This document shows, piece by piece, positions 1 through 64,000 of a stretch of 64,000 bases of DNA. The notes under the pieces were generated by a model. The model searched no databases. It saw only the letters and a list, made by a program, of their open reading frames with translations, and was not told the DNA's origin. How positions within the stretch are numbered: the stretch's first letter is position 1; each line of letters opens with the position of its first letter. The position numbers and the translations under genes were made by a program. The stretch covers positions 10,978-74,977 of the forward strand of contig CACXMS010000004.1 in assembly GCA_902768795.1 (NCBI GenBank), in the 5' to 3' direction. This DNA comes from an uncultured Eubacteriales bacterium. Its GTDB lineage: Bacteria > Bacillota > Clostridia > Christensenellales > CAG-138.

Positions 1-2606
1 AAACTCGGAACGCCTTTCACCAACGCGATCTGCAAAGTCTCCGTTTCCTCATACGCTTCATTCTTCCCGGTGTGCTTCTCGATTTTTTTGTATCCTTTGT
101 ATGTAATCTCCGTATAGGGAAGCAGCTCCCGACATTTTGCAAGCAGCGCTTCTCTGTCGCCGTTCCGATCCGGGATCGACTCCAGCAATCCTATGGCCTC
201 CGTAAGGGACATTTGCTCCGCTTCGTCGATTTGTCTGTAAACCGCATCGGCATACCGTTCGTCTGCGTCCAAAAATCCGGGAATCTTTTTGTACAATCCC
301 GCCGCTCCCGAGGGATTCTCTTCTTCCGCCAGTCTTGCATTGATATAGGTTCCGTATTGGGAAGCGTCCTGATAATCGCCGAGCGTAAAGAAGCATTTTT
401 TCGCGTCGGTCAGCGCTTCTTTTTCAAGCAAGGTCTTTCCGGCTGCATAAATGAGTTCCCGGTGTTTCTCGAGATACGATTTGGGGGCTGTTTGCAGAAT
501 ACTCACATCGATCTCGGATCCTGTCAATGCATTTCGGATCAATGCGTCATAGGATTGTTCCACGATCGCTTCCGATTCCCGATATCCGTTTAAAGCCGAA
601 AAAGCTTCGATTGCTTCCGTATATCTTTCACTTTCAAAAAGTGCAAGGGCTTCGGAATACGCTTTGTCAAGCTTCGCATTTTCGATCAGAGATTGACTGT
701 CCTGATAGTCGTCCAATCCATTCAGCAGTTCAATGGATTGATCGTACTCGCCGGCTTGATACCGTTCTTTTGCCCAAAGATACTTTCCGTTTATGACATA
801 CACCGCGCTGTCCTTATACCCGTTCAGCGCTTCAAACGCCGTGATTGCTTTCTCATACTGTCCGGCGTTATAAAGATTCATGGCAGCATTATACTTCTGA
901 TTCGGGATGATAACCGTTGTCAGCACGATGATAAGCGCAACGAAGGCAAGGATGCTCGCAAGAACGATCGCAATGATTTTCCTGCGCTTCTTGGCCGCCT
1001 TTTCTTCCGCGATCCGTTCTTCCTCCGCTTTGCGCTCGCGTTCCAGCCGATTCGCTTCTTCCTTCGCTTTGAGCGCTTCGATCTTACGCCGGCAGGCAAG
1101 AATCTTTTCCTCCGCGTCCTTCCAGCCGGGAATGCTTTCAAACAGACGGATCGCTTCCCGCTGCTTTTCGACGGAATCCACAACGGCCGCTTTCCATGCC
1201 CGGGAATAGATCCTGTTCTTCCGTTCCTCTTCCTCTTTCTGTTCGCACACGGCCGCTTGCTCTTTTGCGTCCTTATACGCCGAAATGCTTTGGAACGCGG
1301 CTGCGGCTTTTGAAAAATCATACGTGTCCTTCAGCCGGATCGCTTCCTGATAGGCGTTTTCCAGCCGCTCGTTTTCATTTCGCCCGTTGATAAAGGCGAT
1401 ATCTTCGGAAAGCTTTGCCTTCAGCTTTTCATCTCCGAAGCGGTATGCCTTTTTATAATTTCCGGAATCGTCAAACGGCTCGTCCGCGTTTTTCAGTCCG
1501 TCCCACGTCCGAACGCGCAGCTGTGCCATCAGCTTGCCGAGATATGCTTCCGCGTTTTCGGGGTCGAGGTCGAGGACTTTCTCGCAGTATTCGTCTGCGC
1601 TGTCCCATTCCCCGTCCTCCAGGAACATAAAGGCGCGGCGAAGCAGCGGCGCCGTATTGGTCTGCGCCGCCTGCTGAATGACCGTTTCGCGGACGGAGCT
1701 TTTCGGCTCGTCGGGCCTGACGATCTTTTTGATCCCGCGGATCAGATCCTGCATAAAGCCGAGCTTACTCATATCCTGCGCCTGCAGATGCGAAAACTCC
1801 TCCGGCAGATCGTAGGGGTCCATATCGCGGTACGCAGGGATCAGCGTCTTTTTCGCGCCCGCCTTAATCAGCGCAAGATACCGGCTCCACTCGTTTTTCA
1901 CCCAGACGGCGTTGAAATGCTCCGGCTTCGTGCCGAGGACGACCATTGCCTTTGCGGAGTTCAGCGCGGCAAAGATGTACGGCTCGTATGCCGTGCCAAG
2001 CTTGTCCTCAAGCGTGATGCGCGAGAAGAAGACCTTGAAGCCCTCGTTGGTGAGTTGATGATAGAGGTCTGTCGCAAGCACGGAATCCGGCGTGCGGCGG
2101 CCGTTCGTGTCGGTCTCCTTGTAGCAGATGAACACGTCAAACGGTTCTTCCTTTGCTGAGATTTCTAAGATTCCCTTCTGGATCTCGTTGATCGCCTTTG
2201 CCTCGTCCTCATAGACCGAGCGCTGCAGCGCGTCCGCGTTTTTCAGCGCGGATTTATAATCCTCGTCGTCGAAGATCGATGTGAACTGCGCGCGGTTGAC
2301 CGTCGGCACGCGGCGATGCGTTGCGGGGTCCTCCACGTACTCGATGCCGTAGCGGCACAGCACGATCGACCAGTATGTTTCGGCGTCGGTCGGATCCTCG
2401 TTTAAGATGTTCTCATAGATCGACATCGCCTTGTCGAACTCGTTGTTGCGGCGAAAATGGTTTGCGCGGTCGTAAAGATTCGTTTTGCGGTCGGAATCGA
2501 GCCGCGGCAGCGTCTGCTTCGTTCCGCAGCTGTCGCATACGCCGACCGTATCGCCCTCGTTGAACTCGATCGTGCCTCCGCACATTTTGCATTTGAAGAT
2601 TGCCAT
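1..2606 (-). CDS. Membrane-spanning TIR-domain protein (zinc ribbon, TIR, coiled coil, one TM helix, C-terminal GYKDS-type repeats); 3' end beyond window
   Basis: Own minus-strand translation from ATG 2604-2606 (AGGGGG RBS upstream) gives 868 codons with no stop to the window edge, hence absent from the ORF track. MAIFKCKMCGG..VCDSCG ribbon. FDVFICYKETD..VFFSRITLE..AVWVKNEWSRYL TIR-like core. KKRRK + IIAIVLASILAFVALIIVLTTVII TM helix. Then YEKAITAFEALNGYKDS-type repeats. Confidence 0.8.
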   Translation of the reverse strand, partial: MAIFKCKMCGGTIEFNEGDTVGVCDSCGTKQTLPRLDSDRKTNLYDRANHFRRNNEFDKAMSIYENILNEDPTDAETYWSIVLCRYGIEYVEDPATHRRVPTVNRAQFTSIFDDEDYKSALKNADALQRSVYEDEAKAINEIQKGILEISAKEEPFDVFICYKETDTNGRRTPDSVLATDLYHQLTNEGFKVFFSRITLEDKLGTAYEPYIFAALNSAKAMVVLGTKPEHFNAVWVKNEWSRYLALIKAGAKKTLIPAYRDMDPYDLPEEFSHLQAQDMSKLGFMQDLIRGIKKIVRPDEPKSSVRETVIQQAAQTNTAPLLRRAFMFLEDGEWDSADEYCEKVLDLDPENAEAYLGKLMAQLRVRTWDGLKNADEPFDDSGNYKKAYRFGDEKLKAKLSEDIAFINGRNENERLENAYQEAIRLKDTYDFSKAAAAFQSISAYKDAKEQAAVCEQKEEEERKNRIYSRAWKAAVVDSVEKQREAIRLFESIPGWKDAEEKILACRRKIEALKAKEEANRLERERKAEEERIAEEKAAKKRRKIIAIVLASILAFVALIIVLTTVIIPNQKYNAAMNLYNAGQYEKAITAFEALNGYKDSAVYVINGKYLWAKERYQAGEYDQSIELLNGLDDYQDSQSLIENAKLDKAYSEALALFESERYTEAIEAFSALNGYRESEAIVEQSYDALIRNALTGSEIDVSILQTAPKSYLEKHRELIYAAGKTLLEKEALTDAKKCFFTLGDYQDASQYGTYINARLAEEENPSGAAGLYKKIPGFLDADERYADAVYRQIDEAEQMSLTEAIGLLESIPDRNGDREALLAKCRELLPYTEITYKGYKKIEKHTGKNEAYEETETLQIALVKGVPS

Positions 2607-2681
2607 GCTGCCCCCTGTTGATCCTGTTCGCTTGCTTCCTGAACCTGCGCTTTGAACGCGCTTCTGCCCGAAAAGCCGGTC

Positions 2682-4184
2682 TTATGAAATGGTGTTCAGA
2701 TCGATCCAGAGCGCCGGGCGGACGGCGCCGTTCATGTTGCGAAGATAGCTGCCGAACGCGTTGACGCTGCCGTCGCTGCCGACCAGCGAAACGTAGTTCA
2801 CGCTGGTGCCGGACGTTCTCAGCCACCACCAGCTCGTGCCCTGCTCGCCGACAAACTCCTTGTTGCTCACCGCTGCGCCCTGCGCGATTGCGTACGCGGT
2901 CGCAACGCCTTTTCGCTGCTCATCCGAGGAAAAATACAGGTTCGCCTCCCGGATGCCGAGCACGAACACCTTATCGGGCGTATTCGGGCCGGCGGGCGTG
3001 CTGCGATAGGACGGGTTTTTCTCCCCGATAACCGTAGTGGTCCGGATCATCTTCTGCTCGTCCGCATTGAACGCGGCGCCCAGGAAGGTTCCGTTCAGCC
3101 AGCCGCGCAGAGAACAGGTGCTCCAGTTCGCGCTCGCAAAGACGGAATGGAACGGCTGACAGTCCAGCGCGTACCGGCTGATCACGAGAATCCGGTTGTT
3201 ATCCTTGGAAAGGACGGTCCATTCGATCGGCTCTTTCCCGTCTGCGGCGTCGTTGTCCTGCTCATAGCGGCCGAAAAGAACCGTATCCCCTTTCTTGGCC
3301 GTTTTGAGCGTGTCCCGATAATACAGCGGCATGGCTTCCTCTATCTTCGCCGCGCTCTCCCGGTAGCCGGACAGCGCCGTAAACGCTTCGATCGCTTCGC
3401 GGTACGAGCCGCCCTCCAGCAGCGCTTCCGCCGCGGCATACCGCTGATCGAGAATCGCATTTTGGCAGTTTACGATCTGCTGTGCGCTGTCCTTGTATCC
3501 GTCCAGCGCCGCAAACGCCGCGATCGCTTCCTCAAACTGTCCGGCTTCGTACAGCGCCAGCGCCGCGCCGTATCTGCATTCCGTGATCCTGTCTTCGCTG
3601 TCCTTATATCCGTTCATCGCCGTAAACGCCGCGATCGCTTCCTCAAACCGCCCGGCTTCATACAGCGCCGCCGCATCGTCGTACTTCTGATCCCGGATCG
3701 CGGTCTCGCAAGCTTCGATCTGCTGTTCGCTGTCCCGATACCCGTTCATCGCCGTAAACGCCGCGATCGCTTCCTCGTACCGCCCGGCTTCATACAGCGC
3801 CGCCGCATCGTCGTACTGCCGGTCCCGGATCGCCGTTTTGCACGCTTTTATCCGCTCTTCGCTGTCCTTGTATCCGTCCATCTCCGTAAACGCCGCGATC
3901 GCTTCCTCGTACTGCCCGGCTTCCGAAAGCGCGACCGCCTTGCCGTAATTGAGCTCCGGGAGGACGAACCGGACGGCCAGCACAGCCAGCGCGGCGATCA
4001 GCACGACGCACGCAACGACGACGCCGACAACGATCCCTTTCGATTTGCGCTTTTTTCCTGCGCCGCCGGTCCCCTCCGGCAGCGTCTGCTTCGCGCCGCA
4101 CGCTTTGCAAACGCCTTCCGTCTCTCCCTCGTTCCACTCGACCGTGCCGCCGCACTTATCGCATCTGATCTTCGGCATTTTCAT
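2682..4184 (-). CDS. Zinc-ribbon / single-TM / repeat protein with C-terminal DUF6273-like domain (paralogous scaffold to the TIR neighbour)
   Basis: 500-aa ORF; ATG 4184 with GGGAGAA RBS. RCDKCGGTVEWNEGETEGVCKACGAKQTLP ribbon, TM GIVVGVVVACVVLIAALAVLAV, five YEEAIAAFTxMxGYKDS repeats. C-terminal GDTVLFGRYEQD..IEWTVL..WSTCSLRGWLN resembles DUF6273 (recalled, not searched). Confidence 0.8.
   Translation of the reverse strand: MKMPKIRCDKCGGTVEWNEGETEGVCKACGAKQTLPEGTGGAGKKRKSKGIVVGVVVACVVLIAALAVLAVRFVLPELNYGKAVALSEAGQYEEAIAAFTEMDGYKDSEERIKACKTAIRDRQYDDAAALYEAGRYEEAIAAFTAMNGYRDSEQQIEACETAIRDQKYDDAAALYEAGRFEEAIAAFTAMNGYKDSEDRITECRYGAALALYEAGQFEEAIAAFAALDGYKDSAQQIVNCQNAILDQRYAAAEALLEGGSYREAIEAFTALSGYRESAAKIEEAMPLYYRDTLKTAKKGDTVLFGRYEQDNDAADGKEPIEWTVLSKDNNRILVISRYALDCQPFHSVFASANWSTCSLRGWLNGTFLGAAFNADEQKMIRTTTVIGEKNPSYRSTPAGPNTPDKVFVLGIREANLYFSSDEQRKGVATAYAIAQGAAVSNKEFVGEQGTSWWWLRTSGTSVNYVSLVGSDGSVNAFGSYLRNMNGAVRPALWIDLNTIS
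3321..3935 (-). repeat. Tandem ~132-nt (44-codon) intragenic repeats, about 5 units, two nearly identical at DNA level
   Basis: Units starting near 3601 and 3733 match almost base for base (..cgttcatcgccgtaaacgccgcgatcgcttcctc..cccggcttcatacagcgccgccgcatcgtcgtac..). Flanking units are more diverged. Confidence 0.8.
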
Positions 4185-4212
4185 TTCTCCCGTTTTTTAT
4201 AACTTACCTGAT

Positions 4213-4240
4213 ATTATATCATATTTTTCGAAAACGTAAA
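4213..4240 (-). promoter_or_regulatory. Sigma-A-type promoter for the 2682-4184 gene
   Basis: Minus strand reads TTTACG, 16 nt, TATAAT (preceded by TGA), about 28 nt upstream of the ATG. Confidence 0.5.
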
Positions 4241-4293
4241 GAGAATACCGGCTCTTCGCAAATCGATTGCGCCTCTTTCGGACGCAGAGCAGC

Positions 4294-4328
4294 AAAAAAA
4301 AGAAGATCCCCCTGTCAAAGGGATCTTC
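4294..4328 (-). terminator. Rho-independent terminator after the ABC exporter pair
   Basis: Minus strand reads GAAGATCCC, 9-nt loop, GGGATCTTC, then TTTTTTTT. Confidence 0.8.
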
Positions 4329-4402
4329 CAAGCGTGCCGAAGATGCTTTCGGAATGCAAAGCAATCTGTCGGGGAGGGCGAAAAGCGCCCGATCTATGCC
4401 GC

Positions 4403-6322
4403 TCAGCTCAACTCGAACGCGCCGGTATAGAGCTGATGATACTTGCCCTTTTGGGCCAGCAGCGCATTGTGTTCGCCGCGCTCGATGATCTCGCCGTGCT
4501 CGAGCACCATGATGCAGTCCGCGTTGCGTACCGTCGAAAGCCGGTGCGCGATCACAAATACCGTGCGTCCCTTCATCAGCGCGTCCATGCCCTTTTCGAT
4601 GAGCTTTTCGGTGCGCGTGTCGATCGAGCTTGTCGCTTCGTCGAGGATCAGCACCGGCGGATCGGAAACCGCGGCCCGCGCGATCGAGATCAGCTGCCTC
4701 TGCCCCTGCGAAAGGTTCGCGCCGTCCGCCACAAGCTGCGTGTTGTACCCCTCAGGCAAATGCGAGATGAAGAAATGCGCGTTCGCAATCTTGGCGGCAC
4801 GGATGCAGTCTTCGTCGGTCGCGTCGAGCCGGCCGTAGCGGATGTTCTCCATCACGGTCCCCGTAAACAGGTGCGTATCCTGCAGAACCATGCCGAGCGA
4901 ATGTCTCAGGTCGTCCTTTTTGATCTCGCGGACCGGGATGCCGTCGTAGGTGATCGTGCCGTCGGTGATGTCGTAGAACCGGTTGATCAGGTTCGTGATC
5001 GTCGTTTTGCCTGCGCCGGTCGAGCCGACGAACGCGATCTTCTGTCCCGGATGCGCGTACAGCGTTACGTCGTTCAATACCTGCTTTTTGCCGTCGTACG
5101 AAAAATCGACGTCGGTAAAGCGCACGTCGCCCCGCAGCGGGATCAGCTCATTTTCGCGCTTCCACGCCCATTTACCGGTGCGCCGCGCGGTTTCGGTCAG
5201 CGTTCCGTTCTTCTCCTCGACGCGCACCAGCGTAACCGTGCCCTCGTCCGTTTCGGACGGCATGTCGATCAGCGCGAATACGCGCTCCGCGCCCGCCAGC
5301 GCAAGCAGGATCGAATTGAACTGCATCGAAATCTGCGAAATGCGGTTGGCGAACTGACGGATGTACTGCAAAAACGCGATCAGAGCCGCGCTCTGCACAA
5401 GCAGGATCTGATGGCTTGCAAAGAAGGTTCCCTCCGCCAGAAACGGCTCCCCCGGCACGGGGGCGGCCAGCAGCACGCCGACCGTGCAGATCAGCGCGTA
5501 GAAGATGTGCGACAGGTTGTTCATCACCGGGCCGACAATGTTTGCGAACGTATTCGCGTCGGTGGCGACCGTGCAAAGCTCGCCGTTCATCGCGTCGAAC
5601 GCGGCGAGGCCCGCTTTTTCATGGTTGAACACCTTGACGACCTTCTGCCCCTCCATCATCTCCTCGATGTACCCGTTCACGCGGGAGATCGCCTTCTGCT
5701 GTTTCTGGAAGTTTTTGCGGCTCTTGCCGCCGATGATCCGGATCACATAGAAGATGCAGACGCACATCACGATCACGACGAAGAACAGCGGGATCGACAG
5801 ATAGATCATCATGCCGATATAGGCCACGATGCTCACGACCGAGATCAGCATCTGCGTGATCGAGTTCTGCACCATTTCGCGGACCGCGTCGATATCGTTG
5901 GTGTAATAGCTCATCAGTTCGCCGTGCGTGTGTCCGTCGAAGAACGATACGGGCAGCTTCTGCATCTTGGCGAACATCTCCTTCCGCATCGCGCACATGA
6001 TGCGCGCCGAGCACAGGAGCATCAGCCGGTTAAACAGAAAGTTCGTGCCGATGCCGATCGCGTACAGCGCGCCCATGCCGATCAAAAGCGCCGAATAGCG
6101 CGCGGTATCGGCGTTCGTCCCGGCCTCCAGAACCGCAACGAGCGGGTCGAGCATGTAATAGGTCAGCGTCGTCGCCGCGGAATACACTAAGATGCCCAGC
6201 AGCGCAAGTACAAGCTGCGCCTTGCACTCCCGATAGTACCCCATCAGCCGCACCAGCGTCTTCAGCGGGTTTTCGGCGTGTCTGCCGCCCATCTTGCTGT
6301 CAAACGAAGATCCTCTCGGCAT
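4403..6322 (-). CDS. ABC transporter ATP-binding/permease protein (type I exporter half-transporter)
   Basis: 639 aa. N-terminal 6-TM region. Walker A GSTGAGKTT, signature LSQGQRQ, Walker B ILILDEATS. Start overlaps the upstream stop (TAATG). Confidence 0.9.
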   Translation of the reverse strand: MPRGSSFDSKMGGRHAENPLKTLVRLMGYYRECKAQLVLALLGILVYSAATTLTYYMLDPLVAVLEAGTNADTARYSALLIGMGALYAIGIGTNFLFNRLMLLCSARIMCAMRKEMFAKMQKLPVSFFDGHTHGELMSYYTNDIDAVREMVQNSITQMLISVVSIVAYIGMMIYLSIPLFFVVIVMCVCIFYVIRIIGGKSRKNFQKQQKAISRVNGYIEEMMEGQKVVKVFNHEKAGLAAFDAMNGELCTVATDANTFANIVGPVMNNLSHIFYALICTVGVLLAAPVPGEPFLAEGTFFASHQILLVQSAALIAFLQYIRQFANRISQISMQFNSILLALAGAERVFALIDMPSETDEGTVTLVRVEEKNGTLTETARRTGKWAWKRENELIPLRGDVRFTDVDFSYDGKKQVLNDVTLYAHPGQKIAFVGSTGAGKTTITNLINRFYDITDGTITYDGIPVREIKKDDLRHSLGMVLQDTHLFTGTVMENIRYGRLDATDEDCIRAAKIANAHFFISHLPEGYNTQLVADGANLSQGQRQLISIARAAVSDPPVLILDEATSSIDTRTEKLIEKGMDALMKGRTVFVIAHRLSTVRNADCIMVLEHGEIIERGEHNALLAQKGKYHQLYTGAFELS

Positions 6323-8133
6323 TACGCATCCACCTCCTTCGTCTGCGACGCATAGACCTCGCGGTAGATCGTCGACCGCTGCATCAGCTCGTCATGCGTG
6401 CCCACGTCGGAAATCCCGCCGTGCTCCATCACGATGATCCGGTCGGCGTACATCACCGACGCGATGCGCTGCGCGATGATCAGCTTGGTCGTTCCCTGCA
6501 GCGACTCCCGAAGCCCCTTGCGGATGCGTTCGTCGGTCGCGGTGTCGACCGCGCTCGTCGAGTCGTCGAGAATCAGAATCTTCGGCTGCTTCAGGATCGC
6601 GCGCGCGATGCAGAGCCGCTGCTTCTGCCCGCCCGAAACGTTGCTCCCGCCCTGTCCGAGGTCGGTGTCGTATCCTTCCGGGAACTGCATGATAAAATCA
6701 TCCGCACAGGCGATCCGGCACGCTTCGCGGATCTGTTCGTCCGTCGCGTTCGGATTGCCCCAGCGCATATTCTCGCGGATGCTGCCCGAGAACAGCATGT
6801 TCTTCTGCAGCACCATCGAAACGCTGTCCCTCAGCTCGACGAGATCGTACTCGCGCACATCGTGTCCGTCGATGCGGATCGCGCCGTCCAGTACGTCGTA
6901 CAGCCGCGGAATCAGTTGAACAAACGTCGATTTGCCTTCGCCCGTGCCGCCGATGATGCCGACCGTTTCGCCGGCGTTGATGTTCAGACAGATATCCTTC
7001 AGGTTCAGCACCTCGGGATTGTTCGAATAGCTGAAATTGACGTGATCGAACTCGATCTCTCCGCGTGTAACCTTCAGCGTACTGTTTTTGGGGGAAACGA
7101 TGTCAAGCTCCTCGTTGAAAATCTCATTGACGCGGTCAAGCGAGGCCTTCGTCATCGAAAGGCCGATCACCAGGAACGACAGCATCAGAAGGGAGGAGAT
7201 CACCTGCGTCGAATAGCTCATCAGACTCGTGAGGTCTCCGATGTTCAGCGTCGATCCCGGCTCGATGACTTTCATGCCGCCGAGCGCAAGCAGAACCAGC
7301 GTACAGGTCCACATGATGCCGAGCTGAATCGGGTTCGCCAGCGAAAACAGCTTTTGCGCGTGAATCTGCGCTTTCTGGAGATCGTCGGCCGAATCGTTGA
7401 ACTTTCCGATCTCGTGCTTCTCGCGCACAAACGATTTCACAACGCGCGCGCCGATCAGATTCTCCTGCACCGCGCCGTTCATGCTGTCGTACTTCTTCAG
7501 CATGACTTCAAACCGCTTGAATCCGACGCGGATCATGACATACATCACCGCCGCGATCACGGGAATCGCGAACACGAAAATCACCGCAAGCTCCGCGTTG
7601 ATCCGAAACGCCATAGTCGCCGCGAGAATCAGCATCACGGGCGTGCGAACAAAAATCCGCAGAAGCTGCTGGTAGATGTTCTGGAGGTTGTTGACGTCGG
7701 TCGTCGTCCGCATCACAAGCGACGAGGTCTGAAACCGGTCGGTGTTGCGAAACGAGAACGACTGAATGCGTTCAAACAGCGCGTGGCGAAGGTTCTTCGC
7801 AAACCCCATGCTCGCCACAGCCGACGTGCGCGCCGCCAGCGCGCCGAACGTCAGCGAAAGCAGCGACGCCAGAACCATCAGCCCGCCGGTCCAGAGCACA
7901 AACTGCAGATTGTTTCCGATCGGCAGCAGCGAAAGAAGCTCCTTGAGCTGATAGGTTTCCTCGTGATACAGTCCGCCGTCCACGAGCGCCGCCATCAGAA
8001 GCGGAATCATCACCTCGAGCGCGACTTCGCCGATCATCAGAAACGGTGTGAAAAACGCAGGCAACCGGTACCCCGCCGTACAGGGCAGAAGCGCCGAAAT
8101 GCCTTGATACTTTTTTGTCGGTTTCCGTTCCAT
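6322..8133 (-). CDS. ABC transporter ATP-binding/permease protein (partner half-transporter)
   Basis: Walker A GGTGEGKST, signature VSGGQKQR, Walker B ILILDDSTS. The track start 8196 is a TTG lying inside the -35 box. Trimmed to ATG 8133 (MERKPTKK) behind an AGGAAG RBS. Confidence 0.85.
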   Translation of the reverse strand: MERKPTKKYQGISALLPCTAGYRLPAFFTPFLMIGEVALEVMIPLLMAALVDGGLYHEETYQLKELLSLLPIGNNLQFVLWTGGLMVLASLLSLTFGALAARTSAVASMGFAKNLRHALFERIQSFSFRNTDRFQTSSLVMRTTTDVNNLQNIYQQLLRIFVRTPVMLILAATMAFRINAELAVIFVFAIPVIAAVMYVMIRVGFKRFEVMLKKYDSMNGAVQENLIGARVVKSFVREKHEIGKFNDSADDLQKAQIHAQKLFSLANPIQLGIMWTCTLVLLALGGMKVIEPGSTLNIGDLTSLMSYSTQVISSLLMLSFLVIGLSMTKASLDRVNEIFNEELDIVSPKNSTLKVTRGEIEFDHVNFSYSNNPEVLNLKDICLNINAGETVGIIGGTGEGKSTFVQLIPRLYDVLDGAIRIDGHDVREYDLVELRDSVSMVLQKNMLFSGSIRENMRWGNPNATDEQIREACRIACADDFIMQFPEGYDTDLGQGGSNVSGGQKQRLCIARAILKQPKILILDDSTSAVDTATDERIRKGLRESLQGTTKLIIAQRIASVMYADRIIVMEHGGISDVGTHDELMQRSTIYREVYASQTKEVDA

Positions 8134-8166
8134 TTTTCTTCCTGAATTCCCCATATATTGTTTTAC

Positions 8167-8196
8167 AGTATAGCATATCCCCTCCCGAAGTTGCAA
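8167..8196 (-). promoter_or_regulatory. Promoter of the ABC exporter operon
   Basis: Minus strand reads TTGCAA, 18 nt, TATACT. Confidence 0.55.
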
Positions 8197-8263
8197 GCGA
8201 TCCGGCCGGCTTCACATATTTTTCACTTTGCGCGTTTTTCTGCGGGATTTCCCGGGATTTCAC

Positions 8264-8292
8264 TTGAATCGGAGGAAATAATCTGCTATAGT
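8264..8292 (+). promoter_or_regulatory. Promoter of the 8346 lipoprotein gene
   Basis: TTGAAT, 17 nt, TATAGT. Confidence 0.55.
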
Positions 8293-8345
8293 AAAAGAGC
8301 GGTGGGATTTTCCGCCGCAGTATCGGATCAAAAGGGAGATGTATC

Positions 8346-9425
8346 ATGATTCGCAAAACCGCCCGCTTCCAAATTGTCATCTGGCTGCTTGCCGCGCTGT
8401 TTCTTCTGGGCTCCGCCGTCGGATGTACGCAAAAGCAGGACGCAGATCTTTCGGCGCTGACGCAAACGTTGATTTCCGAGCGCAACGAACTGCAGAACGA
8501 ACTGAGTAGCGCGCAGGCCGAGCTCGGCAGCGCAAAGCAGGAAATTGAATCGCTCAAAGCGGCTCTGACCGAAGCGCAGTCCGTCGAGCCCACGGTCGTG
8601 ACCGAAACGAAGGAGGTCGTTACCGAGGTTCCGGTCAAGTACGCATACGGCATGAACTGCACGATCAACGGGGAACGCACTGTAAAACTTTCCGACGGCA
8701 GCGCAGAATATTCCTGCAAAGCGGATTCGATCGAAGGATACGTTTTCGATCATTGGGTCGTCGGGGAAAAAGTCGATGAGGTCTCCGGCCCGGAAGCTTC
8801 GTTTACGCTGTCCGACACTACGGTGGTTCAGGCCGTCTTCCATCAGCGCCATATCGTCAAAACGGTCAACTGCCATCTGCAGTTTATGAACGCAGGCGGC
8901 AACGCGAAGGGCTCGAATTATACCGAGTTCGATTTTGAGGAGGATTATGTCAATCCCGTCACGAACGCCAAGTGCGCGGGCGGCAAGATCAGCTTTTATC
9001 TGACGGCCGACATTCCCAAGGGCAAGGAAGTCGATTACTGGCTCATCAACGGGGTGAAATATCAGTACCCGAACAACGTGACGAAGTTCCGCGTCGAAAA
9101 CCTCGACGAAAACACGGTTTATGAAGTCGTTTTCAAGGGCGAAACCAAAAAGACGACCCCCACGACGTATTATAACGTAACCTGCACAAACTGTACGTTC
9201 TCGGGCGGCGGCGCTTCCGGCAGCTCCGGCAAGGTTCCGGCCGGCACAACAATTACCATCAAGGGCGTATCGTATTCGAGCGAGGCATATTTCACCGGGA
9301 CGCCGGGATCGGTAGACCGTCATTTCACGACGCCGACCTCGCACAGCGGGAAACAGTATGTTTTCACCTATACCTATGTCGTGAACAGCGATACCACCGT
9401 TTACTTCCGCGGAGTCGTCAACTGA
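8346..9425 (+). CDS. Secreted lipoprotein with coiled coil and InlB-B-repeat/Flg_new-like beta domains
   Basis: 359 aa. Signal peptide plus lipobox LLGSAVGC. Heptad-like ELQNELSSAQAELGSAKQEIESLKAAL. GYVFDHWVVGEKV and DYWLINGVKY motifs resemble Listeria-Bacteroides repeats. Confidence 0.6.
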   Translation: MIRKTARFQIVIWLLAALFLLGSAVGCTQKQDADLSALTQTLISERNELQNELSSAQAELGSAKQEIESLKAALTEAQSVEPTVVTETKEVVTEVPVKYAYGMNCTINGERTVKLSDGSAEYSCKADSIEGYVFDHWVVGEKVDEVSGPEASFTLSDTTVVQAVFHQRHIVKTVNCHLQFMNAGGNAKGSNYTEFDFEEDYVNPVTNAKCAGGKISFYLTADIPKGKEVDYWLINGVKYQYPNNVTKFRVENLDENTVYEVVFKGETKKTTPTTYYNVTCTNCTFSGGGASGSSGKVPAGTTITIKGVSYSSEAYFTGTPGSVDRHFTTPTSHSGKQYVFTYTYVVNSDTTVYFRGVVN

Positions 9426-9448
9426 TCGCGATTCCCGAACAGCTTATG

Positions 9449-9491
9449 AAAGCGGGTCTTTCGGAACGATTGTTCCGAAAGACCCGCTTTT
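9449..9491 (+). terminator. Rho-independent terminator
   Basis: 19-bp stem AAAGCGGGTCTTTCGGAAC, loop GATT, GTTCCGAAAGACCCGCTTT, then T run. Confidence 0.8.
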
Positions 9492-9505
9492 GCGAAATGT
9501 TGCGA

Positions 9506-9643
9506 CAGGCCGGCAAGAACGGGCTTGGAATCCGCGTTTTCGGCGCATGATCGAAGAAAAGACGGTTTTTCCGTCTTTTCCTCCTGCAAGTATTCTTTTC
9601 CCAAACCCGCCAAAAATGGTCCGGACCCGTTATTGGCAGTCTG
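9506..9643. repeat. MITE-like intergenic element, copy A (138 bp)
   Basis: Imperfect 19-bp terminal inverted repeats: CAGGCCGGCAAGAACGGGC on the left, reverse complement of the right end CAGACTGCCAATAACGGGT. Internal hairpin GAAAAGACGG/CCGTCTTTTC. Homologous to 32062-32253 and 50055-50145. Confidence 0.7.
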
Positions 9644-9651
9644 AATTCCGA

Positions 9652-9867
9652 TTATTCGCCGTTCGGCTCCTCATAAAGATATTCGTCGTCCTCGAACGTG
9701 AAATCGTCGGTTTCATCCGCGATTGCGTCGTTGTAATCGTTGTACAGCAGCTCCCGATAGTACGTATCGCGCGTGGCAAGCTCGATGGGATCCAGCTTGC
9801 CGTCGCGGTCGAAATCAAACGACTCCGGGCCGATTTCGGGGTTCCGTTCACTTTCCGACATACGCAT
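9652..9867 (-). CDS. Small acidic protein with one canonical EF-hand loop
   Basis: AAGGAGG RBS inside the end of the upstream gene, then ATGCGTATG. DFDRDGKLDPIE fits the 12-residue EF-hand loop (D1 D3 D5 G6 L8 D9 E12). C-terminus is D/E/Y-rich. Confidence 0.55.
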   Translation of the reverse strand: MRMSESERNPEIGPESFDFDRDGKLDPIELATRDTYYRELLYNDYNDAIADETDDFTFEDDEYLYEEPNGE

Positions 9868-11260
9868 AGGCCTCCTTATGATAGACCGCTTTCTCAAGCG
9901 CTTCCGCTTTCCAGGCGTCCTGCAGCTCGTTCCATGCGGTTTCCGTCGCCGCCGCTTTCGCCGCGGTGCGGATCGCGTCCTCGATCGGCGCGCGATCGAC
10001 GGCGCCGGGCGTCAGCCGTCCGACCATATAGACAAGGTACACGGCGTTCCCCACGGTGATCACGTCGGAATACGCTCCGTCCTGCAGCGCGGCCGCGGCT
10101 TTTTGGACTTCCTCCGCAAATTCCCAGTCGCTGCCGTTCAGGCACAGGATCTGCTCCCTGGCATCGGGCGCCGCCTCGTCAATCGACGCTCCGCCGCGCA
10201 GCTTTTCGAGAATCCCGTTGACCGTCGCAACCGAGTCGCCGTAATACGCCTCCCGGAGCTCCTCGTTTTTCTGCACGAGCTTCGCATATTCGGCGCGAAT
10301 CTCCTCAAGCTTTGCCTCGTCGCCGCCGCTCAGCGCGATCTTTCCGTATTCCGCCTCATACTCGGCGATCTTCGTGTTGTTTTCGGAAATCTCCGCAGGC
10401 GCCTCGCCTTCGGGCGTGCTTTTGATCAGCTTCACAACGGCCAGTCCCTCCGGCACGTAGAGCAGCGGATCCCCGGTCGTGCTTTCCCGGGAGGTGCGAT
10501 ACATCGTCGGATCCCCGTCAAACGTCTCTTTCTGTTCCGCAAGCGTGTCCTCATACCATTTCTCGACCGCCGCATCGTCCGCAACGACGGTTTCGTCGCT
10601 CACCGCGCGCAGTTTTTCCACATAGGCGTTGACGATTCCCTCTTGATAATAATAGTCATACGCCTCGGAAATATAGACGTCGATATCCGCGTTCGGATCA
10701 TTGTAGTATTCCCGGATCTCGTCGTTCAGATAGTGCAGCGTTTCTTCGAGCTGTTCGGGAGTGAGCTCCGCGGAGCTTGCCACGTCGCCCGCATCGGTAT
10801 AGTAGGACGCATAGTACGTGATCAGACTCTCGTATTCCTCGTCGGCGCTGTAATGCGCGTCCTGATCGATTTTGTCGAGTTCCGCTTCGGTCAGTTCGAC
10901 GCCCGTTTCCTTGGCTTTCCAGATCGGAAGCCGCTCGGTCAGAAGATCCTCGATCGACATCTGCACATATTCGGCGATTGACTCCTCGTCGGTCGGCGCG
11001 CTTGTCCCATAATAGGAAAACAGCTCGATGTAGCTGTTGTACATGTCTTCGATCTCTCCGGCGGTGATTTGCACGTCGCCGAGTTCAACGGCAACCGCAT
11101 CGCGGTTCCGGGAGACGTTCGGCGCAGGCGCAACGCCCGAGGGCGCGTCGGTCACGGCGGCCGTGGGCGTTTCGGCGTCCTGCCGGACAAGGCAGCCGAA
11201 CGCCGACGCAAACAGCAGCGCCGCCAGTGCTACGGATATCAAACGGATCGTATGTTTCAT
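9848..11260 (-). CDS. SurA-N-terminal-domain/PrsA-like foldase lipoprotein (no clear PPIase core seen)
   Basis: 470 aa. Signal peptide with LFASAFGC lipobox. Acidic helical protein in the position downstream of mfd that PrsA-like genes occupy in Clostridia. Confidence 0.5.
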   Translation of the reverse strand: MKHTIRLISVALAALLFASAFGCLVRQDAETPTAAVTDAPSGVAPAPNVSRNRDAVAVELGDVQITAGEIEDMYNSYIELFSYYGTSAPTDEESIAEYVQMSIEDLLTERLPIWKAKETGVELTEAELDKIDQDAHYSADEEYESLITYYASYYTDAGDVASSAELTPEQLEETLHYLNDEIREYYNDPNADIDVYISEAYDYYYQEGIVNAYVEKLRAVSDETVVADDAAVEKWYEDTLAEQKETFDGDPTMYRTSRESTTGDPLLYVPEGLAVVKLIKSTPEGEAPAEISENNTKIAEYEAEYGKIALSGGDEAKLEEIRAEYAKLVQKNEELREAYYGDSVATVNGILEKLRGGASIDEAAPDAREQILCLNGSDWEFAEEVQKAAAALQDGAYSDVITVGNAVYLVYMVGRLTPGAVDRAPIEDAIRTAAKAAATETAWNELQDAWKAEALEKAVYHKEAYAYVGK

Positions 11261-11303
11261 TTTCAGTTCCTTTCCCGGGTATTTATATCAGGTATTTAAA
11301 TCA

Positions 11304-14300
11304 TTATAAAGCATTCTCGTTCAGGATACAATGCTTCAACCTGTAAAGAAATTGTGGAAGTATTTTGACAATCTCCTCCACATTTGCGCCCTTTTGCCGC
11401 CATTCGACGGACGTGCTCTCTCCGCTGAGGAGCCGCGCGCCGCTTTCCTCGGACAGCACCGCAAGAAGCCGCATCCCGTCCGGCCGCGCCGAAGCGTCGT
11501 ACTTCAGCGTCGCGCCGCCGTCGCGCACGCGAACCTCCGAAAACCCCGCCGCCCGCGCATAGGCGCGGATTAAGCTCAGCTGCATCAGGTTCATCACCGG
11601 ATCCGGCAGCTCGCCGTACCGATCGTTGAACTCGTCGAGCAGGTCGGAAAAGCTGTCGCCGTCGTCAATCTCGGCGATGCGGCGATACATGGCAAGCCGG
11701 TGCAGCTCGCTCGGCAGAAACGCTTTCGGGACGAATGCGTCCATCGGCGCGTCGACCGTCGTTTCAATCTCCTGTCCGACGGTTTCGCCGCGCGCCTGGG
11801 CAACCGCCTGCCGCATCAGCTTGCAGTAATACTCATAGCCGACGTCGGTGATGTGTCCGTGCTGCTCCGCGCCGAGCAGATTGCCCGCGCCGCGGATTTC
11901 GAGATCGCGCAGCGCCAGCCGGAATCCCGCGCCGAACTGCGTAAACTCCCGGATCGCCAGCAGCCGCTTTTGCGCCGTCTCCGAAACCGCCTGCGAAGCC
12001 GGGACCGTCAGGTACGCATACGCCATGCGGCTCGAGCGACCGACCCTGCCGCGGAGTTGATACAGCTGTGCCAGTCCGAATTTATCCGCTTCGAGCACCA
12101 CGAGTGTGTTGGCGTTCGGGATATCCACGCCGCTCTCGATGATCGTAGAGCAGACAAGGATGTCGATCTCGCGCTCCAGGAAGCGCATCATTACGGCTTC
12201 AAGCTCCGCTTCCGGCATCTGCCCGTGCGCATATTCGATTCGCGCGTCCGGCAAAAGCTGCCGAAAATGCGAAACTGTCAAAGGCATCGAAGCGACGCGG
12301 TTGGAAACGACAAACGCCTGCCCGCCGCGGGAAAGCTCGCGCGTCAGCACGCCTGTGATCAGCGCATCGTTGTATTCCAGCACGAACGTCTGCACCGGAA
12401 ACCGGTTTTCGGGCGGCGTTTCCATCGTCGAAATGTCGCGGATGCCGGTCATGGAAAGGTTCAGCGTGCGCGGGATCGGCGTCGCGGTCAGCGTCAGCAC
12501 GTCGACGTCGCCCTTGAGCGCCTTGATCTGCTCCTTGTGATTCACACCGAACCGATGTTCCTCGTCGATGATCAGCAGACCGAGGTTTTTGAACGAAACG
12601 GATTTGGCAAGCAGCGCATGCGTTCCGATCACGATGTCAATCTCTCCGCTTGCAAGCCGTTTTTTGATCGAAGCGGCTTCCTTTGCGCTCTGAAAGCGCG
12701 AAAGACAGGCGACGCGCACCGGGTATTCCGCAAACCGCGCGGCAATCGTGGCGTAATGCTGCTGCGCGAGGATCGTCGTCGGCACCAAAAATGCAACCTG
12801 CCGGCTGTCCTGCACCGCCTTGAAAGCCGCGCGCATCGCAACCTCGGTCTTGCCGTACCCGACGTCGCCGCACAGCAGCCGGTCCATCGGACGCGGCGAT
12901 TCCATGTCGCGCTTGACGTCCGCGATCGCGGCGGCCTGGTCGGGCGTTTCCTCATACGGGAACGCTTCCTCCATGCGCTTTTGCCACGCGTTGTCGCCGG
13001 AAAACGCGAACCCGCGGCTGTTGCTGCGCTCGGCGTAAAGACGCGCCAAATCGACCGCGAGCTTTTTTGCGCCGGCTTTGGCTTTTGCGACGCGGTTTTG
13101 CCAGTCGTTCCCGCCGAGTTTGGACAGCTGCGGCGGATGTTCCTCGTCGGTTCCGATGTATTTCTGGACGCGGTCGAGCTGATCGGTCGGAATATAGAGC
13201 CGGTCCTCACCGCGATACGCAAACAGCAGATAATCGCGCGTGTGATTCTCCACGGTAAGCTGCTCAACGCCGAGAAATCTGCCGATGCCGTGTACTTCAT
13301 GCACGACCAGATCGCCCGGCACAAGATCGCTCTTTTGCAGCGCGTTTGTTTTTCGCCGCGCTTTTGCGGACGGGCGCTTTCCGAACAGCTCGAACGGCGT
13401 CAAAATGCACAGATGCAGCTCGGGGAACACAAACCCCTGCGGCAGCGATTCGTTCAGGACCAGAATCTCGCCGCGCACCGGCGGGCGCGTCAGCGTTTCC
13501 GCCGCCGCAAACGGCAGCTCCGCCTCCGAAAACCGGTCCGCGATCCGCGCGGCCCCCTCGCCCGCATAGAGCAGGACCGCCTGTTTTTGGCGGCGCATGG
13601 CGGAAAGCTCCTCCGTCAGCCGCCCGAAATCGGAAAGGTACTGCGGCGCGCCCTCCGCGGCGAACGAAACGCGCGAACGGTGCGTCAGCGCCGGGCAGGT
13701 GCGAAACAGCGCATAAAACGCCGCCGTATACGGCGTATCGAGCAGCGCGGCAAGCCGTTCGGCGGAGCAGAGCAGATGCGCCTGCAGCCGATGTCCTTCG
13801 CCGCGCTCGAGCGTCGCCGCCACGGTTTCCGCAAAAACGAGCTCGGCCGCTTTCGCTTCGTCCAGGATGCGCTGCGGCTCCGACAGGAGCAGAACCGGCG
13901 CGTTTTTGCAGTAATCAAACAGCGTTGCCGGTTCCGGATACAGCAGCGGCACAAGCATATCCGCGCCCTCGCACGGCTGCCCCTGTTCCCATGCGTCGAT
14001 CTGCGGATCGAACCCGACGGTGTTCTTCAAAAGCCGCAGCGCGCGCGCCATCGCTTCGGACGACTGCGGCGTTTCATACGCGGGCGGCAGGATCGCGTTG
14101 GTCTGCTGTTCGATGCTTCGCTGCGTCAGCGGATCAAACATGCGGATCTGGTCGATCTCGTCCCCGAAAAATTCAATGCGGTACGGATACGGCGCCTGCG
14201 GCGGATAAACGTCGAGAATATCGCCGCGCAGCGCGCACTGGCCCGCGCCCTCGATCTGATCGCAGCGCTCGTAGCCCGCCTCGACCAATGCGGCCAGCAG

Positions 14301-14744
14301 CGCGCGCGGATCCGTTTCCTCCCCGACCGCAACGGTTCGAAGCTGCGCTAAAAACGCATCCGGCGGCGCCAACCGTTCCATCAGCGCTTCGGGACAGGTC
14401 ACGACGAGCATCTGCTGACCGAGCGCCAACCGCGAAAGCACCGCAAGCCGATCGGCGCGGCGCTCCGTGCTCACCGCCTGCAGATGCACAAGCGGCAGTT
14501 CGCGCGGCAGATACAGCAGCGTGTTCGGAGAAAACGCGCGCAGCAGGCCGTGAAGCTTCATCGCTTCAATTTGCGTGGACGCCGTCAGAAACAGCGTCCT
14601 GTTCTCAGCGAGCGCGGCGGTCACCGCCATGCGGTGCGATTCGGGCAAGCCAAAGACGGCAGCCGTTCCGCTGCCGTCGGTCAACGCATGTTCGAGCTGT
14701 CGGTAAGCGGCGTCCTTTCGGATCGCCTTCAGAAGTTCACGCAT
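11304..14744 (-). CDS. mfd: Transcription-repair coupling factor
   Basis: 1146 aa. Superfamily-2 helicase motifs [29 protein letters not shown]. CarD-like [13 protein letters not shown] region. Confidence 0.95.
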
Positions 14745-15330
14745 CCGGTTCGTTCTTTTTCATCGATTCATGTTTCTTATTGTATTTTCCCTGCGCTTCG
14801 GTCATCCTGCCCGCCGCGATCAGCTCCGCCGCCTCCGCGGCGTGATCAAACGCTTCGGCAAGAACCGCCCGTTCGTCCCCGGACGGACGTTTCAGCACAT
14901 AATCCCGCAGCAGCAGCGTCTGATCGTTGCCGACGCCGATCCGCACCCGCGCAAACTGATCCGAGTGCACGCACGCAATGACGGACCGCATGCCGTTGTG
15001 CGTACCTGCCGAGCCGTTCTGCCGGATCCGAAGACTGCCGACGGGCAGATCGATATCGTCGTACAGCACGATCAGCGACGACGGCTCCAGCTTGTAGAAA
15101 TTCAAAACCTGCTGCACCGCGTCGCCCGAATTGTTCATATAGGTCTGCGGCTTCACGAGCAGCGCGCGCTGCCCGCCGATCTGCCCTTCCCCGTAGACCG
15201 CCGAAAAGCCCTTTTTGTTGAAGCGCACGCCGTTGCGCTCCGCAAGGCGGTCAATCGCGGAAAAGCCCGCGTTGTGCCGCGTTTTGCGGTAGGCAAGCCC
15301 CGGATTGCCGAGGCCGACGATGATGATCAT
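14737..15330 (-). CDS. pth: Peptidyl-tRNA hydrolase
   Basis: 197 aa. MIIIVGLGNPG..YRKTRHNAGF..GTHNGMRS. 8-nt overlap with mfd. Confidence 0.95.
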   Translation of the reverse strand: MIIIVGLGNPGLAYRKTRHNAGFSAIDRLAERNGVRFNKKGFSAVYGEGQIGGQRALLVKPQTYMNNSGDAVQQVLNFYKLEPSSLIVLYDDIDLPVGSLRIRQNGSAGTHNGMRSVIACVHSDQFARVRIGVGNDQTLLLRDYVLKRPSGDERAVLAEAFDHAAEAAELIAAGRMTEAQGKYNKKHESMKKNEPDA

Positions 15331-15358
15331 ATCCGTTTCCTTTCCGGGAAGCCCCGTC

Positions 15359-16387
15359 TTACAGCGCGTCCGCGATATCGTAAATCAGCCGTTCGGTTTT
15401 TTCCCAGCCGAGACAGGCGTCGGTGATCGACTTGCCGTAGCAGGTACCGCCGACAGGCTGGTTTCCGTCCTCGAGGTAGCTTTCCACCATGAACCCCTTC
15501 ACAAGTCCGCGGATGTCGTTCGAATACGCGCGGCAGCCGAGCACCTCGCGGACGATCCGCGGCTGCTCGAACGGATCCTTGCCGGAATTCGCATGGTTCG
15601 TGTCAATCAGAAGCGCATGGTTTTTTAGCTCGCGCTCAGCGTACAGGTCGTACACGCGCCGAAGGTCCTCATAGTGGTAGTTCGGCATCGCGTTGCCCTG
15701 CTTGTTCGTATAGCCGCGCAGGATCGCGTGCGCGTAGGGGTTCCCCTGCGAATGCGCCGCCCAGCCGCGATAGATGAACGAATGCTTATGCTGCGCGGTC
15801 TGGATCGCGTTCATCATGATCGTAAGGTCGCCGCTCGTCGGATTCTTCATGCCGACGGGAACTTCGATGCCGCTCGCGGTCAGCCGGTGCTGCTGATCCT
15901 CGACCGAGCGCGCGCCGACCGCGACATACGCCAGAAGATCGTCGATGTACTTATGGTTCTCGGGGTAGAGCATCTCGTCCGCGCAGGAAAAGCCGTAATC
16001 GCGCACGGCCTGCATGTGCAGAGCGCGCGTCGTGATGATGCCCTTGTAAAGGTCGGGCTTGCCGTTCGGATCGGGCTGGTGCAGGATGCCTTTATATCCG
16101 TCGCCGGTCGTGCGCGGCTTGTTCGTATAGATGCGCGGCACGATGAAAACCTTCTCCGCAACGCGATTCGCGACCGGACGCAGCCGTTCCAGGTATTCGA
16201 GCATCGCATCCTCCCGGTCGGCCGAGCACGGTCCGATCACCAGAACGATCCGATCATCCTCGCCGCGAAAGATTTTCTGCAGCTCCGCCTGCCGTTTTTC
16301 GACCGTTTGCGCGATCTTTTCGGTCACGGGAAAGCGTTCCTTCACTTCCATCGGAATCGCCAGCTTGCGTTCAAATTCCATATTCAT
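15359..16387 (-). CDS. aroF: 3-deoxy-7-phosphoheptulonate (DAHP) synthase, type I
   Basis: 342 aa. LVIGPCSADRED, IYTNKPRTTGDGYKGILHQP, LIDTNHANS. Confidence 0.85.
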   Translation of the reverse strand: MNMEFERKLAIPMEVKERFPVTEKIAQTVEKRQAELQKIFRGEDDRIVLVIGPCSADREDAMLEYLERLRPVANRVAEKVFIVPRIYTNKPRTTGDGYKGILHQPDPNGKPDLYKGIITTRALHMQAVRDYGFSCADEMLYPENHKYIDDLLAYVAVGARSVEDQQHRLTASGIEVPVGMKNPTSGDLTIMMNAIQTAQHKHSFIYRGWAAHSQGNPYAHAILRGYTNKQGNAMPNYHYEDLRRVYDLYAERELKNHALLIDTNHANSGKDPFEQPRIVREVLGCRAYSNDIRGLVKGFMVESYLEDGNQPVGGTCYGKSITDACLGWEKTERLIYDIADAL

Positions 16388-16402
16388 AAGCCATACTACC
16401 TC

Positions 16403-17257
16403 TTATTTGTCAAAATAGCCCCGCCGCTCGGTCGAAAGGCGCATCTTCGCCATCAGCCCTTCGCGGTCGTCCTCGTCCAGCATCGACCGAAGCTCGGACA
16501 GCTCGCCGATGAACCGGTCCATCTGTTCGAGCAGCTCCGTCTTGTTCAGCAAAAACAGCTCGCTCCACATCTTTTCGTTGATGCGCGAAATGCGCGTCAG
16601 ATCCCGGAACGAATCGCCCGTATAATCCACCAGATGCCGGTTGTCGTTGCAGGTCATCAGCGCAACCGCGATGCAGTGCGTGAGCTGCGAAACGAACCCG
16701 ATCATCTCATCGTGTTCCTCGGGCGAAAGCAGCGATACGCGCCGGAACCCGAGCAGCCGCCCGAGACTCTTGCACCATTCGATCGCTTCGGGCGTGTTCG
16801 CGTCGGTCGGCGTGACAATGTAGTTCGCGTTCAGAAAAATGCGATCGTCCGCGTTTCTTACGCCTGACACCTCGCGCCCCGCCATCGGATGCGCCGCAAT
16901 GAATTCCACGTCGCCGCGCAGCATCGCCTGGATATCGTAAACGACGCACGCCTTCACGCCCGTCACGTCGGTCAGAAGCGCGCCCGGCTTCAGAAGATGC
17001 TGATACGCGGCGATCCACTCCCTGAACGCCGAGGGATAGAGCGCAAAGATCACCGCGTCCGCGTTCGAAACGAGCGACGGATCCGGCTCGGCCGCGCCCT
17101 TTTGGATGATCCCGCTTTCGAGCGCGTAGGCGATCGCGTCCGGATCGCGGTCGATCGCCGCGACGCAGAAGCCCAGCCGCGTCAGCGCCTTTGCGTAGCT
17201 GCCGCCCATCAGGCCGAGACCGACGATCAAAATTTCACTGTTGCTGATCCAATTCAT
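16403..17257 (-). CDS. tyrA: Prephenate dehydrogenase
   Basis: 284 aa. Rossmann motif ILIVGLGLMGGSYAKAL. FIAAHPMAG motif. Confidence 0.85.
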   Translation of the reverse strand: MNWISNSEILIVGLGLMGGSYAKALTRLGFCVAAIDRDPDAIAYALESGIIQKGAAEPDPSLVSNADAVIFALYPSAFREWIAAYQHLLKPGALLTDVTGVKACVVYDIQAMLRGDVEFIAAHPMAGREVSGVRNADDRIFLNANYIVTPTDANTPEAIEWCKSLGRLLGFRRVSLLSPEEHDEMIGFVSQLTHCIAVALMTCNDNRHLVDYTGDSFRDLTRISRINEKMWSELFLLNKTELLEQMDRFIGELSELRSMLDEDDREGLMAKMRLSTERRGYFDK

Positions 17258-18452
17258 TGATTCTCACTCCAAGCGACCGATACCGGTCGAAAAAATCCGG
17301 AAAACTCTTCGCGACGGCTTCCGCCCCCGCAATGCTGCCGCCGACGGCGGCGCAAAGGAGCGCGTCCGCCATGACGACGCGGTGATCGTTGTGCCCGGAC
17401 AGCCGCGCCGTCGGCGCCGAAAGCCCCGGGTACACCGTCAGCGTATGCGCGTCCGCCTCGGTACGAACGCCGAACTTCCATAGCTCCTCCCGCATCGCGG
17501 CGACGCGGTCGCTCTCCTTCAGCCGCAGCCGTTCGACGCCGGTAAACGACGCGCCGTGCAGCGCGCCCGCGAGCGCGAACAGCACCGGTCCGAGGTCGGG
17601 ACAGTCGGATAGATCGATCACAGGCGAACCGCTTTGCAGCGCCGCAAAGTGCGCGCGGTAAACGCGATCCCCCTGCAGGCTGGATTCGTCCAGCCCGGTC
17701 ACGGTCACATTCCCGCCGAGCAGGTTCAGCCCCTCCAGAAATGCCGCGTTCGACCAGTCGCCCTCGACCTCCGTCTTTTGCGGCGAAAACCGCTGTCCGC
17801 CGGGGATACGCAGCGTCGTTTCCTCCGCCCATCCGGCTTCAACGCCGAACGCTTTGAGCGCCGAAAGCGTCAGATCGATATACGATCGGCTTTCGACGGG
17901 CGGCAAAAGACGGATCTCGCTGTCCTCTCTGCAAAGCGGCAGCGCATATAAAAGGCCCGTTGCGAACTGGCTGCTGACGCCGCCGGAAAAGAGGAAGGTT
18001 CCGCCGGTCAAAGGTCCCCTGACCGTGACGGACGTTTCGGTCTGTTCAAATAAAAATCCGTTTGCCCGGCACAGATCCGCGTAGATCGAAAGCGGACGCG
18101 ACAGCAGCTTTTGCGTGCCGGTCAGCGTGACCGGCGCTTCGGACAGCAGGCCGATCGGCAAAAGGAACCGCAGCGTGCTTCCGCTTTCACGGCAGGGAAG
18201 CGTCGCCGCGGACGCGCGCCGCGTCGGATCGAAGCCGGTCACCGTCGCCGTATCGCCATGAATCTGCACCGTAGTGCCGAGCGCGTTCAGGCAGTCCACG
18301 GTCGCGGCAACGTCGCTGCTTTGCGCCAGATTCGTGATTACGCTTCTGCCCTCAGCGAGCCCTGCGGCAAGCAGCAGCCGATGCGCCATGCTTTTGGACG
18401 GCGGCGCTGCAACGGTTCCATGCGCTTCGGAAGGGAAAAATTCCGCGATCAT
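17235..18452 (-). CDS. aroA: 3-phosphoshikimate 1-carboxyvinyltransferase (EPSP synthase, short form)
   Basis: 405 aa. PPSKSMAHRLLLAA start, ESGSTLRFLLP, KESDRVAAM, GHNDHRVVMA. Confidence 0.9.
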   Translation of the reverse strand: MIAEFFPSEAHGTVAAPPSKSMAHRLLLAAGLAEGRSVITNLAQSSDVAATVDCLNALGTTVQIHGDTATVTGFDPTRRASAATLPCRESGSTLRFLLPIGLLSEAPVTLTGTQKLLSRPLSIYADLCRANGFLFEQTETSVTVRGPLTGGTFLFSGGVSSQFATGLLYALPLCREDSEIRLLPPVESRSYIDLTLSALKAFGVEAGWAEETTLRIPGGQRFSPQKTEVEGDWSNAAFLEGLNLLGGNVTVTGLDESSLQGDRVYRAHFAALQSGSPVIDLSDCPDLGPVLFALAGALHGASFTGVERLRLKESDRVAAMREELWKFGVRTEADAHTLTVYPGLSAPTARLSGHNDHRVVMADALLCAAVGGSIAGAEAVAKSFPDFFDRYRSLGVRINELDQQQ

Positions 18453-18880
18453 GCGAGCGTTTCGATCAGAAAATCGATCGCCTCAAGGTACCCGTCGGTG
18501 CCGTGCCCCATGACCGTTTTGACGCACGCCTGCCGGATATAACTGACCTGCCGGAACGCTTCGCGCTTGGTCACGTCCGAGATATGCACCTCGACGGTCG
18601 GGATCGAAACCGCCTTGACCGCGTCTAAAAGCGCGATGCTCGTATGCGTATACGCGCCGGGATTGATCACGATCCCGTCCGCGTCGCCGTACGCCGCCTG
18701 AATCCGATCGACAAGGTCGCCCTCGTGGTTCGACTGGTACAGCTCGACTTCCGCGCCGCGCGCTTTTGCGTGCGCGCGGATTTTATCACAAAGATCGGCG
18801 TACGTTTCGACGCCGTAGACCGACGGTTCCCTCAGTCCGAGCATGTTCAGGTTCGGTCCGTTCAAAACAAGCAGCTTCAT
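18449..18880 (-). CDS. aroQ: Type II 3-dehydroquinate dehydratase
   Basis: 143 aa. LVLNGPNLNMLGLREPSVYG, QSNHEGDLVDRIQ, INPGAYTHTSIAL. Confidence 0.95.
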   Translation of the reverse strand: MKLLVLNGPNLNMLGLREPSVYGVETYADLCDKIRAHAKARGAEVELYQSNHEGDLVDRIQAAYGDADGIVINPGAYTHTSIALLDAVKAVSIPTVEVHISDVTKREAFRQVSYIRQACVKTVMGHGTDGYLEAIDFLIETLA

Positions 18881-20106
18881 TCGAGTTCCTCCAGGATCAT
18901 ATGTGCGGTCTCGTTGGCGTTTTTGCCGGAATGAATGTGAACATCCGCGGCGGCAAGATAGATCGGATAGCGTTCCGCGAAGAGCTTGCGGACGCGCTCA
19001 CGGTCGCTCGAAAGCGGCCGGTCGTCGGAAACCTTCAGTTCATCCACCGGCCGGTCGAGAAACAGCAGGACGCCGTTGGCTTTCAGCGCGCGAACGTTCT
19101 CGGGTTTCAGCACTGCGCCGCCGCCGGTCGACAGCACGACGCCGCTCTTTTGGGAAAGCTCCGCAATCACTTCCGACTCAATCGCGCGGAACGCGGCTTC
19201 GCCGTGCGCCGCAAAATAGTCCGCGATCGGCATTCCGATCCGCTCCAGAATGACCCGGTCGCTGTCGAAAAACGGACGTTCCAGCAATTCCGCAAGCCGC
19301 ATTCCGACGCGCGTCTTGCCGACGCCGGGCATTCCGATCAGCACAGGGTTGCGCTTTGCCGCAAGCGTTCTCCGATAAACGCGGTCGAGCGTCGCCGCGG
19401 GGAACGCCTCTCCCGTGAACCGCTCCGCCGCGCGAACCGCCTGCGCGACGAGCATATACAGCCCTCCCGCGGCCGGGATCTTCCGCTCCTTTGCGTCCAG
19501 AACAAGCCGCGTACAGAGCGGATGATAGATCGCGTCAAATACGCCGGTCAGATTCGAAAACCGGTCGACGTCGATCGGCGTTTCGTCCGCATGCGGAAAC
19601 ATGCCGCACGGCGTCGTATTCAGAATGACGTTCGCGTCGGTTTGGTACGCCTGTTCATAGGTCAGCGCGCCGTCTTTGCCGCTCCGGCTCACCTTGTGAA
19701 CCGACTTTGCGCCGAGCGCCGCCGCCACCGCAAAAGCCGTTTTAGAGGTGCCGCCCGTCCCGAGAATCAGGACGTTCTTTCCCTTCAGCCGTATCCCGGC
19801 GTGCGAAAGCGCCAGGCGCATCCCGTCAAAATCCGTATTGTCGCCCCAAAGCCGCCCGTTCCGGTTCACGATCGTATTCACCGCGCCGATCGCTTTCGCG
19901 CGGTCGGAAATCTCATCCAGATACGGCATCACCGTTTGCTTGTGCGGGATCGTCACGTTGATCGCGCGAAAGTCACGCCGCCGCAAAAACGTCGCAACCT
20001 CGTCGGGTTTCAACTCGCAAAGTTCATACGAATAGCGGCCGAGCGCTTCATGGATCTCTTTGGAAAAGCTGTGCCCGAGAGGGCAGCCGATCAGACCGTA
20101 CTGCAT
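18877..20106 (-). CDS. aroE/aroK: Bifunctional shikimate dehydrogenase / shikimate kinase fusion
   Basis: N-terminus MQYGLIGCPLGHSFSKEIH (AroE). C-terminus LIGMPGVGKTRVG P-loop (AroK). Start trimmed to ATG 20106 behind an AAAGGAG RBS; the track start 20166 would overlap aroC. Confidence 0.85.
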   Translation of the reverse strand: MQYGLIGCPLGHSFSKEIHEALGRYSYELCELKPDEVATFLRRRDFRAINVTIPHKQTVMPYLDEISDRAKAIGAVNTIVNRNGRLWGDNTDFDGMRLALSHAGIRLKGKNVLILGTGGTSKTAFAVAAALGAKSVHKVSRSGKDGALTYEQAYQTDANVILNTTPCGMFPHADETPIDVDRFSNLTGVFDAIYHPLCTRLVLDAKERKIPAAGGLYMLVAQAVRAAERFTGEAFPAATLDRVYRRTLAAKRNPVLIGMPGVGKTRVGMRLAELLERPFFDSDRVILERIGMPIADYFAAHGEAAFRAIESEVIAELSQKSGVVLSTGGGAVLKPENVRALKANGVLLFLDRPVDELKVSDDRPLSSDRERVRKLFAERYPIYLAAADVHIHSGKNANETAHMILEELE

Positions 20107-20147
20107 TGGACTCCTTTCTGACGGATGCACGGCGGCATAGCCGCGGA

Positions 20148-21245
20148 TTATTTTCTCTCCTTCCACCAGTCCGTTCCATAGCGACCGGTCAGAAGATCGA
20201 CCAGCACGAGCGCGGTCATGCTGTCAATGACGACGCGCGCCCGATGCACGATCGCCGGATCGTGCCGTCCCGAAAGGGAGAGAACGCGCGGCTCGTTTTT
20301 CACAAAATCGACCGTGTCCTGCGATTTGAAGATCGAAGGCGTCGGCTTGACCGCCGTGCGGAACAGGATCGGCATCCCGTTTGTGATGCCGCCATTGATT
20401 CCGCCGTTGCGGTTCGTCAGCGTCACAACGCGCCCGGCGTCCACGGTCATCGGATCGTTCGCCGCGCTGCCGCGCAGCTCCGAAATCGCAAACCCGTCGC
20501 CGAACTCCACGCCCTTGACGGCAGGGATTGCAAACAGCGCGCGGGAAAGAACGCTTTCCACGCTGTCGAACCACGGCTCCCCGACACCCGCCGGAACGCC
20601 CGTCACGACCGTTTCCAGCACGCCGCCGACGCTGTCGCCGTCCGCTGCCGCAGCCAGGATCGCCGCCTGCATCGCCTCCCCGGCCGCGTCGTCCAACACC
20701 GCAAACCGCTTTTCATTCAAAAGCGGCAGCTCGTGCGCCGGATCCGCAAAGCCGCGGTCCGCGATCCCGGCGCACCGCGCGATGTGCGTGCCGAGGTCGA
20801 TTCCTTTTTCCCGCAGCATCGTCAGCAGGATCGCGCCGGCCGCAACGATCGGAGCCGTCAGTCGGCCCGAGAAATGGCCGCCGCCGCGCGGATCGGCAAA
20901 GCCGTGATATTTGACGTAACCCGTGTAATCCGCATGCCCCGGCCGCGCGACGGTCCGGAGCGCATCGTAATCGGCGGAACGCGTCTGCGTATTCGGGATG
21001 GAAATACAAAGCGGCGTGCCAGTCGTTTTTCCTTCGTAAACGCCGCTGAGAATCTCAAAGGCGTCCGGCTCGCGCCGCGCCGTCGAGATCGCGCCGAACG
21101 GACGTCTGAGATCGAGCTGCCGTTCGATGGCTGTCCGATCGACCGGAATGCCGGGGCAAAGCCCGTCCAGCACGACACCTGTGGCGGCGCCGTGGCTCTC
21201 GCCGAACAGCGTCAGGGTGACCGCGTTGCCGATGGTGTTTTTCAT
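20148..21245 (-). CDS. aroC: Chorismate synthase
   Basis: 365 aa. LTLFGESHG, RPGHADYTG, GRHDPAIV. Confidence 0.95.
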   Translation of the reverse strand: MKNTIGNAVTLTLFGESHGAATGVVLDGLCPGIPVDRTAIERQLDLRRPFGAISTARREPDAFEILSGVYEGKTTGTPLCISIPNTQTRSADYDALRTVARPGHADYTGYVKYHGFADPRGGGHFSGRLTAPIVAAGAILLTMLREKGIDLGTHIARCAGIADRGFADPAHELPLLNEKRFAVLDDAAGEAMQAAILAAAADGDSVGGVLETVVTGVPAGVGEPWFDSVESVLSRALFAIPAVKGVEFGDGFAISELRGSAANDPMTVDAGRVVTLTNRNGGINGGITNGMPILFRTAVKPTPSIFKSQDTVDFVKNEPRVLSLSGRHDPAIVHRARVVIDSMTALVLVDLLTGRYGTDWWKERK

Positions 21246-22261
21246 GCAGGGTTCCTCCGTATGACCGTTTCGATGCGCGCGCGCAGCGCTTCGGGCCGGA
21301 CGGTCTCGATCCGGTAGGAACCGATTTCGTCCGAAAAGACTGCCGCAACACCGTTTTCGGTGGATTTCTTGTCATGCAGCATCGCCGCGTAGACCGCTTC
21401 CGGATCCAGATCCGCCGCAGTCGGCAGGCCGAGCCGCTTTAATACGGGCAGCAGCCGCGCGCGGACCTTGTCCGAGCACATCGGCAGCATCCCGATCGCA
21501 ACACACTCTCCGTGATGCAGCGCGCCGCCCGCGGCGCTTTCGATCCCGTGTCCGATCGTATGCCCGAAATTCAATACGCGCCGTAAATCCTGTTCCTTCT
21601 CATCCCGCTCGACGACGTCGCGCTTGAGCGTGACCGCGCGGGCAATGATTGCGTCGATCTTCGAAAGCGGATCGCCGTTCTCGAATTCTGTAAAGAACGC
21701 CGCGTCGAATGTCACAGCCATCTTGACCGCCTCGCCGAGCCCGCTTGCGATCTGCCGCGGCGGGAGCGTAGCGAGCGTTTCCGGATCGATCACGACCGCT
21801 TTCGGGCGGTAAAACGCGCCGACGATGTTTTTCACGCCGCCGAGGTTGATCGCCGTCTTGCCGCCGACCGAAGCGTCCACCTCGGAAAGCACGGTCGTCG
21901 GGACGGCGTAAAAGTCGATCCCGCGCATATAGGTCGCCGCCGCAAAGCCCGCCAGATCGCTGACGACCCCGCCGCCGACGGAAACCACGCAGTCCTTCCG
22001 CGAAAAGCCGCGTTCGAGCATGTCCGTAAGCAGCCGCTCGAGCACGGCGAACGACTTGCTGCCCTCGCCCTGCGGCACGACCGCAAGATACGGCTCCCTG
22101 CACGCAGCAAAAACCGCTTCGGCATACCGGGCCGGTACGCCGTCGTCGGTGACGATCAGCACCTTGCGATCCAGGCGGCAAAGCGTGCCGACGCGCCGCA
22201 GCGCGCCGCGCTCGACCGTGACCGTATAACCGTCGTTTCCGAACCGAACCGGAATCTCCAT
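21242..22261 (-). CDS. aroB: 3-dehydroquinate synthase
   Basis: 339 aa. GGGVVSDLAGFAAATYMRGI, NFGHTIGHGIE. Confidence 0.9.
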   Translation of the reverse strand: MEIPVRFGNDGYTVTVERGALRRVGTLCRLDRKVLIVTDDGVPARYAEAVFAACREPYLAVVPQGEGSKSFAVLERLLTDMLERGFSRKDCVVSVGGGVVSDLAGFAAATYMRGIDFYAVPTTVLSEVDASVGGKTAINLGGVKNIVGAFYRPKAVVIDPETLATLPPRQIASGLGEAVKMAVTFDAAFFTEFENGDPLSKIDAIIARAVTLKRDVVERDEKEQDLRRVLNFGHTIGHGIESAAGGALHHGECVAIGMLPMCSDKVRARLLPVLKRLGLPTAADLDPEAVYAAMLHDKKSTENGVAAVFSDEIGSYRIETVRPEALRARIETVIRRNPA

Positions 22262-22401
22262 ATCTGCTCCTTTTGCGGCATGACCGTATATTTACCTATT
22301 ATAACTATTTAACGCTATCACCGAACGGCCAAAAAGTCAAGTGGATTTTCATTCGGCACGCTTTCCTGCCGTTTTTTCGCCGCGCACAGGCAAAAAAGGG
22401 C

Positions 22402-22430
22402 TTGCCACGCGGGTTTTTTTCGGCTACAAT
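22402..22430 (+). promoter_or_regulatory. proS promoter
   Basis: TTGCCA, 17 nt, TACAAT, 29 nt upstream of ATG 22459. Confidence 0.55.
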
Positions 22431-22458
22431 AGGGGGCAGAATTGACGGAGGTTGCGAT

Positions 22459-24198
22459 ATGAAAGTCAGTCAGCTTTTGGGCGAACGGTTTAAGGAACGC
22501 GCGTTTGAGATCGAAAGTCAGAATCTTATGACGCGCGGCGGATATATGAAGCTCGTCGGCAACGGCATTTATTCGCTGTTCACGCCGACCAAGCGAATTC
22601 AGAACAAGATCGAACAGATCCTGCGTGAGGAAATGGACGCGATCGACGGACAGGAGGTCCTGTTCCCGGTCGTCATGCCCGCTTCGATCTGGCAGCAGTC
22701 CGGTCGCTGGAATTCGATCGGCAAGGAGCTGCTGCGATTCAAGGACCGCAGCGGCGCGGATATGGTTCTCGGCATGACGCACGAGGAGGCCGCGGTACAC
22801 ATGGCGATGAACGTTGCCGGCACGTATCAGAAGTACCCGTTCATGATCTATCAGATCCAGACCAAGTTCCGCGACGAGCCGCGCGCCCGCGGCGGTCTGA
22901 TCCGCGTCCGCGAATTCACGATGAAGGACGCTTATTCGTTCCACACCTCGCAGGAGGATCTGGAAGCATACTATCAGCGCGCTTACCGCGCTTATGAGCG
23001 CATCTATGCGCGCGCCGGCGTACCCGAGGTCGTCGCCGTCAAGTCCGACAGCGGCATGATGGGCGGCAAGGTCAGCCATGAATTCATGCTGCTCTGCGAC
23101 ATCGGCGAGGATTCGATCGTCACCTGCCCCGAATGCGGCTACCGTGCGAACATGGAAGCGGCCGAAACGCTCGTTTCGAACGAAAAGGGCGAAACGCCGC
23201 TGCCGCTCGAGGAAGTCTTTACCGGCGACGCCAAGACGATCGAAGACGTCTGCGCGCTTTTGAAGAGCGACGCGAAAAAGTCGTGCAAGGCCGTTGTGTA
23301 CCAGCGCAACGCGGACGACAGCTATGTGCTGATCTTCACGCGCGGCGATCTCGAAATCAACGAAACGAAGCTCACGAATTTCCTGAAGGCGGAAGTGCAC
23401 CCCGCCGCGGATATCGATCAGGCGAATCTTGCCGCGGGCAACATCGGTCCGGTGCGGCTCGAAACGAGCGCGACCGTTCTGTTCGACCGTTCGATTGCGG
23501 ACGCGGAGAACCTCGTTTGCGGCGCAAACCGCGCGGAATACCATTTCACCGGCTTCACGCCCGCGCGCGATCTGCCGGAAGACACCGAATACATCGATCT
23601 GTCCAAAACGCAGACCGGGTTCGAATGTCCGAATTGCCATCGGCACAGCTTAAAGGTCAGCCGCGGCATCGAGGTCGGCAACATCTTCCAGCTCGGCAAG
23701 CGCTATTCCGAAGCGATGGGCATGACCTACGACGATCCGAACGGCAACCGCGTCAACCCGATCATGGGCTGCTACGGCATCGGCGTCGGGCGATTGATCG
23801 CCTCCGTCTGCGAGGTGCGGCATGACGATTACGGCCCGATCTGGCCGATCACGATCGCGCCGTGGCAGGTCGAGGTCTGCGCGCTCCGCATCGACAACCC
23901 TGCCGTCCGGGAAGCCGCCGACCTGCTCTATCGGGAACTGACCGACGCCGGCGTCGAAGCGCTGTACGACGACCGCCCCGTCTCCGCGGGCGTGCTGTTC
24001 TCCGACGCGGACCTGCTCGGCGCGCCGATCCGTGTGGTCGTCAGCCCCAAGACGCTTTCCCGCGGCTGCTTCGAGCTTTCCGCGCGCGACAAGTCGTTCC
24101 GCGAGGACATCGACCCCAAATTCGCGGTCTCCGAAGTGTTCCGCAAGATTGCCGAGCTCACCGCCGCGATCAACGCGAAGGTGCCTGCGCGCCTGTAA
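22459..24198 (+). CDS. proS: Proline--tRNA ligase (bacterial type with INS editing domain)
   Basis: Track ORF trimmed to MKVSQLLGERFKE behind a GACGGAGG RBS. Class II motifs FRDEPRARGGLIRVREFTMKD and GCYGIGVGRL. Confidence 0.9.
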   Translation: MKVSQLLGERFKERAFEIESQNLMTRGGYMKLVGNGIYSLFTPTKRIQNKIEQILREEMDAIDGQEVLFPVVMPASIWQQSGRWNSIGKELLRFKDRSGADMVLGMTHEEAAVHMAMNVAGTYQKYPFMIYQIQTKFRDEPRARGGLIRVREFTMKDAYSFHTSQEDLEAYYQRAYRAYERIYARAGVPEVVAVKSDSGMMGGKVSHEFMLLCDIGEDSIVTCPECGYRANMEAAETLVSNEKGETPLPLEEVFTGDAKTIEDVCALLKSDAKKSCKAVVYQRNADDSYVLIFTRGDLEINETKLTNFLKAEVHPAADIDQANLAAGNIGPVRLETSATVLFDRSIADAENLVCGANRAEYHFTGFTPARDLPEDTEYIDLSKTQTGFECPNCHRHSLKVSRGIEVGNIFQLGKRYSEAMGMTYDDPNGNRVNPIMGCYGIGVGRLIASVCEVRHDDYGPIWPITIAPWQVEVCALRIDNPAVREAADLLYRELTDAGVEALYDDRPVSAGVLFSDADLLGAPIRVVVSPKTLSRGCFELSARDKSFREDIDPKFAVSEVFRKIAELTAAINAKVPARL

Positions 24199-24223
24199 AC
24201 ACATTCCCCCGTTTTCTTCCTCT

Positions 24224-24260
24224 GCACCGCTGCGGTTTTTGCCGGAAGCGGTGCTTTTTT
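24224..24260 (+). terminator. Rho-independent terminator after proS
   Basis: GCACCGC..GCGGTGC stem followed by TTTTTT. Confidence 0.75.
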
Positions 24261-24291
24261 ACAAAAATTTGAAACTTAACAAAAATTCTAA

Positions 24292-24320
24292 TTCCATTTT
24301 GGCGACGGATGTGTTATGAT
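24292..24320 (+). promoter_or_regulatory. Candidate glg operon promoter (extended -10)
   Basis: Weak -35 TTCCAT, 17 nt, TATGAT, with TG one base before the -10, in an AT-rich spacer. Confidence 0.35.
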
Positions 24321-24403
24321 ATTTATGGAAAAATGTTGAAGCAGTCCTGCGGCATTTTCCGGATTCCGCGCCAACGGAAAATTCACCATAATAAGAGGTC
24401 GAA

Positions 24404-26266
24404 ATGTCAAACTTGACGGAGCTGGAGCTCTACTATTTCAACGAGGGAACGTCAACGACGCCGTACAAGGCCCTCGGTTGTCACCGCGTAGAACAAAACG
24501 GAATCCCGATGTGGCGATTCTCCGTCTGGGCACCGAGCGCAAAGCGCGTCGCCGTCGTCGGAGATTGGAACAGCTGGAACGATACCGCCGATCTGATGAC
24601 GCCGATCGGAAGCACCGGCGTCTGGGAATGCTGCATCGGCATTGCCAGGGAGCAGATGCTCTATAAATACTCCATTCTCGGCGCGGATAACGTGACGGTC
24701 TGGAAGGCCGATCCCTACGCTGTGCGCGTCGAACCGAACGGCTCGGCCTCCATGGTATGGGAGTGCGGCGAATACCCCTGGACGGACGGAGAATGGCTGG
24801 AAAAGCAAACGAACCGGCACACGCAGCCGATGAACATTTACGAGGTGCATCTCGGCTCCTGGAAGAAAGGGCTTTCGTACCGCGAGCTCGGCGACGAGCT
24901 GGTCGATTACGCCGTCGATATGGGGTATTCCCACATCGAGGTCATGCCGCTGATGGCGTATCCTTACGGGCCGAGCTGGGGATACCAGGTGACCGGCTAC
25001 TACGCGCCGACCGCGCGTTACGGCACGCCGGACGAGCTCAAGTATCTCGTCAACCGCGCGCACGAAAAAGGGCTCGGCGTCATCATGGACTGGGTTCCGG
25101 CGCACTTTACGCGCGATGCGTACGGCCTTGCCCGGTTCGACGGAACGCCGCTGTACGAGCATCCCGATCCCCGCAAGTCCGATATGAAGCAGTGGGGCAC
25201 GCTGCTGTTCGACTACGGCCGGACGCAAGTGAAGAGCTTTTTGATCGGCAGCGCGGTCTACTGGCTGAAGGAGTTCCATTTCGACGGACTGCGCGTGGAC
25301 GCTGTTTCGTGTATGCTGTATCTCGATTACGGCCGCAACGACGGCGAATGGATCCCGAACTGCTTCGGCGGACGCGAAAATCTTGACGCGATCGCGCTGT
25401 TCAAGCGGCTCGGCGAGGTCATTCACGGTATGCCCGGCGGCAAGATGCTGATCGCCGAGGAGAGCACGGCGTTCCCGCACGTAACGGACCAGAACGGCGA
25501 TTCGCTCGGGTTCGATTACAAGTGGAACATGGGCTGGATGAACGATACCCTCTCCTATATGGGCATGGACTCGCTCTATCGCAAGTGGCACCATGACAAG
25601 CTGACGTTCTCCCTGATGTACGCGTTTTCCGAGCATTACATCCTGCCGTTCTCCCACGACGAAGTCGTCCACGGCAAGCTGTCGATGCTGAATAAGATGC
25701 CCGGCGATTACTGGCAGAAATTCGCGCAGCTCCGCCTTCTGTACGCCTATCAGTTCGCGCATCCGGGCAAAAAGCTCACGTTCATGGGCATGGAGCTCGG
25801 CCAGTTCATCGAATGGCGGTTCGACGATTCGCTCGACTGGCTGCTGCTCGAATATCCGAAGCATGTTGAAATGCAGCGTTTTGTACGCGAGCTGAACCAC
25901 TTCTATCACGATACGCCGGCGCTTTATGAGCGCGACGACGAGTGGCAGGGCTTTGACTGGGTCGTCGTCGACGACACGGTGCATTCGGTCTGCTCCTTCA
26001 TCCGGCGCGACAAGGCCGGAAACGTGCTGCTTTGCGCTTACAACTTTACGCCCGTCCCGTGGGACGATTACCGCATGGGCAGCGAGCGCGGCGGCGTTTA
26101 CACCGAAGTATTCAATACCGACGAGCCGCGCTTCGGCGGCACGAACAATTATCATAACGGCACGGTTTCTACTGTGAACGAACAGCAGGGCCGCTTCGCG
26201 CAGTCTGTTCATCTGAAACTACCGCCTTACGGCGCTGTTTATCTATCGTTCATCCCAAATCCATAA
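24404..26266 (+). CDS. glgB: 1,4-alpha-glucan branching enzyme
   Basis: 620 aa. GH13 motifs [32 protein letters not shown]. Confidence 0.95.
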
Positions 26267-26285
26267 AGGCGAAAAGGAGACTGCT

Positions 26286-27515
26286 ATGAAGAAAAAAATT
26301 GTTGCCATGCTGCTTGCGGGCGGCCAGGGCAGCCGTCTCGGCATCCTGACCTCTCACATGGCGAAGCCGGCCGTACCGTTCGGCGGAAAGTACCGCATCA
26401 TTGACTTTCCGCTTTCCAACTGCGTCAATTCCGACATCGACACCGTCGGCGTTTTGACGCAGTACCGGCCGCTTGCGTTGAACGCCTACCTCGGAACCGG
26501 CCAACACTGGGATCTCGACCGCAGCAGCGGCGGCGTCTTTGTGCTGCCTCCTTACATGACCGAAAAAGACGGCCGCTGGTACAGCGGAACCGCGAACGCG
26601 ATCTGGCAGAACCGCGAGTTCATCGATCAGTACGATGCGGAATACGTGCTGATTCTCTCGGGCGACCACATCTACAAGATGGACTACCATAAGATGCTGC
26701 AGTTCCACATCCAGAACCGCGCGGCGGCGACGATCGCGGTCTTTCGCGTACCGCTTGCCGAGGCGCACCGCTTTGGCATCATGAACACGGACGAAAAGAA
26801 CAACATCACTTCGTTCGAGGAAAAACCGAAAAACCCCAAGAGCGGCAACGCTTCGATGGGCATTTACATCTTCAACTGGAAAACGCTCCGCCGCTATATG
26901 GAGAAGGACGACGGCGATCCCGCTTCCGAAAACGACTTCGGCAAGAACATCATTCCCGCCATGCTGAACGCGGGCGAAAAGATGATCGCCTATCCGTTCG
27001 ACGGATACTGGAAAGACGTCGGAACGATCACGAGTCTCTGGGAAGCGAACATGGACATGCTCGGCAACCCGCCGGTGCTCGATCTGAACGATCCGAAATG
27101 GCGCATCTATACGCATAACCTCGCGCTGCCGCCGCACTATATGGACCGCACCGCAAAGGTCTCCGACAGTCTTGTGACCGAAGGAAGCGTCGTCCGCGGC
27201 GTTGTGAAGCATTCCGTGCTGTTCGCCGGCGCGCATGAGGACATCTATACCGAGATCACCGATTCCGTCGTGTTCCCGAACGCCATGATCGGCAAGAACT
27301 GCACCGTGAAGAAGGCGATCATCGGTGAAAACGTTGTGATCGGCGACGGCTGCACGATCGGCGGGCCGCTCCGCGAGGGCGAAACGGTCGACAACCGGCT
27401 GACGGACGATATTACCCTGATCGGCAACGATGTCACGATCCCCGCCGGAACCTATATTCCGCAGGGCGCCGTCGTCAACGCCGATACGCTCCATCTGTTC
27501 ACAAAGGAGGCCTGA
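26286..27515 (+). CDS. glgC: Glucose-1-phosphate adenylyltransferase
   Basis: 409 aa. [26 protein letters not shown]. Confidence 0.95.
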
Positions 27516-27518
27516 CGT

Positions 27519-28643
27519 ATGATCCACGATACCTTTGCTCTCATCTATACGGGCGACAACAACCCCCTGCTCCGCGAGTTGACGCTGTCCCGCTCCGTGG
27601 CAGCCGTACCGTTCGGCGGACGCTACCGCTGCATTGACTTTATCCTCAGCGATATCGTCAATTCCGGCATCAACAACGTCGGCGTGATCATGCAGAAGAA
27701 CTACCACTCCCTGATGGACCATCTCGGATCCGGCAAGGAATGGGACCTCAACCGCAAGCATGACGGTATGTTCATCCTCCCGCCCTTTATGACGAAGGAC
27801 AACACCGGCGTCTTCCGCGGCGACATCGAAGCGATCCATTCGGTCATCACCTATATCCGCCGCAGCCCGCAGAAATACGTGCTGTTCAGCGGCGCGCACA
27901 CGATCTTCAACACCACGTTTGAGGACATGCTGATTCACCACATCTCGACCGGCGCGGATATCACGATCATGTACAACAACGAACCGCATTTCTCCGCCGA
28001 GGATCAGAACCGCGACCTGCGGCTGATCATGCGGGAGGACGAACGGGTTCTGGAAATGGAGTGGAATCCTTACCGCCCGCGCACGAACGCGCGTTCGTGC
28101 GACGCGATGATCATGGAAAAGAAGCTTCTGGAGTACCTGATCGAAGAAGCGTACGCGCGCGGCGATTCCGACTTTACGCGCGATATCCTGCAGCGGCTCT
28201 GCGGCACGCTGAAGATTTTCGGCTGGCGCTACGACGGCTATGTGGCGCGGCTTGACTCGATCAACACCTACTATAAGTGCAGCATGGACATGCTGAACGT
28301 CAACTACGCGCGCGATCTCTACAAGCACGACACGCCGATCGTTACGAAGGTCAAGGATCAGCTCTCCGCCAAGTACGGCCCGAACGCGGACGTTTCCAAC
28401 TCGATGCTCGCGGACGGCTGCAACATTGACGGCGCAGTTTCCGATTCGATCCTGTTCCGCGGCGTCACCGTCGCCGAGGGCGCAAAGGTCACCAACAGCA
28501 TCCTGCTGCAGGGATCCACGGTCGGCGCGGGCGCCGTGCTCGACCATGTGATCTGCGACAAAAACTGCGTGATCCGGCCCGGCCGCTCGCTGATCGGCTA
28601 CGAAAACTTCCCGATCGTATTGAAAAAAGGTCAGACGGTCTGA
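27519..28643 (+). CDS. glgD: Glucose-1-phosphate adenylyltransferase regulatory subunit
   Basis: 374 aa paralogue of GlgC lacking the GGxGxR motif (VAAVPFGGRYRCIDF). Canonical position after glgC. Confidence 0.85.
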   Translation: MIHDTFALIYTGDNNPLLRELTLSRSVAAVPFGGRYRCIDFILSDIVNSGINNVGVIMQKNYHSLMDHLGSGKEWDLNRKHDGMFILPPFMTKDNTGVFRGDIEAIHSVITYIRRSPQKYVLFSGAHTIFNTTFEDMLIHHISTGADITIMYNNEPHFSAEDQNRDLRLIMREDERVLEMEWNPYRPRTNARSCDAMIMEKKLLEYLIEEAYARGDSDFTRDILQRLCGTLKIFGWRYDGYVARLDSINTYYKCSMDMLNVNYARDLYKHDTPIVTKVKDQLSAKYGPNADVSNSMLADGCNIDGAVSDSILFRGVTVAEGAKVTNSILLQGSTVGAGAVLDHVICDKNCVIRPGRSLIGYENFPIVLKKGQTV

Positions 28644-28672
28644 CCGTAAAACGCAACATAAAGGAGAACCGC

Positions 28673-30145
28673 ATGAAAGTACTGTTTTGTGCAAGCGAAT
28701 GCTTCCCGTTCGTGAAGACCGGCGGGCTTGCCGACGTTGTCGGTTCGCTTCCGAAGGAGCTTCTGAAACAGGACTGTGACGTCCGCGTCATGATCCCGAA
28801 ATACCGCGTGATCGACTGGTCGTATATTACCGCGATGGAGCACATCTGTCATTTCCAGCTCCCGTTCGGAGACGGCAGTGTTTTCTGCGGGATCGACTCG
28901 CTGGAATATGAGGGCGTTCGCTTCTATTTTATCGACAACCTTGCGATGTTCGGACACGACGGCGTTTACACGGGCGACGAGCAGGAGGGCTACCGCTATG
29001 CGTTCTTCTGCCGCGCAGTGCTCGACGCGCTGCCGAAAGTCGATTTCTTCCCCGACGTGATCCACTGCAACGACTGGCAGACCGGCCTGATTCCCGCGCT
29101 GCTGAAGATGCAGTATGCCAACGATCCGGATTACGCGAAGATCAAGACGGTCTACACGATCCACAACCTCCGGTTCCAGGGGCTCTACCGCTGGGATCGG
29201 ATCTCCTCCGTGCTGCATCTCGACGGTCGGTATTTCACGCCCGACGGGCTTGAATTCTACGGTCTGCTGTCGTTCATGAAGGGCGGTATCATCTACGCCG
29301 ACCGCATCACGACGGTCAGCCCGACGTATGCCCGGGAGATTTGCATGGAATACTACGGCGAACGGCTCGACGGCCTGCTCCGTGCGCGCAGCTACTCGCT
29401 GTCCGGCATTCTGAACGGCATCGACACGCAATCCTACAACCCGGCGACCGACCCCGCGCTGCCGGAGCATTACAGCATCCGCAACCCGCGCGTCAAAAAG
29501 TCCATCAAGACGGCGCTGCAAAAGGAGCTGGGGCTTGCCGAGCGCGACGTTCCGATGCTTTCGATCGTTTCACGTCTGACCGATCAGAAGGGGCTCGACC
29601 TGATCGCCTGCGTGCTGAACGAGATCCTCTCGCTCGACGTGCAGTTTGTGATCGTCGGTCTCGGCGAGCAGCGTTATACGGATATGCTGCGCGACGCGCA
29701 GCGCCGTCACCCCGGCGCGGTCGTGCTGTGCAGCGTGCTCGATGAAAAGCTCGCCCGCCGCGTTTACGCCGCGTCCGACCTGTACCTGATGCCGAGCCAG
29801 TTCGAGCCGTGCGGTCTGAGCCAGATGATCGCCATGCGGTACGGCACGATCCCCGTCGTGCGCGAAACCGGCGGCCTCAAGGATTCCGTTCTCCCGTACA
29901 ACAAGTACACCGACGAGGGCACGGGCTTCTGCTTTATGAACTACAACGCGCACGAGATGCTGTATCAGATCGAAGACGCCGTGCGCTACTGGCGCAACGA
30001 TCCCGCCATGTGGAACCGCCTCGTGCATCGCGCGATGAAGGAGGACTTCAGCTGGAAGGCCTCCGCAAAGAAATATCTTGCGCTCTATAAAGAAATGCTC
30101 GGCCTTTCCCCTCGCGCCCGCAAGAAGGCGCCTGTGCAGGCATGA
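28673..30145 (+). CDS. glgA: Glycogen synthase (ADP-glucose type)
   Basis: 490 aa. MKVLFCASECFPFVKTGGLADVVGSLP, PSQFEPCGLSQM. Confidence 0.95.
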   Translation: MKVLFCASECFPFVKTGGLADVVGSLPKELLKQDCDVRVMIPKYRVIDWSYITAMEHICHFQLPFGDGSVFCGIDSLEYEGVRFYFIDNLAMFGHDGVYTGDEQEGYRYAFFCRAVLDALPKVDFFPDVIHCNDWQTGLIPALLKMQYANDPDYAKIKTVYTIHNLRFQGLYRWDRISSVLHLDGRYFTPDGLEFYGLLSFMKGGIIYADRITTVSPTYAREICMEYYGERLDGLLRARSYSLSGILNGIDTQSYNPATDPALPEHYSIRNPRVKKSIKTALQKELGLAERDVPMLSIVSRLTDQKGLDLIACVLNEILSLDVQFVIVGLGEQRYTDMLRDAQRRHPGAVVLCSVLDEKLARRVYAASDLYLMPSQFEPCGLSQMIAMRYGTIPVVRETGGLKDSVLPYNKYTDEGTGFCFMNYNAHEMLYQIEDAVRYWRNDPAMWNRLVHRAMKEDFSWKASAKKYLALYKEMLGLSPRARKKAPVQA

Positions 30146-32034
30146 CGTTCTACGAAAAAATCATACAGGAACTGGAGAGGGCCGAACAGTCCCTCTCCAC
30201 GGTATATTCATTCGCCTTTCGCTTCACTGAGGAAGCGCTTTTCGAGTGGGAGGAGCAGGAACAGTTTTGCTCAATGACCTACGGAGAAGCGCAAAAGCGC
30301 ATTGAAGCCGCGACGGGCGCGCTCCATGCGCTGCTGACGGATTATCCGAAAGGCAGCCCGATCGGGCTGTATCTGCCGAACGGACCGGACTGGGTGATTG
30401 CTTTCTGGGCGATTCTGCGGTCCGGGTACCGACCGCTGCTGCTGAATACGATCGCCCCGAAAGAATTGGTCGAAGGATGCCTTCGGGAAGCCGGCGCATC
30501 GGTTTGCATCGGCGCCGAAGCGTTTGCAAACGTGCGCTGTCTTGCGCCGGACGCGCTGACCGGCGGCGACGGTTCCTATTGCGACTGGGCGGACGAAATC
30601 CTCCTCTGCACCTCCGGAACGACCGGCGCGCCGCGCCTGATCGCGTTTGACGGGAAAGCCGTTTGCGCGCAGATCCGCAACTCCGGGTTTGCGCTGCAGA
30701 AAAATCATTCCATCGCGTCCTTCGTGCACGGCAAGCTGAAGCTGCTTGCATTTTTACCGTTCTATCATATCTTCGGTCTGTCCGCCGTTCTGCTCTGGTT
30801 CTCCTGCTTCGGACGGACATTCGTTCTGCTGCCGTCGCTCTCTCCCGAAGCGATCGGCCGCGTCTGCCGTCAGCACGAGGTCACGCACATCTTCGCTCTG
30901 CCGGTCTTTTGGAACGCGGTCGCGGATCAGGTTCTGCGCGCTGCCAAACGCACCGGGCAATCGGAAAAGCTCGAACGCGGCATACGCCTCTCGCTCGCGC
31001 TTCAAAACGGGCCGATCCCTTCGCTCGGCCGCTTTCTCGCCCGTAAGCTCATGCGTTCCGTACAGGAACAGGCGCTCGGAACGGCCGTGCGGTTCTGTAT
31101 CTCGGGCGGCGGCGCTTTGCGTAACGATACGCTGCGCCTGATCAACGGAATCGGGTATCCGCTTTACAACGGCTACGGCATGACCGAGATCGGCATTGCC
31201 TCGGTCGAGCTTCGGCAATCCGCCAAAGCGCGGACGGAGGGTTCGATCGGTCAGCCGTTTCCCTCGATCCGGATCGATTGCTCCGGCGAAACGATGCGCG
31301 TATGCGGACGAACATGCTATACCGCCGAATACCGAAACGGCGAACGCATCCCGCACGACCCGATGGAATGGTTCGACACGCAGGACTGCATCCATCAGGA
31401 GGAAAACGGCTCGCTGTTTTTTGCGGGGCGCAGCGACGATATGCTCAACGGCGCGAACGGCGAACGCATCTCCCCCGCGCTGCTGGAATCCGCATTCGGA
31501 AGCCCGCTGATCGCGGCGCTGGCGGCCGTTTCCGAAAACGGCGAGCCCGTTCTGGTCGTCGAACCGAAGCAGCGCAACGCTTACGCGCTTGCCGCGCTGT
31601 CCGAGGAGCTGTATGAAAAAAACGCGGCGCTGCCCTCCGCGTACCGTGTCCGGAAGATCTACTTTTCTTTGGATCCGCTCCCGCTTGCGCTGACGCAAAA
31701 GGTGCAAAGCGGCGCGGTGCGCCGCGGCCTTGCGGACGGAACGCTGCGCGTAAAGGAAGCCGATCGAGCCGATGCACCTGTCGCGTCGGCATTTGACGCC
31801 GGACTGGAGGAAATCCTGCCGCGCGTGATCGCCGTTTTCCGGTCGCTCACCGGTTCGGAGGTTCTGCCCGACAGCCATTTTCGCTATGACCTCGGCGGCG
31901 ATTCGCTGACCTATTTTGCCCTCGTCGAACAGCTTTCCGGGGAGTTTCAGGTTACGATCGATCCCTCCGCCGGAACCGATCTCTCGACCCCGCGCGATTT
32001 TGCGATCTATATCTTAAAAGAAGGCGAACGGTAA
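30142..32034 (+). CDS. Stand-alone adenylation (ANL/AMP-binding) enzyme fused to a carrier-protein (phosphopantetheine) domain
   Basis: 630 aa. ATGA overlap with the glgA stop. LCTSGTTGAPR (A3), YNGYGMTEIG (A5), GRSDDMLNGANGERISP (A8). C-terminal DLGGDSLTYF carrier motif (Ser codon 31904-31906). Confidence 0.8.
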   Translation: MTFYEKIIQELERAEQSLSTVYSFAFRFTEEALFEWEEQEQFCSMTYGEAQKRIEAATGALHALLTDYPKGSPIGLYLPNGPDWVIAFWAILRSGYRPLLLNTIAPKELVEGCLREAGASVCIGAEAFANVRCLAPDALTGGDGSYCDWADEILLCTSGTTGAPRLIAFDGKAVCAQIRNSGFALQKNHSIASFVHGKLKLLAFLPFYHIFGLSAVLLWFSCFGRTFVLLPSLSPEAIGRVCRQHEVTHIFALPVFWNAVADQVLRAAKRTGQSEKLERGIRLSLALQNGPIPSLGRFLARKLMRSVQEQALGTAVRFCISGGGALRNDTLRLINGIGYPLYNGYGMTEIGIASVELRQSAKARTEGSIGQPFPSIRIDCSGETMRVCGRTCYTAEYRNGERIPHDPMEWFDTQDCIHQEENGSLFFAGRSDDMLNGANGERISPALLESAFGSPLIAALAAVSENGEPVLVVEPKQRNAYALAALSEELYEKNAALPSAYRVRKIYFSLDPLPLALTQKVQSGAVRRGLADGTLRVKEADRADAPVASAFDAGLEEILPRVIAVFRSLTGSEVLPDSHFRYDLGGDSLTYFALVEQLSGEFQVTIDPSAGTDLSTPRDFAIYILKEGER

Positions 32035-32061
32035 CGATCTGTTGAAAAAATGCGCTGAGAA

Positions 32062-32253
32062 CAGACTGGCAAGAATGGGCTTGGAAGCCGGTTTCTTCGC
32101 CCGAAGGCTGTACTGACGTTACGCCGAGAGCGAAAAACCGGCTAATTTTGCGGCAAATAATCGAAGAAAAGCGCGTTTGTGCGCTTTTCGTCCTTCAGGA
32201 ATTCTTTTCACATAGCTGCCGCAAAATGGTCCGGGCCCGTTATTGACGGTCTG
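32062..32253. repeat. MITE-like intergenic element, copy B (192 bp, with extra internal hairpin)
   Basis: Terminal inverted repeats: CAGACTGGCAAGAATGGGC on the left, reverse complement of the right end CAGACCGTCAATAACGGGC. Hairpin GAAAAGCGC/GCGCTTTTC. Extra stem 32087-32100 with 32130-32142. Right end overlaps the MFS stop codon. Confidence 0.7.
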
Positions 32254-33571
32254 CTGTTTGCAGCTTGCTTTTCGTAATCAGAAGATACCCGACCAGCGCG
32301 ACGATCACCAGGCCGAGAACGACAAGCGCCGCCAGAAAGATGTCCGCGCTCGGAAGGAACGAGGTCGTGCCGTCGCTGTTTACGATCTCCTCCGCGCCTT
32401 CGAGCACCGCCGCGCCGATCGCCGGACCGACAATGCCCGGAATCAATACCTGCGAAAGAATGCGAAGCCCCTGGAACCGGCCCGCCATGTGCTCCGGCGT
32501 ATGGTTGCGAAGCTGCGTGCCGAACACCGCCATGCCCGAAAGGTAGCCCGACATCATCAGCAGCGAGCCGATGAACACCGGGATTCGCATTCCGATCCCC
32601 TCGGCAGGAATGACCGCCGGAACCAGATAGAGCAGCACGAACCCGAGCGCAAGCATCGAAAGCGCGGGCAGTACGATCCGCCGGAACCCGTGCCGGTCCG
32701 TCAGCCGTCCGAAGAAGAAGGTTACGACCGCGGCAAGGATGATCGCCGGCGCCATGATCAGCACATAATCCGCCATGCCGAGCGTCTTTTCATAGTAAAT
32801 GATCAGATACGGCATATAGACCTGAATCGCCGTCGAAAAAACCATATAGGCAAGCATGGAAAGATACAGCTTCGGATTCTTTCCGACAACGTCCGGTCGG
32901 AACCCGTACAGGATCGTCGGGAAATACCCGAGGTTATCCGGATTTTTCACCGGCGCTTCCTCGACCAGGAAGAACCCGAGGACGCCGATCAGCAGCACAA
33001 GACCGCCGATGATCGCATAAATGACCGTCCAGCTCTCGGCCAGATCGAGGTTGAAGCCCATGAATCCCCCGAACACGACGAGGATCGAGATCAACGGCAT
33101 CATCGAGTTGATCCCTTCCGCCGCGCCGCGGTTCGTTTCGTCGGTCGAATCCGTCAGCCACGCGTTGAACGCCGCATCGTTTGCCGACGATCCGAAAAAC
33201 GTCATCACGCAGTCCATAATGATGACAAGCGTTACGCCGATGCTCGCCGCGCCGACCGTCGACCCGAACAGCGCGGAGATCACGTCGAGCCGGATCAGCG
33301 CAAAGCTCAGGATCGACACGCCCCACGCGATATAGCCGAAGCACATGAACACCTTGCGTTTGCCGAGCCGATCGGACAGCGCGCCCATCAGCACGGTCGT
33401 CACGGTCGCGGCGATCGCGCTCGCGGTGACCATCGTCGCAATCTCGGATGCGGACGCATGGAACATCTTGTAAATATAGACGTTGAAATACATGTTTTCC
33501 ACGACCCATGCGATCTGCCCGGTCAGCGAAAAGATGATCAGCGTCAACCAGAATTTCCGATTTTTCTTCAT
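32240..33571 (-). CDS. MFS transporter (substrate unknown)
   Basis: 443 aa, about 12 hydrophobic segments. MFS motif A GALSDRLGKRK. GAAGGAGGGGAG RBS. Confidence 0.8.
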   Translation of the reverse strand: MKKNRKFWLTLIIFSLTGQIAWVVENMYFNVYIYKMFHASASEIATMVTASAIAATVTTVLMGALSDRLGKRKVFMCFGYIAWGVSILSFALIRLDVISALFGSTVGAASIGVTLVIIMDCVMTFFGSSANDAAFNAWLTDSTDETNRGAAEGINSMMPLISILVVFGGFMGFNLDLAESWTVIYAIIGGLVLLIGVLGFFLVEEAPVKNPDNLGYFPTILYGFRPDVVGKNPKLYLSMLAYMVFSTAIQVYMPYLIIYYEKTLGMADYVLIMAPAIILAAVVTFFFGRLTDRHGFRRIVLPALSMLALGFVLLYLVPAVIPAEGIGMRIPVFIGSLLMMSGYLSGMAVFGTQLRNHTPEHMAGRFQGLRILSQVLIPGIVGPAIGAAVLEGAEEIVNSDGTTSFLPSADIFLAALVVLGLVIVALVGYLLITKSKLQTADRQ

Positions 33572-33731
33572 GCACTCCCCTCCTTCGGCGCGTCCGGACG
33601 GCGGACGCCTCTCCCCCGTTCGTTCTTTATCAGTATATCATATCCGACCCCGAAAGTAAAGAAACCGCGCCGGACCTGCGGCCTGACTTTTTTCGCGCCG
33701 ATTCCGTGGTGCTTTCCCGAAAAAGACGGTT

Positions 33732-33758
33732 TTAGCACTCTTTTTGTTTGAGTGCTAA
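33732..33758 (+). promoter_or_regulatory. CIRCE operator (HrcA binding site)
   Basis: Exact match to the consensus: TTAGCACTC, 9 nt, GAGTGCTAA. 136 nt upstream of hsp20. Confidence 0.9.
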
Positions 33759-33893
33759 ATGTTCACATTTGCATTACAATCGCAACAAACTTCCGTCAAA
33801 ATCGTGTGTTACGATACAGACGTCAAAAGAAGAGAGGGTCGATGGAATACCGGAGACCCGATCGGGAAAGAATAGCAACAGGAGGTTACGATC

Positions 33894-34355
33894 ATGTTTG
33901 AACTGAAGCCTTATCGCAAAAATGAATTGCACAACGCAATGTATTATGATCCGTTCCGTGAGATGGAGGAAATGGAGCGCCGCTTCATGCGCGATCCGTT
34001 CGCCATGTTTGACAGCAACGACCTTGCCATGTTCAAGACCGATATCTCAGACCGCGGCGACGCATATCTGCTCGAGACTGACCTGCCCGGTTTTGACAAG
34101 AAGGACATCCGCCTCGATCTGAACGGCGACACGCTGACGATCCGTGCCGAGCGGCATTCCGAATCGGAGCAGAAGGAGCACAAGGACAAATACCTGCGCG
34201 TCGAGCGTTCCTACGGTTCCTACAGCCGTGCATTTGACGTTTCTCTCATCGATACGGAGAACATCAAGGCGAAGTATGAGGACGGCGTTCTGAAGCTGAC
34301 GCTGCCGAAAAAGCAGAAGGTTGAGCCCGCAAAGCGCACGCTCGAAATCGAATAA
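33894..34355 (+). CDS. Hsp20/alpha-crystallin family small heat-shock protein
   Basis: 153 aa. DISDRGDAYLLETDLPGFDKKDI..GVLKLTLPK. AGGAGG RBS. Confidence 0.9.
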   Translation: MFELKPYRKNELHNAMYYDPFREMEEMERRFMRDPFAMFDSNDLAMFKTDISDRGDAYLLETDLPGFDKKDIRLDLNGDTLTIRAERHSESEQKEHKDKYLRVERSYGSYSRAFDVSLIDTENIKAKYEDGVLKLTLPKKQKVEPAKRTLEIE

Positions 34356-34360
34356 GGAAA

Positions 34361-34406
34361 GAATACAAAGCGGGCCGGCTCAAAAGAGCCGGCCCGCTTT
34401 GTATTC
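34361..34406. terminator. Bidirectional terminator hairpin between convergent hsp20 and plsX
   Basis: Perfect 21-bp stem GAATACAAAGCGGGCCGGCTC, loop AAAA, GAGCCGGCCCGCTTTGTATTC. Confidence 0.75.
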
Positions 34407-34414
34407 TACGTGCT

Positions 34415-35431
34415 TTATTGATCGTCTGCGGCGGCTCCAATCGCCGCCTTGATTTTTTCGGTCAGGTTTGCATCCTGCATCCGATACGCCTGCATCAGGC
34501 ACGCCTTTACGGCATCGGCATTGGACGAACCGTGGCCCTTGACGATGAGCTTTTTACAGCCGAGCAGGACGCTGCCGCCGTAGCTGCGATAGTCCATGAA
34601 CCGCTTCTCCTCGTCGAACATCCGCTTCATCAGCAGCGCGCCGAGCTTGTAGATCGGGCGGGAATAGATGTCCTTTTTCAGCTTTTTCAGCATCTCGAGG
34701 CACGCGCCCTCGGTGGACTTGATCAGCACGTTGCCCGAAAAGCCGTCGCACACGACAAGATCGTACTTGCCGCCGAGCAGGTCGCGGCTTTCCATATTGC
34801 CGACAAAATGAATGCCCTCCAGGTTCTGCAGCACCGGATACGCTTCCTTCCGCAGCGCATCGCCCTTTTCGGCTTCCGCGCCGATGTTCAGCAGCGCCAC
34901 GCGCGGCTTCTCAATGCCGTACGCGCTTTCGAGGTACAAGCTGCCCATCAGGGCAAACTGCGTCAACAGCTTCACATTGACGTCCACATTGGCGCCGCTG
35001 TCGCACACGCCGACGATCCCGCCGGTCATGGTCGGCAGCAGCGGACAGAATGCAGGCCGCTTCACGCCGTGAATGCGACCGATCCGAAGCGTCGCCGCGG
35101 CAACGAGCGCGCCCGTTGAACCGACCGTTACAAGCCCGTGCAGGTTCTCATCGGTGCGGACAAGCTCCACCGCCTTCATCAGCGAGCTTTCGGGCTTCTT
35201 TTTGATCGCGGCTGTCGGGATTTCATCGCAGCCGATCACGTCCGGCGCATGCACGATCTTCAGCCGGTTTTTATCGTACGGCTTGCCGGAAAGCGCCTCA
35301 GTAAGCGTCTTTTCATCGCCCGTCAGAACCACCTCGAGATCAGGCGTTTCCTGCAGCGCAAGCAGCGCGCCGTTTACGTTTGCGTCGGGGCTGTGATCGC
35401 CGCCGAAACAGTCGAGCACCAAACGTACCAT
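34415..35431 (-). CDS. plsX: Phosphate acyltransferase (acyl-ACP:phosphate)
   Basis: 338 aa. LDCFGGDHSP start, VGSTGALVAAA, GHGSSNA. Confidence 0.9.
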   Translation of the reverse strand: MVRLVLDCFGGDHSPDANVNGALLALQETPDLEVVLTGDEKTLTEALSGKPYDKNRLKIVHAPDVIGCDEIPTAAIKKKPESSLMKAVELVRTDENLHGLVTVGSTGALVAAATLRIGRIHGVKRPAFCPLLPTMTGGIVGVCDSGANVDVNVKLLTQFALMGSLYLESAYGIEKPRVALLNIGAEAEKGDALRKEAYPVLQNLEGIHFVGNMESRDLLGGKYDLVVCDGFSGNVLIKSTEGACLEMLKKLKKDIYSRPIYKLGALLMKRMFDEEKRFMDYRSYGGSVLLGCKKLIVKGHGSSNADAVKACLMQAYRMQDANLTEKIKAAIGAAADDQ

Positions 35432-35432
35432 G

Positions 35433-36557
35433 TCAATCCTCCAGCTTTTTCACGAACGAGCGGCGACGCTTGTGCATCACCGTCTTAAACCGTTTCCACT
35501 GATTCTGGATCGCGTAGTTGTCCTCCAGATTCAAGTTCGTTTCCGCATACTCCACGCCGTCCTCCCGCAGCATTTTTTCGAGCGCCGCCGAGATTGCAAC
35601 GCTGATGCCGCGGTTTGCCCATGCCGGATCGATACCGATCAGGCCGAGGTCGATGATCTTCGGATGCTTGATCGCCCAGAGCAGCCGCACAATCGCCGCC
35701 GGCGTCAGGTGTCCGTGCGAGGGCTGTACGGCCTTTGCGATCGACGGGAAGCAGATGCCGAGGCAAACGATGTTGTCGTTCTCGTCGAGAAGGACTGCGA
35801 CATGATCGAGGTCGATGATCAGTCGGAAATTGTCGATCATCAGCTTCTTCATGCCTTCGGTGAACGGAACCGTTCCGTAAAGCTTTTCATACGACTTGTC
35901 GAGCAGTTCAAACAGTCCGTCCGCATACCGGTCGATAAAATCATTGACATTTTTCGCGGGACCGAAATGCAGGTTGTACCGCGCCATCAGCTTTTCGGTC
36001 ACGCGCGCCAACGATCCGTCGTTTTTTTCGGGCGCATAGATCTTGCTCTCCGTCCAGTCGACTTCCTTCTCGTATCCGCAGTTTTCGATCAGCCGCTGAT
36101 AGTACGGCGCGTTGTACTGTTCCTCAAACGTCGAAAGCTGATCGAAGCCCTCGATCAAAAGACCTTCGCGCTCGAGATCCGAAAAGCCGAGCGGCCCGCA
36201 GACCGTATCCATGCCCTTCTGCCGCGCCCAGTTTTCCACCGCGCTTAGCAGCGCGTCTGCGACTTCCTGATCGTCGATCGCGTCGAACCGCGTGAAACGC
36301 ACGCGCTTTTCCCGGTTCTTTTCGTTCGCGGATTTTTGCAGAATGCCCGAGATACGACCGACGATCCTGCCGTCGCGGTATGCGTTGAAATAAACCGCCT
36401 CGCAGATATCATTGTAGATATAATCCGCGCGGAAGATCTTTTTTTCATCGCCGTAAAGCGGCGGTACGAAGTACGGATTGTCCCGATACATCTTCAGCGG
36501 AAATTGCAGAAATTCCCGCTGTTCACGCTTTGTTTTGACCTCTTTGACCGTTACCAT
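35433..36557 (-). CDS. Uncharacterised GNAT-fold-like protein (~370-aa family)
   Basis: 374 aa. N-terminus KREQREFLQFPLKMYRDNPYFVPPL, typical of a conserved uncharacterised acyltransferase-like family. C-terminal half has a GNAT-like NRGISVAISAALEKML region. Call made from memory only. Confidence 0.45.
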   Translation of the reverse strand: MVTVKEVKTKREQREFLQFPLKMYRDNPYFVPPLYGDEKKIFRADYIYNDICEAVYFNAYRDGRIVGRISGILQKSANEKNREKRVRFTRFDAIDDQEVADALLSAVENWARQKGMDTVCGPLGFSDLEREGLLIEGFDQLSTFEEQYNAPYYQRLIENCGYEKEVDWTESKIYAPEKNDGSLARVTEKLMARYNLHFGPAKNVNDFIDRYADGLFELLDKSYEKLYGTVPFTEGMKKLMIDNFRLIIDLDHVAVLLDENDNIVCLGICFPSIAKAVQPSHGHLTPAAIVRLLWAIKHPKIIDLGLIGIDPAWANRGISVAISAALEKMLREDGVEYAETNLNLEDNYAIQNQWKRFKTVMHKRRRSFVKKLED

Positions 36558-36570
36558 GCGAAAACCCCGT

Positions 36571-37440
36571 TTATCTGTGCTTGGCGTGGAAGCAGATGCC
36601 GACGCCGTTCGGGCCGCAATGTCCGCCGGTCGTCGGATTGACCGGGACGATCATCAGGTCGATGTCCTCGCCGAATTTCACCTTCAGCATTCCCGCGACT
36701 TCGTTTGCAATCACCGGAGCGTCGGTATGACCGACGATCACGCGGTGTGCGCGCACATCCTCACCGAGCTCCTCGGTATATTGCAGCAGGCGGTTGATCG
36801 CGCGCTGACGGCCGCGCTCGGAACCGATCGAAACCATCTTGCCCTCGGAATTCATGTAGATGATCGGACGGACGCCGATCAGCGTGCCCATCATCGCGGC
36901 AAGGCCGGAAACGCGCCCGCTGTGCTTGAAAAACTTCAGATCGTCCGCGAAGAAATAGATCGCAAATTTATCGACCTCGGTCTTGGCCCATTCGAGGATC
37001 TGCTCGACGGGCTTGCCGGCCTTCACCATATCGCCGACCTCGAGCACGATCGCCAGACTCACGATCGTGATGCCCTTCGTGTCGATATCGTAGAACCTGC
37101 GCTCCGGATACTTTTCCCGCAGCTTTGCCACGGCCTGATCCATCGCGTCGAACGTCGCTGTCATCGCGCGGGAAAAATGGACATAGAGGATATCGTCGCC
37201 GTTTCTGAACACCGGTTCAAAGGCCTCGATGTATTTTTCGCAGCTGATCGCACTCGTATTCGGCAAAGCGCCCGCGCGAAGCTGATCGTAAAACGCCTTC
37301 ACGTCAAACACGTCGAAGTCCTCATACGGATAAACGGTCTTTCCGTCGATCGCATAAGGCATGCTGATCAGAGAATAGCCATACTCCTTCGCAATCTCCG
37401 GAGTAACGTCGCAGTCGGTGTCGGTAAACAGTTTCAGCAT
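36571..37440 (-). CDS. fakB: DegV-family fatty-acid-binding protein (FakB-type)
   Basis: 289 aa. LKLFTDTDCDVTPE, PNTSAIS, HCGPNGVGI motifs of DegV. Confidence 0.85.
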   Translation of the reverse strand: MLKLFTDTDCDVTPEIAKEYGYSLISMPYAIDGKTVYPYEDFDVFDVKAFYDQLRAGALPNTSAISCEKYIEAFEPVFRNGDDILYVHFSRAMTATFDAMDQAVAKLREKYPERRFYDIDTKGITIVSLAIVLEVGDMVKAGKPVEQILEWAKTEVDKFAIYFFADDLKFFKHSGRVSGLAAMMGTLIGVRPIIYMNSEGKMVSIGSERGRQRAINRLLQYTEELGEDVRAHRVIVGHTDAPVIANEVAGMLKVKFGEDIDLMIVPVNPTTGGHCGPNGVGICFHAKHR

Positions 37441-37450
37441 AAGACCCTCC

Positions 37451-39106
37451 TCATTCCAAAATCATGATATAATCGTAAATCGGCTGCCCGCCCTCGAGCA
37501 GAATAACCTCCGTCATCGGATGCGCGCTTTCGAGCGCCGCACGGATCGCTTCGGCCTCGTCCGGATCGGCGTTCTGACCGCAAACCAGCAGCAGAATTCC
37601 GAAATCGTCGGCTTCCAGCGCCTTTGCCAGCTGCAGCGCGGCTTCCTTCGCTTCGACCGCGTCCGAATAAATGACGCCGTTCGAGAACCCGATATAATCG
37701 CCCTCACGGACGGAAATGCCGTCGCGCTCCGTCGTGCGGCTTGCCTTGGAAACCGTTCCTTCCCGGACGCTCATCATAATCGAAACGGCGCTCTCCGTGA
37801 TCTGTTCCAGGTCCCCGGAAGCGGTGTCGAGCAGCGACAGCGCGGCATAGCACTCGGCGATGTTATGGCTCGGCATCACGGCGATGCGCGCCCCGTCGTA
37901 CAGCGACGCCGCCTGCTCCGCCGTCAGAATGATATTGCTGTTGTTCGGAAATACGAGGATCGAATCGGCGTCGATCGCGCGGAACGCGTTCAAAAAGCTC
38001 TCCGCGCTCGGATTCATGCTCTGCCCGCCGTCCACGACCTCGTCCGCACCGAGCGAAAGGAACGTTTCATGAATGCCCTTGCCCGCCGCCACCGCAACGA
38101 TACCCACGGCCTTATGCGGTTTCCGCTTGCTCGAATAATTGTTGCGGATCGTCGTTTCATGGTGCTGCAGCATCATGTTTTCGATCTTCATCGTCAAAAA
38201 CTCGCCGTACCGATGGCACTCGGCAAGCACCGTTTCGGGCGTCATCGTATGGATATGCACCTTCAATACGCTGCCGTCGCGGAACGCAACGACCGAATCG
38301 CCGTTGGCGATCAGCCAGTCGATCAGCGGCTTCTCGTCGAACGCTGCCACCGGCCCTACCTTTGCCGTCTGAAACCGCAGCAGAAACTCGGTGCAGAATC
38401 CGAATTCCAGTTCGGTGTCCTCGGTGAAGGAATCGAGATCGACCCGGGCCGCTTGCGACGCCGTGCCGCCGGCGGACGACTCGATTTCTTCGCCGCGCAG
38501 AGCGTTCTGCATGCCTTCGGCGATGTACACGAATCCCGCGCCGCCCGAATCGACGACCCCCGCTTCCCGCAAAACGTCGAGCAGCATCGGCGTGCGGTCG
38601 AGCGATGCGCGAAGCTCGGTCAAAAACAGCTCGAAATACTGCTCAAAGTCCGTTTCTTCGCTGATGCGGTCATTCGCGTAGCGCACCGCGTCGGAGTAAA
38701 CCGTCAGGATCGTTCCCTCGACCGGCGTCTGCACCGCGCTGTAGGACTCCTTGACGCCGCGCTCCAGCGCGCTCGCAAACGTGCGGATGTCCGCTTTCGT
38801 AACGCCCTCAAGCCCCTTGGAGATTCCTGCAAAGATGCGGGAAAGGATCACGCCCGAGTTGCCGCGCGCGCCGAGGAGCATGCCCCCGGCGATCCGGCTC
38901 GCCGTCGGCGCGAGGTCTTCCTCTTCCCTGCCTGCCACTGCGGAATAGCCGGCGTCGATCGTCATAAACATATTGTCCCCGGTGTCTCCGTCGGGAATCG
39001 GGAAAACGTTCAGCTCGTTGACGATGACACGATTGTTTTTCAGTCGTGCGGCGCCGCCCTCCACCATGTGGGCAAAGAGCGGGCCGTTCAAAAGTGTTGT
39101 CTCCAT
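37451..39106 (-). CDS. fakA: DAK2-domain protein (FakA/YloV-type fatty acid kinase catalytic subunit)
   Basis: Start trimmed to METTLLNG (GGAAGGGG RBS). FPIPDGDTGDNM Dak2 motif. About 550 aa, as for FakA/YloV. Confidence 0.8.
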   Translation of the reverse strand: METTLLNGPLFAHMVEGGAARLKNNRVIVNELNVFPIPDGDTGDNMFMTIDAGYSAVAGREEEDLAPTASRIAGGMLLGARGNSGVILSRIFAGISKGLEGVTKADIRTFASALERGVKESYSAVQTPVEGTILTVYSDAVRYANDRISEETDFEQYFELFLTELRASLDRTPMLLDVLREAGVVDSGGAGFVYIAEGMQNALRGEEIESSAGGTASQAARVDLDSFTEDTELEFGFCTEFLLRFQTAKVGPVAAFDEKPLIDWLIANGDSVVAFRDGSVLKVHIHTMTPETVLAECHRYGEFLTMKIENMMLQHHETTIRNNYSSKRKPHKAVGIVAVAAGKGIHETFLSLGADEVVDGGQSMNPSAESFLNAFRAIDADSILVFPNNSNIILTAEQAASLYDGARIAVMPSHNIAECYAALSLLDTASGDLEQITESAVSIMMSVREGTVSKASRTTERDGISVREGDYIGFSNGVIYSDAVEAKEAALQLAKALEADDFGILLLVCGQNADPDEAEAIRAALESAHPMTEVILLEGGQPIYDYIMILE

Positions 39107-39125
39107 ACAAACCCCTTCCGAATGA

Positions 39126-39707
39126 TTATGCAATAAAAGAAGTCACGCCGCTGCGAATCAGCAGCTTAACCTGCTTGGAAATCTCCTCCAGCGATTGCTG
39201 CATGCCGGCATTGACCCAATCCCGGTATACCGAAACGATGCCGCTCGTCAGAAAGTCTGCGTACAGCTTCGTGTACGGCCGTTTCGACGGCTCGACGCGC
39301 TTTCCGAGGAACCCGTCCACGCGCACCGAAATCAAAGCCGCAAGCTTGTCCAGTACGTGCGAGGTTTTGTTCTTCTTCAGCAGCGGCGTCGCCAGTTCGT
39401 CGTGCGCGTTGAATGCATTCGTAATCGCCTGCAAAAAGCCGAACGGATCCCCTTCGCAGCGGGAGAAATCCGACTCGTGCACCACGCCGTCAACCGTATG
39501 CACAAGCTCGTTTTCCAGCTCCTCCAGGATCGCGGAAACGCTCGGATAATAGTTATAAATCGTCTTTCGGTCAAGCGCCGCGGCCTGCGCGACGTCCGTC
39601 ACCGTGATATCCGCCGCATCCTTCTGCCCGAGCAGTCCGAGATACGCCTTGCGGATCGCAGCGCGTGTCCGCGGAATACGGCTGTCTGCTTTCCGTTTTC
39701 TTCTCAT
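39126..39707 (-). CDS. TetR/AcrR-family transcriptional regulator (DhaS-like)
   Basis: Start trimmed to MRRKRKAD behind an AGGAGG RBS. Helix-turn-helix ITVTDVAQAAALDRKTIYNYYPS. Confidence 0.85.
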   Translation of the reverse strand: MRRKRKADSRIPRTRAAIRKAYLGLLGQKDAADITVTDVAQAAALDRKTIYNYYPSVSAILEELENELVHTVDGVVHESDFSRCEGDPFGFLQAITNAFNAHDELATPLLKKNKTSHVLDKLAALISVRVDGFLGKRVEPSKRPYTKLYADFLTSGIVSVYRDWVNAGMQQSLEEISKQVKLLIRSGVTSFIA

Positions 39708-39751
39708 GCGATCCTCCTTTGCGCTTTTTGTCGATTTTTCCACATGTGTGT

Positions 39752-39780
39752 ATTATAATCGAAGTCCGGGCCGATTGCAA
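39752..39780 (-). promoter_or_regulatory. Promoter of the tetR-fakA-fakB-GNAT-plsX operon
   Basis: Minus strand reads TTGCAA, 17 nt, TATAAT, about 45 nt upstream of the trimmed TetR start. Confidence 0.7.
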
Positions 39781-39819
39781 CCGTTTTGCCGTATTTTTCC
39801 GGCAAAGCCGCAAATTTCG

Positions 39820-39848
39820 TTGACGATCGCTTTCGCTTGGGATATACT
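39820..39848 (+). promoter_or_regulatory. Promoter of the aldo/keto reductase gene
   Basis: TTGACG, 17 nt, TATACT. Confidence 0.6.
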
Positions 39849-39901
39849 TTTTTCAGAAACATCCGCCGGTGTAAAATGCCCGGCAAAAAGGAGAGAGCAG
39901 C

Positions 39902-41011
39902 ATGATCACAATGGAACAGCAGCCGAAAAAACTCGGCTTCGGATTGATGCGTTTGCCGAGAAAAGGGCTTTCGATCGACGTGGAACAGGTAAAGGAAATG
40001 GTGGATCTCTTTTTGGCCGCCGGGTGCACCTATTTTGATACGGCGTACGTCTATCCCGGCTCGGAGGACGCGATTCATAGGGCGCTCGTCGAACGGCATC
40101 CGCGCGACGCCTACACGCTTGCGACCAAGCTGTACGCCGGCATGATGCCCACCGAGAAGACGGCAAAGCAGGAGCTTTCAACCAGTCTCAAGCGCACCGG
40201 AGCGGGCTATATCGACTATTACCTGCTTCATTCTCTGATGCGCGGGAATTGGAAGCTGTATGAAAAATACCATCTCTGGGATTTTGTGCAGGAACAAAAA
40301 GCGGCCGGAACAATCCGGCACTACGGCTTTTCGTTTCACGACGGGCCGGAGCTGCTCGATGAGATCCTGACGCTTCACCCCGACGCGGAATTTGTGCAGC
40401 TTCAGATCAACTACGTCGATTGGGAAAACCCGTCCGTCACGTCGCGCAAGAATTATGAGGTTGCACGTAAACACGGCAAGCAGATCGTCATCATGGAACC
40501 GGTCAAGGGCGGCAAGCTCGCCGCTCCGCCGAAGGAAGTCCAATCGCTGATGCAAAGCGTCGCGCCGGACCGGTCGTACGCGTCCTGGGCAATCCGGTTC
40601 TGCGCGTCTCTGGAAGGCGTGCTGACCGTGCTTTCGGGCATGTCGAACCTCGATCAGATGCGCGACAATCTTTCCTATATGACGGATTTCGTCCCGCTCA
40701 ACGAAGCGGAACAGCGCATAATCCATGAAGCGCAGCGCATCATGGGCCTTTCCAATACGATCCCCTGCACGGCCTGCCGGTACTGCACGGAGGGCTGCCC
40801 GCAGCAGATCGCCATTCCGGAGGTCTTTTCCGCCGCAAACCTCGCCCTCGGGAGCGGGCGCGTTCTTGAGGCGCGCGCCGCTTATGAAGCGCTGCCCGAG
40901 GAAGCGCGCGCGTCGGCCTGCATCGGCTGCCGGGCCTGCGAGCAGGTCTGCCCGCAGCACATCCCGATCAGCGACAACATGCAAAAAATCCGGGGAATGT
41001 TCGAAAACTGA
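39902..41011 (+). CDS. Aldo/keto reductase with C-terminal 4Fe-4S ferredoxin-type domain
   Basis: 369 aa. GFGLMRLP, YFDTAYVYPGSE. C-terminal CTACRYCTEGCP and CIGCRACEQVCP cysteine clusters. Confidence 0.85.
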   Translation: MITMEQQPKKLGFGLMRLPRKGLSIDVEQVKEMVDLFLAAGCTYFDTAYVYPGSEDAIHRALVERHPRDAYTLATKLYAGMMPTEKTAKQELSTSLKRTGAGYIDYYLLHSLMRGNWKLYEKYHLWDFVQEQKAAGTIRHYGFSFHDGPELLDEILTLHPDAEFVQLQINYVDWENPSVTSRKNYEVARKHGKQIVIMEPVKGGKLAAPPKEVQSLMQSVAPDRSYASWAIRFCASLEGVLTVLSGMSNLDQMRDNLSYMTDFVPLNEAEQRIIHEAQRIMGLSNTIPCTACRYCTEGCPQQIAIPEVFSAANLALGSGRVLEARAAYEALPEEARASACIGCRACEQVCPQHIPISDNMQKIRGMFEN

Positions 41012-41031
41012 CCGGATTTCGGGCCGATGCT

Positions 41032-42465
41032 TCAATACCCGATCACAATGCCGAGCGCAATAAACAGCAGAACGAGCGCGAGGTTGACGGCAAACAGCGG
41101 CGCGCTCTTTTTGACCCACTTGAAATAGTCGACGCCGATCATCGACAGGGAGATCAGCAGCACCGGCGAGGTCGGGAACAGAACGTTCGTATACCCGTCC
41201 GCAAACGTGTAGATCAGGATCAGCGTCTGCTTGGAAAGCCCAACCTGCAGCACGGCGAGCATTCCCATTACGAAAACCGCCTTCGCCGTAGAAGAAGAAA
41301 TAAAGAATTCCAGCACGAGAATGATCGCATACAGGACGAGCGCGACCATGAAAATGCTGCGTCCTTCCACGATCGTATTGATCTGATGCACGATCGTCGG
41401 CATAATGCGGCCGGCGTCGAAGATGTACTTGATGGAGGACGCAAGCGCGATGAACACGACCGTCGGGATCGCGCCGACGACACCCTTCCCGAAGCTCTTC
41501 AGAACGGGTCGCACTTTTCCGATGCTGACAAAGCCCGCGACCAACCCGAAGATCAGAAAATAGGCGATCAGGATGACTACCGTATACCCGCGCAGCGCGG
41601 ATACGGCCGAGCAGACAATGATCAGCGCCAGACAGACGAGCAAAAATACGATATACGTGATGCAGATCCGCTTTTCGTTCTGCGGCGCATCGGAGCTTTG
41701 TTCGCCCTTTTTTTCCGCAGCGCGCAGCGCCTCGTCACGGGCGCGCGTCAGGCTGGACGACGGATCCTTTTTCAATTTTCGCACATACAGAAAAACGAAT
41801 GCAAGCAGCAGCAGATACATCAGGGCAAAAACGACAAAGCGGTACCAGATGTGCTCCATCGGGTTCGCCCCGATGATGTCCGCCGCCGTCAAAACCGTGA
41901 ACGGGTTCGTGATTGCGCTCGCAAAACCGAAGCCGCACGCAACGATGCTGATCAGAAAGCCCGTGAACGAATCCAGCCCGATCATCACGCACAGCGCGGT
42001 CACGATCGGCAGCATCGAAAGCATCTCCTCAAACAATCCCAAAAACGCGCCGAAGCACATGAAAATGAGCGTAACTGTGCAGAGCAAAAGAACGGTGCGC
42101 TTGCGGAACCGTTCGGCAACGGCGCCGACCAGCGCGCGGATCCCGCCGACGTCGTTCATCACCTGGAACGCGGCGAATACCGTGACCAGAAACAGCGACA
42201 GCACAATCAACGCCGCTCCGCCGTCCGACGCAAAAACGAGAAACGGCGCAAGCACTCCCTGATAGATCGGAATGCCGGACGCGCCCTCGATGCGCGAATA
42301 CGCAAGATAATCCGGCTTGCCGTCCGCCCCGACGCCGAATTCCCCTTTCGGGATCACATACGTTAAAACGATCGCCGCAATCATCAGAAGCAGCAGCAGC
42401 GCCACGACCTGCAAAAAAGTCTTTGCGGAAAGATCAATCAGCGATTTCCGTTTCATTTTTTCCAT
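41032..42465 (-). CDS. YfcC-family (DcuC/AbgT-like superfamily) membrane transporter
   Basis: 477 aa polytopic membrane protein. Overall pattern resembles YfcC family. AGGAGA RBS. Start lies inside the last 32 nt of the upstream gene. Confidence 0.6.
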   Translation of the reverse strand: MEKMKRKSLIDLSAKTFLQVVALLLLLMIAAIVLTYVIPKGEFGVGADGKPDYLAYSRIEGASGIPIYQGVLAPFLVFASDGGAALIVLSLFLVTVFAAFQVMNDVGGIRALVGAVAERFRKRTVLLLCTVTLIFMCFGAFLGLFEEMLSMLPIVTALCVMIGLDSFTGFLISIVACGFGFASAITNPFTVLTAADIIGANPMEHIWYRFVVFALMYLLLLAFVFLYVRKLKKDPSSSLTRARDEALRAAEKKGEQSSDAPQNEKRICITYIVFLLVCLALIIVCSAVSALRGYTVVILIAYFLIFGLVAGFVSIGKVRPVLKSFGKGVVGAIPTVVFIALASSIKYIFDAGRIMPTIVHQINTIVEGRSIFMVALVLYAIILVLEFFISSSTAKAVFVMGMLAVLQVGLSKQTLILIYTFADGYTNVLFPTSPVLLISLSMIGVDYFKWVKKSAPLFAVNLALVLLFIALGIVIGY

Positions 42466-44299
42466 TTCGAATCTCCTGCATCAGATCGACAAGCAGCGCC
42501 CACCGCACGACCTGCCGACGGTTTTCGACGGGATAAAAGTAATACAGATCCCCGTTATAATACGTCTCGAACTCCTCGCCGCAGGAAAACGGCAGCGCAG
42601 GCAGCGCGTCGAACCCGACGGTGAATTCCGTTTTGTCCGAACGGTAGGAAAATCCCTTTTCGTTCAGCGTACACCGGCCGGTTTCGCGCGTCCGATATCG
42701 GCCCTTATCATGGAAAACGGAGGTTTTCACGTCCGCTTCCAGGCAAAAGCCGGCAAGCTCCTGCCGCTCCGTCTGTTTGATTCGTTCATAGTATTCGCCG
42801 ATCGAGTACGGTTCGTCCGTAAACAGGTATTGCTCGTTCAGCCGGTGCACCGCGCCGCACGCGCTGCATTGCAGCTCGTTTTTCACACCCCGCGTCGTAT
42901 ACACCGCGCCGCAGTCGATGCAGCGGTACAAAACGTTCTCCAGCCCCTTCGCCATCCCTTTATGCCGGTACGTATTGACCGGACAGGCGGATTCGTCATA
43001 GGCAAGCGACGTGTCGATCAGCGCGTTCAGCGCGTCGTCGGTCATGGCCGCGATCTCCTCGCTGCGGATCACGCGCTCCGCCGTAACGTAGATATCGGAG
43101 CGGTAGGCGCGTTTGCGCCATTTCGGTTTGGCAAAATACGCCCCGCGGATCTTGACGATCACGAGATCTTTTTTCAGTCTCCGGTAAAACGCCGCGCTCC
43201 TGTCGAGGATCGGATAGGAGCGCCCGTCGACCGAAAGGCGCGCTTCGGGGAAAATGATCACGGGATACCCGCCGCGCAGCGTTCGCATGATCTGAACGGG
43301 AACGGCAATGTCCGGATAAAAGAGTTTCTTCGGAACAATCCCGGACTTTCCCGCGGCTTTCCGGATCAGCGGGTGCGATACAAAATGCTTGTTGACAACG
43401 TACGACGGGTTGGGCGCATTCTCCAGGAGCCGCTTGACGTAATACATATCGAAAAACGAGCCGTGATTGGCAAGCACGATATACGGCGCTTTCCGGCCAT
43501 CCAGCAGCGTGTCGTCGGTATGAATCCGCATCGCACGGTGAAACAGTTTGTCGATTACGCCGAAGAACGCGGTATAGAAGATCGAATCCGGCGTTCCCTC
43601 GTTTTCGCGGAAGTATACCTTGTTCAGGAACAGAAACAGCACGGTAAACAGTACGCCGGCCAGCAGAACGATGATCAGAATCAGCAGCGGCAGCGGCAGC
43701 CGGTTTCCGATGAAATACCGCGCCGCCGTCCCCATCAGATTTGACGTGACGATCGACGGGATTACGCCCGTCGCAACGGTAAACAGATAGCGCCCGAACT
43801 TCATCTTGCGGTGGCTGCCGTAATAGCAGATCGCGCCGAACGGAATCAGCGGCATGATGAACAGCAGATACAGCAAAAGCTGCGTGCTGCGCTCCTTTTT
43901 GACGCTCGCGGCAAGCTTTTCGATCCTCTTTTCATTTTTTTGATAGGCGTCGGTATTGAATCGAAACAGTGTGACCAGAATATATATGATCGTCGCGCCG
44001 AGGCAAACGCCGAGGTCGCATAAAATCAGCGCGATATAGAACGGGTAGCTGAGGCCGCTGGAAATCTGAATGAACTCCGCCGGGATGAAAATGACGACCA
44101 TCTGCAGCGCTTCCACCAGAACGACCGCCAAAAAGCCGAGGACGCCTTTGGAAACCAGCAGTTCCTTTGCCCCGTCGACGTCGTTCGCCATTTCCATACG
44201 CAGAAACGGCACCAGAATATCGCGCAGAAACAAAAAAGCCAATGCGATAACCGCGATCAGCGAGATCAGAATAATGATCCTCTGCGTTGATTTTTTCAT
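42434..44299 (-). CDS. Fusion protein: TVP38/TMEM64 (DedA-superfamily) membrane domain + PlsC-type acyltransferase + C-terminal zinc-ribbon domain
   Basis: 621 aa. N-terminal ~230 aa polytopic region with LIPFGAICYYGS. VLANHGSFFD (HX4D acyltransferase box), IFPEARLS. YRCIDCGAVY..LQCSACGAVH ribbon. Confidence 0.7.
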   Translation of the reverse strand: MKKSTQRIIILISLIAVIALAFLFLRDILVPFLRMEMANDVDGAKELLVSKGVLGFLAVVLVEALQMVVIFIPAEFIQISSGLSYPFYIALILCDLGVCLGATIIYILVTLFRFNTDAYQKNEKRIEKLAASVKKERSTQLLLYLLFIMPLIPFGAICYYGSHRKMKFGRYLFTVATGVIPSIVTSNLMGTAARYFIGNRLPLPLLILIIVLLAGVLFTVLFLFLNKVYFRENEGTPDSIFYTAFFGVIDKLFHRAMRIHTDDTLLDGRKAPYIVLANHGSFFDMYYVKRLLENAPNPSYVVNKHFVSHPLIRKAAGKSGIVPKKLFYPDIAVPVQIMRTLRGGYPVIIFPEARLSVDGRSYPILDRSAAFYRRLKKDLVIVKIRGAYFAKPKWRKRAYRSDIYVTAERVIRSEEIAAMTDDALNALIDTSLAYDESACPVNTYRHKGMAKGLENVLYRCIDCGAVYTTRGVKNELQCSACGAVHRLNEQYLFTDEPYSIGEYYERIKQTERQELAGFCLEADVKTSVFHDKGRYRTRETGRCTLNEKGFSYRSDKTEFTVGFDALPALPFSCGEEFETYYNGDLYYFYPVENRRQVVRWALLVDLMQEIRNGKNETEIAD

Positions 44300-44352
44300 A
44301 TTGCCATTCTCCTGCGTTCCGTCAACCGGAATTCGCTACGACGATTGCATCA

Positions 44353-44381
44353 ATTTTACTCCGAAACGGTTTTTTTGTCAA
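44353..44381 (-). promoter_or_regulatory. Promoter of the DedA-PlsC / yfcC operon
   Basis: Minus strand reads TTGACA, 17 nt, TAAAAT. Confidence 0.65.
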
Positions 44382-44411
44382 TACAACCGCCTGCCCAGAC
44401 GCCGCAAAGAG

Positions 44412-44439
44412 AAAAAAGGAACCGTTCCGTTCCTTTTTC
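44412..44439. terminator. A/T-flanked hairpin terminator after the LRR gene
   Basis: AAAAAAGGAAC, loop CGTTCC, GTTCCTTTTT(C). Confidence 0.6.
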
Positions 44440-44483
44440 AAATTGTCCTTTTCGCCGGACGCGCAGTGCATGTTTCCTTGGAA

Positions 44484-46016
44484 TCAATACCGCGGACTTT
44501 TTTCGAAGAACGCAATCATCCAGTCATAGCGCGGATGCTTGCGCCAGCCGCCCTCGGTTTCGGGCCAGGCGTCCCGGTTGCACAGGCAGTCCGGCAGCGC
44601 CGCCATCAGCGCCTGATGCTCGGCCAGCCGGATCTTGTTGCCCGAATACCAGACACGCTCGAGCGACGAAACCGACTGCAGCGGAGAAAGGTCCGTGATG
44701 CTGTTTGTGCAGACGTTCAGATCCTTGAGATTCTCCAATTCCGAAAGCGGCGATAAATCGCTGATATGGTTGATGAACAGCTCAACCCATACAAGCTCCG
44801 GCATTTCGGCGAGCGCAGAAATGTCGGAAATGCGGTTGTCCGCCAGAATCAGCACCTGCAGCTTGTGAAGCGTCGACAGGAAGGAGATGTCCTCGATCCT
44901 CTGGTGTCCGAGGTCAAGCGCGACGAGATCGACGCAGAATCGCAGCGGCCGGATTTCCTCGCTCGTGAGCCGGTGCGCGTCCTCCGCTTCACTTCTGCCG
45001 GAACGGGTCGTAAACGCCGTCGCGTCCGTCCGCAGCGTTCCCCAGAACCCGAGATCAATCTCCCAAAGGAACCGGATCCCGGGGAATTCGTCACAGATCG
45101 CGCTCATTTCGTCATTGTCAAGCCCGCAGTTTAACATGCCGACCGACGTCAGCCGCGGCAGCAGCGCCAGCGTCTCCGTCAGCGCGTCGACGTCGTCGAT
45201 CGCAACGCCGTCAAGATTCATCGATTCCGTGCTTTCGGAATACGTCTTGCCCGCGTAGGAGACGGAATAGGTGCACACAAATTCCAGATCCGAAAATGCC
45301 TCCATAAACGCCACCGCACCCGCCGGATCGGCCGAACGGTCGCCGAGCAGAACCTTTTTCAGGCCAATAAGATACGGCAGCGCTTCCCTGAGCTCGGTCT
45401 CATCCGGCGCCGTGCCGTCCGACAGGTCAAGCGTTTCCGCGTCGGGCGCAAGCGATTTACCGAAAAGGGCAATGTTGTAATCCAGCGCAAGCGAATCGCC
45501 GAGCAGTTCCGTCGCGTCCGCCAGCTCTTTCGGCGTGCATGTGCCGAGGTGAACCGCCGAAAGGTTCAATAGATACGGCTTTGCCTCCGCAATGTCCGCC
45601 GCCGTCACGGCGTCGAGCGCCTGATCGACCGAAAGCTCGGTCGTATCGGGCGAAACGAACGCACTGCCAACCGCAATGCAATATATGAATGCAATTTCGG
45701 GAAAACGCGCCCGCAGAACGTCGATCTCACTGTTGGCAAGGACCCCGTCCGCAAGCGTCACGCGCTGCAGCGTTTCCGTTTCCGAAATCCGCCGGATCAG
45801 CATGTCCGGCGTCGTCGGTTCCGTTACGGTCAGTTCCGTTTCGGGAACGTCCGTCGGCCTTGGCGTCGGCGTCACAGCGGCTTCTGTCGGTTCCGGCGTC
45901 AGCGCTGCCGGCGCTTTTTCGGCTGCACGCAGGCATAAAATCGTGATCAGCCCCGCCGCTGCAATCAGCAGCAGCGCGGCAAGAATGATCAGGAGCAGAA
46001 TCCTCGATCGATTCAT
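44484..46016 (-). CDS. Membrane-anchored leucine-rich-repeat (internalin-like) surface protein
   Basis: 510 aa. N-terminal TM ILLLIILAALLLIAAAGLITIL, PT-rich linker. LRR units LQVLILADNRISDISALAEMPELVWVELFINHISDLSPLSELENLKDLNVCTNSITDLSPL. Confidence 0.8.
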   Translation of the reverse strand: MNRSRILLLIILAALLLIAAAGLITILCLRAAEKAPAALTPEPTEAAVTPTPRPTDVPETELTVTEPTTPDMLIRRISETETLQRVTLADGVLANSEIDVLRARFPEIAFIYCIAVGSAFVSPDTTELSVDQALDAVTAADIAEAKPYLLNLSAVHLGTCTPKELADATELLGDSLALDYNIALFGKSLAPDAETLDLSDGTAPDETELREALPYLIGLKKVLLGDRSADPAGAVAFMEAFSDLEFVCTYSVSYAGKTYSESTESMNLDGVAIDDVDALTETLALLPRLTSVGMLNCGLDNDEMSAICDEFPGIRFLWEIDLGFWGTLRTDATAFTTRSGRSEAEDAHRLTSEEIRPLRFCVDLVALDLGHQRIEDISFLSTLHKLQVLILADNRISDISALAEMPELVWVELFINHISDLSPLSELENLKDLNVCTNSITDLSPLQSVSSLERVWYSGNKIRLAEHQALMAALPDCLCNRDAWPETEGGWRKHPRYDWMIAFFEKSPRY

Positions 46017-46028
46017 GTGTCTTCCCCC

Positions 46029-47531
46029 TCAGTTTCGTCTCTTGGTCAGAATTCTCAGCAAAACGAGCGCCCCGATCAAAACCGCCAGCGCTGCGGCAAG
46101 CGCGATCAGAATGCCGCGCATCGGAATCGCATTTCCCCGGGATGCGAGCCCCGCCGCTTCCGTCGCCGCCGGAACAGGCGCTTCAGTCGGCGCAGGCGTT
46201 TCCGTCGGCCCGGCCGTTTTGATCGGCTCGGGCGTCGGCGCTTCGGTCGGCGCGGGCGTATCGGTCGGCGCGGGTGTATCGGTCGGCGTCGGCGAAGGCG
46301 TTTCCGTCGGCGCCGGCGTCGGAATAAAGTTGCTCAGATCCTCGGCCGGAATGTTTTCGAACATGTCGTTGACGCCCGAATCCGATCCGACCGTTGTAAA
46401 GGCAAGTCCGAATTTTTCCAGACTGTTTTCATTTTCGTTGTTGCACAGATGGTACCACAGCCGCTGCGACTGATGGCACTGATACGCCTCCTGCGCGACT
46501 TCCCACGCGGTCCGTCCATCAAACGCTTCGAGCGGAACCGTTGCGGAAACGAAGATCGGATTCTCCTGATACAGATGCAAGTACAGTTTTTTCACCTGCC
46601 AGGCGCCGCTCATTTCAGCGGATTGCGGATCGTACGTGGGATCCGCCGCATCGACCACCGCGCGCTGGATCGCCTCGGCAACGACAATGTGCTGCCAATG
46701 TCCGTACTCGCCGTTGACGTCGTGCGTCATGATGACTTCGGGCTGCAGCATGCGGATGTATCCGACAAGCACGCGCTCAACGTCCTCCGTCAAAAAGTCC
46801 TTTGCGTACTTCTCCTTGTTTTTGATCGAGATATCGGGCAGACCCGCCATCAGCGGATACGTCCGAAGCCCCATCGTCCACGCGCCGTTCAGCGCTTCGG
46901 TGCGGCGGACGCGCGTCCGCGTCGCAAGGTACAGAATCGTGCCGTTTAGCCCGCGCTCCGCGCCGTACGTCGGGATCATGCTGCCCATAAACAGCGTATC
47001 GTCGTCGGGATGCATCGAGATCACGAGAAAATCGGCTTTTTCGACCGTCGGCTGCCACGGATGATAGTCGGACGGCGCGCCGCCCGAGAACGGGATCAGC
47101 GTGCAAAGCTCCATCGCTTCCGTAATCTTCAGCCGAACGCCGTAAACATCCTCGCCGATTTCGACGCCGCTGTTCCAATACTGCTCGCCCTGCCGCTTTT
47201 CGATCACGCTGCCGTCCTTCGCAAGCAGCTCCACGGTATAGGCCGACGGCTCGACGCCCGCTTCATCCGACCACTCCCAATAGACGAAATCGACGGGTTG
47301 ATCCTCTTTCCAGGAAACGGACACCCATCCGTTGTCGTTCATTTTCGTGCGGGTTTCGAGTTTGCGGTCGCCGAGCAGACTGCGGAGGCGATCCGCCTGC
47401 TTCGACCCGTTATACGTGCATTGCCGGGAAAGATTCTCCGGGCCGTCCTTTTCCGCGACCGCGCCGGGAATCCCCGCCAACAGCAGAAGGACCGCCAGCA
47501 GTCCGATCAGTATGTTCCGGATTCGTTTCAT
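46029..47531 (-). CDS. Secreted PIG-L/LmbE-family deacetylase with PT-rich linker and C-terminal TM anchor
   Basis: Start trimmed to MKRIRNILIGLLAVLLLLAG (signal peptide, AAAGGAAC RBS). VISMHPDDDTLFMG PIG-L motif. C-terminus (PT)n + ILIALAAALAVLIGALVLLRIL + TKRRN. Confidence 0.75.
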   Translation of the reverse strand: MKRIRNILIGLLAVLLLLAGIPGAVAEKDGPENLSRQCTYNGSKQADRLRSLLGDRKLETRTKMNDNGWVSVSWKEDQPVDFVYWEWSDEAGVEPSAYTVELLAKDGSVIEKRQGEQYWNSGVEIGEDVYGVRLKITEAMELCTLIPFSGGAPSDYHPWQPTVEKADFLVISMHPDDDTLFMGSMIPTYGAERGLNGTILYLATRTRVRRTEALNGAWTMGLRTYPLMAGLPDISIKNKEKYAKDFLTEDVERVLVGYIRMLQPEVIMTHDVNGEYGHWQHIVVAEAIQRAVVDAADPTYDPQSAEMSGAWQVKKLYLHLYQENPIFVSATVPLEAFDGRTAWEVAQEAYQCHQSQRLWYHLCNNENENSLEKFGLAFTTVGSDSGVNDMFENIPAEDLSNFIPTPAPTETPSPTPTDTPAPTDTPAPTEAPTPEPIKTAGPTETPAPTEAPVPAATEAAGLASRGNAIPMRGILIALAAALAVLIGALVLLRILTKRRN

Positions 47532-48025
47532 TCGTTTGTTCCTTTCAGGACCGACCATGCGCTTAGCAGCCGGTCGAACGAGCACGCCGCGTTTGCGGGA
47601 CTCGTGGATGGCAGTACAACGGCGTCCCGCCCGAGGACGGAACGCTGATATTTCCGATAATAAGCGTCCGCGGTTCGTCCGTTCACGTAGATCGCACGGA
47701 TCGGCGCCGCGGCAAGGATCGGTCTTAAATCGTTCGGCACGACATCGCGGATGGAGCTGTCCGCCGAACCCGCAACCGTGCAGGAGCCGATCACATCCCA
47801 CAGCGCGATGTGATTCTGCTCGAGCAGCGCGATCTTTTCCGGAACGGAGCCCGGAACCGGTGCGTCAAACAGCGCCGCCAGCACGCGCCAGAACCGATTC
47901 TGCGGATGACCGTAAAAGAACATCTGCTCCCGGGACTTCACCGAAGGAAAGCTCCCGAGGATCAGGATCCCGGAATCCGGCCGGTAAAACGCCGGAAACG
48001 GATGAACGACTGCTTCCGGCTTCAT
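47528..48025 (-). CDS. Uracil-DNA-glycosylase-superfamily protein (hypoxanthine/deoxyinosine DNA glycosylase type)
   Basis: 165 aa. ILILGSFPSVKS..FFYGHPQNRFW motif. 4-nt overlaps with both neighbours. Confidence 0.7.
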   Translation of the reverse strand: MKPEAVVHPFPAFYRPDSGILILGSFPSVKSREQMFFYGHPQNRFWRVLAALFDAPVPGSVPEKIALLEQNHIALWDVIGSCTVAGSADSSIRDVVPNDLRPILAAAPIRAIYVNGRTADAYYRKYQRSVLGRDAVVLPSTSPANAACSFDRLLSAWSVLKGTNE

Positions 48026-49908
48026 TGCAGACGCAGGCAGTAGAGCCGCGGCGAGGATCCCGTCGTCGCAACGCAGATGTAGTTTCCGTACGCAACCGGG
48101 GTCGCCTCAATGCTGTCGCCGAGATTCAGCGCATACAGGGAGTTTTCCCCGGGATTCACCGCGCGATACAGACGGATCGCGCCGACGCGGTCGCAGGTGA
48201 TCAGATACGCGTCGCCGCGCGCAGTGTAGACAAGCAGCGGCGAGGAAACATAATCCGCCGCGCCGATCTGCTTGATCTCCCACCGCACTTCGCCGCTTGC
48301 GCGCTCATACGCGACGACCTTGCCGCCGTACGTATACTTCACATTGCCTTCTTCGTCCACGGTATCGACCGCAAGGCCGTAATACGCGCAGATCAGAAGG
48401 TCGCCGACCGTTCCGCGGCCGAGCGCAGGCGTCGCTTTGCAGCCGCCCTTCATGCTTTTCCCGGTGATCGGATCGAGAACCTGCACAAGCTGTTTCTGCT
48501 CCCAGACGATCTGTCCGGTCAGACCGTTGATTTTCTTCGTATAGCAATAGCCGTAGCCGCGCGGCAGGGATTCGTCCTGCGCGTCGGTCTGCCCCGATGC
48601 GTACAGCCAAACCGTCCCCGCGCCGCCGTCCTCCTCGAGGACGATCGAAGCGTCCGCGTCATTGCCGAGATCGACGACAAACTGCAGCTTCAGCGTGTTC
48701 ACGTCGACGCACTGCAGCCGTCCGCCGTTGTCCGCCAGATACAGATAGTTGCGGAACGCGGTCACGCTCGATTCGTAGCCGTACCAGCGCTTGTCCGCCG
48801 CCGCGCCCGTCGTGTAATCGGCCGCCTGATAGCGGTACTTGATCTTGTCGCCCGGCGTGATCGAGAGCGTGTGCGCGGCCGCATCGTAAGCGGTGTTCAG
48901 CCTGATCAGGTACAGAAGCCCGTTTTCACTCGGCCAGATCAGCGTGTCTTCAATGATCAGCGGGCTGGAATCGAACGCCGACCAGTTATCGCGCCGCGCG
49001 GTATGGTCCTTGCCCGAAACGATCGTCTGCGCGGTGTTTGTCACAAGATTCACGCCGAAGCACGCGGACTTGTTTGTCTCATACGACGTTCCCTGCCCGA
49101 TATACAGCATCGGAATGCCGCGCGGATCGAGCGTCGGGGAACCGAACATCGACGCGCCGACGCTGATCGGCTCGCGCGTTTTGTTCCCGCTGTCCAGCTC
49201 ATAAAAGTAGATCATGCCGTCTGCGGCGCATTGAATGACCTCGGTCAGCGAATCGCCGCGCTTATAGGTATCGAGCACGCCGATCGCCTGCAGCGTTTCG
49301 CCTTCCCACGTCACGATCAGCGGCTGACCGGTCCAGGTCGCGCCCGAAAACGTCCCGAGCCCGCTGAGGCCCTGCGACCAACGCTCCGTCAGCGTTTGCA
49401 TGGAAACGTTCGCCGTCCCGTATGCGCGCGAATTGCGGTAGTTGTTGCCCGAAAACGTCGTAATGCCCTTGACAGACGTATATTCCGCATCCGTGCCGAA
49501 CAGGAAATCCGTTTCGACCGGATTCGAGGTATAGGTGTCCTCACGGTTGTTGCGCCGGATATCATAGGTGAACCCGAGGTTCGCCGGCTTTGCGGCGTCG
49601 ATCGGATTGACCACATACGCAAGATCCTTGTCCAGCGCAGGCGGCGCGTCGATCACGGTCGCGTTGGTGCTGTCGGTTTTGGAAACGGCGCTTTGCGTGT
49701 CGGTGCCGGACGATTCGGTTTCGATCACCGTACTGCCGAGCGTCAGCGCGTCGGGCGATCCGACGCATCCCTTCAGCGCAGCGCAGGACGAGCTTCCGTA
49801 TACGATCGCCACGACCAGCAGCGTCACGCTGATCAGCAGGATGAATACAGAAGCCACAAACAGCAGAAATCGCGGATGAATGGTTCTCGTTCGATCGCGT
49901 CTTGACAT
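48022..49908 (-). CDS. Membrane-anchored PQQ-like/BamB-like beta-propeller repeat protein
   Basis: Start trimmed to MSRRDRTR (GGAGG RBS). TM FLLFVASVFILLISVTLLVVAIVYG. Repeated beta-propeller-like blades (..GRLQCVDVNTLKLQF.., ..GKVVAYERASGEVRWE..). Confidence 0.6.
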   Translation of the reverse strand: MSRRDRTRTIHPRFLLFVASVFILLISVTLLVVAIVYGSSSCAALKGCVGSPDALTLGSTVIETESSGTDTQSAVSKTDSTNATVIDAPPALDKDLAYVVNPIDAAKPANLGFTYDIRRNNREDTYTSNPVETDFLFGTDAEYTSVKGITTFSGNNYRNSRAYGTANVSMQTLTERWSQGLSGLGTFSGATWTGQPLIVTWEGETLQAIGVLDTYKRGDSLTEVIQCAADGMIYFYELDSGNKTREPISVGASMFGSPTLDPRGIPMLYIGQGTSYETNKSACFGVNLVTNTAQTIVSGKDHTARRDNWSAFDSSPLIIEDTLIWPSENGLLYLIRLNTAYDAAAHTLSITPGDKIKYRYQAADYTTGAAADKRWYGYESSVTAFRNYLYLADNGGRLQCVDVNTLKLQFVVDLGNDADASIVLEEDGGAGTVWLYASGQTDAQDESLPRGYGYCYTKKINGLTGQIVWEQKQLVQVLDPITGKSMKGGCKATPALGRGTVGDLLICAYYGLAVDTVDEEGNVKYTYGGKVVAYERASGEVRWEIKQIGAADYVSSPLLVYTARGDAYLITCDRVGAIRLYRAVNPGENSLYALNLGDSIEATPVAYGNYICVATTGSSPRLYCLRLQ

Positions 49909-49929
49909 GCTCGCCTCCGATTTTATCCT

Positions 49930-49958
49930 ATTATAGCGTATCGGCGCCGTACTTGCAA
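49930..49958 (-). promoter_or_regulatory. Promoter of the propeller-glycosylase-deacetylase-LRR operon
   Basis: Minus strand reads TTGCAA, 17 nt, TATAAT, 21 nt before the GGAGG RBS region. Confidence 0.7.
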
Positions 49959-50054
49959 CCGTGCGATTGCGGCAATTGTGCAACTTTTATGAGAAAAATC
50001 ATCCGTAAATACCCGTGCCTGGGCCGCTTTTTTGTTTCTCTTTCCCCTGTAAAG

Positions 50055-50145
50055 CAGCGAAAAGCGCATTTTTGCGTTTTTCATCCTATAAGTATTCTTT
50101 TCCAAAATCCGCCGAAAACGGTCCTGGCCATTTCCTGACAGTCTG
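50055..50145. repeat. MITE-like intergenic element, copy C (right-half fragment)
   Basis: Aligns with the right ~90 bp of copies A and B (GAAAAGCGCA/TGCGTTTTT hairpin, TATTCTTTTCC, GGTCCTGGCC, ACAGTCTG end). No matching left inverted repeat seen. Confidence 0.6.
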
Positions 50146-50178
50146 AAGCGGCTGCCGCAGGAATGCGGCAGCCGCTTC
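50145..50178 (-). terminator. GC-rich hairpin downstream of the ABC ATPase gene
   Basis: 14-bp stem GAAGCGGCTGCCGC, loop AGGAAT, GCGGCAGCCGCTTC. Weak U tract, so efficiency is uncertain. Confidence 0.45.
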
Positions 50179-50196
50179 GCTTCAGTTTGTATTCGA

Positions 50197-51321
50197 TCAG
50201 AACAGGAGGTTCTTTTCGGTTTCGGGATCGAAGAAGTGCATGACTTTGCCTTCGAAGGTGACATAGAGCTTCGCGCCGCTGACCATGCCTTCGCGCTGCT
50301 GGGGCGTAAGGTCGATCGTCGGGATGCGGACGATGAGGCGCGTGCCGTCCTCGGTGTAAACGTGCAGATGCAGCTCGGAGCCCATCATTTCATTGACCTC
50401 GAGGGTTACCGGGATCGCATGCTCGCCCTGCTCCTTCGCAAGGACGATGTGCTCCGGACGAACGCCGAGCAGAATCTCTCCGCCCTCTACGTTCTTTTCC
50501 TTGAGCAGCTTGCCCTTTTCGCCGTCCACTTCGATCTTCGCGCCGAACGGCGTGACATAGTACTTGTCGCCCGCCTTGATCATGTTCGTGCGGAGAACGT
50601 TCATCTTCGGCGCGCCGATGAATTCTGCGACGAAGAGGTTTTCCGGCATTTCGAACACTTCCGTCGGGGTGCCGACCTGCATGATGTAGCCGTCCTTCAT
50701 GATGACGATGCGGTCGCCGAGCGTCATGGCCTCGGTCTGATCGTGCGTAACATAGATGAACGTCGTATCGAGCTTCTGACGGAGCAGGATGATCTCGGCA
50801 CGCATCTGGTTACGCAGCTTTGCGTCAAGGTTCGAAAGCGGTTCATCCATCAGGAAGACCTTCGAGTCGCGCACCATCGCACGGCCGATCGCAACACGCT
50901 GACGCTGTCCGCCGGACAGAGCGCGCGGTTTACGCATCAGGTACTGGGTGATGCCGAGAACCTCGGCAGCGTTCGTAACCTTGTTGTAGATCACGTCTTC
51001 CGGCATCTTCTGCAGACGGAGGGAGAACGCGATGTTGTCAAATACGGTCATGTGCGGATACAGCGCGTAGTTCTGGAAAACCATCGCGATGTTCCTGTCC
51101 TTCGGCTGGAGATCGTTGACGACCTCGCCGTCGATTTCGACCGTACCGTCGCTGATCTCTTCCAGACCGGCGACCATACGAAGCGTCGTCGACTTGCCGC
51201 AGCCGGACGGTCCGACAAATACGACAAACTCTTTATCCTTGATGTCGAGGTTGAAGTCGTGTACGGCGACGACGTTGTTATCGTATACTTTCTTTACGTT
51301 TGTAAGTTTTACACTTGCCAT
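50197..51321 (-). CDS. msmK: Sugar ABC transporter ATP-binding protein (MsmK/MalK/UgpC type)
   Basis: 374 aa. GPSGCGKST, LSGGQRQRVA, VFLMDEPLSNLD. C-terminal TOBE-like domain. Confidence 0.9.
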   Translation of the reverse strand: MASVKLTNVKKVYDNNVVAVHDFNLDIKDKEFVVFVGPSGCGKSTTLRMVAGLEEISDGTVEIDGEVVNDLQPKDRNIAMVFQNYALYPHMTVFDNIAFSLRLQKMPEDVIYNKVTNAAEVLGITQYLMRKPRALSGGQRQRVAIGRAMVRDSKVFLMDEPLSNLDAKLRNQMRAEIILLRQKLDTTFIYVTHDQTEAMTLGDRIVIMKDGYIMQVGTPTEVFEMPENLFVAEFIGAPKMNVLRTNMIKAGDKYYVTPFGAKIEVDGEKGKLLKEKNVEGGEILLGVRPEHIVLAKEQGEHAIPVTLEVNEMMGSELHLHVYTEDGTRLIVRIPTIDLTPQQREGMVSGAKLYVTFEGKVMHFFDPETEKNLLF

Positions 51322-51358
51322 ATCGGTGTACTCCTTTTCTTCACGTTAGAGTTCGGGC

Positions 51359-52252
51359 TTAACCCTTGACCGCGCCGCCCGTGACGCCTTCCACATAGTA
51401 TCTCTGCAAGCACATGAACAGGATCACGACCGGGATCGCGACGACGACGCCGCCTGCGCAGAACATGGTGTAGTAATTGTTCGTCATCGTATCGGTTGCC
51501 AGCCAGGACTGCAAACCGACTGCTACGTTGTATGCGCTCGGCGTAACGCCGCTCACGTATTTTGCAAATACGAAGTCGCCCCAGGGGCCCATGAACGCCG
51601 TCAAAACCGTGTAGATGACGATCGGCTTTGCAAGAGGCAGGATGATCTTGAACAGCACCTGCGATCTGGTCGCGCCGTCGACGCGCGCCGCTTCGTCCAG
51701 CGATTTCGGGATCGTATCGAAGAAGCCCTTCGAAACGTAGTATCCCATGCCGGACGACGCGCAGTAGACGAGGATCAGGCCGGGGATCGCGTTTGCGCCC
51801 GCCAGACCGAGGTCCTTCAGGACCTGGTACAGGATGATCATGGAGAGCATGCCCGGGAACATGCCGAGGATCAGCATGAACTGCATCAACGGCTTACGCA
51901 GTTTGAAGCGGAAGCGCGACAGCGTGTAAGACATGCACAGAACGATGATCGTCTGTACCACCGCGACGACGATCGCGATGATGAAGGTGTTCAGATACCA
52001 TTTCGGGAAATCGGACTGCCAGAGTTTAATGTAGTTATCAAAGCCCCATTTGAATTCGATTTCCGGGTGATGGAGCAGATAACGCGACATGGTCGTGGGT
52101 TCTACACGGAAGGACTGAATCACGATACACACGAACGGGATCAGCCAGATCACGCTGATAAAGACCAGGATGAGGTGAATGATGGTGTTGCTGATGCGCG
52201 ACGCCGCCTTCATGCCCATGTGTCTCTTCATAGAGTTTTCTGTCGTTTTCAT
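51359..52252 (-). CDS. Carbohydrate ABC transporter permease (MalG-like)
   Basis: 297 aa. EAA loop DEAARVDGATRSQVLFKIILPLAKP. Confidence 0.85.
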   Translation of the reverse strand: MKTTENSMKRHMGMKAASRISNTIIHLILVFISVIWLIPFVCIVIQSFRVEPTTMSRYLLHHPEIEFKWGFDNYIKLWQSDFPKWYLNTFIIAIVVAVVQTIIVLCMSYTLSRFRFKLRKPLMQFMLILGMFPGMLSMIILYQVLKDLGLAGANAIPGLILVYCASSGMGYYVSKGFFDTIPKSLDEAARVDGATRSQVLFKIILPLAKPIVIYTVLTAFMGPWGDFVFAKYVSGVTPSAYNVAVGLQSWLATDTMTNNYYTMFCAGGVVVAIPVVILFMCLQRYYVEGVTGGAVKG

Positions 52253-54015
52253 TATTGGAAATCCTCCTCATTCTTGACCGAGGGCAGAACGCTGTAAACG
52301 ACCAGCGAAATGGCGCCGACCACAATAAAGACGAGAATACCGATGACGGAAGCGAGATAATACTGCGAACCATCCTGCGCCGTGCCGGTCTGCGTGATCT
52401 TGAACAGCCAGGTGATCAGAAGGTCCGTGTACCCTACGTTGCCCGCGGCGCCGGAAGCTGCCGGGTTCGTCGGTCCGCCGCCTGTCAGCAGGTAGATGAC
52501 GTTGAAGTTGTTCATGTTGCCCGTAAAGCTCGTCAGAAGGTACGGACCGGTGATGAACAGCATGTACGGAAGCGTGATCTTGCTGAACTGCTTCCAGCCG
52601 CTTGCGCCGTCGATCTTTGCGGATTCATAAAGATCCGCCGGAATGTTCATCAGGATGCCGGTTGCGATCAGCATCAGGTACGGAATACCGATCCAGATGT
52701 TGATGATGATGACCACGATACGCGCCAGAACCGGGTTGTTGCCGCCGAGGAAGTCGATCGCTTCCGACGGCTTGATGAATCCGAGATCAATCAAAAAGCC
52801 GTTGATAAGACCGTTCAGACTGAACATCTTGGAGATGTACAACAGGGAGATGAACTGCGGAATCGCGATCGTCATGATCAGAATGGTTCTCCAGACCTTC
52901 TTGAGGTGGATGCCCTTCTTATTGATCGCCATTGCGACGAGGATGCCGAGGAAGTAGTTCGTGAACGTCGCAAAGACCGCCCATACCAGCGTCCACAGCA
53001 GAATCTCGCCGAACGTCGCGGAGTAGTTGACACCGCCGACGTCCCAGGAGAACATCGTCTTGAAGTTTTCAAAGCCGACCCAATGGAACAGACCGTTGTA
53101 CATACCGTCGTTGATCGAGGAATAGTTTGTGAACGCAACCAGGATCATGAAGACGATCGGCATGACCGTAAAGATCAGGATACCGAGAGTCGGGAGAGCG
53201 AGCAGCGTCTTATGGAACTGATCGTCCACAAGCGACTTCAGGTCGTCCTTGCCGCTCTTGAGCGGTTTTCCGGTACGAAGAATGTCTTCCGCGATTTTGT
53301 TCTGCTTGATATTGGTGTACCAGGTGTAAGCAAACGCGACAATGAAGAAAATTGTCAGAACGCCGTACAGCAGAATCCGGAACGACTGATCGCCGGGCGT
53401 CGATACCCACTGATCCAGCACTTCGTTATAGGCGCCGTGCGGATTCGGGGCAACCGTACCGAGCGAAGGCAGCATGGAAAGCCAATAGGCGCCGCCTTTC
53501 GGAATGACCATGTAGCCGATGAAAACGATCTCAAGCAAGAGGAACAGCAGGCCGCGAAGCACCTGGCCTCTTGTGATGTTGCCAAAGCCCATGACAACGT
53601 AGGAAATTTTGGTCTTCCAATCGCCGTGAATGAACGTTGTTACGATGCCTGCCAGGCCTTTTCCGATTCCGACAAAGAACTGGACGATCTTTTTGCCGGC
53701 GTTGGAGCAGAAAACGACAAGCCCGTTGCGCTCACGCGATTTGATGTAGGAGCCGCTCTGTACAACCTTTTTGTTGTACTGCGTGGTCCGGATCATTTCA
53801 TGAATTCCCAGATAAAGCAGGATAATGGCGCCGATCACCATGATCGCCGTAATCACTGCCCAAACCCAGAAGCCGTCCTCGCCGAACTGATAGGGCGTGA
53901 GGATCGATTTCTTGATTTTCGGGACAAGAACCGATGCAACCATCCACGAAATCCCCGCCAGAATGACGCCGAGCACGGTCTTTACTACCGCGGGGACTAT
54001 CTTTTTCTTATACAT
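52252..54015 (-). CDS. Carbohydrate ABC transporter permease (MalF-like, extended N-terminus)
   Basis: 587 aa. EAA loop YESAKIDGASGWKQFSKITLPYM. AAGGAGGG RBS. Confidence 0.85.
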   Translation of the reverse strand: MYKKKIVPAVVKTVLGVILAGISWMVASVLVPKIKKSILTPYQFGEDGFWVWAVITAIMVIGAIILLYLGIHEMIRTTQYNKKVVQSGSYIKSRERNGLVVFCSNAGKKIVQFFVGIGKGLAGIVTTFIHGDWKTKISYVVMGFGNITRGQVLRGLLFLLLEIVFIGYMVIPKGGAYWLSMLPSLGTVAPNPHGAYNEVLDQWVSTPGDQSFRILLYGVLTIFFIVAFAYTWYTNIKQNKIAEDILRTGKPLKSGKDDLKSLVDDQFHKTLLALPTLGILIFTVMPIVFMILVAFTNYSSINDGMYNGLFHWVGFENFKTMFSWDVGGVNYSATFGEILLWTLVWAVFATFTNYFLGILVAMAINKKGIHLKKVWRTILIMTIAIPQFISLLYISKMFSLNGLINGFLIDLGFIKPSEAIDFLGGNNPVLARIVVIIINIWIGIPYLMLIATGILMNIPADLYESAKIDGASGWKQFSKITLPYMLFITGPYLLTSFTGNMNNFNVIYLLTGGGPTNPAASGAAGNVGYTDLLITWLFKITQTGTAQDGSQYYLASVIGILVFIVVGAISLVVYSVLPSVKNEEDFQ

Positions 54016-54091
54016 TTACTACCCTCCTTATCACGACCGAGAGGAGAAACCGCCATTGACACGCAATGCAGTCGGACGGTTCGAATACTTC

Positions 54092-54134
54092 CTTTTGAAA
54101 AAATCGGTTGGAGCCGCATCAACGGCTCCAACCG
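54092..54134 (-). terminator. Intra-operon attenuating terminator after the binding-protein gene
   Basis: Minus strand reads CGGTTGGAGCCG, loop, CGGCTCCAACCG, then ATTTTTTCAAAAGG. Confidence 0.7.
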
Positions 54135-54207
54135 AAATCCGATGAAATCAGACCCGGTTAAAGCTCCTCCGCTTTAACACAATGGATCTATATTTCAATA
54201 GCGTCGA

Positions 54208-56352
54208 TTATTCCGCCAAGGCAAGAGTCAGGGTTCTTGCATTGATGTCAAGCGTGACAATGTAGTTGCCGTCCGCCTCAACCGGCACGTTGGCACCGCC
54301 CATCAGCAGCTCACCATCGGTGAGGCCGAAGTTCACAGCCCAGTCGCCGTTCGCACGAACTTTGAACTGATTGCCGGCCTTCAGCGCGATCTGTTCGGAT
54401 GTCCAAACGCCAAGTTCAGTCTCGGTCATCGCAGCATCGGTGCTCCAGCCGCTGCCTTCGAAGTCGCCGATCACGCCCCAGGTCGCGATCTTCTCAACGG
54501 TCAGCGTCGGCGCTTCAGCGTCCGGATTCAGGGCAACATAGTAGGTGCCGTCCTCTTCGACCTTCAGGTTGGTCTGACCGTCTGCCTTAACATTGCCTTC
54601 CTCATCGAGGCCATAGTTCAGCGCCCAAGCACCGTCTGCACGGACTTTGAACTCTTCGCCCGCCTTCAGAACGACAACCGCCTGCCAGAGTTTGGTTTCC
54701 TGATTGTCGAACATCGGGATGTCGGTATCCCAGTTGGTGCCGCAGATCGCGCCGATCAGCGCCCAGGTGTGGATCGCGTCGGGATCGGGTTCGGGAGTAG
54801 CGGGTGCTTCAACAACCGCGCCGCTCTCGTCGAGCAGTTCGAGCGTGAAGGCGTTGAGGTCGAGCTTAACGGTGTACTTGCCGTCGGCCGGAACCTGCAT
54901 GTTCGGACCATCCGGTACGCAATCCTGGCCGTAGTTGACGGACCAGCTTGCGCCCTGGCGAACTTTGAATTCTTCGCCCGCATGGAGCTCGAGCACGTCA
55001 GAAACGAACACGTTCGCTTCGGTCTCGGTCATCGGGAGGTCGGTATCCCAGTTGGTGCCGCAGACTGCGCCGATGACGGCCCAGGCGTTCTTCTCTTCTT
55101 CCGTCATGTTGAACAGAGCGGAGATCTTGTCATAGTAGTTCTGCAGAGCCTGCTTCAGACCTTCTTCGTCTTCCGCTGCCTTTACGTCATCCGCGATGAC
55201 CTTCGCGATATCCCACCAGGAGCCGTGGATCTGGCCCTGCGGACGGGAGTAAGCGTTCTGCTTCAGAAGAGCCGCGAGGCCCGGGTTGTTCTGGACCGCT
55301 TCGGAATTCTGAGCGTTGGTGTTGGACGGACCCCAGGCAAGCGCTTCGAAACGCTCCATCTGGCGGGCTTCGTCGGTGAGGTACTGAGCGAGCTTGTGGA
55401 GAGCAGCCGCGCGGGTCGCATCGTCCTGCGGCTTAATGCCCATCAGCTTGCAGCCGTTGAAGGAACCGAGGTGATACTCTTTGCCGTCAACTTCGAAGGA
55501 GGGCAGGTCCGTGACGCCCATCTTGTCGCCGAGCAGACCCTGGATGTCGCTGTACGCCCAGGTGCCGGTCACAACGATCGCCGCGTCGCTGGCAAATTCA
55601 GCGGCAGCGGAGGAGGACTTGTGCATCGGGGAATCGACGAGCTTCTTCATGCCCTTCGCAGCGATGAGACCTTCGGGGCTGTTAAACGTATCTTTAACAG
55701 AGATGAAGGAACCGTCGTCGCCGGTCGTCCATTCGGAGACGCAGCCGGTCGCGAAGAACCAGGACGCAATGTACCATGCAGAGGTGTTCGCTTCAAAAGC
55801 AAACCACTTGTTCGCCGCTTCGCAGTCCGCGATCAGCTTCTCGAGAGAGTCAACGTCTTCCTCCGGGATGACGGTCTTGTCATAATACATGAAGTAGCCG
55901 TTATCGGAGGTCAGCGGGTACGCATACAGCGTATCGCCGGAGGTCGCAGCCGCAACAACGCCGGGGTCGTTTGCCGCTCTCACCGTTTCCGCCGCCTTGT
56001 CGCCGAGTCTGTTCAGAGCGCCGCCCTGGACAAGACGAGCGAACTGGTCCTGCGCGAAGCAGTAGATGTCAGCGCCGGCAGAAATGTCGACGAGCATCTG
56101 GTCCGCACTCGTCGCCTCGGAAACCGGGTTGACCGTCGCGTTGAACTTGATGCCGAACTCGTTGCTGTTGTTGAAGTCCTCGATCTGCTTCTTGGTCAGA
56201 TCAACAGCGTTCTCACCGACCCAGACAGTGATGTCATAGGTTCCGGCAAGATCGTTGCCCGTGGTCGTCGGCTGCTCGGGAGTGGTTCCGGTGCAAGCGA
56301 CAAGCGCGAGAACCATGACGAGTGCCAGCACGATTGCTAACGTTCTTTTCAT
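54208..56352 (-). CDS. Extracellular solute-binding lipoprotein (maltodextrin/oligosaccharide type) fused to three C-terminal CBM-like beta-sandwich repeats
   Basis: Start trimmed to MKRTLAIVLALVMVLALVACTG (lipobox; AGGAGGAAG RBS). Solute-binding-protein body of about 430 aa. Then 3 units of W-x-[VL]-IG-x3-G-x-x-W-x-T-D..LKAG-x-[EQ]-FKVR-x-x-G-x-W-x-x-N-[YF]-G. Confidence 0.8.
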   Translation of the reverse strand: MKRTLAIVLALVMVLALVACTGTTPEQPTTTGNDLAGTYDITVWVGENAVDLTKKQIEDFNNSNEFGIKFNATVNPVSEATSADQMLVDISAGADIYCFAQDQFARLVQGGALNRLGDKAAETVRAANDPGVVAAATSGDTLYAYPLTSDNGYFMYYDKTVIPEEDVDSLEKLIADCEAANKWFAFEANTSAWYIASWFFATGCVSEWTTGDDGSFISVKDTFNSPEGLIAAKGMKKLVDSPMHKSSSAAAEFASDAAIVVTGTWAYSDIQGLLGDKMGVTDLPSFEVDGKEYHLGSFNGCKLMGIKPQDDATRAAALHKLAQYLTDEARQMERFEALAWGPSNTNAQNSEAVQNNPGLAALLKQNAYSRPQGQIHGSWWDIAKVIADDVKAAEDEEGLKQALQNYYDKISALFNMTEEEKNAWAVIGAVCGTNWDTDLPMTETEANVFVSDVLELHAGEEFKVRQGASWSVNYGQDCVPDGPNMQVPADGKYTVKLDLNAFTLELLDESGAVVEAPATPEPDPDAIHTWALIGAICGTNWDTDIPMFDNQETKLWQAVVVLKAGEEFKVRADGAWALNYGLDEEGNVKADGQTNLKVEEDGTYYVALNPDAEAPTLTVEKIATWGVIGDFEGSGWSTDAAMTETELGVWTSEQIALKAGNQFKVRANGDWAVNFGLTDGELLMGGANVPVEADGNYIVTLDINARTLTLALAE

Positions 56353-56478
56353 TCTTTTTCTTCCTCCTGTTACATTTTTGCTTTTTAAGCAATGAATAGA
56401 TCGGTCAAGGTTCGATTCCCTGTACCTGATAGAGTACAAGAAACAGGGAATCCCCTGTTCGTTCCTTTTCCGACTACT

Positions 56479-56507
56479 ATATTACCCCTATTTTTTCGGA
56501 TTGTCAA
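56479..56507 (-). promoter_or_regulatory. Promoter of the sugar ABC operon
   Basis: Minus strand reads TTGACA, 17 nt, TAATAT, leaving a 5' leader of about 120 nt. Confidence 0.65.
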
Positions 56508-56664
56508 CACAGTTTTTACGTGTGCTTTTCCTTTTTCTCAAACAATTTGTACATTATTCAATTTATCGTCGAACAGAAATTGTACGCGTCGTTTTTTCGT
56601 TAATTCTCAATCAACCGTAAACCGGCGGAAGAAATCTTTTTCGCGCAGATACGCCGTGTTCGGA

Positions 56665-57141
56665 TCATTCGGTCAGATCGGCATACGCAGCGTTCGCGGC
56701 ACGGCAGAAGTCGTCCGGCCCGAGGCAGAGCTGGCAGCCGATCCGCCCGCCCGAAACATAGATCGTATCGAACAGCATCGCCGTCTCGTCGATCCGCGTT
56801 GCGAATTTCTTTTTCATGCCGATCGCCGTACAGCCGCCGCGCACATAGCCCGTCAGCGCAAACAACTCCTTTTGCGGCAGCATCGAAACCGACTTGACGC
56901 CGACGGACTGCGCGCATTTTTTGAGATCGAGCGTTGCCTCGACGGGGATCACGAACACGTAATGATTGCGGTCCGAGCCGGTCGTTACCAGCGTTTTGAA
57001 CACGCGCTCCCGTTCCAGTCCGAGCCGATCCGCGGTCTCGACGCCGTCGGTGAACGCGTCGGCCGCATACTCCGTATGCGAAAACGCGACGCCCATCTGC
57101 TCCAGAATTCGCATCGCGTTTGTTTTTTGCGTATTTGCCAT
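56665..57141 (-). CDS. ybaK: Cys-tRNA(Pro)/Cys-tRNA(Cys) deacylase YbaK/EbsC
   Basis: 158 aa. KTNAMRILEQ start, KTLV, GGCTAIGMKKKF. Confidence 0.85.
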   Translation of the reverse strand: MANTQKTNAMRILEQMGVAFSHTEYAADAFTDGVETADRLGLERERVFKTLVTTGSDRNHYVFVIPVEATLDLKKCAQSVGVKSVSMLPQKELFALTGYVRGGCTAIGMKKKFATRIDETAMLFDTIYVSGGRIGCQLCLGPDDFCRAANAAYADLTE

Positions 57142-57160
57142 AATCCGCTCCCGGGCTTCC

Positions 57161-57643
57161 TCAGAGTTCTTTTTTCAGCAGAATGATCCGGTCCGTGCGC
57201 GCGATCTCCGAAAATCCCTCTTCGGCAAACATCCCGAGCGCCGGATTTGTGATCGCCATATCGTCGTACAGAACCGGAATCCCGCGGGATTTCGCGGCGG
57301 TGCAAAGCAAGCGCAGCGCTTCGCGCCCGTATCCGCGGCGGCGATACCGGTTGTGAATGATCACGTTCGCCATGTACCCGCCCCACTTCGGATCGAAACG
57401 AAACGAAATCTCGCCGACATAGTCGCCGGCTTCGTTGACCAGATAGCGATAATAGCGCAGATTTCGGTGGTTTGCGATCCATTCGTCGTACCAGTCGTTC
57501 CACGCTTCCTCGGGGAACGCAATCGTGCCGCCCCATTCCGCGTTGAACGACATCGTTTCCGGATCGGCCAGAAGCTGCCGCCGAAAGGACAGATCGTCCC
57601 GCGCGGGCAGATGCAGGCGCAGCAGGTGTTTCGGTTCCGTCAT
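57161..57643 (-). CDS. GNAT-family N-acetyltransferase
   Basis: 160 aa. RRRGYGREALRLL acetyl-CoA-binding motif. Confidence 0.8.
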   Translation of the reverse strand: MTEPKHLLRLHLPARDDLSFRRQLLADPETMSFNAEWGGTIAFPEEAWNDWYDEWIANHRNLRYYRYLVNEAGDYVGEISFRFDPKWGGYMANVIIHNRYRRRGYGREALRLLCTAAKSRGIPVLYDDMAITNPALGMFAEEGFSEIARTDRIILLKKEL

Positions 57644-57655
57644 CGGTTTTCTCCT

Positions 57656-58321
57656 TCATTTCACATACAGTTCCAGGCGCTGCCGCCGTCTTTTGGGCAG
57701 GGGCAGCTTGTCCAGCAGCCGATGCCACACGAGCGCCAGTACGCCCGATCCGACCACGCCGAGGCCGACAAGGCGCCAGATCTTCCACGGCTCCCAAAAA
57801 TGCGCGAGCACGCGATCCGCCGCCGTGATCACGATCGCGCCGAGCGTGATCAGAAACATGTTTCTTTTGGTAAACATTTTCTTTAGCGGCACATTCGGAA
57901 ACAGCAGCTTCCATACGAGCGCAAACAGCCCGAGCAAAACGCCGAACGCAAGCAGCGCGTGCAGCACGGCCTGTCCCGCCGGCGAATTCCACAGCAGGGA
58001 AAGCAGCAGCGTCAGCGCTTCGCCGACCGCCCAGAGCGGCAGCAGCAACAGCACGCGAACGGGCAGCGGAAGTCCCTGCACCCAGACCGTCAGCCGTTCC
58101 CGCACGGTCAGCGGTTCATAGTTGCTGGTCTCAATCAAATAGGAACGGTGTTCGGTTTGCTCCACATGCAGCACGTGCGGCGACGCTTCGTCCGTTTGCC
58201 CGGGCGAAACCAGGACGGACGGATCGGGAACCGCCGTGTGCACCAGCATGCTTGCCGTCACCGCCATTGCCGCCGCGCCCGCAGCGACGCGCCGTTTGAT
58301 CTTTTTCGTGCTGTATTTCAT
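57656..58321 (-). CDS. Hypothetical membrane protein
   Basis: First ATG (MKYSTKKIKRR); the track start is TTG. About four hydrophobic segments. Weak RBS. Confidence 0.5.
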   Translation of the reverse strand: MKYSTKKIKRRVAAGAAAMAVTASMLVHTAVPDPSVLVSPGQTDEASPHVLHVEQTEHRSYLIETSNYEPLTVRERLTVWVQGLPLPVRVLLLLPLWAVGEALTLLLSLLWNSPAGQAVLHALLAFGVLLGLFALVWKLLFPNVPLKKMFTKRNMFLITLGAIVITAADRVLAHFWEPWKIWRLVGLGVVGSGVLALVWHRLLDKLPLPKRRRQRLELYVK

Positions 58322-58387
58322 CGTTTCGATTCTATCATCTTTGCGCCGCGCCCGCAAGGGGACGCGGTGCAACGAAATTGTAACATT

Positions 58388-59014
58388 TTACCAAAGCTCC
58401 TGCTTGTTTTCGATCGAATCCGCAGAACCGAGCGTTCGGATCACGCGGCACGGATTTCCCGCGGCGAGCACGCCGCCCGGCAGATCGCGGGTCACGACGC
58501 TTCCCGCGCCGACGACGGTTCCCGGCCCGATCGTGACGCCCCCCGCGATCACGACGTTCGCCGCGATCCAGCACCCGTCTCCGATCGTAATCGGTTTCGC
58601 GTATTCCCGGTCCGTCCAGACGCCGTCCGCGCGGCGATACAGGCGGCGCTCCGCGTCCAGCAGCGGATGCATCGGCGACATCAGCGATACGTTCGGGCCG
58701 ACGAACACGTCGTCCCCGATCGTGACCGGCGCGCAGTCCAGCACGGTCAGATTGTAATTGAAAAAGCAGCGCTTTCCGATCGTCGTGAAGCGACCGTAAT
58801 CAAACTGCACCGGCGCGTTGATCCACGAATCCTCGCCGAGCGCGGGAACGAGCGCCCGCAAAAGCGCTTCCTGCCGGTCCCCGTCCATAGGGTCGCAGTC
58901 GTTGTACGCCTTGCAAAGCCGCCGCGCTTCGGCGCGCAGACAAACCAGCGTTTCGTCTACGGGATCGTACAGCTTGCCGGCAAGCATCTTTTCCGTTTCC
59001 GTCATGTCAGACAT
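58388..59014 (-). CDS. maa: Sugar O-acetyltransferase (maltose/galactoside acetyltransferase family, left-handed beta-helix)
   Basis: 208 aa. N-terminal EKMLAGKLYDP Mac domain. Hexapeptide repeats IGDDVFVGPNV..IGDGCWIAANV..IGPGTVVGAGS. Confidence 0.85.
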   Translation of the reverse strand: MSDMTETEKMLAGKLYDPVDETLVCLRAEARRLCKAYNDCDPMDGDRQEALLRALVPALGEDSWINAPVQFDYGRFTTIGKRCFFNYNLTVLDCAPVTIGDDVFVGPNVSLMSPMHPLLDAERRLYRRADGVWTDREYAKPITIGDGCWIAANVVIAGGVTIGPGTVVGAGSVVTRDLPGGVLAAGNPCRVIRTLGSADSIENKQELW

Positions 59015-59792
59015 CCCCCTTTTTCAAAAGACGCTCGGCAAGCTTCAGCGCGACAAACGCGACGCGGTCCTTTTCAGCCAGGTTCGCTTCGTTGGAAAGA
59101 CTGCGCTTATCCCACTGTTCGCCGTCAAGATTGTCCGCGGCATAGAAGAACTGCAGCGCGGTCTTGCCCCGCATCGCGCAAAGCGCCGCGATCGCGGAAC
59201 ATTCCATGTCGACCGCAATACACCCCTGTGCCTTTCGCCGCTCCACCATGCCGCGCGTCTCGCGGTACACCGCGTCCGTCGTCCACACCTTGCCCGTCGT
59301 GTACGAAACGCCGAGCGCATCGAGCGTCTCCCGCGTGAGCGCGAGCGTTCCGGCGTTGACTTCGATCGTTTCGCTTGCGGGCGCGTAGTGATAGCTCGTG
59401 CCTTCGTCGCGCACCGCCTCGGTCGGCAGAACGATGCTGCAGTCGCGGATCGATCCGTCGAGCACGCCGCAGGTGCCGAATACGACGATCGATTCCACGC
59501 CCGTTTCAAAGAGTTCCTCATAAAGCCCGACGCATGCCGGCGCGCCGACCGGCGACAAAAAGAGCGTAAATTCCGATCCGCCGAACGATACGCGGCAGAC
59601 CGGATTCTTTCCGTTCGCGCTGCCGAGCTGCACTTCTTCGATCGGTTCGGCACACAGTTCCGCCGCAAGGCGGGAAAACAGCGTGTGCGAAAAGCAGGTG
59701 ACTGCGACCTTCGGCATTCCCGGAACGGGTTTTGCGAAAAACGACGGGAGAATGACGCCGGTCGGGTTCGGATCAAACGATTCGGTAATCAT
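59007..59792 (-). CDS. PNP/UDP-family nucleoside phosphorylase (uridine phosphorylase-like)
   Basis: Start trimmed to MITESFD (AAAGGAG RBS). FGTCGVLD, AVDMECSAIA motifs. Confidence 0.7.
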   Translation of the reverse strand: MITESFDPNPTGVILPSFFAKPVPGMPKVAVTCFSHTLFSRLAAELCAEPIEEVQLGSANGKNPVCRVSFGGSEFTLFLSPVGAPACVGLYEELFETGVESIVVFGTCGVLDGSIRDCSIVLPTEAVRDEGTSYHYAPASETIEVNAGTLALTRETLDALGVSYTTGKVWTTDAVYRETRGMVERRKAQGCIAVDMECSAIAALCAMRGKTALQFFYAADNLDGEQWDKRSLSNEANLAEKDRVAFVALKLAERLLKKGDV

Positions 59793-59868
59793 AGCGGCTC
59801 CTTTTTTCGGTTTTTTCTCATTATATCCTATGTTTTTCCGTTTGTCCACCCACAGTGAAAAATGGCGC

Positions 59869-59897
59869 TTGCCGCCCGCCGTCCGCCGTGGTACAAT
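59869..59897 (+). promoter_or_regulatory. punA-mtaD promoter
   Basis: TTGCCG, 17 nt, TACAAT. Confidence 0.55.
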
Positions 59898-59923
59898 AGA
59901 AAGAAAATGCTTCGGAGGCAGGC

Positions 59924-60748
59924 ATGTCGTTTCCGCGATCGTATTTTGAAGAGGCCGTGAGCGTCGTTGCGGCACGCGCGGGGTTTGTTCCCGAAATCGG
60001 CGTAATCCTGGGATCCGGACTCGGCGGATTCTGCGATTCGATCGAATCGCCCGTTGAGATTCTCTATGAAAAGATCCCCGGTTTTTTGCGCGCCACTGCG
60101 TCGATGCATGCGGGCAAGCTCGTCCTCGGCACGCTTTGCGGCAAGCGGATCGCCTGCCTGTCGGGACGGTTCCATCACTATGAGGGATATTCCTATGAAC
60201 AGCTTTGCATCCCGATCCGGTTTCTGCATTGCCTCGGCGTGAAGCGGACGATCCTGACCAATATCGCCGGCGCGATCAACCCCGCCTACCGTCCCGGAGA
60301 CGTTATGATCCTGCGCGATCACATCAAGCTGTTCGGGGACAGCCCTTTGACCGGCGCGAACGATTCCGAATTCGGCCCGCGCTGTCCGAAGATGCGAAAC
60401 GTGTATGCGCCCGAGCTGCGCGCGCTTGCAAAGGATGCTGCGCTTGCTTCGCCGCTGACCGTCCATGAGGGCGCGTACTTCTTTTTCCCGGGTCCGCAGT
60501 TTGAAACGGCGGCGGAGATTCGCGCGGCGGGACTGCTCGGCGGCGACGTCGCCGGGATGTCCACCGTACCGGAGGCGATTGCCGCAGCGCATTGCGGCAT
60601 GCCGATTCTCGGCCTGTCGCTCGTGGTCAATATGGCGGAGGGCGTTTGGGATGCGCCGATCGAAAACGACGCGATCAATGCCGTGCTGTCGGATGCTGGC
60701 ACGTTTTATTCCTATTTGAAAGATATCATCAAACGGATGGAGGTCTGA
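59924..60748 (+). CDS. punA: Purine nucleoside phosphorylase (trimeric PNP-I type)
   Basis: 274 aa. GVILGSGLG, GRFHHYEGY, GMSTVPEAIAA. Confidence 0.9.
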   Translation: MSFPRSYFEEAVSVVAARAGFVPEIGVILGSGLGGFCDSIESPVEILYEKIPGFLRATASMHAGKLVLGTLCGKRIACLSGRFHHYEGYSYEQLCIPIRFLHCLGVKRTILTNIAGAINPAYRPGDVMILRDHIKLFGDSPLTGANDSEFGPRCPKMRNVYAPELRALAKDAALASPLTVHEGAYFFFPGPQFETAAEIRAAGLLGGDVAGMSTVPEAIAAAHCGMPILGLSLVVNMAEGVWDAPIENDAINAVLSDAGTFYSYLKDIIKRMEV

Positions 60749-60754
60749 AAATCC

Positions 60755-62056
60755 ATGCAGAAACTCTTGCTGACGCACTGCTCGGCGCTTGTGCCGGACG
60801 GCGAAACCGGTTATGCGCTTCTGGATCCCGCTTTCATCGGGATCGAGGACGACACGATCGTTTCCGTCGGCGCATCGGAGCCCGCGGGCGACTGGACAAA
60901 AAAGGACATGCACGGCGCGCTTCTGATTCCCGGGCTTGTCAACGGACATACGCATGCCGCGATGACGCTGCTCCGCAGCCGCGGCAGCGGGCTTCCGCTC
61001 GACCGCTGGCTGAACGAAGCGATCTTTCCGATCGAGGACCGCATGCTGCGCGAGGATATGGCTGCCGGCAACGCGCTCGCGCAGCTCGAAATGCTGCGGA
61101 CCGGCACGACCGCCTATTCCGATATGTATTACAACCTCGATACGGAAGCCGAGCTTTGCCTGCAAAGCGGCATGAAGGTGAATCTCGGGCGGGCCGTCAC
61201 GTCGTTCGATCCGGACGAGCCGGCCGCTTCTTCCTCCCGCGTACGCGAATCGCTCGCGCTCTTTGACGACTGGCACGGCAAGGCGAACGGGCGGATCCGC
61301 GTCGATTTTTCGATTCACGCCGAATACACCTGCACGGAACGCATGGCGAGAGAATTTGCCGCGCTCGGCGCGGCGCGCGGCGCGCGGATGCACCTCCATC
61401 TTTCCGAAACCGCCCGCGAACATGCGGCCTGCAAAGCAAAGTACGGCAAGACGCCGGCCGAATGGTTCCGCGATCTTGGCGTATTCGATCTGCCGACGGC
61501 CGCGGCGCACTGCGTTTTTGCGGAGGACGGCGACCTTGCGATCTTCGGCGCGTACGGCGTAAGCCCCGTGCACAATCCTTCGAGCAACCTGAAGCTCGGC
61601 AGCGGCGTCATGCGGCTGAAAACGATGCTGGACAAAGGGCTTTGCGTCGGTCTCGGAACGGACGGCGCCGCCAGCAACGACAATCTCGATATGCTCGAGG
61701 AGATGCACCTTGCCGCGCTGCTCCACAACGGCGTGCTCCGCGATCCGACCGCGATCCGCCCCACCGACGTGCTCCGCATGGCGACGCGAAACGGCGCGCT
61801 TTTGCAGGGCCGGCCCGACACGGGCGCGCTGGAGCCCGGCAAAAAGGCGGATATCGTTGCGATCGACCTCGACGCGCCGCATCTTGTTCCCGCCTTCGAT
61901 CCGCTCGCGCTGCTCGTCTATTCCGCGCAGGGCGCCGACGTCCGCATGACGATGGTCGACGGCCGCATTCTTTACGAAAACGGCGAATACTTTACGCTCG
62001 ACGCCGACCGCATTCGTTTCGATGTGCAGAAGGCGCTCGGTCGGCTGTACCGATAA
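60755..62056 (+). CDS. mtaD: Amidohydrolase, 5'-methylthioadenosine/S-adenosylhomocysteine deaminase type
   Basis: 433 aa. GLVNGHTHAAMT, HLHLSET, GLGTDGAASNDNLD. Confidence 0.8.
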   Translation: MQKLLLTHCSALVPDGETGYALLDPAFIGIEDDTIVSVGASEPAGDWTKKDMHGALLIPGLVNGHTHAAMTLLRSRGSGLPLDRWLNEAIFPIEDRMLREDMAAGNALAQLEMLRTGTTAYSDMYYNLDTEAELCLQSGMKVNLGRAVTSFDPDEPAASSSRVRESLALFDDWHGKANGRIRVDFSIHAEYTCTERMAREFAALGAARGARMHLHLSETAREHAACKAKYGKTPAEWFRDLGVFDLPTAAAHCVFAEDGDLAIFGAYGVSPVHNPSSNLKLGSGVMRLKTMLDKGLCVGLGTDGAASNDNLDMLEEMHLAALLHNGVLRDPTAIRPTDVLRMATRNGALLQGRPDTGALEPGKKADIVAIDLDAPHLVPAFDPLALLVYSAQGADVRMTMVDGRILYENGEYFTLDADRIRFDVQKALGRLYR

Positions 62057-62058
62057 CC

Positions 62059-62088
62059 TTGACACGCCGCGCGCCGACGCGGTATAAT
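62059..62088 (+). promoter_or_regulatory. Near-consensus promoter of the PqqD-like operon
   Basis: TTGACA, 18 nt, TATAAT, immediately after the mtaD stop. Confidence 0.7.
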
Positions 62089-62095
62089 AGCAAAA

Positions 62096-62140
62096 ATGAA
62101 AAAGGAACCGCCGTTTTATCGGCGGAAAAGGAGAAAATGA
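62096..62140 (+). other. 14-codon micro-ORF (MKKEPPFYRRKRRK), candidate leaderless leader peptide
   Basis: ATG 7 nt after the -10 box with no RBS. Its TGA overlaps the PqqD-like ATG (AAAATGATG). Contains a CCGCCG-TTTTAT-CGGCGG hairpin. Confidence 0.25.
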
Positions 62141-62400
62141 TGAAACTGAAGCCCGATTTTATCACACAGGACATTGACGGAACCCAATTTCTGATCGCCG
62201 TCGGCGGCGAATCCTTCAACGGAATCGTAAAGAGCAACCCGACCGCGGCTTTTATCGTGGATCAGCTGAAGCAGGAAACGACCGAAGAGAAGATCACCGA
62301 CGCGATGTACGCCGAATACGATGCGCCGAGAAGCGTCATCGCCGCCGACGTGCATACCGTCGTCGAAACGCTGCGAAGCATCGGCGCCATCGAGGACTGA
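62137..62400 (+). CDS. PqqD-family protein (RiPP recognition element-like)
   Basis: Only the last 87 codons of track ORF 61462-62400 are credible (AAAGGAG RBS, MMKLKPDF..). ..NPTAAFIVDQLKQETTEEKITDAMYAEYDAPRSVIAADVHTVVETLRSIGAI fits the PqqD pattern. Confidence 0.7.
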   Translation: MMKLKPDFITQDIDGTQFLIAVGGESFNGIVKSNPTAAFIVDQLKQETTEEKITDAMYAEYDAPRSVIAADVHTVVETLRSIGAIED

Positions 62401-62404
62401 TCCG

Positions 62405-62860
62405 GTGTCGGAAACGACATTCGAGGACATTCTGGCCAAGGAAGGCCGCCTCGTCTACAAAACAAAGGGAACCAGCATGCTGCCGATGCTGCATCAGAAC
62501 CGCGATATCGTCGTGATCGAGCGACCCGAAGGCCGCTTACAGCCGTTTGACGTCGCGCTCTACCGCAGAGGCCCGCAGTATGTTCTGCACCGCGTTCTGG
62601 AAGTGCGGGGATCCGATTACGTGATCCGCGGCGACAATACCTATGTGCTCGAAACGGGCATTACGGACGAGGATGTGCTCGGCGTTCTGAAGTCGTTCGT
62701 CCGCAAAGGGACGCCGCACAGCGTGACCGAACCCGGATACCTGCGGTACGTACGCTTCTGGTGCGCGATCTATCCCGTTCGCGCGTTTTTCGTTACGCTG
62801 TACCGGCGGATCCGGCGCCTCGGCGGTACCGTTTTACGAAAACTCGGCTTCAGAAAGTAA
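62405..62860 (+). CDS. S24/S26-family peptidase-like protein (Ser/His/Asp, SipW/Sec11-like signature, no N-terminal TM)
   Basis: GTG start 4 nt after the PqqD-like stop (GAGGA RBS). GTSMLPML (Ser24), YVLHRV (His62), IRGDN (Asp77). C-terminal hydrophobic segment FWCAIYPVRAFFVTLY. Confidence 0.6.
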   Translation: MSETTFEDILAKEGRLVYKTKGTSMLPMLHQNRDIVVIERPEGRLQPFDVALYRRGPQYVLHRVLEVRGSDYVIRGDNTYVLETGITDEDVLGVLKSFVRKGTPHSVTEPGYLRYVRFWCAIYPVRAFFVTLYRRIRRLGGTVLRKLGFRK

Positions 62861-62873
62861 AGGAACTCCCGCC

Positions 62874-64000
62874 ATGCAGCATAAACAACTGACCGGCATT
62901 TTTATCCTTGCCACCGCGGCGACGCTGATCGTCGGTACGTTTGTTTTGCTTGCCGCGGGCGTTCTGCGTCCGTCGCTCTCCCTTTCTCTGCCGCGCACCG
63001 CGCCTTCCGCCGTCCCCGCCGAAGTGCAGATTGAACTGTCTGTCACGCCGACACCGACCGAAAAACCGACCGTTTCACCGGTCCCGTCCGCCGTTGTGTA
63101 CCCGCCGAATGCGGTCAATCTGCTCGTTAACGGCTCGCCGCTGTTTGCTTTGTCCGGAAAGGACGCCGCCGAGCAGATGCTTTCCGATTACCTTTCGGTC
63201 TGCGCCTCGGAGAATCTGACCGGCGAGGAATCGCTGATCCGCGCCTACATCGATGCGGAGCTTTCGCTCCTGCCCGTAGACGGAACGGTCGATTATCTGT
63301 CCTACGAGGAAGCGAAGAACCGCCTGCTTTCCAACCGGGCGCTGATCCCCGTCGTGCGATCCACGCAGCATGCGCTGATCGAAATCGGCTCAGTGGAAAC
63401 GACGACCGTCAGTCAGCCGCTGCTTCCTTCCGGCGCGCGGCTGTACCGCTCGCTCGGCAAAGCGGAACGGCGCTTCTCTCTGACGGAAACGCTGTATAAA
63501 AACGGCATTGCGGTTTCCGATTCCACCACGCTCGCCTCCACGCGCATCGGCAGCGATCCTGCGGCGCGCGTGATCGAAAACGGTACGTTCTCCTACCGCA
63601 GCGACGCCGCCTCCGAAACGGAAGGCCCCAAAGGCAAGGACGCCGGCGATCTCAAGCTGACCGCGCCGTGCCGCGGAACCGTGATCAGTTGGTTCGGAAA
63701 ACGCGGCGGCACGATGCACTACGGCATCGACTATTCGCTGCGTCCGGGCGAATCCATTGTCGCGCCCGAAAGCGGAACCGTAATCTTCTGCGGTACCCGC
63801 GGCGATTACGGACTTGTCATCGAAATTCAGCACGGAAACGGCTTTGTTTCCCGGCTGACGCACTGCGCTTCGCCGACCGTCGAGCTCGACCAGCACGTTT
63901 ACCGCGGCGATCGCGTCGCGCTGCTCGCGGCCGAAGACACCGATGAGCCGCATCTGCATTACGAACTGCTGATCGACGGCATTCCGTTCAATCCGCTCCC
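62874..64000 (+). CDS. Membrane-anchored M23 (LytM-type) metallopeptidase, 3' end beyond window
   Basis: Own translation (not in the ORF track). MQHKQLTGIFILATAATLIVGTFVLLAAG TM, PT-rich linker, MHYGIDY (HxxxD) and HLHYEL (HxH) zinc motifs. Confidence 0.8.
   Translation, partial: MQHKQLTGIFILATAATLIVGTFVLLAAGVLRPSLSLSLPRTAPSAVPAEVQIELSVTPTPTEKPTVSPVPSAVVYPPNAVNLLVNGSPLFALSGKDAAEQMLSDYLSVCASENLTGEESLIRAYIDAELSLLPVDGTVDYLSYEEAKNRLLSNRALIPVVRSTQHALIEIGSVETTTVSQPLLPSGARLYRSLGKAERRFSLTETLYKNGIAVSDSTTLASTRIGSDPAARVIENGTFSYRSDAASETEGPKGKDAGDLKLTAPCRGTVISWFGKRGGTMHYGIDYSLRPGESIVAPESGTVIFCGTRGDYGLVIEIQHGNGFVSRLTHCASPTVELDQHVYRGDRVALLAAEDTDEPHLHYELLIDGIPFNPL

What the first reader, a model, noticed from the sequence alone, without database searches (positions are those of the whole stretch)
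1..2606. Edge gene missing from the ORF track encodes a receptor-shaped TIR protein: cytosolic zinc ribbon + TIR, one TM helix, external repeat array
Translating the minus strand from ATG 2606 gives 868 uninterrupted codons to the window edge. Module order, read from the translation, starts with a CxxC-x14-CxxC ribbon (aa 6-27). A TIR-like core follows at aa ~155-285 (FDVFICYKETD, VFFSRITLE, AVWVKNEWSRYL). Its W235-x3-E239 has the same spacing as the W-x3-E catalytic glutamate of NAD-cleaving TIR domains. Next come a charged coiled coil, a KKRRK stop-transfer with a 24-residue helix (aa 543-567), and repeats of Y-E-x-A-I-x-A-F-x-x-L-x-G-Y-[KRQ]-[DE]-S. The positive-inside rule places TIR in the cytoplasm and the repeats outside, which is a Toll-like-receptor arrangement. 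To my knowledge, characterised bacterial TIR systems (Thoeris ThsB, CBASS/Pycsar TIR effectors, SPARTA) lack an external sensor array. No SIR2/SLOG, cyclase or Argonaute partner is visible in the 4 kb of flank available.
Basis: partly seen in the sequence, partly recalled or inferred. Interest (0 to 1): 0.75.

Follow-up and report, generated by a model that had tools for sequence, protein, structure and literature searches.

The report
Membrane-spanning bacterial TIR receptor gene
The edge gene is real and encodes a single-pass membrane protein with a catalytically intact-looking TIR domain inside the cell and a variable sensor outside. It belongs to a very large uncharacterised family of gut and rumen Clostridia in which some relatives have their outer tip hypermutated by a retroelement.

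Summary
The minus strand from ATG 2606 is open for 868 codons. A 99%-identical full-length protein has 929 aa.

Module order:
- CxxC-x14-CxxC zinc ribbon.
- A conserved helical domain.
- TIR_2 (43.5 bits; cut-off 28) with invariant W235-x3-E239.
- TPR and coiled coil.
- KKRRK plus one TM helix (aa 544-567).
- An external TPR-like stalk and an orphan head.

The 'characterised bacterial TIR system' readings fail. There is no PADLOC hit and no ThsA, cyclase or Argonaute partner.

The gene belongs to a very large family, generically annotated 'TIR domain-containing protein'. It occurs in at least 588 places in species-representative genomes. Conservation falls steeply from inside to outside: TIR 86% median identity, ecto repeats 24%, head unmatched.

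Relatives usually end in a C-type-lectin DUF6273 head. They usually sit in a cassette of SPFH protein, 4-TM protein, a variable defence-like gene, then the TIR receptor. In 7 of 34 testable lectin-headed loci an adjacent DGR (Avd, TR, RT) hypermutates the head, and natural alleles confirm this. The same ecto-module is also fused to Ser/Thr kinases.

The window copy is a solo, DGR-less variant. It is probably co-transcribed with a TIR-less Zn-ribbon-TM-lectin paralogue.

Most likely function, inferred only: outside-in sensing that switches on a TIR NADase.

The parts
1..2606 (-). 5' 868 codons of the TIR receptor gene; the full protein is 929 aa and the window edge cuts off the last 61 codons
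   Evidence: Open frame. 99%-identical full-length P0001 and contig L001. M1 and the N-terminus MxIFKCKMCGG are conserved in homologues.
2508..2606 (-). N-terminal zinc ribbon, aa 1-33 (C6, C9, C24, C27)
   Evidence: CxxC-x14-CxxC. The cysteines are invariant or nearly invariant. Four beta strands in the AF2 model. 78% nt identity to the neighbour gene's ribbon (repeat D5).
2151..2507 (-). Family-specific helical domain with a beta hairpin, aa 34-152; it contains one TPR-like hairpin at aa 44-78
   Evidence: TPR_14 at aa 44-78. pLDDT 80-94. Median 78% identity across 79 family members.
1707..2150 (-). TIR domain, aa 153-300; the W235-x3-E239 codons lie at 1890-1904
   Evidence: TIR_2 43.5 bits against a cut-off of 28. 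Foldseek top hits are all TIR domains with probability 1.00. E239 aligns with the alpha-C Glu of TLR15/TLR2 and flax L7 TIRs. W235 and E239 are invariant. Coordinates checked.
978..1706 (-). Cytoplasmic TPR (aa 321-351), helical repeats including two degenerate 'G[YW]KDA' units, and a long charged helix (aa 498-538) that runs into the KKRRK stop-transfer
   Evidence: TPR_2 at aa 321-351. Model helices with pLDDT about 90. Motifs at aa 431 and 482.
906..977 (-). Single transmembrane helix, aa 544-567
   Evidence: KD 3.37 and the only hydrophobic peak; K+R is 7 on the N side and 1 on the C side. Sequence checked.
129..905 (-). Extracytoplasmic TPR-like helical stalk, aa 568-826, with 4 repeat units
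   Evidence: Repeat motifs at aa 584, 621, 662 and 732. TPR_2, ANAPC3 and TPR_16 hits. Model pLDDT about 90. TPR solenoid fold hits. The same module sits in front of Amidase_3 and PG_binding_1 in P0328.
3..128 (-). Start of the orphan C-terminal head domain (aa 827-929 in P0001), truncated by the window edge
   Evidence: No Pfam or PHROG hit. pLDDT about 35. No match in 79 family members. Shared only with P0002 and P0003.
2607..2681 (-). 75-nt intergenic spacer with AGGGGG 5 nt upstream of the ATG; no terminator-like site on this strand
   Evidence: Sequence. Terminator scan.
2682..4184 (-). Upstream paralogue without TIR: zinc ribbon, KKRKSK, TM (about aa 48-75), five 44-aa repeats, DUF6273 C-type-lectin head
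   Evidence: DUF6273 84.8 bits. Translation. TM and repeats. The VR-like C-terminus is invariant in 14 natural alleles. No TR in the window.
4213..4240 (-). Promoter-like site upstream of the two-gene unit
   Evidence: 10 of 12 consensus matches with an extended TG. This is a consensus match only.
4301..4329 (-). Terminator-like hairpin that ends the upstream ABC-transporter genes
   Evidence: 13-bp stem followed by a T run.

Best explanation
The gene encodes a type II (N-in, C-out) single-pass membrane receptor.

Shown:
- The architecture is cytoplasmic zinc ribbon, conserved helical domain, TIR with an intact alpha-C glutamate, TPR and coiled coil, one TM helix, an external TPR-like stalk, and a variable head.
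- It belongs to a very large family spread horizontally through gut and rumen Clostridia and some spirochaetes.
- The signalling half of that family is under strong constraint and the head is swapped (C-type lectin DUF6273, RCC1 propeller, orphan domains).
- In a subset the head is hypermutated by an adjacent diversity-generating retroelement.

Inferred:
- Ligand binding to the external head clusters or re-orients the receptors through the juxtamembrane coiled coil.
- That brings the TIR domains together and switches on NAD+ cleavage, giving either NAD+ depletion or a signal nucleotide. TIR enzymes elsewhere are switched on by oligomerisation in this way.
- The likely purpose is a conflict or immune response to something met at the cell surface, such as a phage, another cell or a host molecule.

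The window copy is a solo variant. It has an orphan head, no SPFH cassette and no DGR. It is probably co-transcribed with a TIR-less Zn-ribbon-TM-lectin paralogue that may act as a co-receptor.
For: Architecture and topology.

TIR fold and catalytic position:
- Pfam TIR_2 scores above its cut-off.
- Foldseek hits are exclusively TIR domains: L7, L6, Roq1, RUN1, TRR-2, MAL, AbTir, SPARTA.
- E239 aligns with the W-C-x-x-E glutamate of TLR and flax L7 TIRs.
- E239 is invariant.

Receptor-like conservation gradient, as median identity: TIR 86.5%, helical domain 78%, Zn ribbon 73%, TPR/coiled coil 47%, ecto repeats 24% (alignable in only 18 of 79), head matched in 0 of 79.

The ecto-module is extracytoplasmic and acts as a sensor:
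- DUF6273 is the C-lectin receptor-binding and DGR-target domain of gut phages (PMC10743442, PMC11792537).
- The same stalk precedes Amidase_3 and PG_binding_1 in P0328.
- The same TM plus DUF6273 module is fused behind a Zn ribbon and Ser/Thr kinase in P0354, P0365 and P0388; P0390 has the kinase, TM and DUF6273 but no N-terminal ribbon.

DGR evidence:
- A TR lies about 550 nt downstream, with 86-100% of mismatches at TR adenines, in L006, L007, L010, L025, L026, L027 and L076. That is 7 of 34 lectin-headed loci with enough flank.
- Avd and RT are identified.
- Natural 829-aa alleles are 97.6% identical yet hypervariable in the last 45 residues.

Conflict context in relatives:
- The cassette integrase, SPFH Band_7_1, 4-TM protein, variable slot, TIR receptor occurs in 45 of 58 testable loci.
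- The variable slot holds ThsB/PDC-S66-like TIR and PDC-S31-like genes.
- Mob_Pre lies next to three clustered copies.
Against: - No enzymatic or genetic data exist for any family member.
- The catalytic glutamate position is also occupied by Glu in TLR TIRs, which are scaffolds, so its presence does not prove NADase activity.
- By sequence the family's TIR is closest to a TLR TIR (E=7e-4). The AbTir/BtpA hits came from the stand-alone TIR that I had added to that profile.
- The TIR model is only moderate. pLDDT is 74.5 for aa 1-310, the BB loop is below 50, and TM-score to targets is 0.47-0.64.
- The window copy lacks everything that makes the relatives look like a conflict system: no c1/c2, integrase, Avd, RT or TR. 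Its alleles are 98.8-100% conserved. Its flanks are housekeeping genes.
- The repeat motif occurs on both sides of the membrane.
- No PADLOC model matches the window's TIR protein, c1 or c2; the L018 orthologue has only a weak PDC-S66 hit (E=1e-5) over its TIR region.
Confidence: 0.5

Rival explanations
1. Scaffold TIR. The TIR domain has no enzymatic role. It serves as a homotypic interaction platform that recruits other TIR proteins, such as the stand-alone TIR found in the cassette of some relatives, or other partners. This is how metazoan TLR and MyD88 TIRs work.
For: - The best sequence match in the PDB is a TLR TIR.
- TLR TIRs carry the same W-C-x-x-E motif yet are scaffolds (established knowledge).
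- A 141-aa ThsB/PDC-S66-like TIR lies directly upstream of the receptor in L018, and its cluster occupies that slot in 3 loci.
- The extreme conservation of the whole 300-aa N-terminal module fits a multi-partner interface.
Against: - W235 and E239 are strictly invariant.
- Every prokaryotic TIR tested so far that keeps this Glu has been an NAD+-processing enzyme (my own knowledge, not tested here).
- The companion TIR is present in only a few loci and is absent from the window.
Confidence: 0.2
2. Envelope-stress or membrane-organisation module rather than immunity. The protein works with SPFH and membrane partners in the way B. subtilis YdjG/H/I (SamGHI) recruits PspA. It would sense cell-wall or membrane state through the TPR stalk, and the lectin or orphan head would bind the cell's own wall polymers.
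For: - In 45 of 58 testable loci the gene follows a soluble Band_7_1 SPFH protein with a C-terminal SHOCT or zinc ribbon, and a multi-TM protein.
[quoted passage not shown] YdjG starts MIISYKCPNC, which looks like a zinc-ribbon start (PMC8581546).
- The same stalk is fused to Amidase_3 and PG_binding_1.
- The window copy sits among housekeeping genes and is not variable.
Against: - Homology of c1 and c2 to YdjH and YdjI was not tested; this is a resemblance of composition only.
- DGR hypermutation of the head, the integrase and Mob_Pre context and the defence-like genes in the variable slot fit recognition of changing foreign ligands better than a constant self polymer.
- No pspA is seen in the cassette.
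Confidence: 0.15
3. Surface adhesin or decoy whose main job is external. It would bind mucus, other cells or phage particles, as other DGR-diversified surface proteins do. The cytoplasmic part would serve only for anchoring, assembly or regulation of display.
For: - Surveys describe cellular DGR targets mostly as membrane-anchored binders of extracellular substrates (PMC8144416).
- DUF6273 heads are receptor-binding domains in gut phages.
Against: - An anchor does not need 540 residues that are the most conserved part of the protein, with the TIR at 86.5% median identity.
- The cytoplasmic position is interchangeable with a Ser/Thr kinase, which is a signalling output.
Confidence: 0.1

Closest known systems
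Bacterial and plant NAD+-cleaving TIR domains (AbTir, BtpA/TcpB, flax L6/L7, RUN1, SARM1)
   Same: - Flavodoxin-like TIR fold.
- The W-x3-E motif, with the glutamate at the alpha-C position.
- Activation by oligomerisation is the general rule for these enzymes (established knowledge). The coiled coil and TM arrangement here could supply it.
   Different: - No sequence-level affinity to AbTir or BtpA once the stand-alone TIR is removed from the profile.
- A 7-residue insertion after beta-A and a distinct BB loop.
- Embedded in a 929-aa membrane protein.
- Activity is untested.
Metazoan Toll-like receptors and IL-1 receptors
   Same: - Single-pass membrane protein with a solenoid-repeat ectodomain outside and TIR inside.
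- The best PDB sequence match of the TIR is TLR15/TLR2.
   Different: - Inverted polypeptide order: type II, no signal peptide, TIR N-terminal to the TM.
- The ectodomain is TPR-like plus a head, not LRR or Ig.
- Extra zinc ribbon and helical domain.
- No evidence of common descent of the whole architecture.
DGR-diversified C-lectin 'antigen sensors' of STAND/ternary conflict systems in multicellular bacteria (PMC10907252; PMC7159879; TLR-domain plus NTPase targets in PMC5758913)
   Same: In relatives, not in the window, a C-terminal C-type-lectin VR is hypermutated by Avd-TR-RT and is linked to a TIR domain.
   Different: - No NTPase (STAND or MoxR) and no vWA.
- The sensor is outside the membrane and is fused through one TM helix to TIR.
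- The hosts are unicellular gut and rumen Clostridia.
- The window copy has no lectin head and no DGR.
Eukaryote-like Ser/Thr receptor kinases of Firmicutes (PASTA-kinase design)
   Same: - The same logic of cytoplasmic output, one TM helix, external sensor.
- Direct relatives of the neighbour's ecto-module carry a Pkinase domain in the place of TIR (P0354, P0365, P0388, P0390).
   Different: The output is TIR, not a kinase. The sensor is a TPR-like stalk with a lectin or orphan head, not PASTA.
Thoeris, CBASS/Pycsar TIR effectors and SPARTA
   Same: A TIR domain is present. A weak NCBIfam ThcB4 match (21.9 bits against a cut-off of 220) reflects only the domain.
   Different: - No ThsA (SIR2/SLOG or Macro), cyclase or short Argonaute in the flanks.
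- No PADLOC hit.
- Those TIR proteins have no external sensor.

Membership tests
TIR domain superfamily (Pfam TIR_2, PF13676) | Profile match above the curated gathering score | tested here: met
   43.5 bits against 28, aa 158-281.
TIR domain superfamily (Pfam TIR_2, PF13676) | Flavodoxin-like beta-alpha fold resembling solved TIR structures | tested here: met
   The AF2 model has betaA-alphaA-betaB-alphaB-betaC-alphaC-betaD-alphaD-alphaE. The 20 best Foldseek PDB hits are TIR domains, probability 0.97-1.00 (1.00 for 18 of them) and TMt 0.16-0.64, lower where the target chain is much larger than a TIR domain. Model confidence is only moderate.
NAD+-cleaving TIR enzymes | Glutamate at the alpha-C catalytic position (W-x3-E) | tested here: met
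   WVKNE at aa 235-239 aligns with WCQYE of TLR15/TLR2 and WCLME of flax L7. It is invariant in the family.
NAD+-cleaving TIR enzymes | Measured NAD+ hydrolase or cyclase activity that depends on that glutamate | not testable with these tools
   Needs a biochemical assay with an E239A control.
Thoeris (ThsA + ThsB) | ThsB-type TIR together with a ThsA (SIR2/SLOG or Macro) partner | tested here: not met
   No PADLOC ThsB or ThsA hit. NCBIfam ThcB4 scores 21.9 bits against a cut-off of 220. The neighbours are a lectin paralogue, ABC transporters and housekeeping genes.
CBASS/Pycsar TIR effector or SPARTA | Adjacent CD-NTase or cyclase, or a short Argonaute with APAZ | tested here: not met
   None in the window flank or in the L001 downstream flank.
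Metazoan-type Toll-like receptor | Type I topology: signal peptide, N-terminal LRR ectodomain, TM, C-terminal TIR | tested here: not met
   No N-terminal hydrophobic segment (maximum KD 0.22 in the first 60 aa). TIR is N-terminal to the TM. The ectodomain is TPR-like.
DGR variable (target) protein | C-terminal C-lectin VR with a cognate TR whose adenines account for the mismatches, plus RT and Avd | tested here: not met
   Window: the TIR protein has no lectin head. The neighbour has one, but the 64-kb window holds no TR, RT or Avd, and the neighbour's C-terminus is invariant in 14 alleles. The feature is met in relatives L006, L007, L010, L025, L026, L027 and L076. A remote DGR outside the window cannot be excluded.
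SPFH - 4TM - TIR-receptor cassette (defined here from relatives) | Band_7_1 SPFH gene (c2) and a ~233-aa 4-TM gene (c1) directly upstream on the same strand | tested here: not met
   tblastn with 12 members each of c1, c2, c3, and the available Avd and RT sequences finds nothing in the window. The cassette is present in 45 of 58 loci with enough upstream flank.
Zn-ribbon - output - TM - external sensor receptors of Clostridia (defined here) | N-terminal CxxC...CxxC ribbon, cytoplasmic output domain, one TM helix with positive-inside flank, external repeat and head module | tested here: met
   for this protein. The same design with TIR, Pkinase or no output appears.

The most novel reading that the evidence does not exclude
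This family is a bacterial outside-in immune receptor system. It would be a membrane-spanning TIR receptor whose extracellular head recognises phage or foreign surfaces and triggers NAD+-based signalling or suicide inside the cell. In a fifth of lectin-headed members the recognition site is continuously re-randomised by a dedicated retroelement. Functionally that is a Toll-like receptor with an antibody-like variable tip, working with an SPFH membrane scaffold. The window gene would be a germline-fixed member paired with a TIR-less co-receptor.
Probability: 0.3. Interest if true: 0.9.

Novelty: new variant of a known kind. Interest (0 to 1): 0.72.

Why it matters
Known prokaryotic TIR systems sense infection inside the cell or respond to a second messenger. 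A TIR enzyme wired through the membrane to an external, swappable and sometimes hypermutating sensor would show that bacteria also use cell-surface pattern recognition coupled to TIR signalling. That design was thought to be typical of animals.

The family is very abundant in human, livestock and rumen gut Clostridia: at least 588 loci in species representatives and more than 8,000 sequence clusters. Its function is therefore relevant to phage-host dynamics in the gut.

The DGR-linked members offer a natural system for evolving new binding specificities attached to a measurable intracellular output.

The work also gives a concrete, testable role to DUF6273 in cellular proteins. It defines a new conserved cassette (SPFH Band_7_1, 4-TM protein, variable gene, TIR receptor) that no defence catalogue lists.

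Tried and rejected
- PADLOC on the TIR protein, its neighbours and the cassette partners c1 and c2 gave no system-level hit. The ABC transporters hit mads_3/mads_8, which I read as generic ABC ATPase similarity.
- A local DGR in the window was rejected. There is no TR/VR repeat, no RT or Avd and no allele hypervariability.
- AbTir/BtpA-type affinity of the TIR: the strong hits were an artefact of including a canonical stand-alone TIR in the profile. The family-only profile hits only a TLR TIR.
- The window's gene pair (TIR receptor plus TIR-less lectin paralogue) as a conserved pair: only about 4 of 77 loci have a similar short paralogue nearby.
- Fold of the C-terminal head: the model has pLDDT about 35 there and there is no Pfam or PHROG hit, so no fold assignment was attempted.
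- The full-length Foldseek search returned only generic TPR solenoids.
- Rfam scan of the window: no match.
- Literature: nine full-text searches and eleven papers read found no description of this family. The Science 2025 gut DGR paper was not held under its PMC id. Its preprint abstract concerns Bacteroides pili.
- The YdjGHI/SamGHI analogy for the cassette was kept only as a lead. Homology was not tested.


Full report

Yes. The minus strand from ATG 2606 reads 868 codons without a stop to the window edge. The gene is missing from an ORF list only because it runs off the window.

A 99%-identical protein, P0001, is 929 aa. Its contig L001 overlaps window 1-3224 at 98.3% nucleotide identity. 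So 61 codons are missing.

AGGGGG lies 5 nt upstream of the ATG. Homologues share the N-terminus MxIFKCKMCGG.

**2. Anatomy**

(a) aa 1-33 form a CxxC-x14-CxxC zinc ribbon. The cysteines are invariant or nearly so, and it models as four short strands.

(b) aa 34-152 form a family-specific helical domain with one TPR-like hairpin and a beta hairpin.

(c) aa 153-300 form a TIR domain.
- Pfam TIR_2 scores 43.5 bits against a cut-off of 28.
- An AlphaFold2 model of aa 1-310 has mean pLDDT 74.5, with the BB loop below 50. It shows the canonical beta-alpha order.
- All its top Foldseek matches in the PDB are TIR domains: flax L7 and L6, Roq1, RUN1, Hydra TRR-2, MAL, AbTir and SPARTA. Probability is 0.97-1.00 (1.00 for 18 of the top 20) and TM-score to target is 0.16-0.64, lower where the target chain is much larger than a TIR domain.
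- W235-V-K-N-E239 lies at nt 1890-1904. It aligns with W-C-Q-Y-E of a TLR TIR and W-C-L-M-E of flax L7. It is invariant in every homologue aligned.

(d) aa 301-543 hold a TPR, helical repeats and one long charged helix (aa 498-538) that runs into KKRRK.

(e) aa 544-567 are the only hydrophobic segment. Kyte-Doolittle is 3.37, and the next peak is 0.96. Flanking K+R is 7 on the N side and 1 on the C side. There is no N-terminal signal-like segment.

(f) aa 568-826 form a confidently modelled TPR-like solenoid with pLDDT about 90.

(g) aa 827-929 form an orphan head with no profile hit and a poor model.

**3. Topology**

Several observations place the N-terminal 543 residues inside and the stalk and head outside:
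- the positive-inside rule;
- the lack of a signal peptide;
- a zinc ribbon and TIR on the N side.

Independent support comes from relatives of the ecto-module.
- The same stalk precedes Amidase_3 and PG_binding_1 in P0328. Those domains act on the cell wall.
- DUF6273 is the C-type-lectin receptor-binding domain of gut phage tail and 'tentaclin' proteins.

**4. Surroundings in the window**

The gene directly upstream on the same strand (2682-4184, 75-nt gap) is a paralogue without TIR. It reads zinc ribbon, KKRKSK, TM, five 44-aa repeats, DUF6273 at 84.8 bits.
- The two zinc-ribbon coding regions are 78% identical at the DNA level.
- A strong terminator-like hairpin (4329-4301) and a promoter-like site (4240-4213) precede the pair. 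No terminator-like site separates the two genes. A two-gene operon is therefore plausible, but it is not shown.
- Further upstream lie two ABC exporter genes.
- Downstream, from L001, lie an MBL-fold hydrolase, a SPOUT methyltransferase, YhfC, RadC and TyrRS.
- No SIR2/SLOG, cyclase or Argonaute gene is present, and there is no PADLOC hit.
- Exact-sequence look-ups of window proteins give 'Clostridia bacterium' MAGs. Window GC is 58.5%.

**5. The family**

The word-indexed search saturated at 8,000 hits. The best 120 are 55-99% identical and mostly 800-1,000 aa. The only names given are 'TIR domain-containing protein' or 'TPR repeat protein'.

An exhaustive search with aa 1-310 found 4,057 50%-identity clusters at E<1e-30.

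A scan of one genome per species found at least 588 loci. The hosts are Oscillospiraceae, Lachnospiraceae, Ruminococcaceae, Acutalibacteraceae, Anaerovoracaceae and others. They also include Sphaerochaetaceae and Treponema, which implies horizontal spread.

Conservation falls from inside to outside:

| Region | Median identity |
|---|---|
| TIR | 86.5% |
| Helical domain | 78% |
| Zinc ribbon | 73% |
| TPR/coiled coil | 47% |
| Ecto repeats | 24% (alignable in 18 of 79) |
| Head | no match in 79 members |

Among 94 family proteins in 77 loci:
- heads are C-lectin in at least 46, RCC1-like in at least 13, and other in the rest;
- 78 have exactly one TM helix;
- 14 loci carry two or three copies.

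**6. Genomic context of relatives**

I clustered all flanking ORFs of 77 loci. This revealed a same-strand cassette:
- a tyrosine recombinase, in 11 loci;
- c2, a soluble Band_7_1 SPFH protein with a C-terminal SHOCT or zinc ribbons;
- c1, about 233 aa, with four TM helices and a helical tail, and no known family;
- a variable slot, with 14 different clusters;
- the TIR receptor.

The cassette is present in 45 of 58 loci with enough upstream flank.

The variable slot holds defence-candidate genes. L018 has a 141-aa TIR matching PDC-S66 (E=1e-40) and ThsB. L025 has a DUF2971 protein matching PDC-S31.

In L002, three family copies sit beside Mob_Pre and AAA_25 genes.

c1 and c2 match no PADLOC model. 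The window has none of these genes.

**7. Retroelement-driven hypermutation in relatives**

L025 carries the following genes downstream of the receptor gene:
- a bAvd/Avd gene (NCBIfam DivGenRetAVD 51.7 bits; Pfam bAvd 39.4);
- a template repeat;
- an RVT_1 reverse transcriptase.

The template aligns with the last about 125 nt of the receptor gene, and 16 of 17 mismatches are at template adenines.

The same signature, with 86-100% of mismatches at adenines and the TR about 550 nt downstream, is present in L006, L007, L010, L026, L027 and L076. L027 has two receptor targets. That is 7 of 34 lectin-headed loci with at least 1.5 kb of downstream flank.

Eighteen natural alleles of an 829-aa member are 97.6% identical at the median. 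Yet they carry 3.7 alleles per column in the last 40 columns, against about 1.2 elsewhere. The pattern is WWWLRSPGxxQxxAAxVxxxGSVxxxGxxVxxxxxAVRPALWINL. So diversification is ongoing in nature.

In the window lineage, the neighbour's VR-like C-terminus is identical in 14 alleles. The TIR protein is 98.8-100% conserved. The only polymorphism is loss of one 44-aa repeat unit.

**8. Modularity**

Relatives of the neighbour's ecto-module carry different cytoplasmic parts:
- TIR;
- Ser/Thr protein kinase, in the order zinc ribbon, Pkinase, TM, two DUF6273 (P0354, P0365, P0388; P0390 lacks the ribbon);
- an ABC ATPase;
- only a zinc ribbon.

A kinase in the equivalent position argues that the cytoplasmic domain is the output of a transmembrane sensor.

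**9. Mechanism**

The architecture, topology, family structure and DGR targeting are shown. The rest is inference.

I infer that ligand binding outside changes the oligomeric state through the juxtamembrane helix. That would assemble the TIR domains into an active NAD+-processing form. The outcome would be NAD+ depletion or a nucleotide signal.

I put this at about 0.5. The rivals are:
- a scaffold TIR (0.2);
- an envelope-stress module analogous to B. subtilis YdjGHI/SamGHI (0.15; PMC8581546; a resemblance of composition only);
- a pure adhesin or decoy (0.1).

Caveats:
- The glutamate is also present in non-enzymatic TLR TIRs.
- The family-only profile matches only a TLR TIR in the PDB.
- The AbTir/BtpA matches were caused by a canonical TIR that I had added to that profile.

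**10. Comparison with what is known, and novelty**

- It is a member of the TIR superfamily.
- It is not Thoeris, CBASS/Pycsar or SPARTA, because the partners are absent.
- It is not a TLR homologue in architecture. The order is inverted and there is no LRR.
- The nearest published concept is the DGR-diversified C-lectin 'antigen sensor' linked to TIR and other effectors in the STAND/ternary systems of multicellular bacteria (PMC10907252, PMC7159879, PMC5758913). Those are NTPase-based and mostly cytoplasmic, and none of those papers mentions Firmicutes members of this design.
- Nine literature searches found no description of a single-pass TIR receptor family or of the SPFH cassette.

I rate it a new variant of a known kind. 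The window gene itself is a plain, non-diversified, solo member. The interest lies in the family it exposes.

Noticed in passing
L018:7653-12556 and about 45 other loci (e.g. L025:7155-12571): A conserved same-strand cassette that no defence catalogue lists: (tyrosine recombinase), a soluble Band_7_1 SPFH protein with a SHOCT or zinc-ribbon tail, a ~233-aa 4-TM protein with no known family, a variable gene, then the TIR receptor. Its composition recalls B. subtilis ydjGHI/samGHI.
   Followed up: partly
L027:6046-8523 and L027:10001-12307: One DGR template repeat matches the 3' ends of two different TIR-receptor genes in the same locus, with 17 of 18 and 17 of 20 mismatches at adenines. That is one retroelement serving two receptor targets.
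   Followed up: partly
L018:9552-9977: A 141-aa stand-alone TIR protein (PADLOC PDC-S66 1e-40, ThsB-like) sits directly upstream of the TIR receptor. It is a possible adaptor or second TIR. Its cluster occupies this slot in 3 loci.
   Followed up: partly
window 3340-3961 (inside gene 2682-4184): The 132-nt (44-aa) repeat units of the neighbour gene vary in copy number in nature. Alleles of 498 aa and 454 aa differ by exactly one unit.
   Followed up: yes
P0354, P0365, P0388, P0390 (homologues of the neighbour gene's ecto-module): Receptor Ser/Thr kinases, in the order Pkinase, TM, two DUF6273 C-lectin domains, with an N-terminal zinc ribbon in P0354, P0365 and P0388 but not in P0390. This is a second output class on the same sensor design. 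I did not examine whether they are DGR targets.
   Followed up: partly
window 9537-9645, 50078-50147 and 32147-32188: A repeated intergenic element. It has a terminator-like hairpin (GAAAAG..CGTTTTTGCG..TTTTC) followed in two copies by a ~70-nt stretch that is 80% conserved. There is no Rfam match.
   Followed up: partly
window 54322-55088 (inside ORF 54208-56439, minus strand): Three tandem ~285-318-nt repeat units lie inside a 743-aa ORF with a signal-peptide-like start (MKRTLAIVLAL). It is probably a repeat-domain surface protein.
   Followed up: no
window 4403-8196: Two adjacent ABC_membrane plus ABC_tran half-transporter genes, a heterodimeric exporter. Their PADLOC hits to mads_3 and mads_8 look like generic ABC ATPase similarity.
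   Followed up: no
window 24404-32034: A glycogen metabolism cluster (GlgB, paralogous GlgC/GlgD-like genes marked by repeat D6 at 26370 and 27603, and GlgA). Exact-sequence matches name the source as 'Clostridia bacterium' MAGs.
   Followed up: partly

Follow-up and report, generated by a model that had tools for sequence, protein, structure and literature searches.

Three intergenic stretches of the window, by which the whole 64-kb stretch of DNA analysed here is meant, resemble one another, and the first of them, at positions 9506-9643, raises the question of what kind of sequence they represent: ordinary terminators, a structured RNA, or a repeat dispersed through the genome. The first-pass annotation had taken them for an unannotated family of miniature inverted-repeat elements, a view now supported by copy number, discrete boundaries, truncated and deleted forms, and a second host species. 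The sequences probably form a family, not described before, of small non-coding interspersed repeats with nested palindromes (MITE/REPIN-like), present in dozens of copies and in at least two rumen species, for which spread by a transposase acting in trans is the default assumption. The data fit a new family within a familiar kind of small mobile DNA, non-autonomous and spread in one small lineage.

Copies of the element and their boundaries

BLASTN comparison within the window revealed homology among copy A (9506-9643), copy B (32062-32253) and copy C (about 50057-50145), with identities of 76-79% and E values from 1e-13 to 1e-19, as had been proposed for these positions. Copies A and B match at 78.7% over 108 nt (E 1e-19), A and C at 77.8% over 90 nt (E 3e-15), and B and C at 76.1% over 88 nt (E about 1e-13). 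A separate match of 29 nt, at 86%, connects the left end of A with that of B. A profile search with nhmmer found no copy in the window beyond these three, each of which is on the + strand.

The three copies represent different forms of the element. The full form, generally about 192 nt long, corresponds to copy B (32062-32253, + strand, 192 nt), defined by its boundaries and fold and located between the convergent genes 30142-32034 (+, AMP-binding/PP-binding) and 32240-33571 (-, MFS). Copy A (9506-9643, + strand, 138 nt), placed between the stops of a + gene at 8346-9425 and a - gene at 9652-9861, is a deletion form without the roughly 54 nt, corresponding to helix P2, which follow the left arm. 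Copy C (50057-50145, + strand), delimited by alignment and gene calls, is a right half only, in which the left half is absent and the right arm (50122-50145) has diverged, leaving the P4 hairpin (50059-50082) and the conserved block.

The element ranges in size from 138 to 197 nt and contains neither a transposase nor a conserved reading frame. Six-frame translations differ between copies and contain stops, which agrees with its earlier description as non-coding; a protein-coding mini-gene was rejected, no frame being conserved, and comparison of the translated element with a protein collection, made for spurious reading frames, gave no candidate. Conserved blocks are shared by the copies, as had been noted, except that copy B reads AATTCTTTTC and not TATTCTTTTC.

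In order to evaluate copy number, metagenome contigs of four cattle-gut runs containing this genome were aligned to copies A and B, accepting 80% likeness. With copy A as reference, depth is 8-17 in the unique flanks and climbs to 270-540 over 9573-9614, and 32-40 contigs per run contain the core; with copy B, 34-46 contigs per run are found. The sequence is therefore a multi-copy family, detected in 32-46 contigs per run, with a depth excess of at least 30-fold and discrete boundaries. On copy B, depth stays at the level of a single copy as far as 32051, increases within the bin 32052-32070, and has returned to that level from 32261 on. Full-length pieces of other contigs span 32061-32253 at about 80% identity; loose contig ends cluster at 32053-32066 and 32253/4, and divergence from the window sets in at 32061/2 and 32253/4. 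Sequence preceding 9537 in the other copies matches the long form B, which makes the long form the common one. The depth of most of the listed contigs (about 4.5-17) is similar to that of the window genome in the same run, and most copies are therefore probably located in this genome. In all four runs the Logan contigs of the window genome end at 9576, inside copy A, as is typical of a repeat; the family thus breaks short-read assemblies.

Six distinct loci were read directly. Contigs fetched by means of the window proteins extend about 10 kb beyond each end of the window, and one of them contains a full copy D (L128:13271-13468, + strand), about 25 nt past the right end of the window, between convergent Peptidase_M23 and AzlD genes. 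A scan with the pattern of the P2/P3 junction, the only pattern scan to yield a true relative, identified the rumen MAG RUG416, in which copy E (L131:5346-5538, - strand) is full-length and copy F, at the start of the contig, is a right half; E and F lie 5 kb apart, in opposite orientations. In run X1 the RUG416 sequence is represented by a few near-identical short contigs at a depth of about 2.5-3.5, versus 8 for the window genome. This low, distinct depth indicates that RUG416 is a different organism, and that at least two species carry the family.

No copy was found in about 170 kb of more distant relatives, at about 20 loci of relatives with a MalK 69-86% identical, or at two examined loci of the next relatives of a window protein, which are about 60% identical. 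Plasmid, phage and viral-contig collections gave no match; three pattern scans of viral contigs produced no homologue, and three exact-pattern scans of the genome collection, using the conserved block, produced no real copy. Matches raised by pattern searches were discarded after inspection: a conserved-block match on L001 was weak and partial, 13 matches in the genome collection were about the number due to chance and none was homologous, and a match from the metagenome scan, L082, fell by chance in a coding region. Flanking proteins and public runs assign the window to an uncultured Clostridia bacterium of the cattle gut (rumen). In the species collection its closest genomes are rumen MAGs of an Oscillospiraceae-like kind, with 86% identity for a conserved ABC ATPase. 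The next relatives of the less conserved nucleoside phosphorylase are only about 60% identical, and the host species appears rather isolated in the databases for this reason. As the family seems limited to one or two species, it might be used as a strain or species marker in rumen metagenomes.

Two arrangements at the right end of the element were also observed. In contigs of runs X3 and X6, aligned on 9583-9644, a 28-nt hairpin, GGCGCTTTTCACAAAAGCGCCTGTTCTG, comes next to the right end of a copy, and beyond this hairpin a partial second copy starts at the equivalent of 9583, which gives a full-plus-partial tandem. In copy D, the last eight bases, CAGTCTGA, are directly followed by CTGTCTGA, a 7-of-8 repeat of the end (L128:13460-13477), which may be a footprint or due to chance.

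Fold and base-pair changes

Copy B is predicted to fold into one closed structure of -89.4 kcal/mol (z -6.8), and its opposite strand into one of -82.1 kcal/mol (z -6.7). In this architecture, the terminal arms pair to form helix P1, which encloses the branched P2, the P3 stem and the central hairpin P4. A repeat finder, independent of the fold, detected nested inverted repeats in copies A, B, D and E.

Terminal inverted repeats had been described as imperfect and 19 bp long; they are real and imperfect, and their length is 24 nt, following the pattern 5'-CAGACTGGCAAGAATGGG... / ...CCCGTTATTGACAGTCTG-3'. The repeat finder reports arms of 18-24 nt at 78-85% Watson-Crick complementarity, and 20-22 of the 24 positions pair when G-T is allowed. 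The consensus of the left strand of P1 is CAGACTGGCAAGAATGGG and that of the right strand, as reverse complement, CAGACTGTCAATAACGGG; 93% of the P1 cells are paired with G-U allowed. Position 8 of the arm is a mismatch in all four full copies, and position 12 is G-A in three of them and G-T in E.

The helices can be followed in the individual copies. Repeat finder and pairing place the arms of copy A, all features being on the + strand, at 9506-9529 (CAGGCCGGCAAGAACGGGCTTGGA, 5' strand of P1) and 9620-9643 (TCCGGACCCGTTATTGGCAGTCTG, 3' strand). The 5' strand of its P3, GTTTTCGGCG (9536-9545), is predicted to pair with 9608-9616. Fold energies delimit P4 at 9556-9580, with the sequence GAAAAGACGG-TTTTT-CCGTCTTTTC; an A-tract, a GC core and a T-tract give it the shape of a two-way terminator, with -15.8 kcal/mol on the + strand and -19.6 on the -, and it is not flagged by a simple terminator scan. 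P4 is followed, at 9581-9619, by the most conserved block of the family (CTCCTGCAAGTATTCTTTTCC..AAA..CCGCC.AAAAYGG), supported by the multi-copy depth peak and by alignments, mostly predicted unpaired and including the 3' strand of P3.

In copy B, also on the + strand, pairing places the left arm at 32062-32085 (5' strand of P1), and the right arm, 3' strand of P1, occupies 32230-32253. The branched P2 hairpin, AGCCGGTTT...AAACCGGCT, which carries a hairpin at its tip and is the part missing in copy A, covers 32086-32143 according to both fold and repeat finder. In the predicted P3 (32146-32226), TTTTGCGGCA (32146-32155) pairs with TGCCGCAAAA (32217-32226), enclosing the conserved block and P4, which is found by fold energies and repeat finder at 32166-32189 as GAAAAGCGC-GTTTGT-GCGCTTTTC.

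A hairpin of the form GAAAAG-stem-CTTTTC with a covarying inner stem had been the basis of the original covariation claim, and is indeed present in every copy. It corresponds to P4, GAAAAG-core-CTTTTC, whose inner stem varies from copy to copy (GACGG, GCGC, GCGCA, GGCGTTTTT, GGC) and is always complementary. The claim could be extended to four nested helices. Consensus folding of a six-sequence alignment by RNAalifold was spoiled by the half copies; the test was therefore based on the four full copies (A, B, D, E), with a structure of 58 pairs that was drawn up by hand from one of these copies. Among 210 cells, 95.2% are paired, a level reached by none of 500 shuffles. Eight pairs are changed on both sides, a number equalled by 3 of 500 shuffles, and 12 cells are changed on both sides, equalled by none. 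Slid controls, in which partners were moved by 1-3 columns, gave 38-47% paired cells and 0-3 double-changed pairs. Column pair 17/190, for example, reads U-G, U-A, G-U and C-G across the four copies; column pair 24/183 is G-C or A-U, and column pair 21/186 is C-G, U-A or G-C. In these four sequences, base-pair changes preserve all four helices at levels above both the shuffled and the slid controls.

A hand count of wobble cells on the + strand gives 10 G-U versus 6 A-C, a difference which is not significant and too weak to name a functional strand; the consensus fold is -70.7 kcal/mol on the + strand versus -64.2 on the -. The best-conserved block, CCTGCAAGTATTCTTTTCC..AAA.CCGCCGAAAAYGG, falls mostly within the predicted unpaired stretch between P4 and P3. 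We infer that the conserved pairing reflects either selection on a folded single strand, such as an RNA 3' end or single-stranded DNA in transposition, or hairpin-templated repair during replication. The latter could yield paired changes without selection.

Gene context, strain differences and origin of the family

Every copy is located behind a gene. The genes on either side of A, B and D are called as convergent pairs, and E stands between convergent open reading frames. Among the copies of the window, all of which had been placed at gene 3' ends with two between convergent genes, A and B are those in the convergent setting and C is not: it lies behind malK (50197-51321, -) and ahead of a gene on the same strand (48022-49908, -), and is antisense to both. 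Copies are spaced by 14-22 kb, between convergent housekeeping genes. The right end is close to the stop of the gene running towards it, at 8 nt for A, 9 nt for D and about 25 nt for E, and overlaps the gene by 14 nt at B. The right arm of copy B supplies the last four codons and the stop of the MFS gene (32240-32253), with the stop codon at 32240-32242, as seen from sequence and gene call. In RUG416 a 438-aa reading frame crosses the whole of copy E and stops at a TGA formed at the element end (L131:5346-6662). Stop codons and C-terminal residues lent to neighboring genes in this way mislead gene calling, and element-derived tails may occur.

Locus-specific hairpins, outside the family, stand beside several copies. 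For four of the seven known right ends (C, E, F and one copy in runs X3/X6) a strong hairpin of this kind, with energies from -13.7 to -29.5 kcal/mol, directly abuts the element; at C it is GC-rich, covers 50144-50179 and reaches -29.5 kcal/mol. At copy A, a strong two-way terminator hairpin (9447-9493, -38.2 kcal/mol) ends 13 nt left of the element. A separate native terminator hairpin is found alongside copies A, C, E and F, where the element is consequently not needed as a terminator, and no other hairpin exists between the convergent genes at B and D.

Copies A and C occur in all strains fetched, the former in 10 of 10 strain contigs. Contig L115 lacks copy B, and so do the dominant contigs in runs X3, X6 and X25. 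The element-free allele at B has 76 nt in place of 223 nt (32036-32258), and contains a canonical terminator, CCGGGCTGCGCGGATCACCGCGCAGCCCGG followed by TTTCTTTC, of -31 kcal/mol. The site is thus polymorphic, and the element stands where other strains have a normal terminator. Since the two alleles differ by replacement and not by a clean insertion, the comparison of filled and empty sites at B yields no junction or target duplication, and mobility is inferred and not seen. No flanking direct repeat of any length was found at the four full copies, where old or very short target-site duplications could escape detection. A transposase or a solitary inverted repeat was not found in about 100 kb of this genome, nor was a parent insertion sequence with the same ends, either there or in pattern scans of the genome and viral collections.

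Several features of the surrounding genes were recorded in passing. In L115, which has no copy B, the MFS gene is called as two pieces of 250 and 197 aa (L115:2341-3677), which suggests either a frameshift in this strain or an error in its assembly. In another contig (L114:1-1120) the region upstream of the HSP20 gene has, in place of the MFS and AMP-binding genes, a 206-aa gene followed by about 500 nt of non-coding sequence. The 69-aa gene at 9652-9861 (-), unassigned to a family and ending 8 nt from copy A, is called in all strains and overlaps the end of an upstream 470-aa gene by 14 nt. At the left end of the window (about 1-4184, with L116:589-5833) two large TPR proteins, one with a TIR_2 domain (929 aa) and the other with DUF6273 (498 aa; 454 aa in one strain), are found beside a metallo-beta-lactamase-fold gene matching the Anti-Pycsar Apyc1 family; several strain contigs break in this region, which may be a variable defence-type locus. 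In a distant relative (L139:6757-16305) an integrase and an island containing AIPR, NOV_C, SNF2-helicase and HRDC genes come after the nucleoside phosphorylase gene, an arrangement which looks like an integrated defence island unrelated to the repeat.

The P4 hairpins have energies of -9 to -20 kcal/mol on both strands. Their GC core of 4-5 bp is flanked by A4-5 and T4-5, and the T-run continues on the - strand (CTTTTCTTCGAT). The simple terminator scan flags P4 in copy D only, on the - strand; it misses A, B and C for two reasons, in that it assigns the T-run to the stem and that the GC core has only 4-5 bp. In this strain P4 of copy B is the only terminator-shaped hairpin between its two convergent genes. 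A role of P4 as a two-way terminator is plausible from its shape and position, and the element may be the sole terminator at some convergent gene pairs.

Spread of the family can be pictured as follows. A transposase supplied in trans, by default one of the classic type acting on the terminal repeats, would move the copies; these would persist where insertion is least harmful, that is between the stop codon and the terminator of convergent genes; P4 could then end transcripts arriving from both directions, and the complete fold could shield mRNA 3' ends. A transposase that reads hairpins in single-stranded DNA would account better for the absent duplications and for the hairpins next to the element. 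Combining these steps, the element might be a self-spreading terminator or 3'-end module, inserted by such an enzyme at the foot of terminator hairpins, with P4 taking over both convergent genes and the original terminator being lost (B, D). This combined model is unlikely on present evidence. If true, it would imply a new pair of MITE and transposase in Clostridia, hairpin-directed choice of target, and a measurable role in 3' ends genome-wide.

A related variant, which concerns the mechanism of mobility and not the identity of the repeat, is that of REPIN-like elements moved as single-stranded DNA by a single-copy tyrosine transposase (Y1, RAYT/IS200-type) reading hairpins, for which REPINs provide the precedent (PMC3116915). 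The lack of target-site duplications and the compensatory changes which keep all helices are in its favor. The four copies in or just beside the window share one orientation, and the abutment of four of seven right ends on locus-specific hairpins hints at hairpin-directed insertion; if real, target choice beside terminator hairpins would amount to an undescribed transposition mechanism. However, no RAYT or IS200-type gene was found in the roughly 100 kb examined, the opposite orientations of E and F, 5 kb apart, do not conform to a strict strand rule, REP doublets are much shorter and less branched than the element, and REPINs are known mainly from Proteobacteria. The variant is accordingly held at a low probability.

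The same covariation over four helices would be expected if the element were primarily a functional structured RNA (a gene for a small RNA, or an element of the 3' UTR), under selection for the RNA fold and copied round the genome, with the DNA repeat being secondary. That the most conserved block is predicted unpaired, as expected of a binding site, is consistent with this explanation, and so are the slightly better consensus fold of the + strand (-70.7 vs -64.2 kcal/mol) and its excess of G-U over A-C cells (10 vs 6), a bias which is, however, not significant. Transcription was evaluated in RNA contigs, which are sparse and without direction. Four RNA-seq (metatranscriptome) runs, in which the neighboring gene is sparsely detected, contained no contig on any copy at 80% likeness, which speaks against a small RNA of high abundance. 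Two other runs carry the label 'metatranscriptomic WGS' and behave like DNA. One RNA contig of 151 nt connects the 3' end of the MFS gene with the right half of copy B as far as the 3' side of P4; it fits an mRNA ending in the element, but is a single read. A discrete small RNA, suggested as an alternative in the first-pass annotation, thus has little in its favor: no promoter-like site was found in A or B, contexts vary and no neighbor gene is conserved, copy C is antisense to both neighbors, the stop codon is overlapped at B, and half copies and a deleted form persist. A search of Rfam returned no hit in the window, and at relaxed thresholds gave only weak matches, driven by the hairpin and below the gathering threshold. 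A primary role as a structured RNA is therefore considered quite improbable.

That the copies are ordinary, unrelated intrinsic terminators, similar by chance or convergence, or an assembly artefact, is already refuted and practically without probability: the central hairpin alone is terminator-like and alone drives the weak Rfam matches, but about 60 nt of non-hairpin sequence and the matching arms are conserved (E down to 1e-19), the excess of depth, at least 30-fold and sharply bounded, recurs in independent runs, and the same copies are found in many independent ENA and NCBI assemblies.

Comparison with known systems

The preferred reading of the sequences as a family of small interspersed repeats was compared with known classes of structured elements. 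A riboswitch or leader was rejected, since the element is behind genes and not ahead of them. Integron attC sites are recognized by RYYYAAC...GTTRRRY core sites and by arrays of co-oriented cassettes; on anatomy the element was rejected as one, its ends being off this pattern and its copies 14-22 kb apart. CRISPR and tRNA-derived elements were rejected on anatomy only, and an element derived from the ends of IS200/IS605 because the two ends of that family do not pair together.

The element had been called Correia-like. Correia elements of Neisseria have 26-bp repeats, a TA duplication, an IHF site and outward promoters. The likeness consists in being miniature, bounded by inverted repeats, intergenic and able to affect neighboring transcripts, and holds as an analogy only: the sequence of the 26-bp repeat differs, and neither the TA duplication nor the IHF site nor the outward promoters were seen. 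The ends of the element, CAGACTGG.../...CAGTCTG, with flanks that are not TA, indicate that it is not a Correia member.

Good catalogues of small structured repeats exist for a few cultured pathogens, and hardly any for the uncultured Clostridia which dominate the rumen. MITEs in bacteria are shorter than 200 nt, carry no transposase gene, have terminal inverted repeats around a core, are dispersed in intergenic copies and fold into one long stem-loop (Delihas 2011, PMC3184786). The element has the same size class, well below a general limit of about 400 bp for MITEs, and the same terminal repeats, dispersal of copies and stem-loop fold; MITEs also have flanking direct repeats and a parent insertion sequence with matching ends, of which the former were not found at the four full copies and the latter was not found in the roughly 100 kb searched or in the pattern scans. 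By description it can be likened to bcr1 of the Bacillus cereus group, a repeat of about 155 bp in which compensatory changes keep a cruciform-like fold and whose distribution is not conserved between strains (PMC3184786). Both are found in Firmicutes and have similar size, a compensated fold and variation between strains. The 5-bp direct repeats at the flanks of bcr1 and its known transcription (PMC3184786) are features not shown for the element, and homology between the two is unlikely, given the different lineage.

REP and REPIN sequences with their RAYT partners are extragenic palindromes, often between convergent genes, without target duplication, with paired changes and with persistence in a lineage (PMC3116915, PMC3337134). 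Palindromy, siting between convergent genes, lack of target duplication, a hairpin kept by paired changes and persistence in a lineage are shared with the element. A REPIN consists of two REPs of about 25 nt separated by a short spacer, whereas in the element the arms pair but stand 140 nt apart, and the spacer of about 140 nt contains three helices of its own.

Repeats placed behind convergent genes have precedent (PMC3049150, PMC3184786). SPRITE of Streptococcus pneumoniae is terminator-shaped, enriched at convergent 3' ends and without an established target duplication; it consists of one 18-bp duplex, carries a long U-rich tail, and has no more than AAAA/TTTT at its ends (PMC3049150). RUP and BOX have a tight fold with paired terminal repeats, RUP being associated with TA duplications and an IS630-type partner (PMC3049150), and each of SPRITE, RUP and BOX is limited to one species and its closest relative (PMC3049150). 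Compared with these three, the element described here combines a paired 24-nt terminal repeat with three inner helices, in a genome of 58% G+C.

Follow-up and report, generated by a model that had tools for sequence, protein, structure and literature searches.

Downstream of a glycogen operon, this locus carries a gene (the A-T gene) for an adenylation domain with its own carrier domain attached, and the question it raises is what such an enzyme is doing there. In the window, meaning the whole 64,000-nucleotide stretch of DNA that was analysed, the host operon was identified as glgBCDA (Table 1), in agreement with the sequence-only reading of this DNA, and the ATGA overlap which that reading had described between glgA and the A-T gene was also found. 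With a GC content of 57%, the genome misled longest-ORF and codon-bias gene callers into choosing antisense ORFs; these, such as an 814-aa ORF opposite glgC/D, were dropped, and six-frame ORFs were labelled by HMMs and BLAST instead.

Table 1. Features of the A-T locus and of related loci on other contigs of the same genome (positions prefixed C6 to C16)
Feature	Position	Strand	Basis or remark
Promoter-like site	24258-24286		promoter scan; upstream of glgB
glgBCDA operon	24404-30145	+	host operon of the A-T gene
glgB	24404-26266	+	NCBIfam equivalog above cut-off
glgC	26286-27515	+	NCBIfam equivalog above cut-off
glgD	27519-28643	+	NCBIfam equivalog above cut-off
glgA	28673-30145	+	NCBIfam equivalog above cut-off
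ATGA overlap	30142-30145	+	sequence; glgA stop TGA, A-T start ATG
A-T didomain gene	30142-32034	+	630 aa; ANL adenylation domain and C-terminal phosphopantetheine carrier domain
Codon of H209	30766-30768	+	motif A4 (LPFYHIFGL), aligned with PLYH motif of CBAL
Codon of K520 (AAG)	31699-31701	+	A10 catalytic lysine, aligned to CBAL K492
Carrier domain (PP-binding, PF00550)	31822-32013	+	residues 561-624; Pfam E 3e-8
Codon of S588	31903-31905	+	carrier attachment serine
GC-rich hairpin AAAAGCGCG-TTTGT-GCGCTTTT	32167-32188		in 205-bp convergent intergenic region
Convergent MFS transporter gene	32240-33571	-	MFS_1 match
tetR, fakA, degV (fakB), 374-aa GNAT-like protein, plsX operon	34415-39743	-	2.4 kb downstream
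VTT/DedA and PlsC-domain fusion gene	42434-44299	-	10.4 kb from A-T gene
LPLAT	C6:78227-79138		intact NHxxxxD and FPEGR; 252 bits to operon acyltransferase HMM
ANL2 (second ligase)	C8:25192-26703		closest homologue is operon ANL2 of locus L006
Sfp-type PPTase	C11:4479-5087
Small ACP	C15:9709-9942
Lipoprotein, MBOAT, DHHW cluster	C16:14078-17237		MBOAT 47% identical to that of sister lineage
Dlt-like operon	C16:35864-40243		complete; own amino-acid-type ligase and carrier
glgP	C16:45715-47775

Coupling of the A-T gene to glgA

A survey of relatives showed that the glgBCDA-A-T block is present in all seven species checked from the clade to which the window gene belongs (58-100% identity; the glg-linked clade). 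Down to 58% identity the junction between glgA and the A-T gene was tight (ATGA or a gap of ≤3 bp; 7/7 species), with an identical ATGA overlap in five species and spacings of 0 and +3 bp in the remaining two, while the outer flanks of the block differed among species on both sides.

Scanning for promoters gave a promoter-like site upstream of glgB and none directly before the A-T gene, and no Rfam family matched across 24150-34000. Folding of 32030-32245, the region of the GC-rich hairpin, gave z = -4.3 against shuffles. Because a simple terminator scan did not call this hairpin, its role is one that we infer: it likely works as a terminator in both directions, with the glg/A-T transcript ending there. 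The A-T gene may be co-transcribed with the glg genes, with its expression probably tied to glycogen synthesis. As part of the history proposed below, we see about an even chance that expression, and not chemistry, is what links it to glycogen.

It had been suggested that the gene occupies the slot normally held by glgP. There is indeed no glgP in the window, the gene being on contig C16, and in congeners without an A-T gene the position after glgA is taken by parA/parB or a kinase and in no case by glgP, which leaves the idea of a glgP slot weak.

Catalytic motifs and substrate class

Both the ORF and the Pfam domains agreed with the earlier description of a 630-aa ANL enzyme with its own C-terminal carrier domain. 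The protein matched PF00501 (AMP-binding, E 9e-43 in a Pfam profile search) and contains the ANL core motifs A3, A5, A7, A8 and A10; its PF00550 domain contains the carrier motif DLGGDS588L. In the AlphaFold2 model (mean pLDDT 93.6) the helices of the carrier domain span residues 547-570, 588-602 and 617-627. Foldseek related the model to MenE, CBAL and A-PCP didomain structures, with the lowest rmsd against adenylate-bound ANL structures.

In the sequence-only reading, the A10 lysine that completes the adenylation active site had appeared to be replaced by Ala. Alignment (phmmer) instead placed K520, in LTQK520VQSGAVRR, opposite K492 of 4-chlorobenzoate-CoA ligase (CBAL; LPKNALNK492V). The earlier register had paired SGK with S523-G-A, so it was a three-residue register error that made the catalytic lysine seem lost; the lysine is normal and the idea of an inactive A10 is refuted. 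This case is a warning for the reading of motifs. K520 is retained in 110/111 A-T homologues, S588 and the A4 His209 are invariant (111/111), and E349, D415 and R430 are likewise kept in 110-111 of the 111. These last residues lie in A5 (GYGMTE, with E349), A7 (D415) and A8 (GRxDD, with R430 and the likewise conserved D433). The A3 motif reads TSGTTG, with T157, S158 and T160 present and conserved, and the A3 lysine position is Arg (GAPR).

The reading frame was full length in every species of the clade examined. Values of dN/dS against orthologues were 0.14-0.27 (dS being saturated across species), indicating purifying selection, and the A-T gene has evolved at 2-4 times the rate of the glg genes, with a dN/dS above that of its neighbors. 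Given that domains and motifs are conserved, the A-T protein is predicted to be a catalytically intact carboxylic-acid:carrier ligase.

As to its substrate, His209 is of the acyl-CoA-synthetase type, in contrast to the Asp of amino-acid adenylation domains. The amino-acid adenylation model TIGR01733 (NRPS/DltA type) scored only 73 bits (cut-off 317), whereas a ligase on C16 of the same genome scored 332 bits. With this A4 His and the failure of TIGR01733, the A-T protein does not appear to be an amino-acid activator. The same didomain architecture and fold occur in the loading A-ACP/FAAL-ACP didomains of PKS/NRPS lines and in CAR A-PCP (PDB 4r0m, 5msw). Unlike with those didomains, no PKS/NRPS-type gene was seen beside the A-T gene, and a genome-wide search for condensation domains found none; an NRPS reading was rejected because of this lack of a condensation domain. 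FAALs are marked by a specific insertion and a CoA-rejecting pocket (PMC8460268), and no FAAL structure was among the best 60 sequence or best 50 fold matches. The best NCBIfam matches were long-chain fatty-acid-CoA ligases and MenE. When a substrate was sought by searching NCBIfam, by sequence and profile comparison with the PDB and by Foldseek on the confident model, only generic ANL neighbors were returned (MenE, CBAL, feruloyl-CoA synthetase, 4CL), the enzyme being equidistant from many ANL subfamilies by both sequence and fold. From its genomic context (LPLAT, FakA/DegV/PlsX) and the weak long-chain ligase matches, a fatty acid would be the most likely substrate.

The wider family and probable dispersed partners of the A-T gene

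The A-T family is a large one, found in gut and rumen Bacillota and Mycoplasmatota; when each species was represented by one genome, at least 497 matching stretches were confirmed, most of them from gut and rumen Bacillota. Family members matched the window protein at E 1e-104 to 1e-146, those in full operons sharing 32-42% identity with it. A literature search for work on this family found no paper, so that all its members seem to be unstudied.

Outside the glg-linked clade, a PF01553 (PlsC-type) acyltransferase gene was present in the flanks of the A-T gene at all 83 sampled loci, and in the operons read in detail (L084-L089) it lay immediately downstream. A small ACP (PF00550) and an LRAT-type gene (PF04970) usually came next; genes for an Sfp-type PPTase, an MFS_2 transporter and alpha/beta hydrolases were common, and FakA/DegV/PlsX lay within 10 kb of the A-T gene at about 50 of 79 loci. 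The full operon in congeners has the order A-T, LPLAT, LPLAT, ANL2, ACP, LRAT, hydrolase, DegV, MFS_2 and FakA. It has the look of a system for acylating lipids that resembles Aas, depends on a carrier and is so far uncharacterised, and the fakA/degV/plsX operon of the window reflects the lipid context typical of this wider family. An Aas-like lipid enzyme working with the convergent MFS transporter had been proposed for the A-T gene; the core of that proposal is supported by the PlsC, ACP, LRAT and FakA-DegV-PlsX context outside the clade, although its transporter is not conserved.

The chemistry proposed for the A-T protein resembles that of E. coli Aas, in which an ANL ligase puts a fatty acid on a phosphopantetheine carrier and a PlsC-type acyltransferase then moves it onto a lysolipid, and Aas-type models are among the weak NCBIfam matches of the A-T protein as well as among those of the C6 LPLAT (secondary matches in the case of the LPLAT). 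The arrangement differs. Aas is an acyltransferase fused to the ligase and borrows a free ACP, whereas in the A-T system the carrier is fused and the acyltransferases are separate genes, unlinked to the ligase in the window. The A-T protein has no PF01553 domain and stayed far under the cut-offs of all Aas models: it matched the Aas-type model NF005291 only weakly (33 bits; cut-off 1349), and the Aas model NF005959 was not among the 25 NCBIfam families listed for it. Published work describes Aas/LplT as belonging to Gram-negative bacteria (PMC11416262), unlike the A-T family of Bacillota and Mycoplasmatota.

In the phylogeny the glg-linked clade was monophyletic with support 100, and its position inside the LPLAT-linked members had support 98. 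It is a derived orphan clade, in which the A-T gene joined glgBCDA as a fifth cistron. Compared with the uncharacterised operon of other gut and rumen Firmicutes (A-T, two LPLATs, second ligase, ACP and LRAT), the window A-T gene is homologous and nested in its tree, but the operon is dissolved: no adjacent PF01553, ACP or LRAT gene was found beside any member of the clade. Homologues of its other parts are encoded elsewhere in the genome, including a second ligase, an LPLAT and a small ACP, whilst no LRAT homologue was found. The locus holding the closest homologue of the second ligase also holds the closest A-T gene outside the clade. An Sfp-type PPTase, whose genomic location the earlier reading had asked for, was located on C11. 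Among glg-linked congeners a C6-type LPLAT was present in 4/5 and a C8-type ANL2 in 5/5, and congeners lacking the A-T gene had neither (4/4 tested), a co-occurrence confounded by phylogeny as one subclade represents one evolutionary event.

The sequence-only reading had seen no partner near the A-T gene. This stands for condensation domains and for MBOAT genes in the window; as to acyltransferases, a VTT/DedA-PlsC fusion gene lies at some distance (Table 1). As a partner this fusion was rejected, having no homologue near any other family member. Because no acyltransferase adjoins the A-T gene anywhere in the glg-linked clade, the acceptor step rests on genes in trans.

Proposed function and alternative acceptors

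Our preferred account, which we judge to have an even chance of being correct, is that the A-T protein is a self-loading fatty-acyl carrier, expressed together with the glycogen genes and supplying a lipid acyltransferase encoded elsewhere (in trans); we infer its substrate, its acceptor and its co-transcription. The ANL domain would adenylate an acid without an alpha-amino group, most likely a fatty acid, which would then be thioesterified to the phosphopantetheine arm of the protein's own carrier domain at S588, made holo by the PPTase on C11. The acyl-S-carrier would serve as donor for a PlsC-type (LPLAT) acyltransferase, with a membrane-type lipid as acceptor. Ancestrally, the A-T gene would have headed an LPLAT-type operon in the gut and rumen family of Bacillota and Mycoplasmatota. 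That operon may have been broken up in the window lineage, leaving the A-T gene as the last, translationally coupled cistron of glgBCDA, and the second ligase (C8), LPLAT (C6), small ACP (C15) and PPTase would now act in trans.

A hint that the orphan clade as a whole may use another acceptor comes from a sister lineage (P0020, P0022 and P0023; 57-61% identity, support 98-100), in which the A-T gene lies upstream of genes for a ~190-aa lipoprotein, an MBOAT and a DHHW protein on one strand. DltB, itself an MBOAT, receives its substrate from a carrier protein, and as in DltA/DltC an adenylating enzyme would load a carrier serving a membrane acyltransferase. The A-T protein could in this way be a Dlt-like donor, its acyl group being moved by a pair of MBOAT/DHHW (DltB/DltD-like) proteins through the membrane to an extracytoplasmic polymer, for instance teichoic acid, wall polysaccharide or glucan. 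The genome does encode a lipoprotein-MBOAT-DHHW cluster on C16. However, orthologues of its MBOAT (72-80%) occur also in congeners without any A-T gene, and it was rejected as a co-inherited partner. An MBOAT and a DltD-like gene share an operon with the A-T gene only in the sister lineage (L105/L107), where a gap of 115-150 bp separates the A-T and lipoprotein genes; among the other ~95 loci an MBOAT was within reach only at L036. MBOAT genes are numerous (four per genome, none in the window), so that chance adjacency is plausible. DltA, moreover, has an amino-acid-type A domain with DltC as a separate protein, unlike the A-T protein with its A4 His, and a complete Dlt-like operon is already present on C16. 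We regard a Dlt-like role as unlikely. The earlier hypothesis of a carrier modifying a glucan or envelope polymer keeps the sister-lineage arrangement in its favor and has no direct support in this genome.

That the A-T protein acylates glycogen itself, a glucan primer or an associated molecule, and is coupled to glgA for this purpose, would account for a block kept tight in seven species while its flanks vary. The block contains no transferase for such a reaction, though, and congeners manage with glgBCDA alone. Neither the sister lineage nor the wider family has adjacent glg genes (within 10 kb at only 3 of ~80 other family loci, adjacent in none), and the A-T gene evolves faster than the glg genes it follows. 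Such chemistry is highly improbable, and slightly more so its particular form in which the ATGA coupling is functional and acyl groups are ester-linked to alpha-glucan or primer as an acylated storage polysaccharide, by a transferase encoded elsewhere such as one of the MBOAT/DHHW pairs or the C6 acyltransferase. An analogy for such a product would be the acylated methylglucose polysaccharides of mycobacteria.

The loss of operon partners from its neighborhood, a dN/dS above that of neighboring genes and the A3 Arg could together mark the A-T gene as what is left of a broken operon, without function and kept only through read-through from glgA; purifying selection, a full-length frame in every species and retention of all catalytic residues and the carrier serine make this very improbable. 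In E. coli the MFS gene lplT forms a pair with aas (PMC11416262) and an MFS_2 gene often lies inside the operon of the wider A-T family, yet an Aas/LplT-type pair with the MFS gene of the window is the least probable of these explanations, that gene being convergent, without an LplT-family match (NCBIfam search), unrelated to the MFS_2 cluster, and rejected as a partner because no homologue lies beside any other family member, the 80%-identical orthologue included.

For the preferred reading of a fatty-acyl carrier acting in trans, the window illustrates that a ligase-carrier gene can move out of its own operon and, still under purifying selection, live on as the passenger of one to which it is not related. 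If the family does represent a carrier-dependent, Aas-like route, it would give Gram-positive gut bacteria a second way, beside FakAB/PlsX, of bringing external fatty acids into lipids.

The A-T gene 3' of glgA

The sequence-only reading had described a gene for an ANL adenylation domain with its own phosphopantetheine carrier domain (the A-T gene), overlapping glgA; gene, domains and overlap were all borne out (AMP-binding domain, E 9e-43, and PP-binding domain at residues 561-624, E 3e-8, in Pfam). The gene is preceded by proS, glgB, glgC, glgD and glgA, and for each of the four glg genes the top NCBIfam equivalog match exceeded its cut-off. An ORF of 814 aa antisense to glgC and glgD, which simple gene callers favor over the true genes, was rejected as artefactual, a product of codon bias at the genome's 57% GC. 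Genes 3' of the A-T gene include a convergent MFS gene, an Hsp20 gene and a fakA operon. Within that operon, a 374-aa protein encoded between degV and plsX gave a weak GNAT match (PF00583, E 2e-4) as its sole hit, with no match in NCBIfam and PDB sequence searches; orthologues (86–87%) occupy the same operon in two relatives (L005, L092), and a homologue (49% identical) lies divergently, immediately 5' of the A-T gene, in another (L015). The window also encodes a 621-aa fusion protein that joins a VTT/DedA-type membrane domain (PF09335) to a PlsC-type acyltransferase domain (PF01553) and ends in a Cys-rich part; no homologue of it was found near other A-T family members.

The glgB-C-D-A-A-T block was kept in all glg-linked species examined (L003, L004, L005, L082, L093, L104, L106, L108), and the outer genes on either side vary. 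The junction with glgA, read in seven species, was an ATGA overlap in five; in a sixth the genes abut (0 bp), and in the seventh they are 3 bp apart (+3 bp). A promoter scan gave a promoter-like site 5' of glgB and none directly 5' of the A-T gene, which has a GC hairpin on its 3' side. Conserved block, tight junction, lack of a promoter-like site of its own and 3' hairpin together suggest that the A-T gene is likely co-transcribed and translationally coupled with the glg genes. The intergenic region between the A-T gene and the convergent MFS gene (32035-32240; -82 kcal/mol, z = -4.3 against shuffles; no Rfam match) probably represents stacked terminators, and could hold a small RNA.

As also reported from the sequence, there is no glgP within the window. 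The proposal that the A-T gene occupies a slot normally held by glgP is weak: a profile search placed glycogen phosphorylase elsewhere in the 1.91-Mb genome, which is 90% complete in 44 contigs, and none of 10 congeners without a glgA-linked A-T gene had glgP within ~1.4 kb 3' of glgA, so glgP has not been displaced. In the four of these congeners read closely, glgA was followed by parA/parB (2), a protein kinase (1) or unidentified ORFs (1).

Coordinates of the features discussed (plain numbers, the window; C, contigs of the same genome, C4 being that of the window; L, loci of relatives)
Feature	Position	Strand	Basis
Promoter-like site 5' of glgB	24258-24286		promoter scan
814-aa antisense ORF (rejected)	26250-28694	-	
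A-T gene, 630 aa	30142-32034	+	ORF listing, translation
glgA stop/A-T start overlap, ATGA	30142-30145	+	sequence
GC hairpin 3' of A-T gene	32167-32188		sequence
MFS gene, convergent	32240-33571	-	domain search
tetR-fakA-degV-(374-aa GNAT-like)-plsX operon	34415-39743	-	Pfam/NCBIfam
374-aa protein	35433-36557	-	
621-aa VTT/PlsC fusion	42434-44299	-	
FakA paralogues	C13:23611-26328; C1:17156-18841; C4 (window 37451-39133)		
LPLAT	C6:78227-79138		252 bits to operon acyltransferase HMM
ANL2-type ligase	C8:25192-26703		operon-neighbor HMM; 47% identical to L006 ANL2
Sfp-type PPTase	C11:4479-5087		HMM search
Small ACP, 77 aa, operon-type	C15:9709-9942		operon-neighbor HMM
ACP with class I/II aminotransferase-like ORF immediately after it, then zinc-ribbon membrane protein	C15:9709-11117		aminotransferase by eye
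Dlt-like operon (ligase, 84-aa carrier, MBOAT, DltD-like)	C16:35864-40243	-	
Glycogen phosphorylase	C16:45715-47775		profile search, 929 bits
Sister-lineage A-T/lipoprotein/MBOAT/DHHW loci	L105 661-5797; L107 2072-7266; L109	one strand	

Catalytic residues and fold

The sequence-only reading took QSGAVRRG for an A10 motif in which Ala apparently stands in place of the Lys. This was a register error, as the lysine is present as K520: phmmer aligned ..LDPLPLALTQK520V.. with ..LDQLPKNALNK492V.. of 4-chlorobenzoate-CoA ligase (CBAL), whose A10 lysine is K492. K520 was invariant in a 26-sequence family alignment and Lys in 110/111 sequences of a larger one; the A10 consensus is canonical K-V-x-R in the family and K-V-Q-S/N in the window's clade. 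In the 111-sequence alignment the other catalytic positions were as well kept (P-loop T157/S158/T160, E349 of GYGMTE, D415, R430/D433), with the carrier serine S588 conserved throughout. The P-loop (motif A3) is degenerate in about one third of the family (TSATSLKE versus TSGTTGxPK), where the remaining catalytic residues are kept; the window's own A-T protein has Arg at the A3 Lys position (GAPR).

The A4 position was His209 in 111/111 sequences, aligning with the PLYH motif of CBAL. This His is of the carboxylic-acid (acyl-CoA-synthetase) type; amino-acid adenylation domains have Asp there, and the low TIGR01733 score (73 bits, cut-off 317) agrees with this assignment. The top weak NCBIfam matches were long-chain fatty-acid-CoA ligases and MenE. 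A confident AlphaFold2 model built from the 111-sequence alignment (pLDDT 93.6, pTM 0.89) had MenE, feruloyl-CoA synthetase, CBAL and the A-PCP didomains of McyG, CAR and EntE-EntB as its closest PDB neighbors, which confirm the fold and carry no substrate information.

The A-T family and its usual operon

More than 450 homologues of ~640 aa share the A-T architecture throughout, annotated merely as 'AMP-binding protein', and a scan that took a single genome from each species confirmed at least 497 matching stretches. Among the matches listed, a PF01553 acyltransferase (PlsC-type, LPLAT), either as two genes or as one fused two-domain gene, was found in the flanks of 83/83 A-T genes outside the window's clade, immediately 3' of the A-T gene in operons read closely. 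Flanks of 79 loci among the matches listed were labeled by BLAST, clustering and Pfam; the next genes are usually those for a small ACP (PF00550) and an LRAT-type protein (PF04970), often with a carrier-less second ANL ligase (ANL2), an Sfp-type PPTase, an MFS_2 transporter and alpha/beta hydrolases. In ~50/79 loci the 10-kb surroundings include FakA, one or two DegV genes and PlsX. The full operon in congeners reads A-T > LPLAT > LPLAT > ANL2 > ACP > LRAT > hydrolase > DegV > MFS_2 > FakA. Because PlsC-family enzymes of Gram-positive bacteria use acyl-ACP donors, an acyl-S-carrier formed by the A-T protein would be a natural donor for the PlsC-type acyltransferase. The nearest studied logic is that of E. 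coli Aas with LplT (PMC11416262).

In an IQ-TREE phylogeny of 89 A-T proteins, glg-linked members formed a single clade (support 100) nested (support 98) among LPLAT-linked proteins (L006, from Candidatus Pullichristensenella, L007, L008, L011-L013, L015, L017). Operon-type proteins of the same genus fell on the other major branch, at only 34–37% identity, and none of the genomes of the genus examined held both types. In a second tree, with metagenomic relatives added, the glg-linked clade comprised 18 clusters (58–100% identity), and its sister (P0020, P0022, P0023; 57–61%) lacked glg linkage. There the A-T gene is followed on one strand by a ~190-aa lipoprotein, MBOAT and DHHW genes, possibly a fused-DltA/C-style system; these sets sit 3' of a large ORF for which no domain is recorded. 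As the sister lineage is also off the LPLAT operon, the common ancestor of the two lineages had already left it, and the A-T gene is now on two different host operons.

Candidate partners and predicted function

HMMs built from the operon neighbors found candidate partners on other contigs of the genome, and no LRAT homologue. The ANL2-type ligase has its closest homologue in L006, and the A-T protein nearest to the clade from outside it comes from that locus as well. The LPLAT on C6 has intact NHTWWMD and FPEGR motifs and secondary NCBIfam matches to Aas-type acyltransferases; the presumed housekeeping PlsC on C1 scored 113 bits against its 252. This LPLAT type occurred in 4/5 glg-linked congeners (73–81% identity) and the ANL2 type in 5/5 (80–89%); the four congeners that lack an A-T gene had no LPLAT of this type, and for ANL2 they gave one weak 37% match. 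The pattern, which is that of one subclade and confounded by descent, fits a set that arrived jointly and still works jointly. For 1.9 Mb the fatty-acid kinase set is unusually rich (three FakA paralogues, five DegV (FakB) genes).

We predict, with moderate confidence, that the A-T protein would load a fatty acid on its own carrier domain and feed it in trans to a PlsC-type acyltransferase encoded elsewhere, its expression running with that of the glycogen genes. A Dlt-like route through an MBOAT, suggested by the gene order of the sister lineage, seems unlikely: the genome carries four MBOATs, of which the best match to that of the sister lineage (on C16) has 72–80% orthologues in congeners without the A-T gene, and a complete Dlt-like operon is already present. 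The ligase of that operon is of amino-acid type, passing TIGR01733 with 332 bits (cut-off 317); it lies below DltA cut-offs and its amino acid may differ from D-alanine, and a short masked stretch (read as N) falls within the MBOAT gene. A chemical role in glycogen or another glucan, for which the conserved glgA coupling is the sole point in favor, we regard as very improbable. Decay of the A-T gene is contradicted by its intact motifs and by dN/dS (0.14–0.27, against 0.03–0.20 for the glg genes, with dS near-saturated); the gene is maintained, under looser constraint than the glg genes. An NRPS reading was rejected, as the genome is without any condensation domain.

The earlier observation is partly confirmed, and its interpretation is supported in part: the family bears out the idea of an Aas-like lipid role, and the LplT-like MFS partner was rejected because the convergent gene is not conserved. 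The window locus represents a derived form of the A-T/LPLAT family in which the operon is dissolved, and it is this apparently unstudied and widespread family that is of greater interest.
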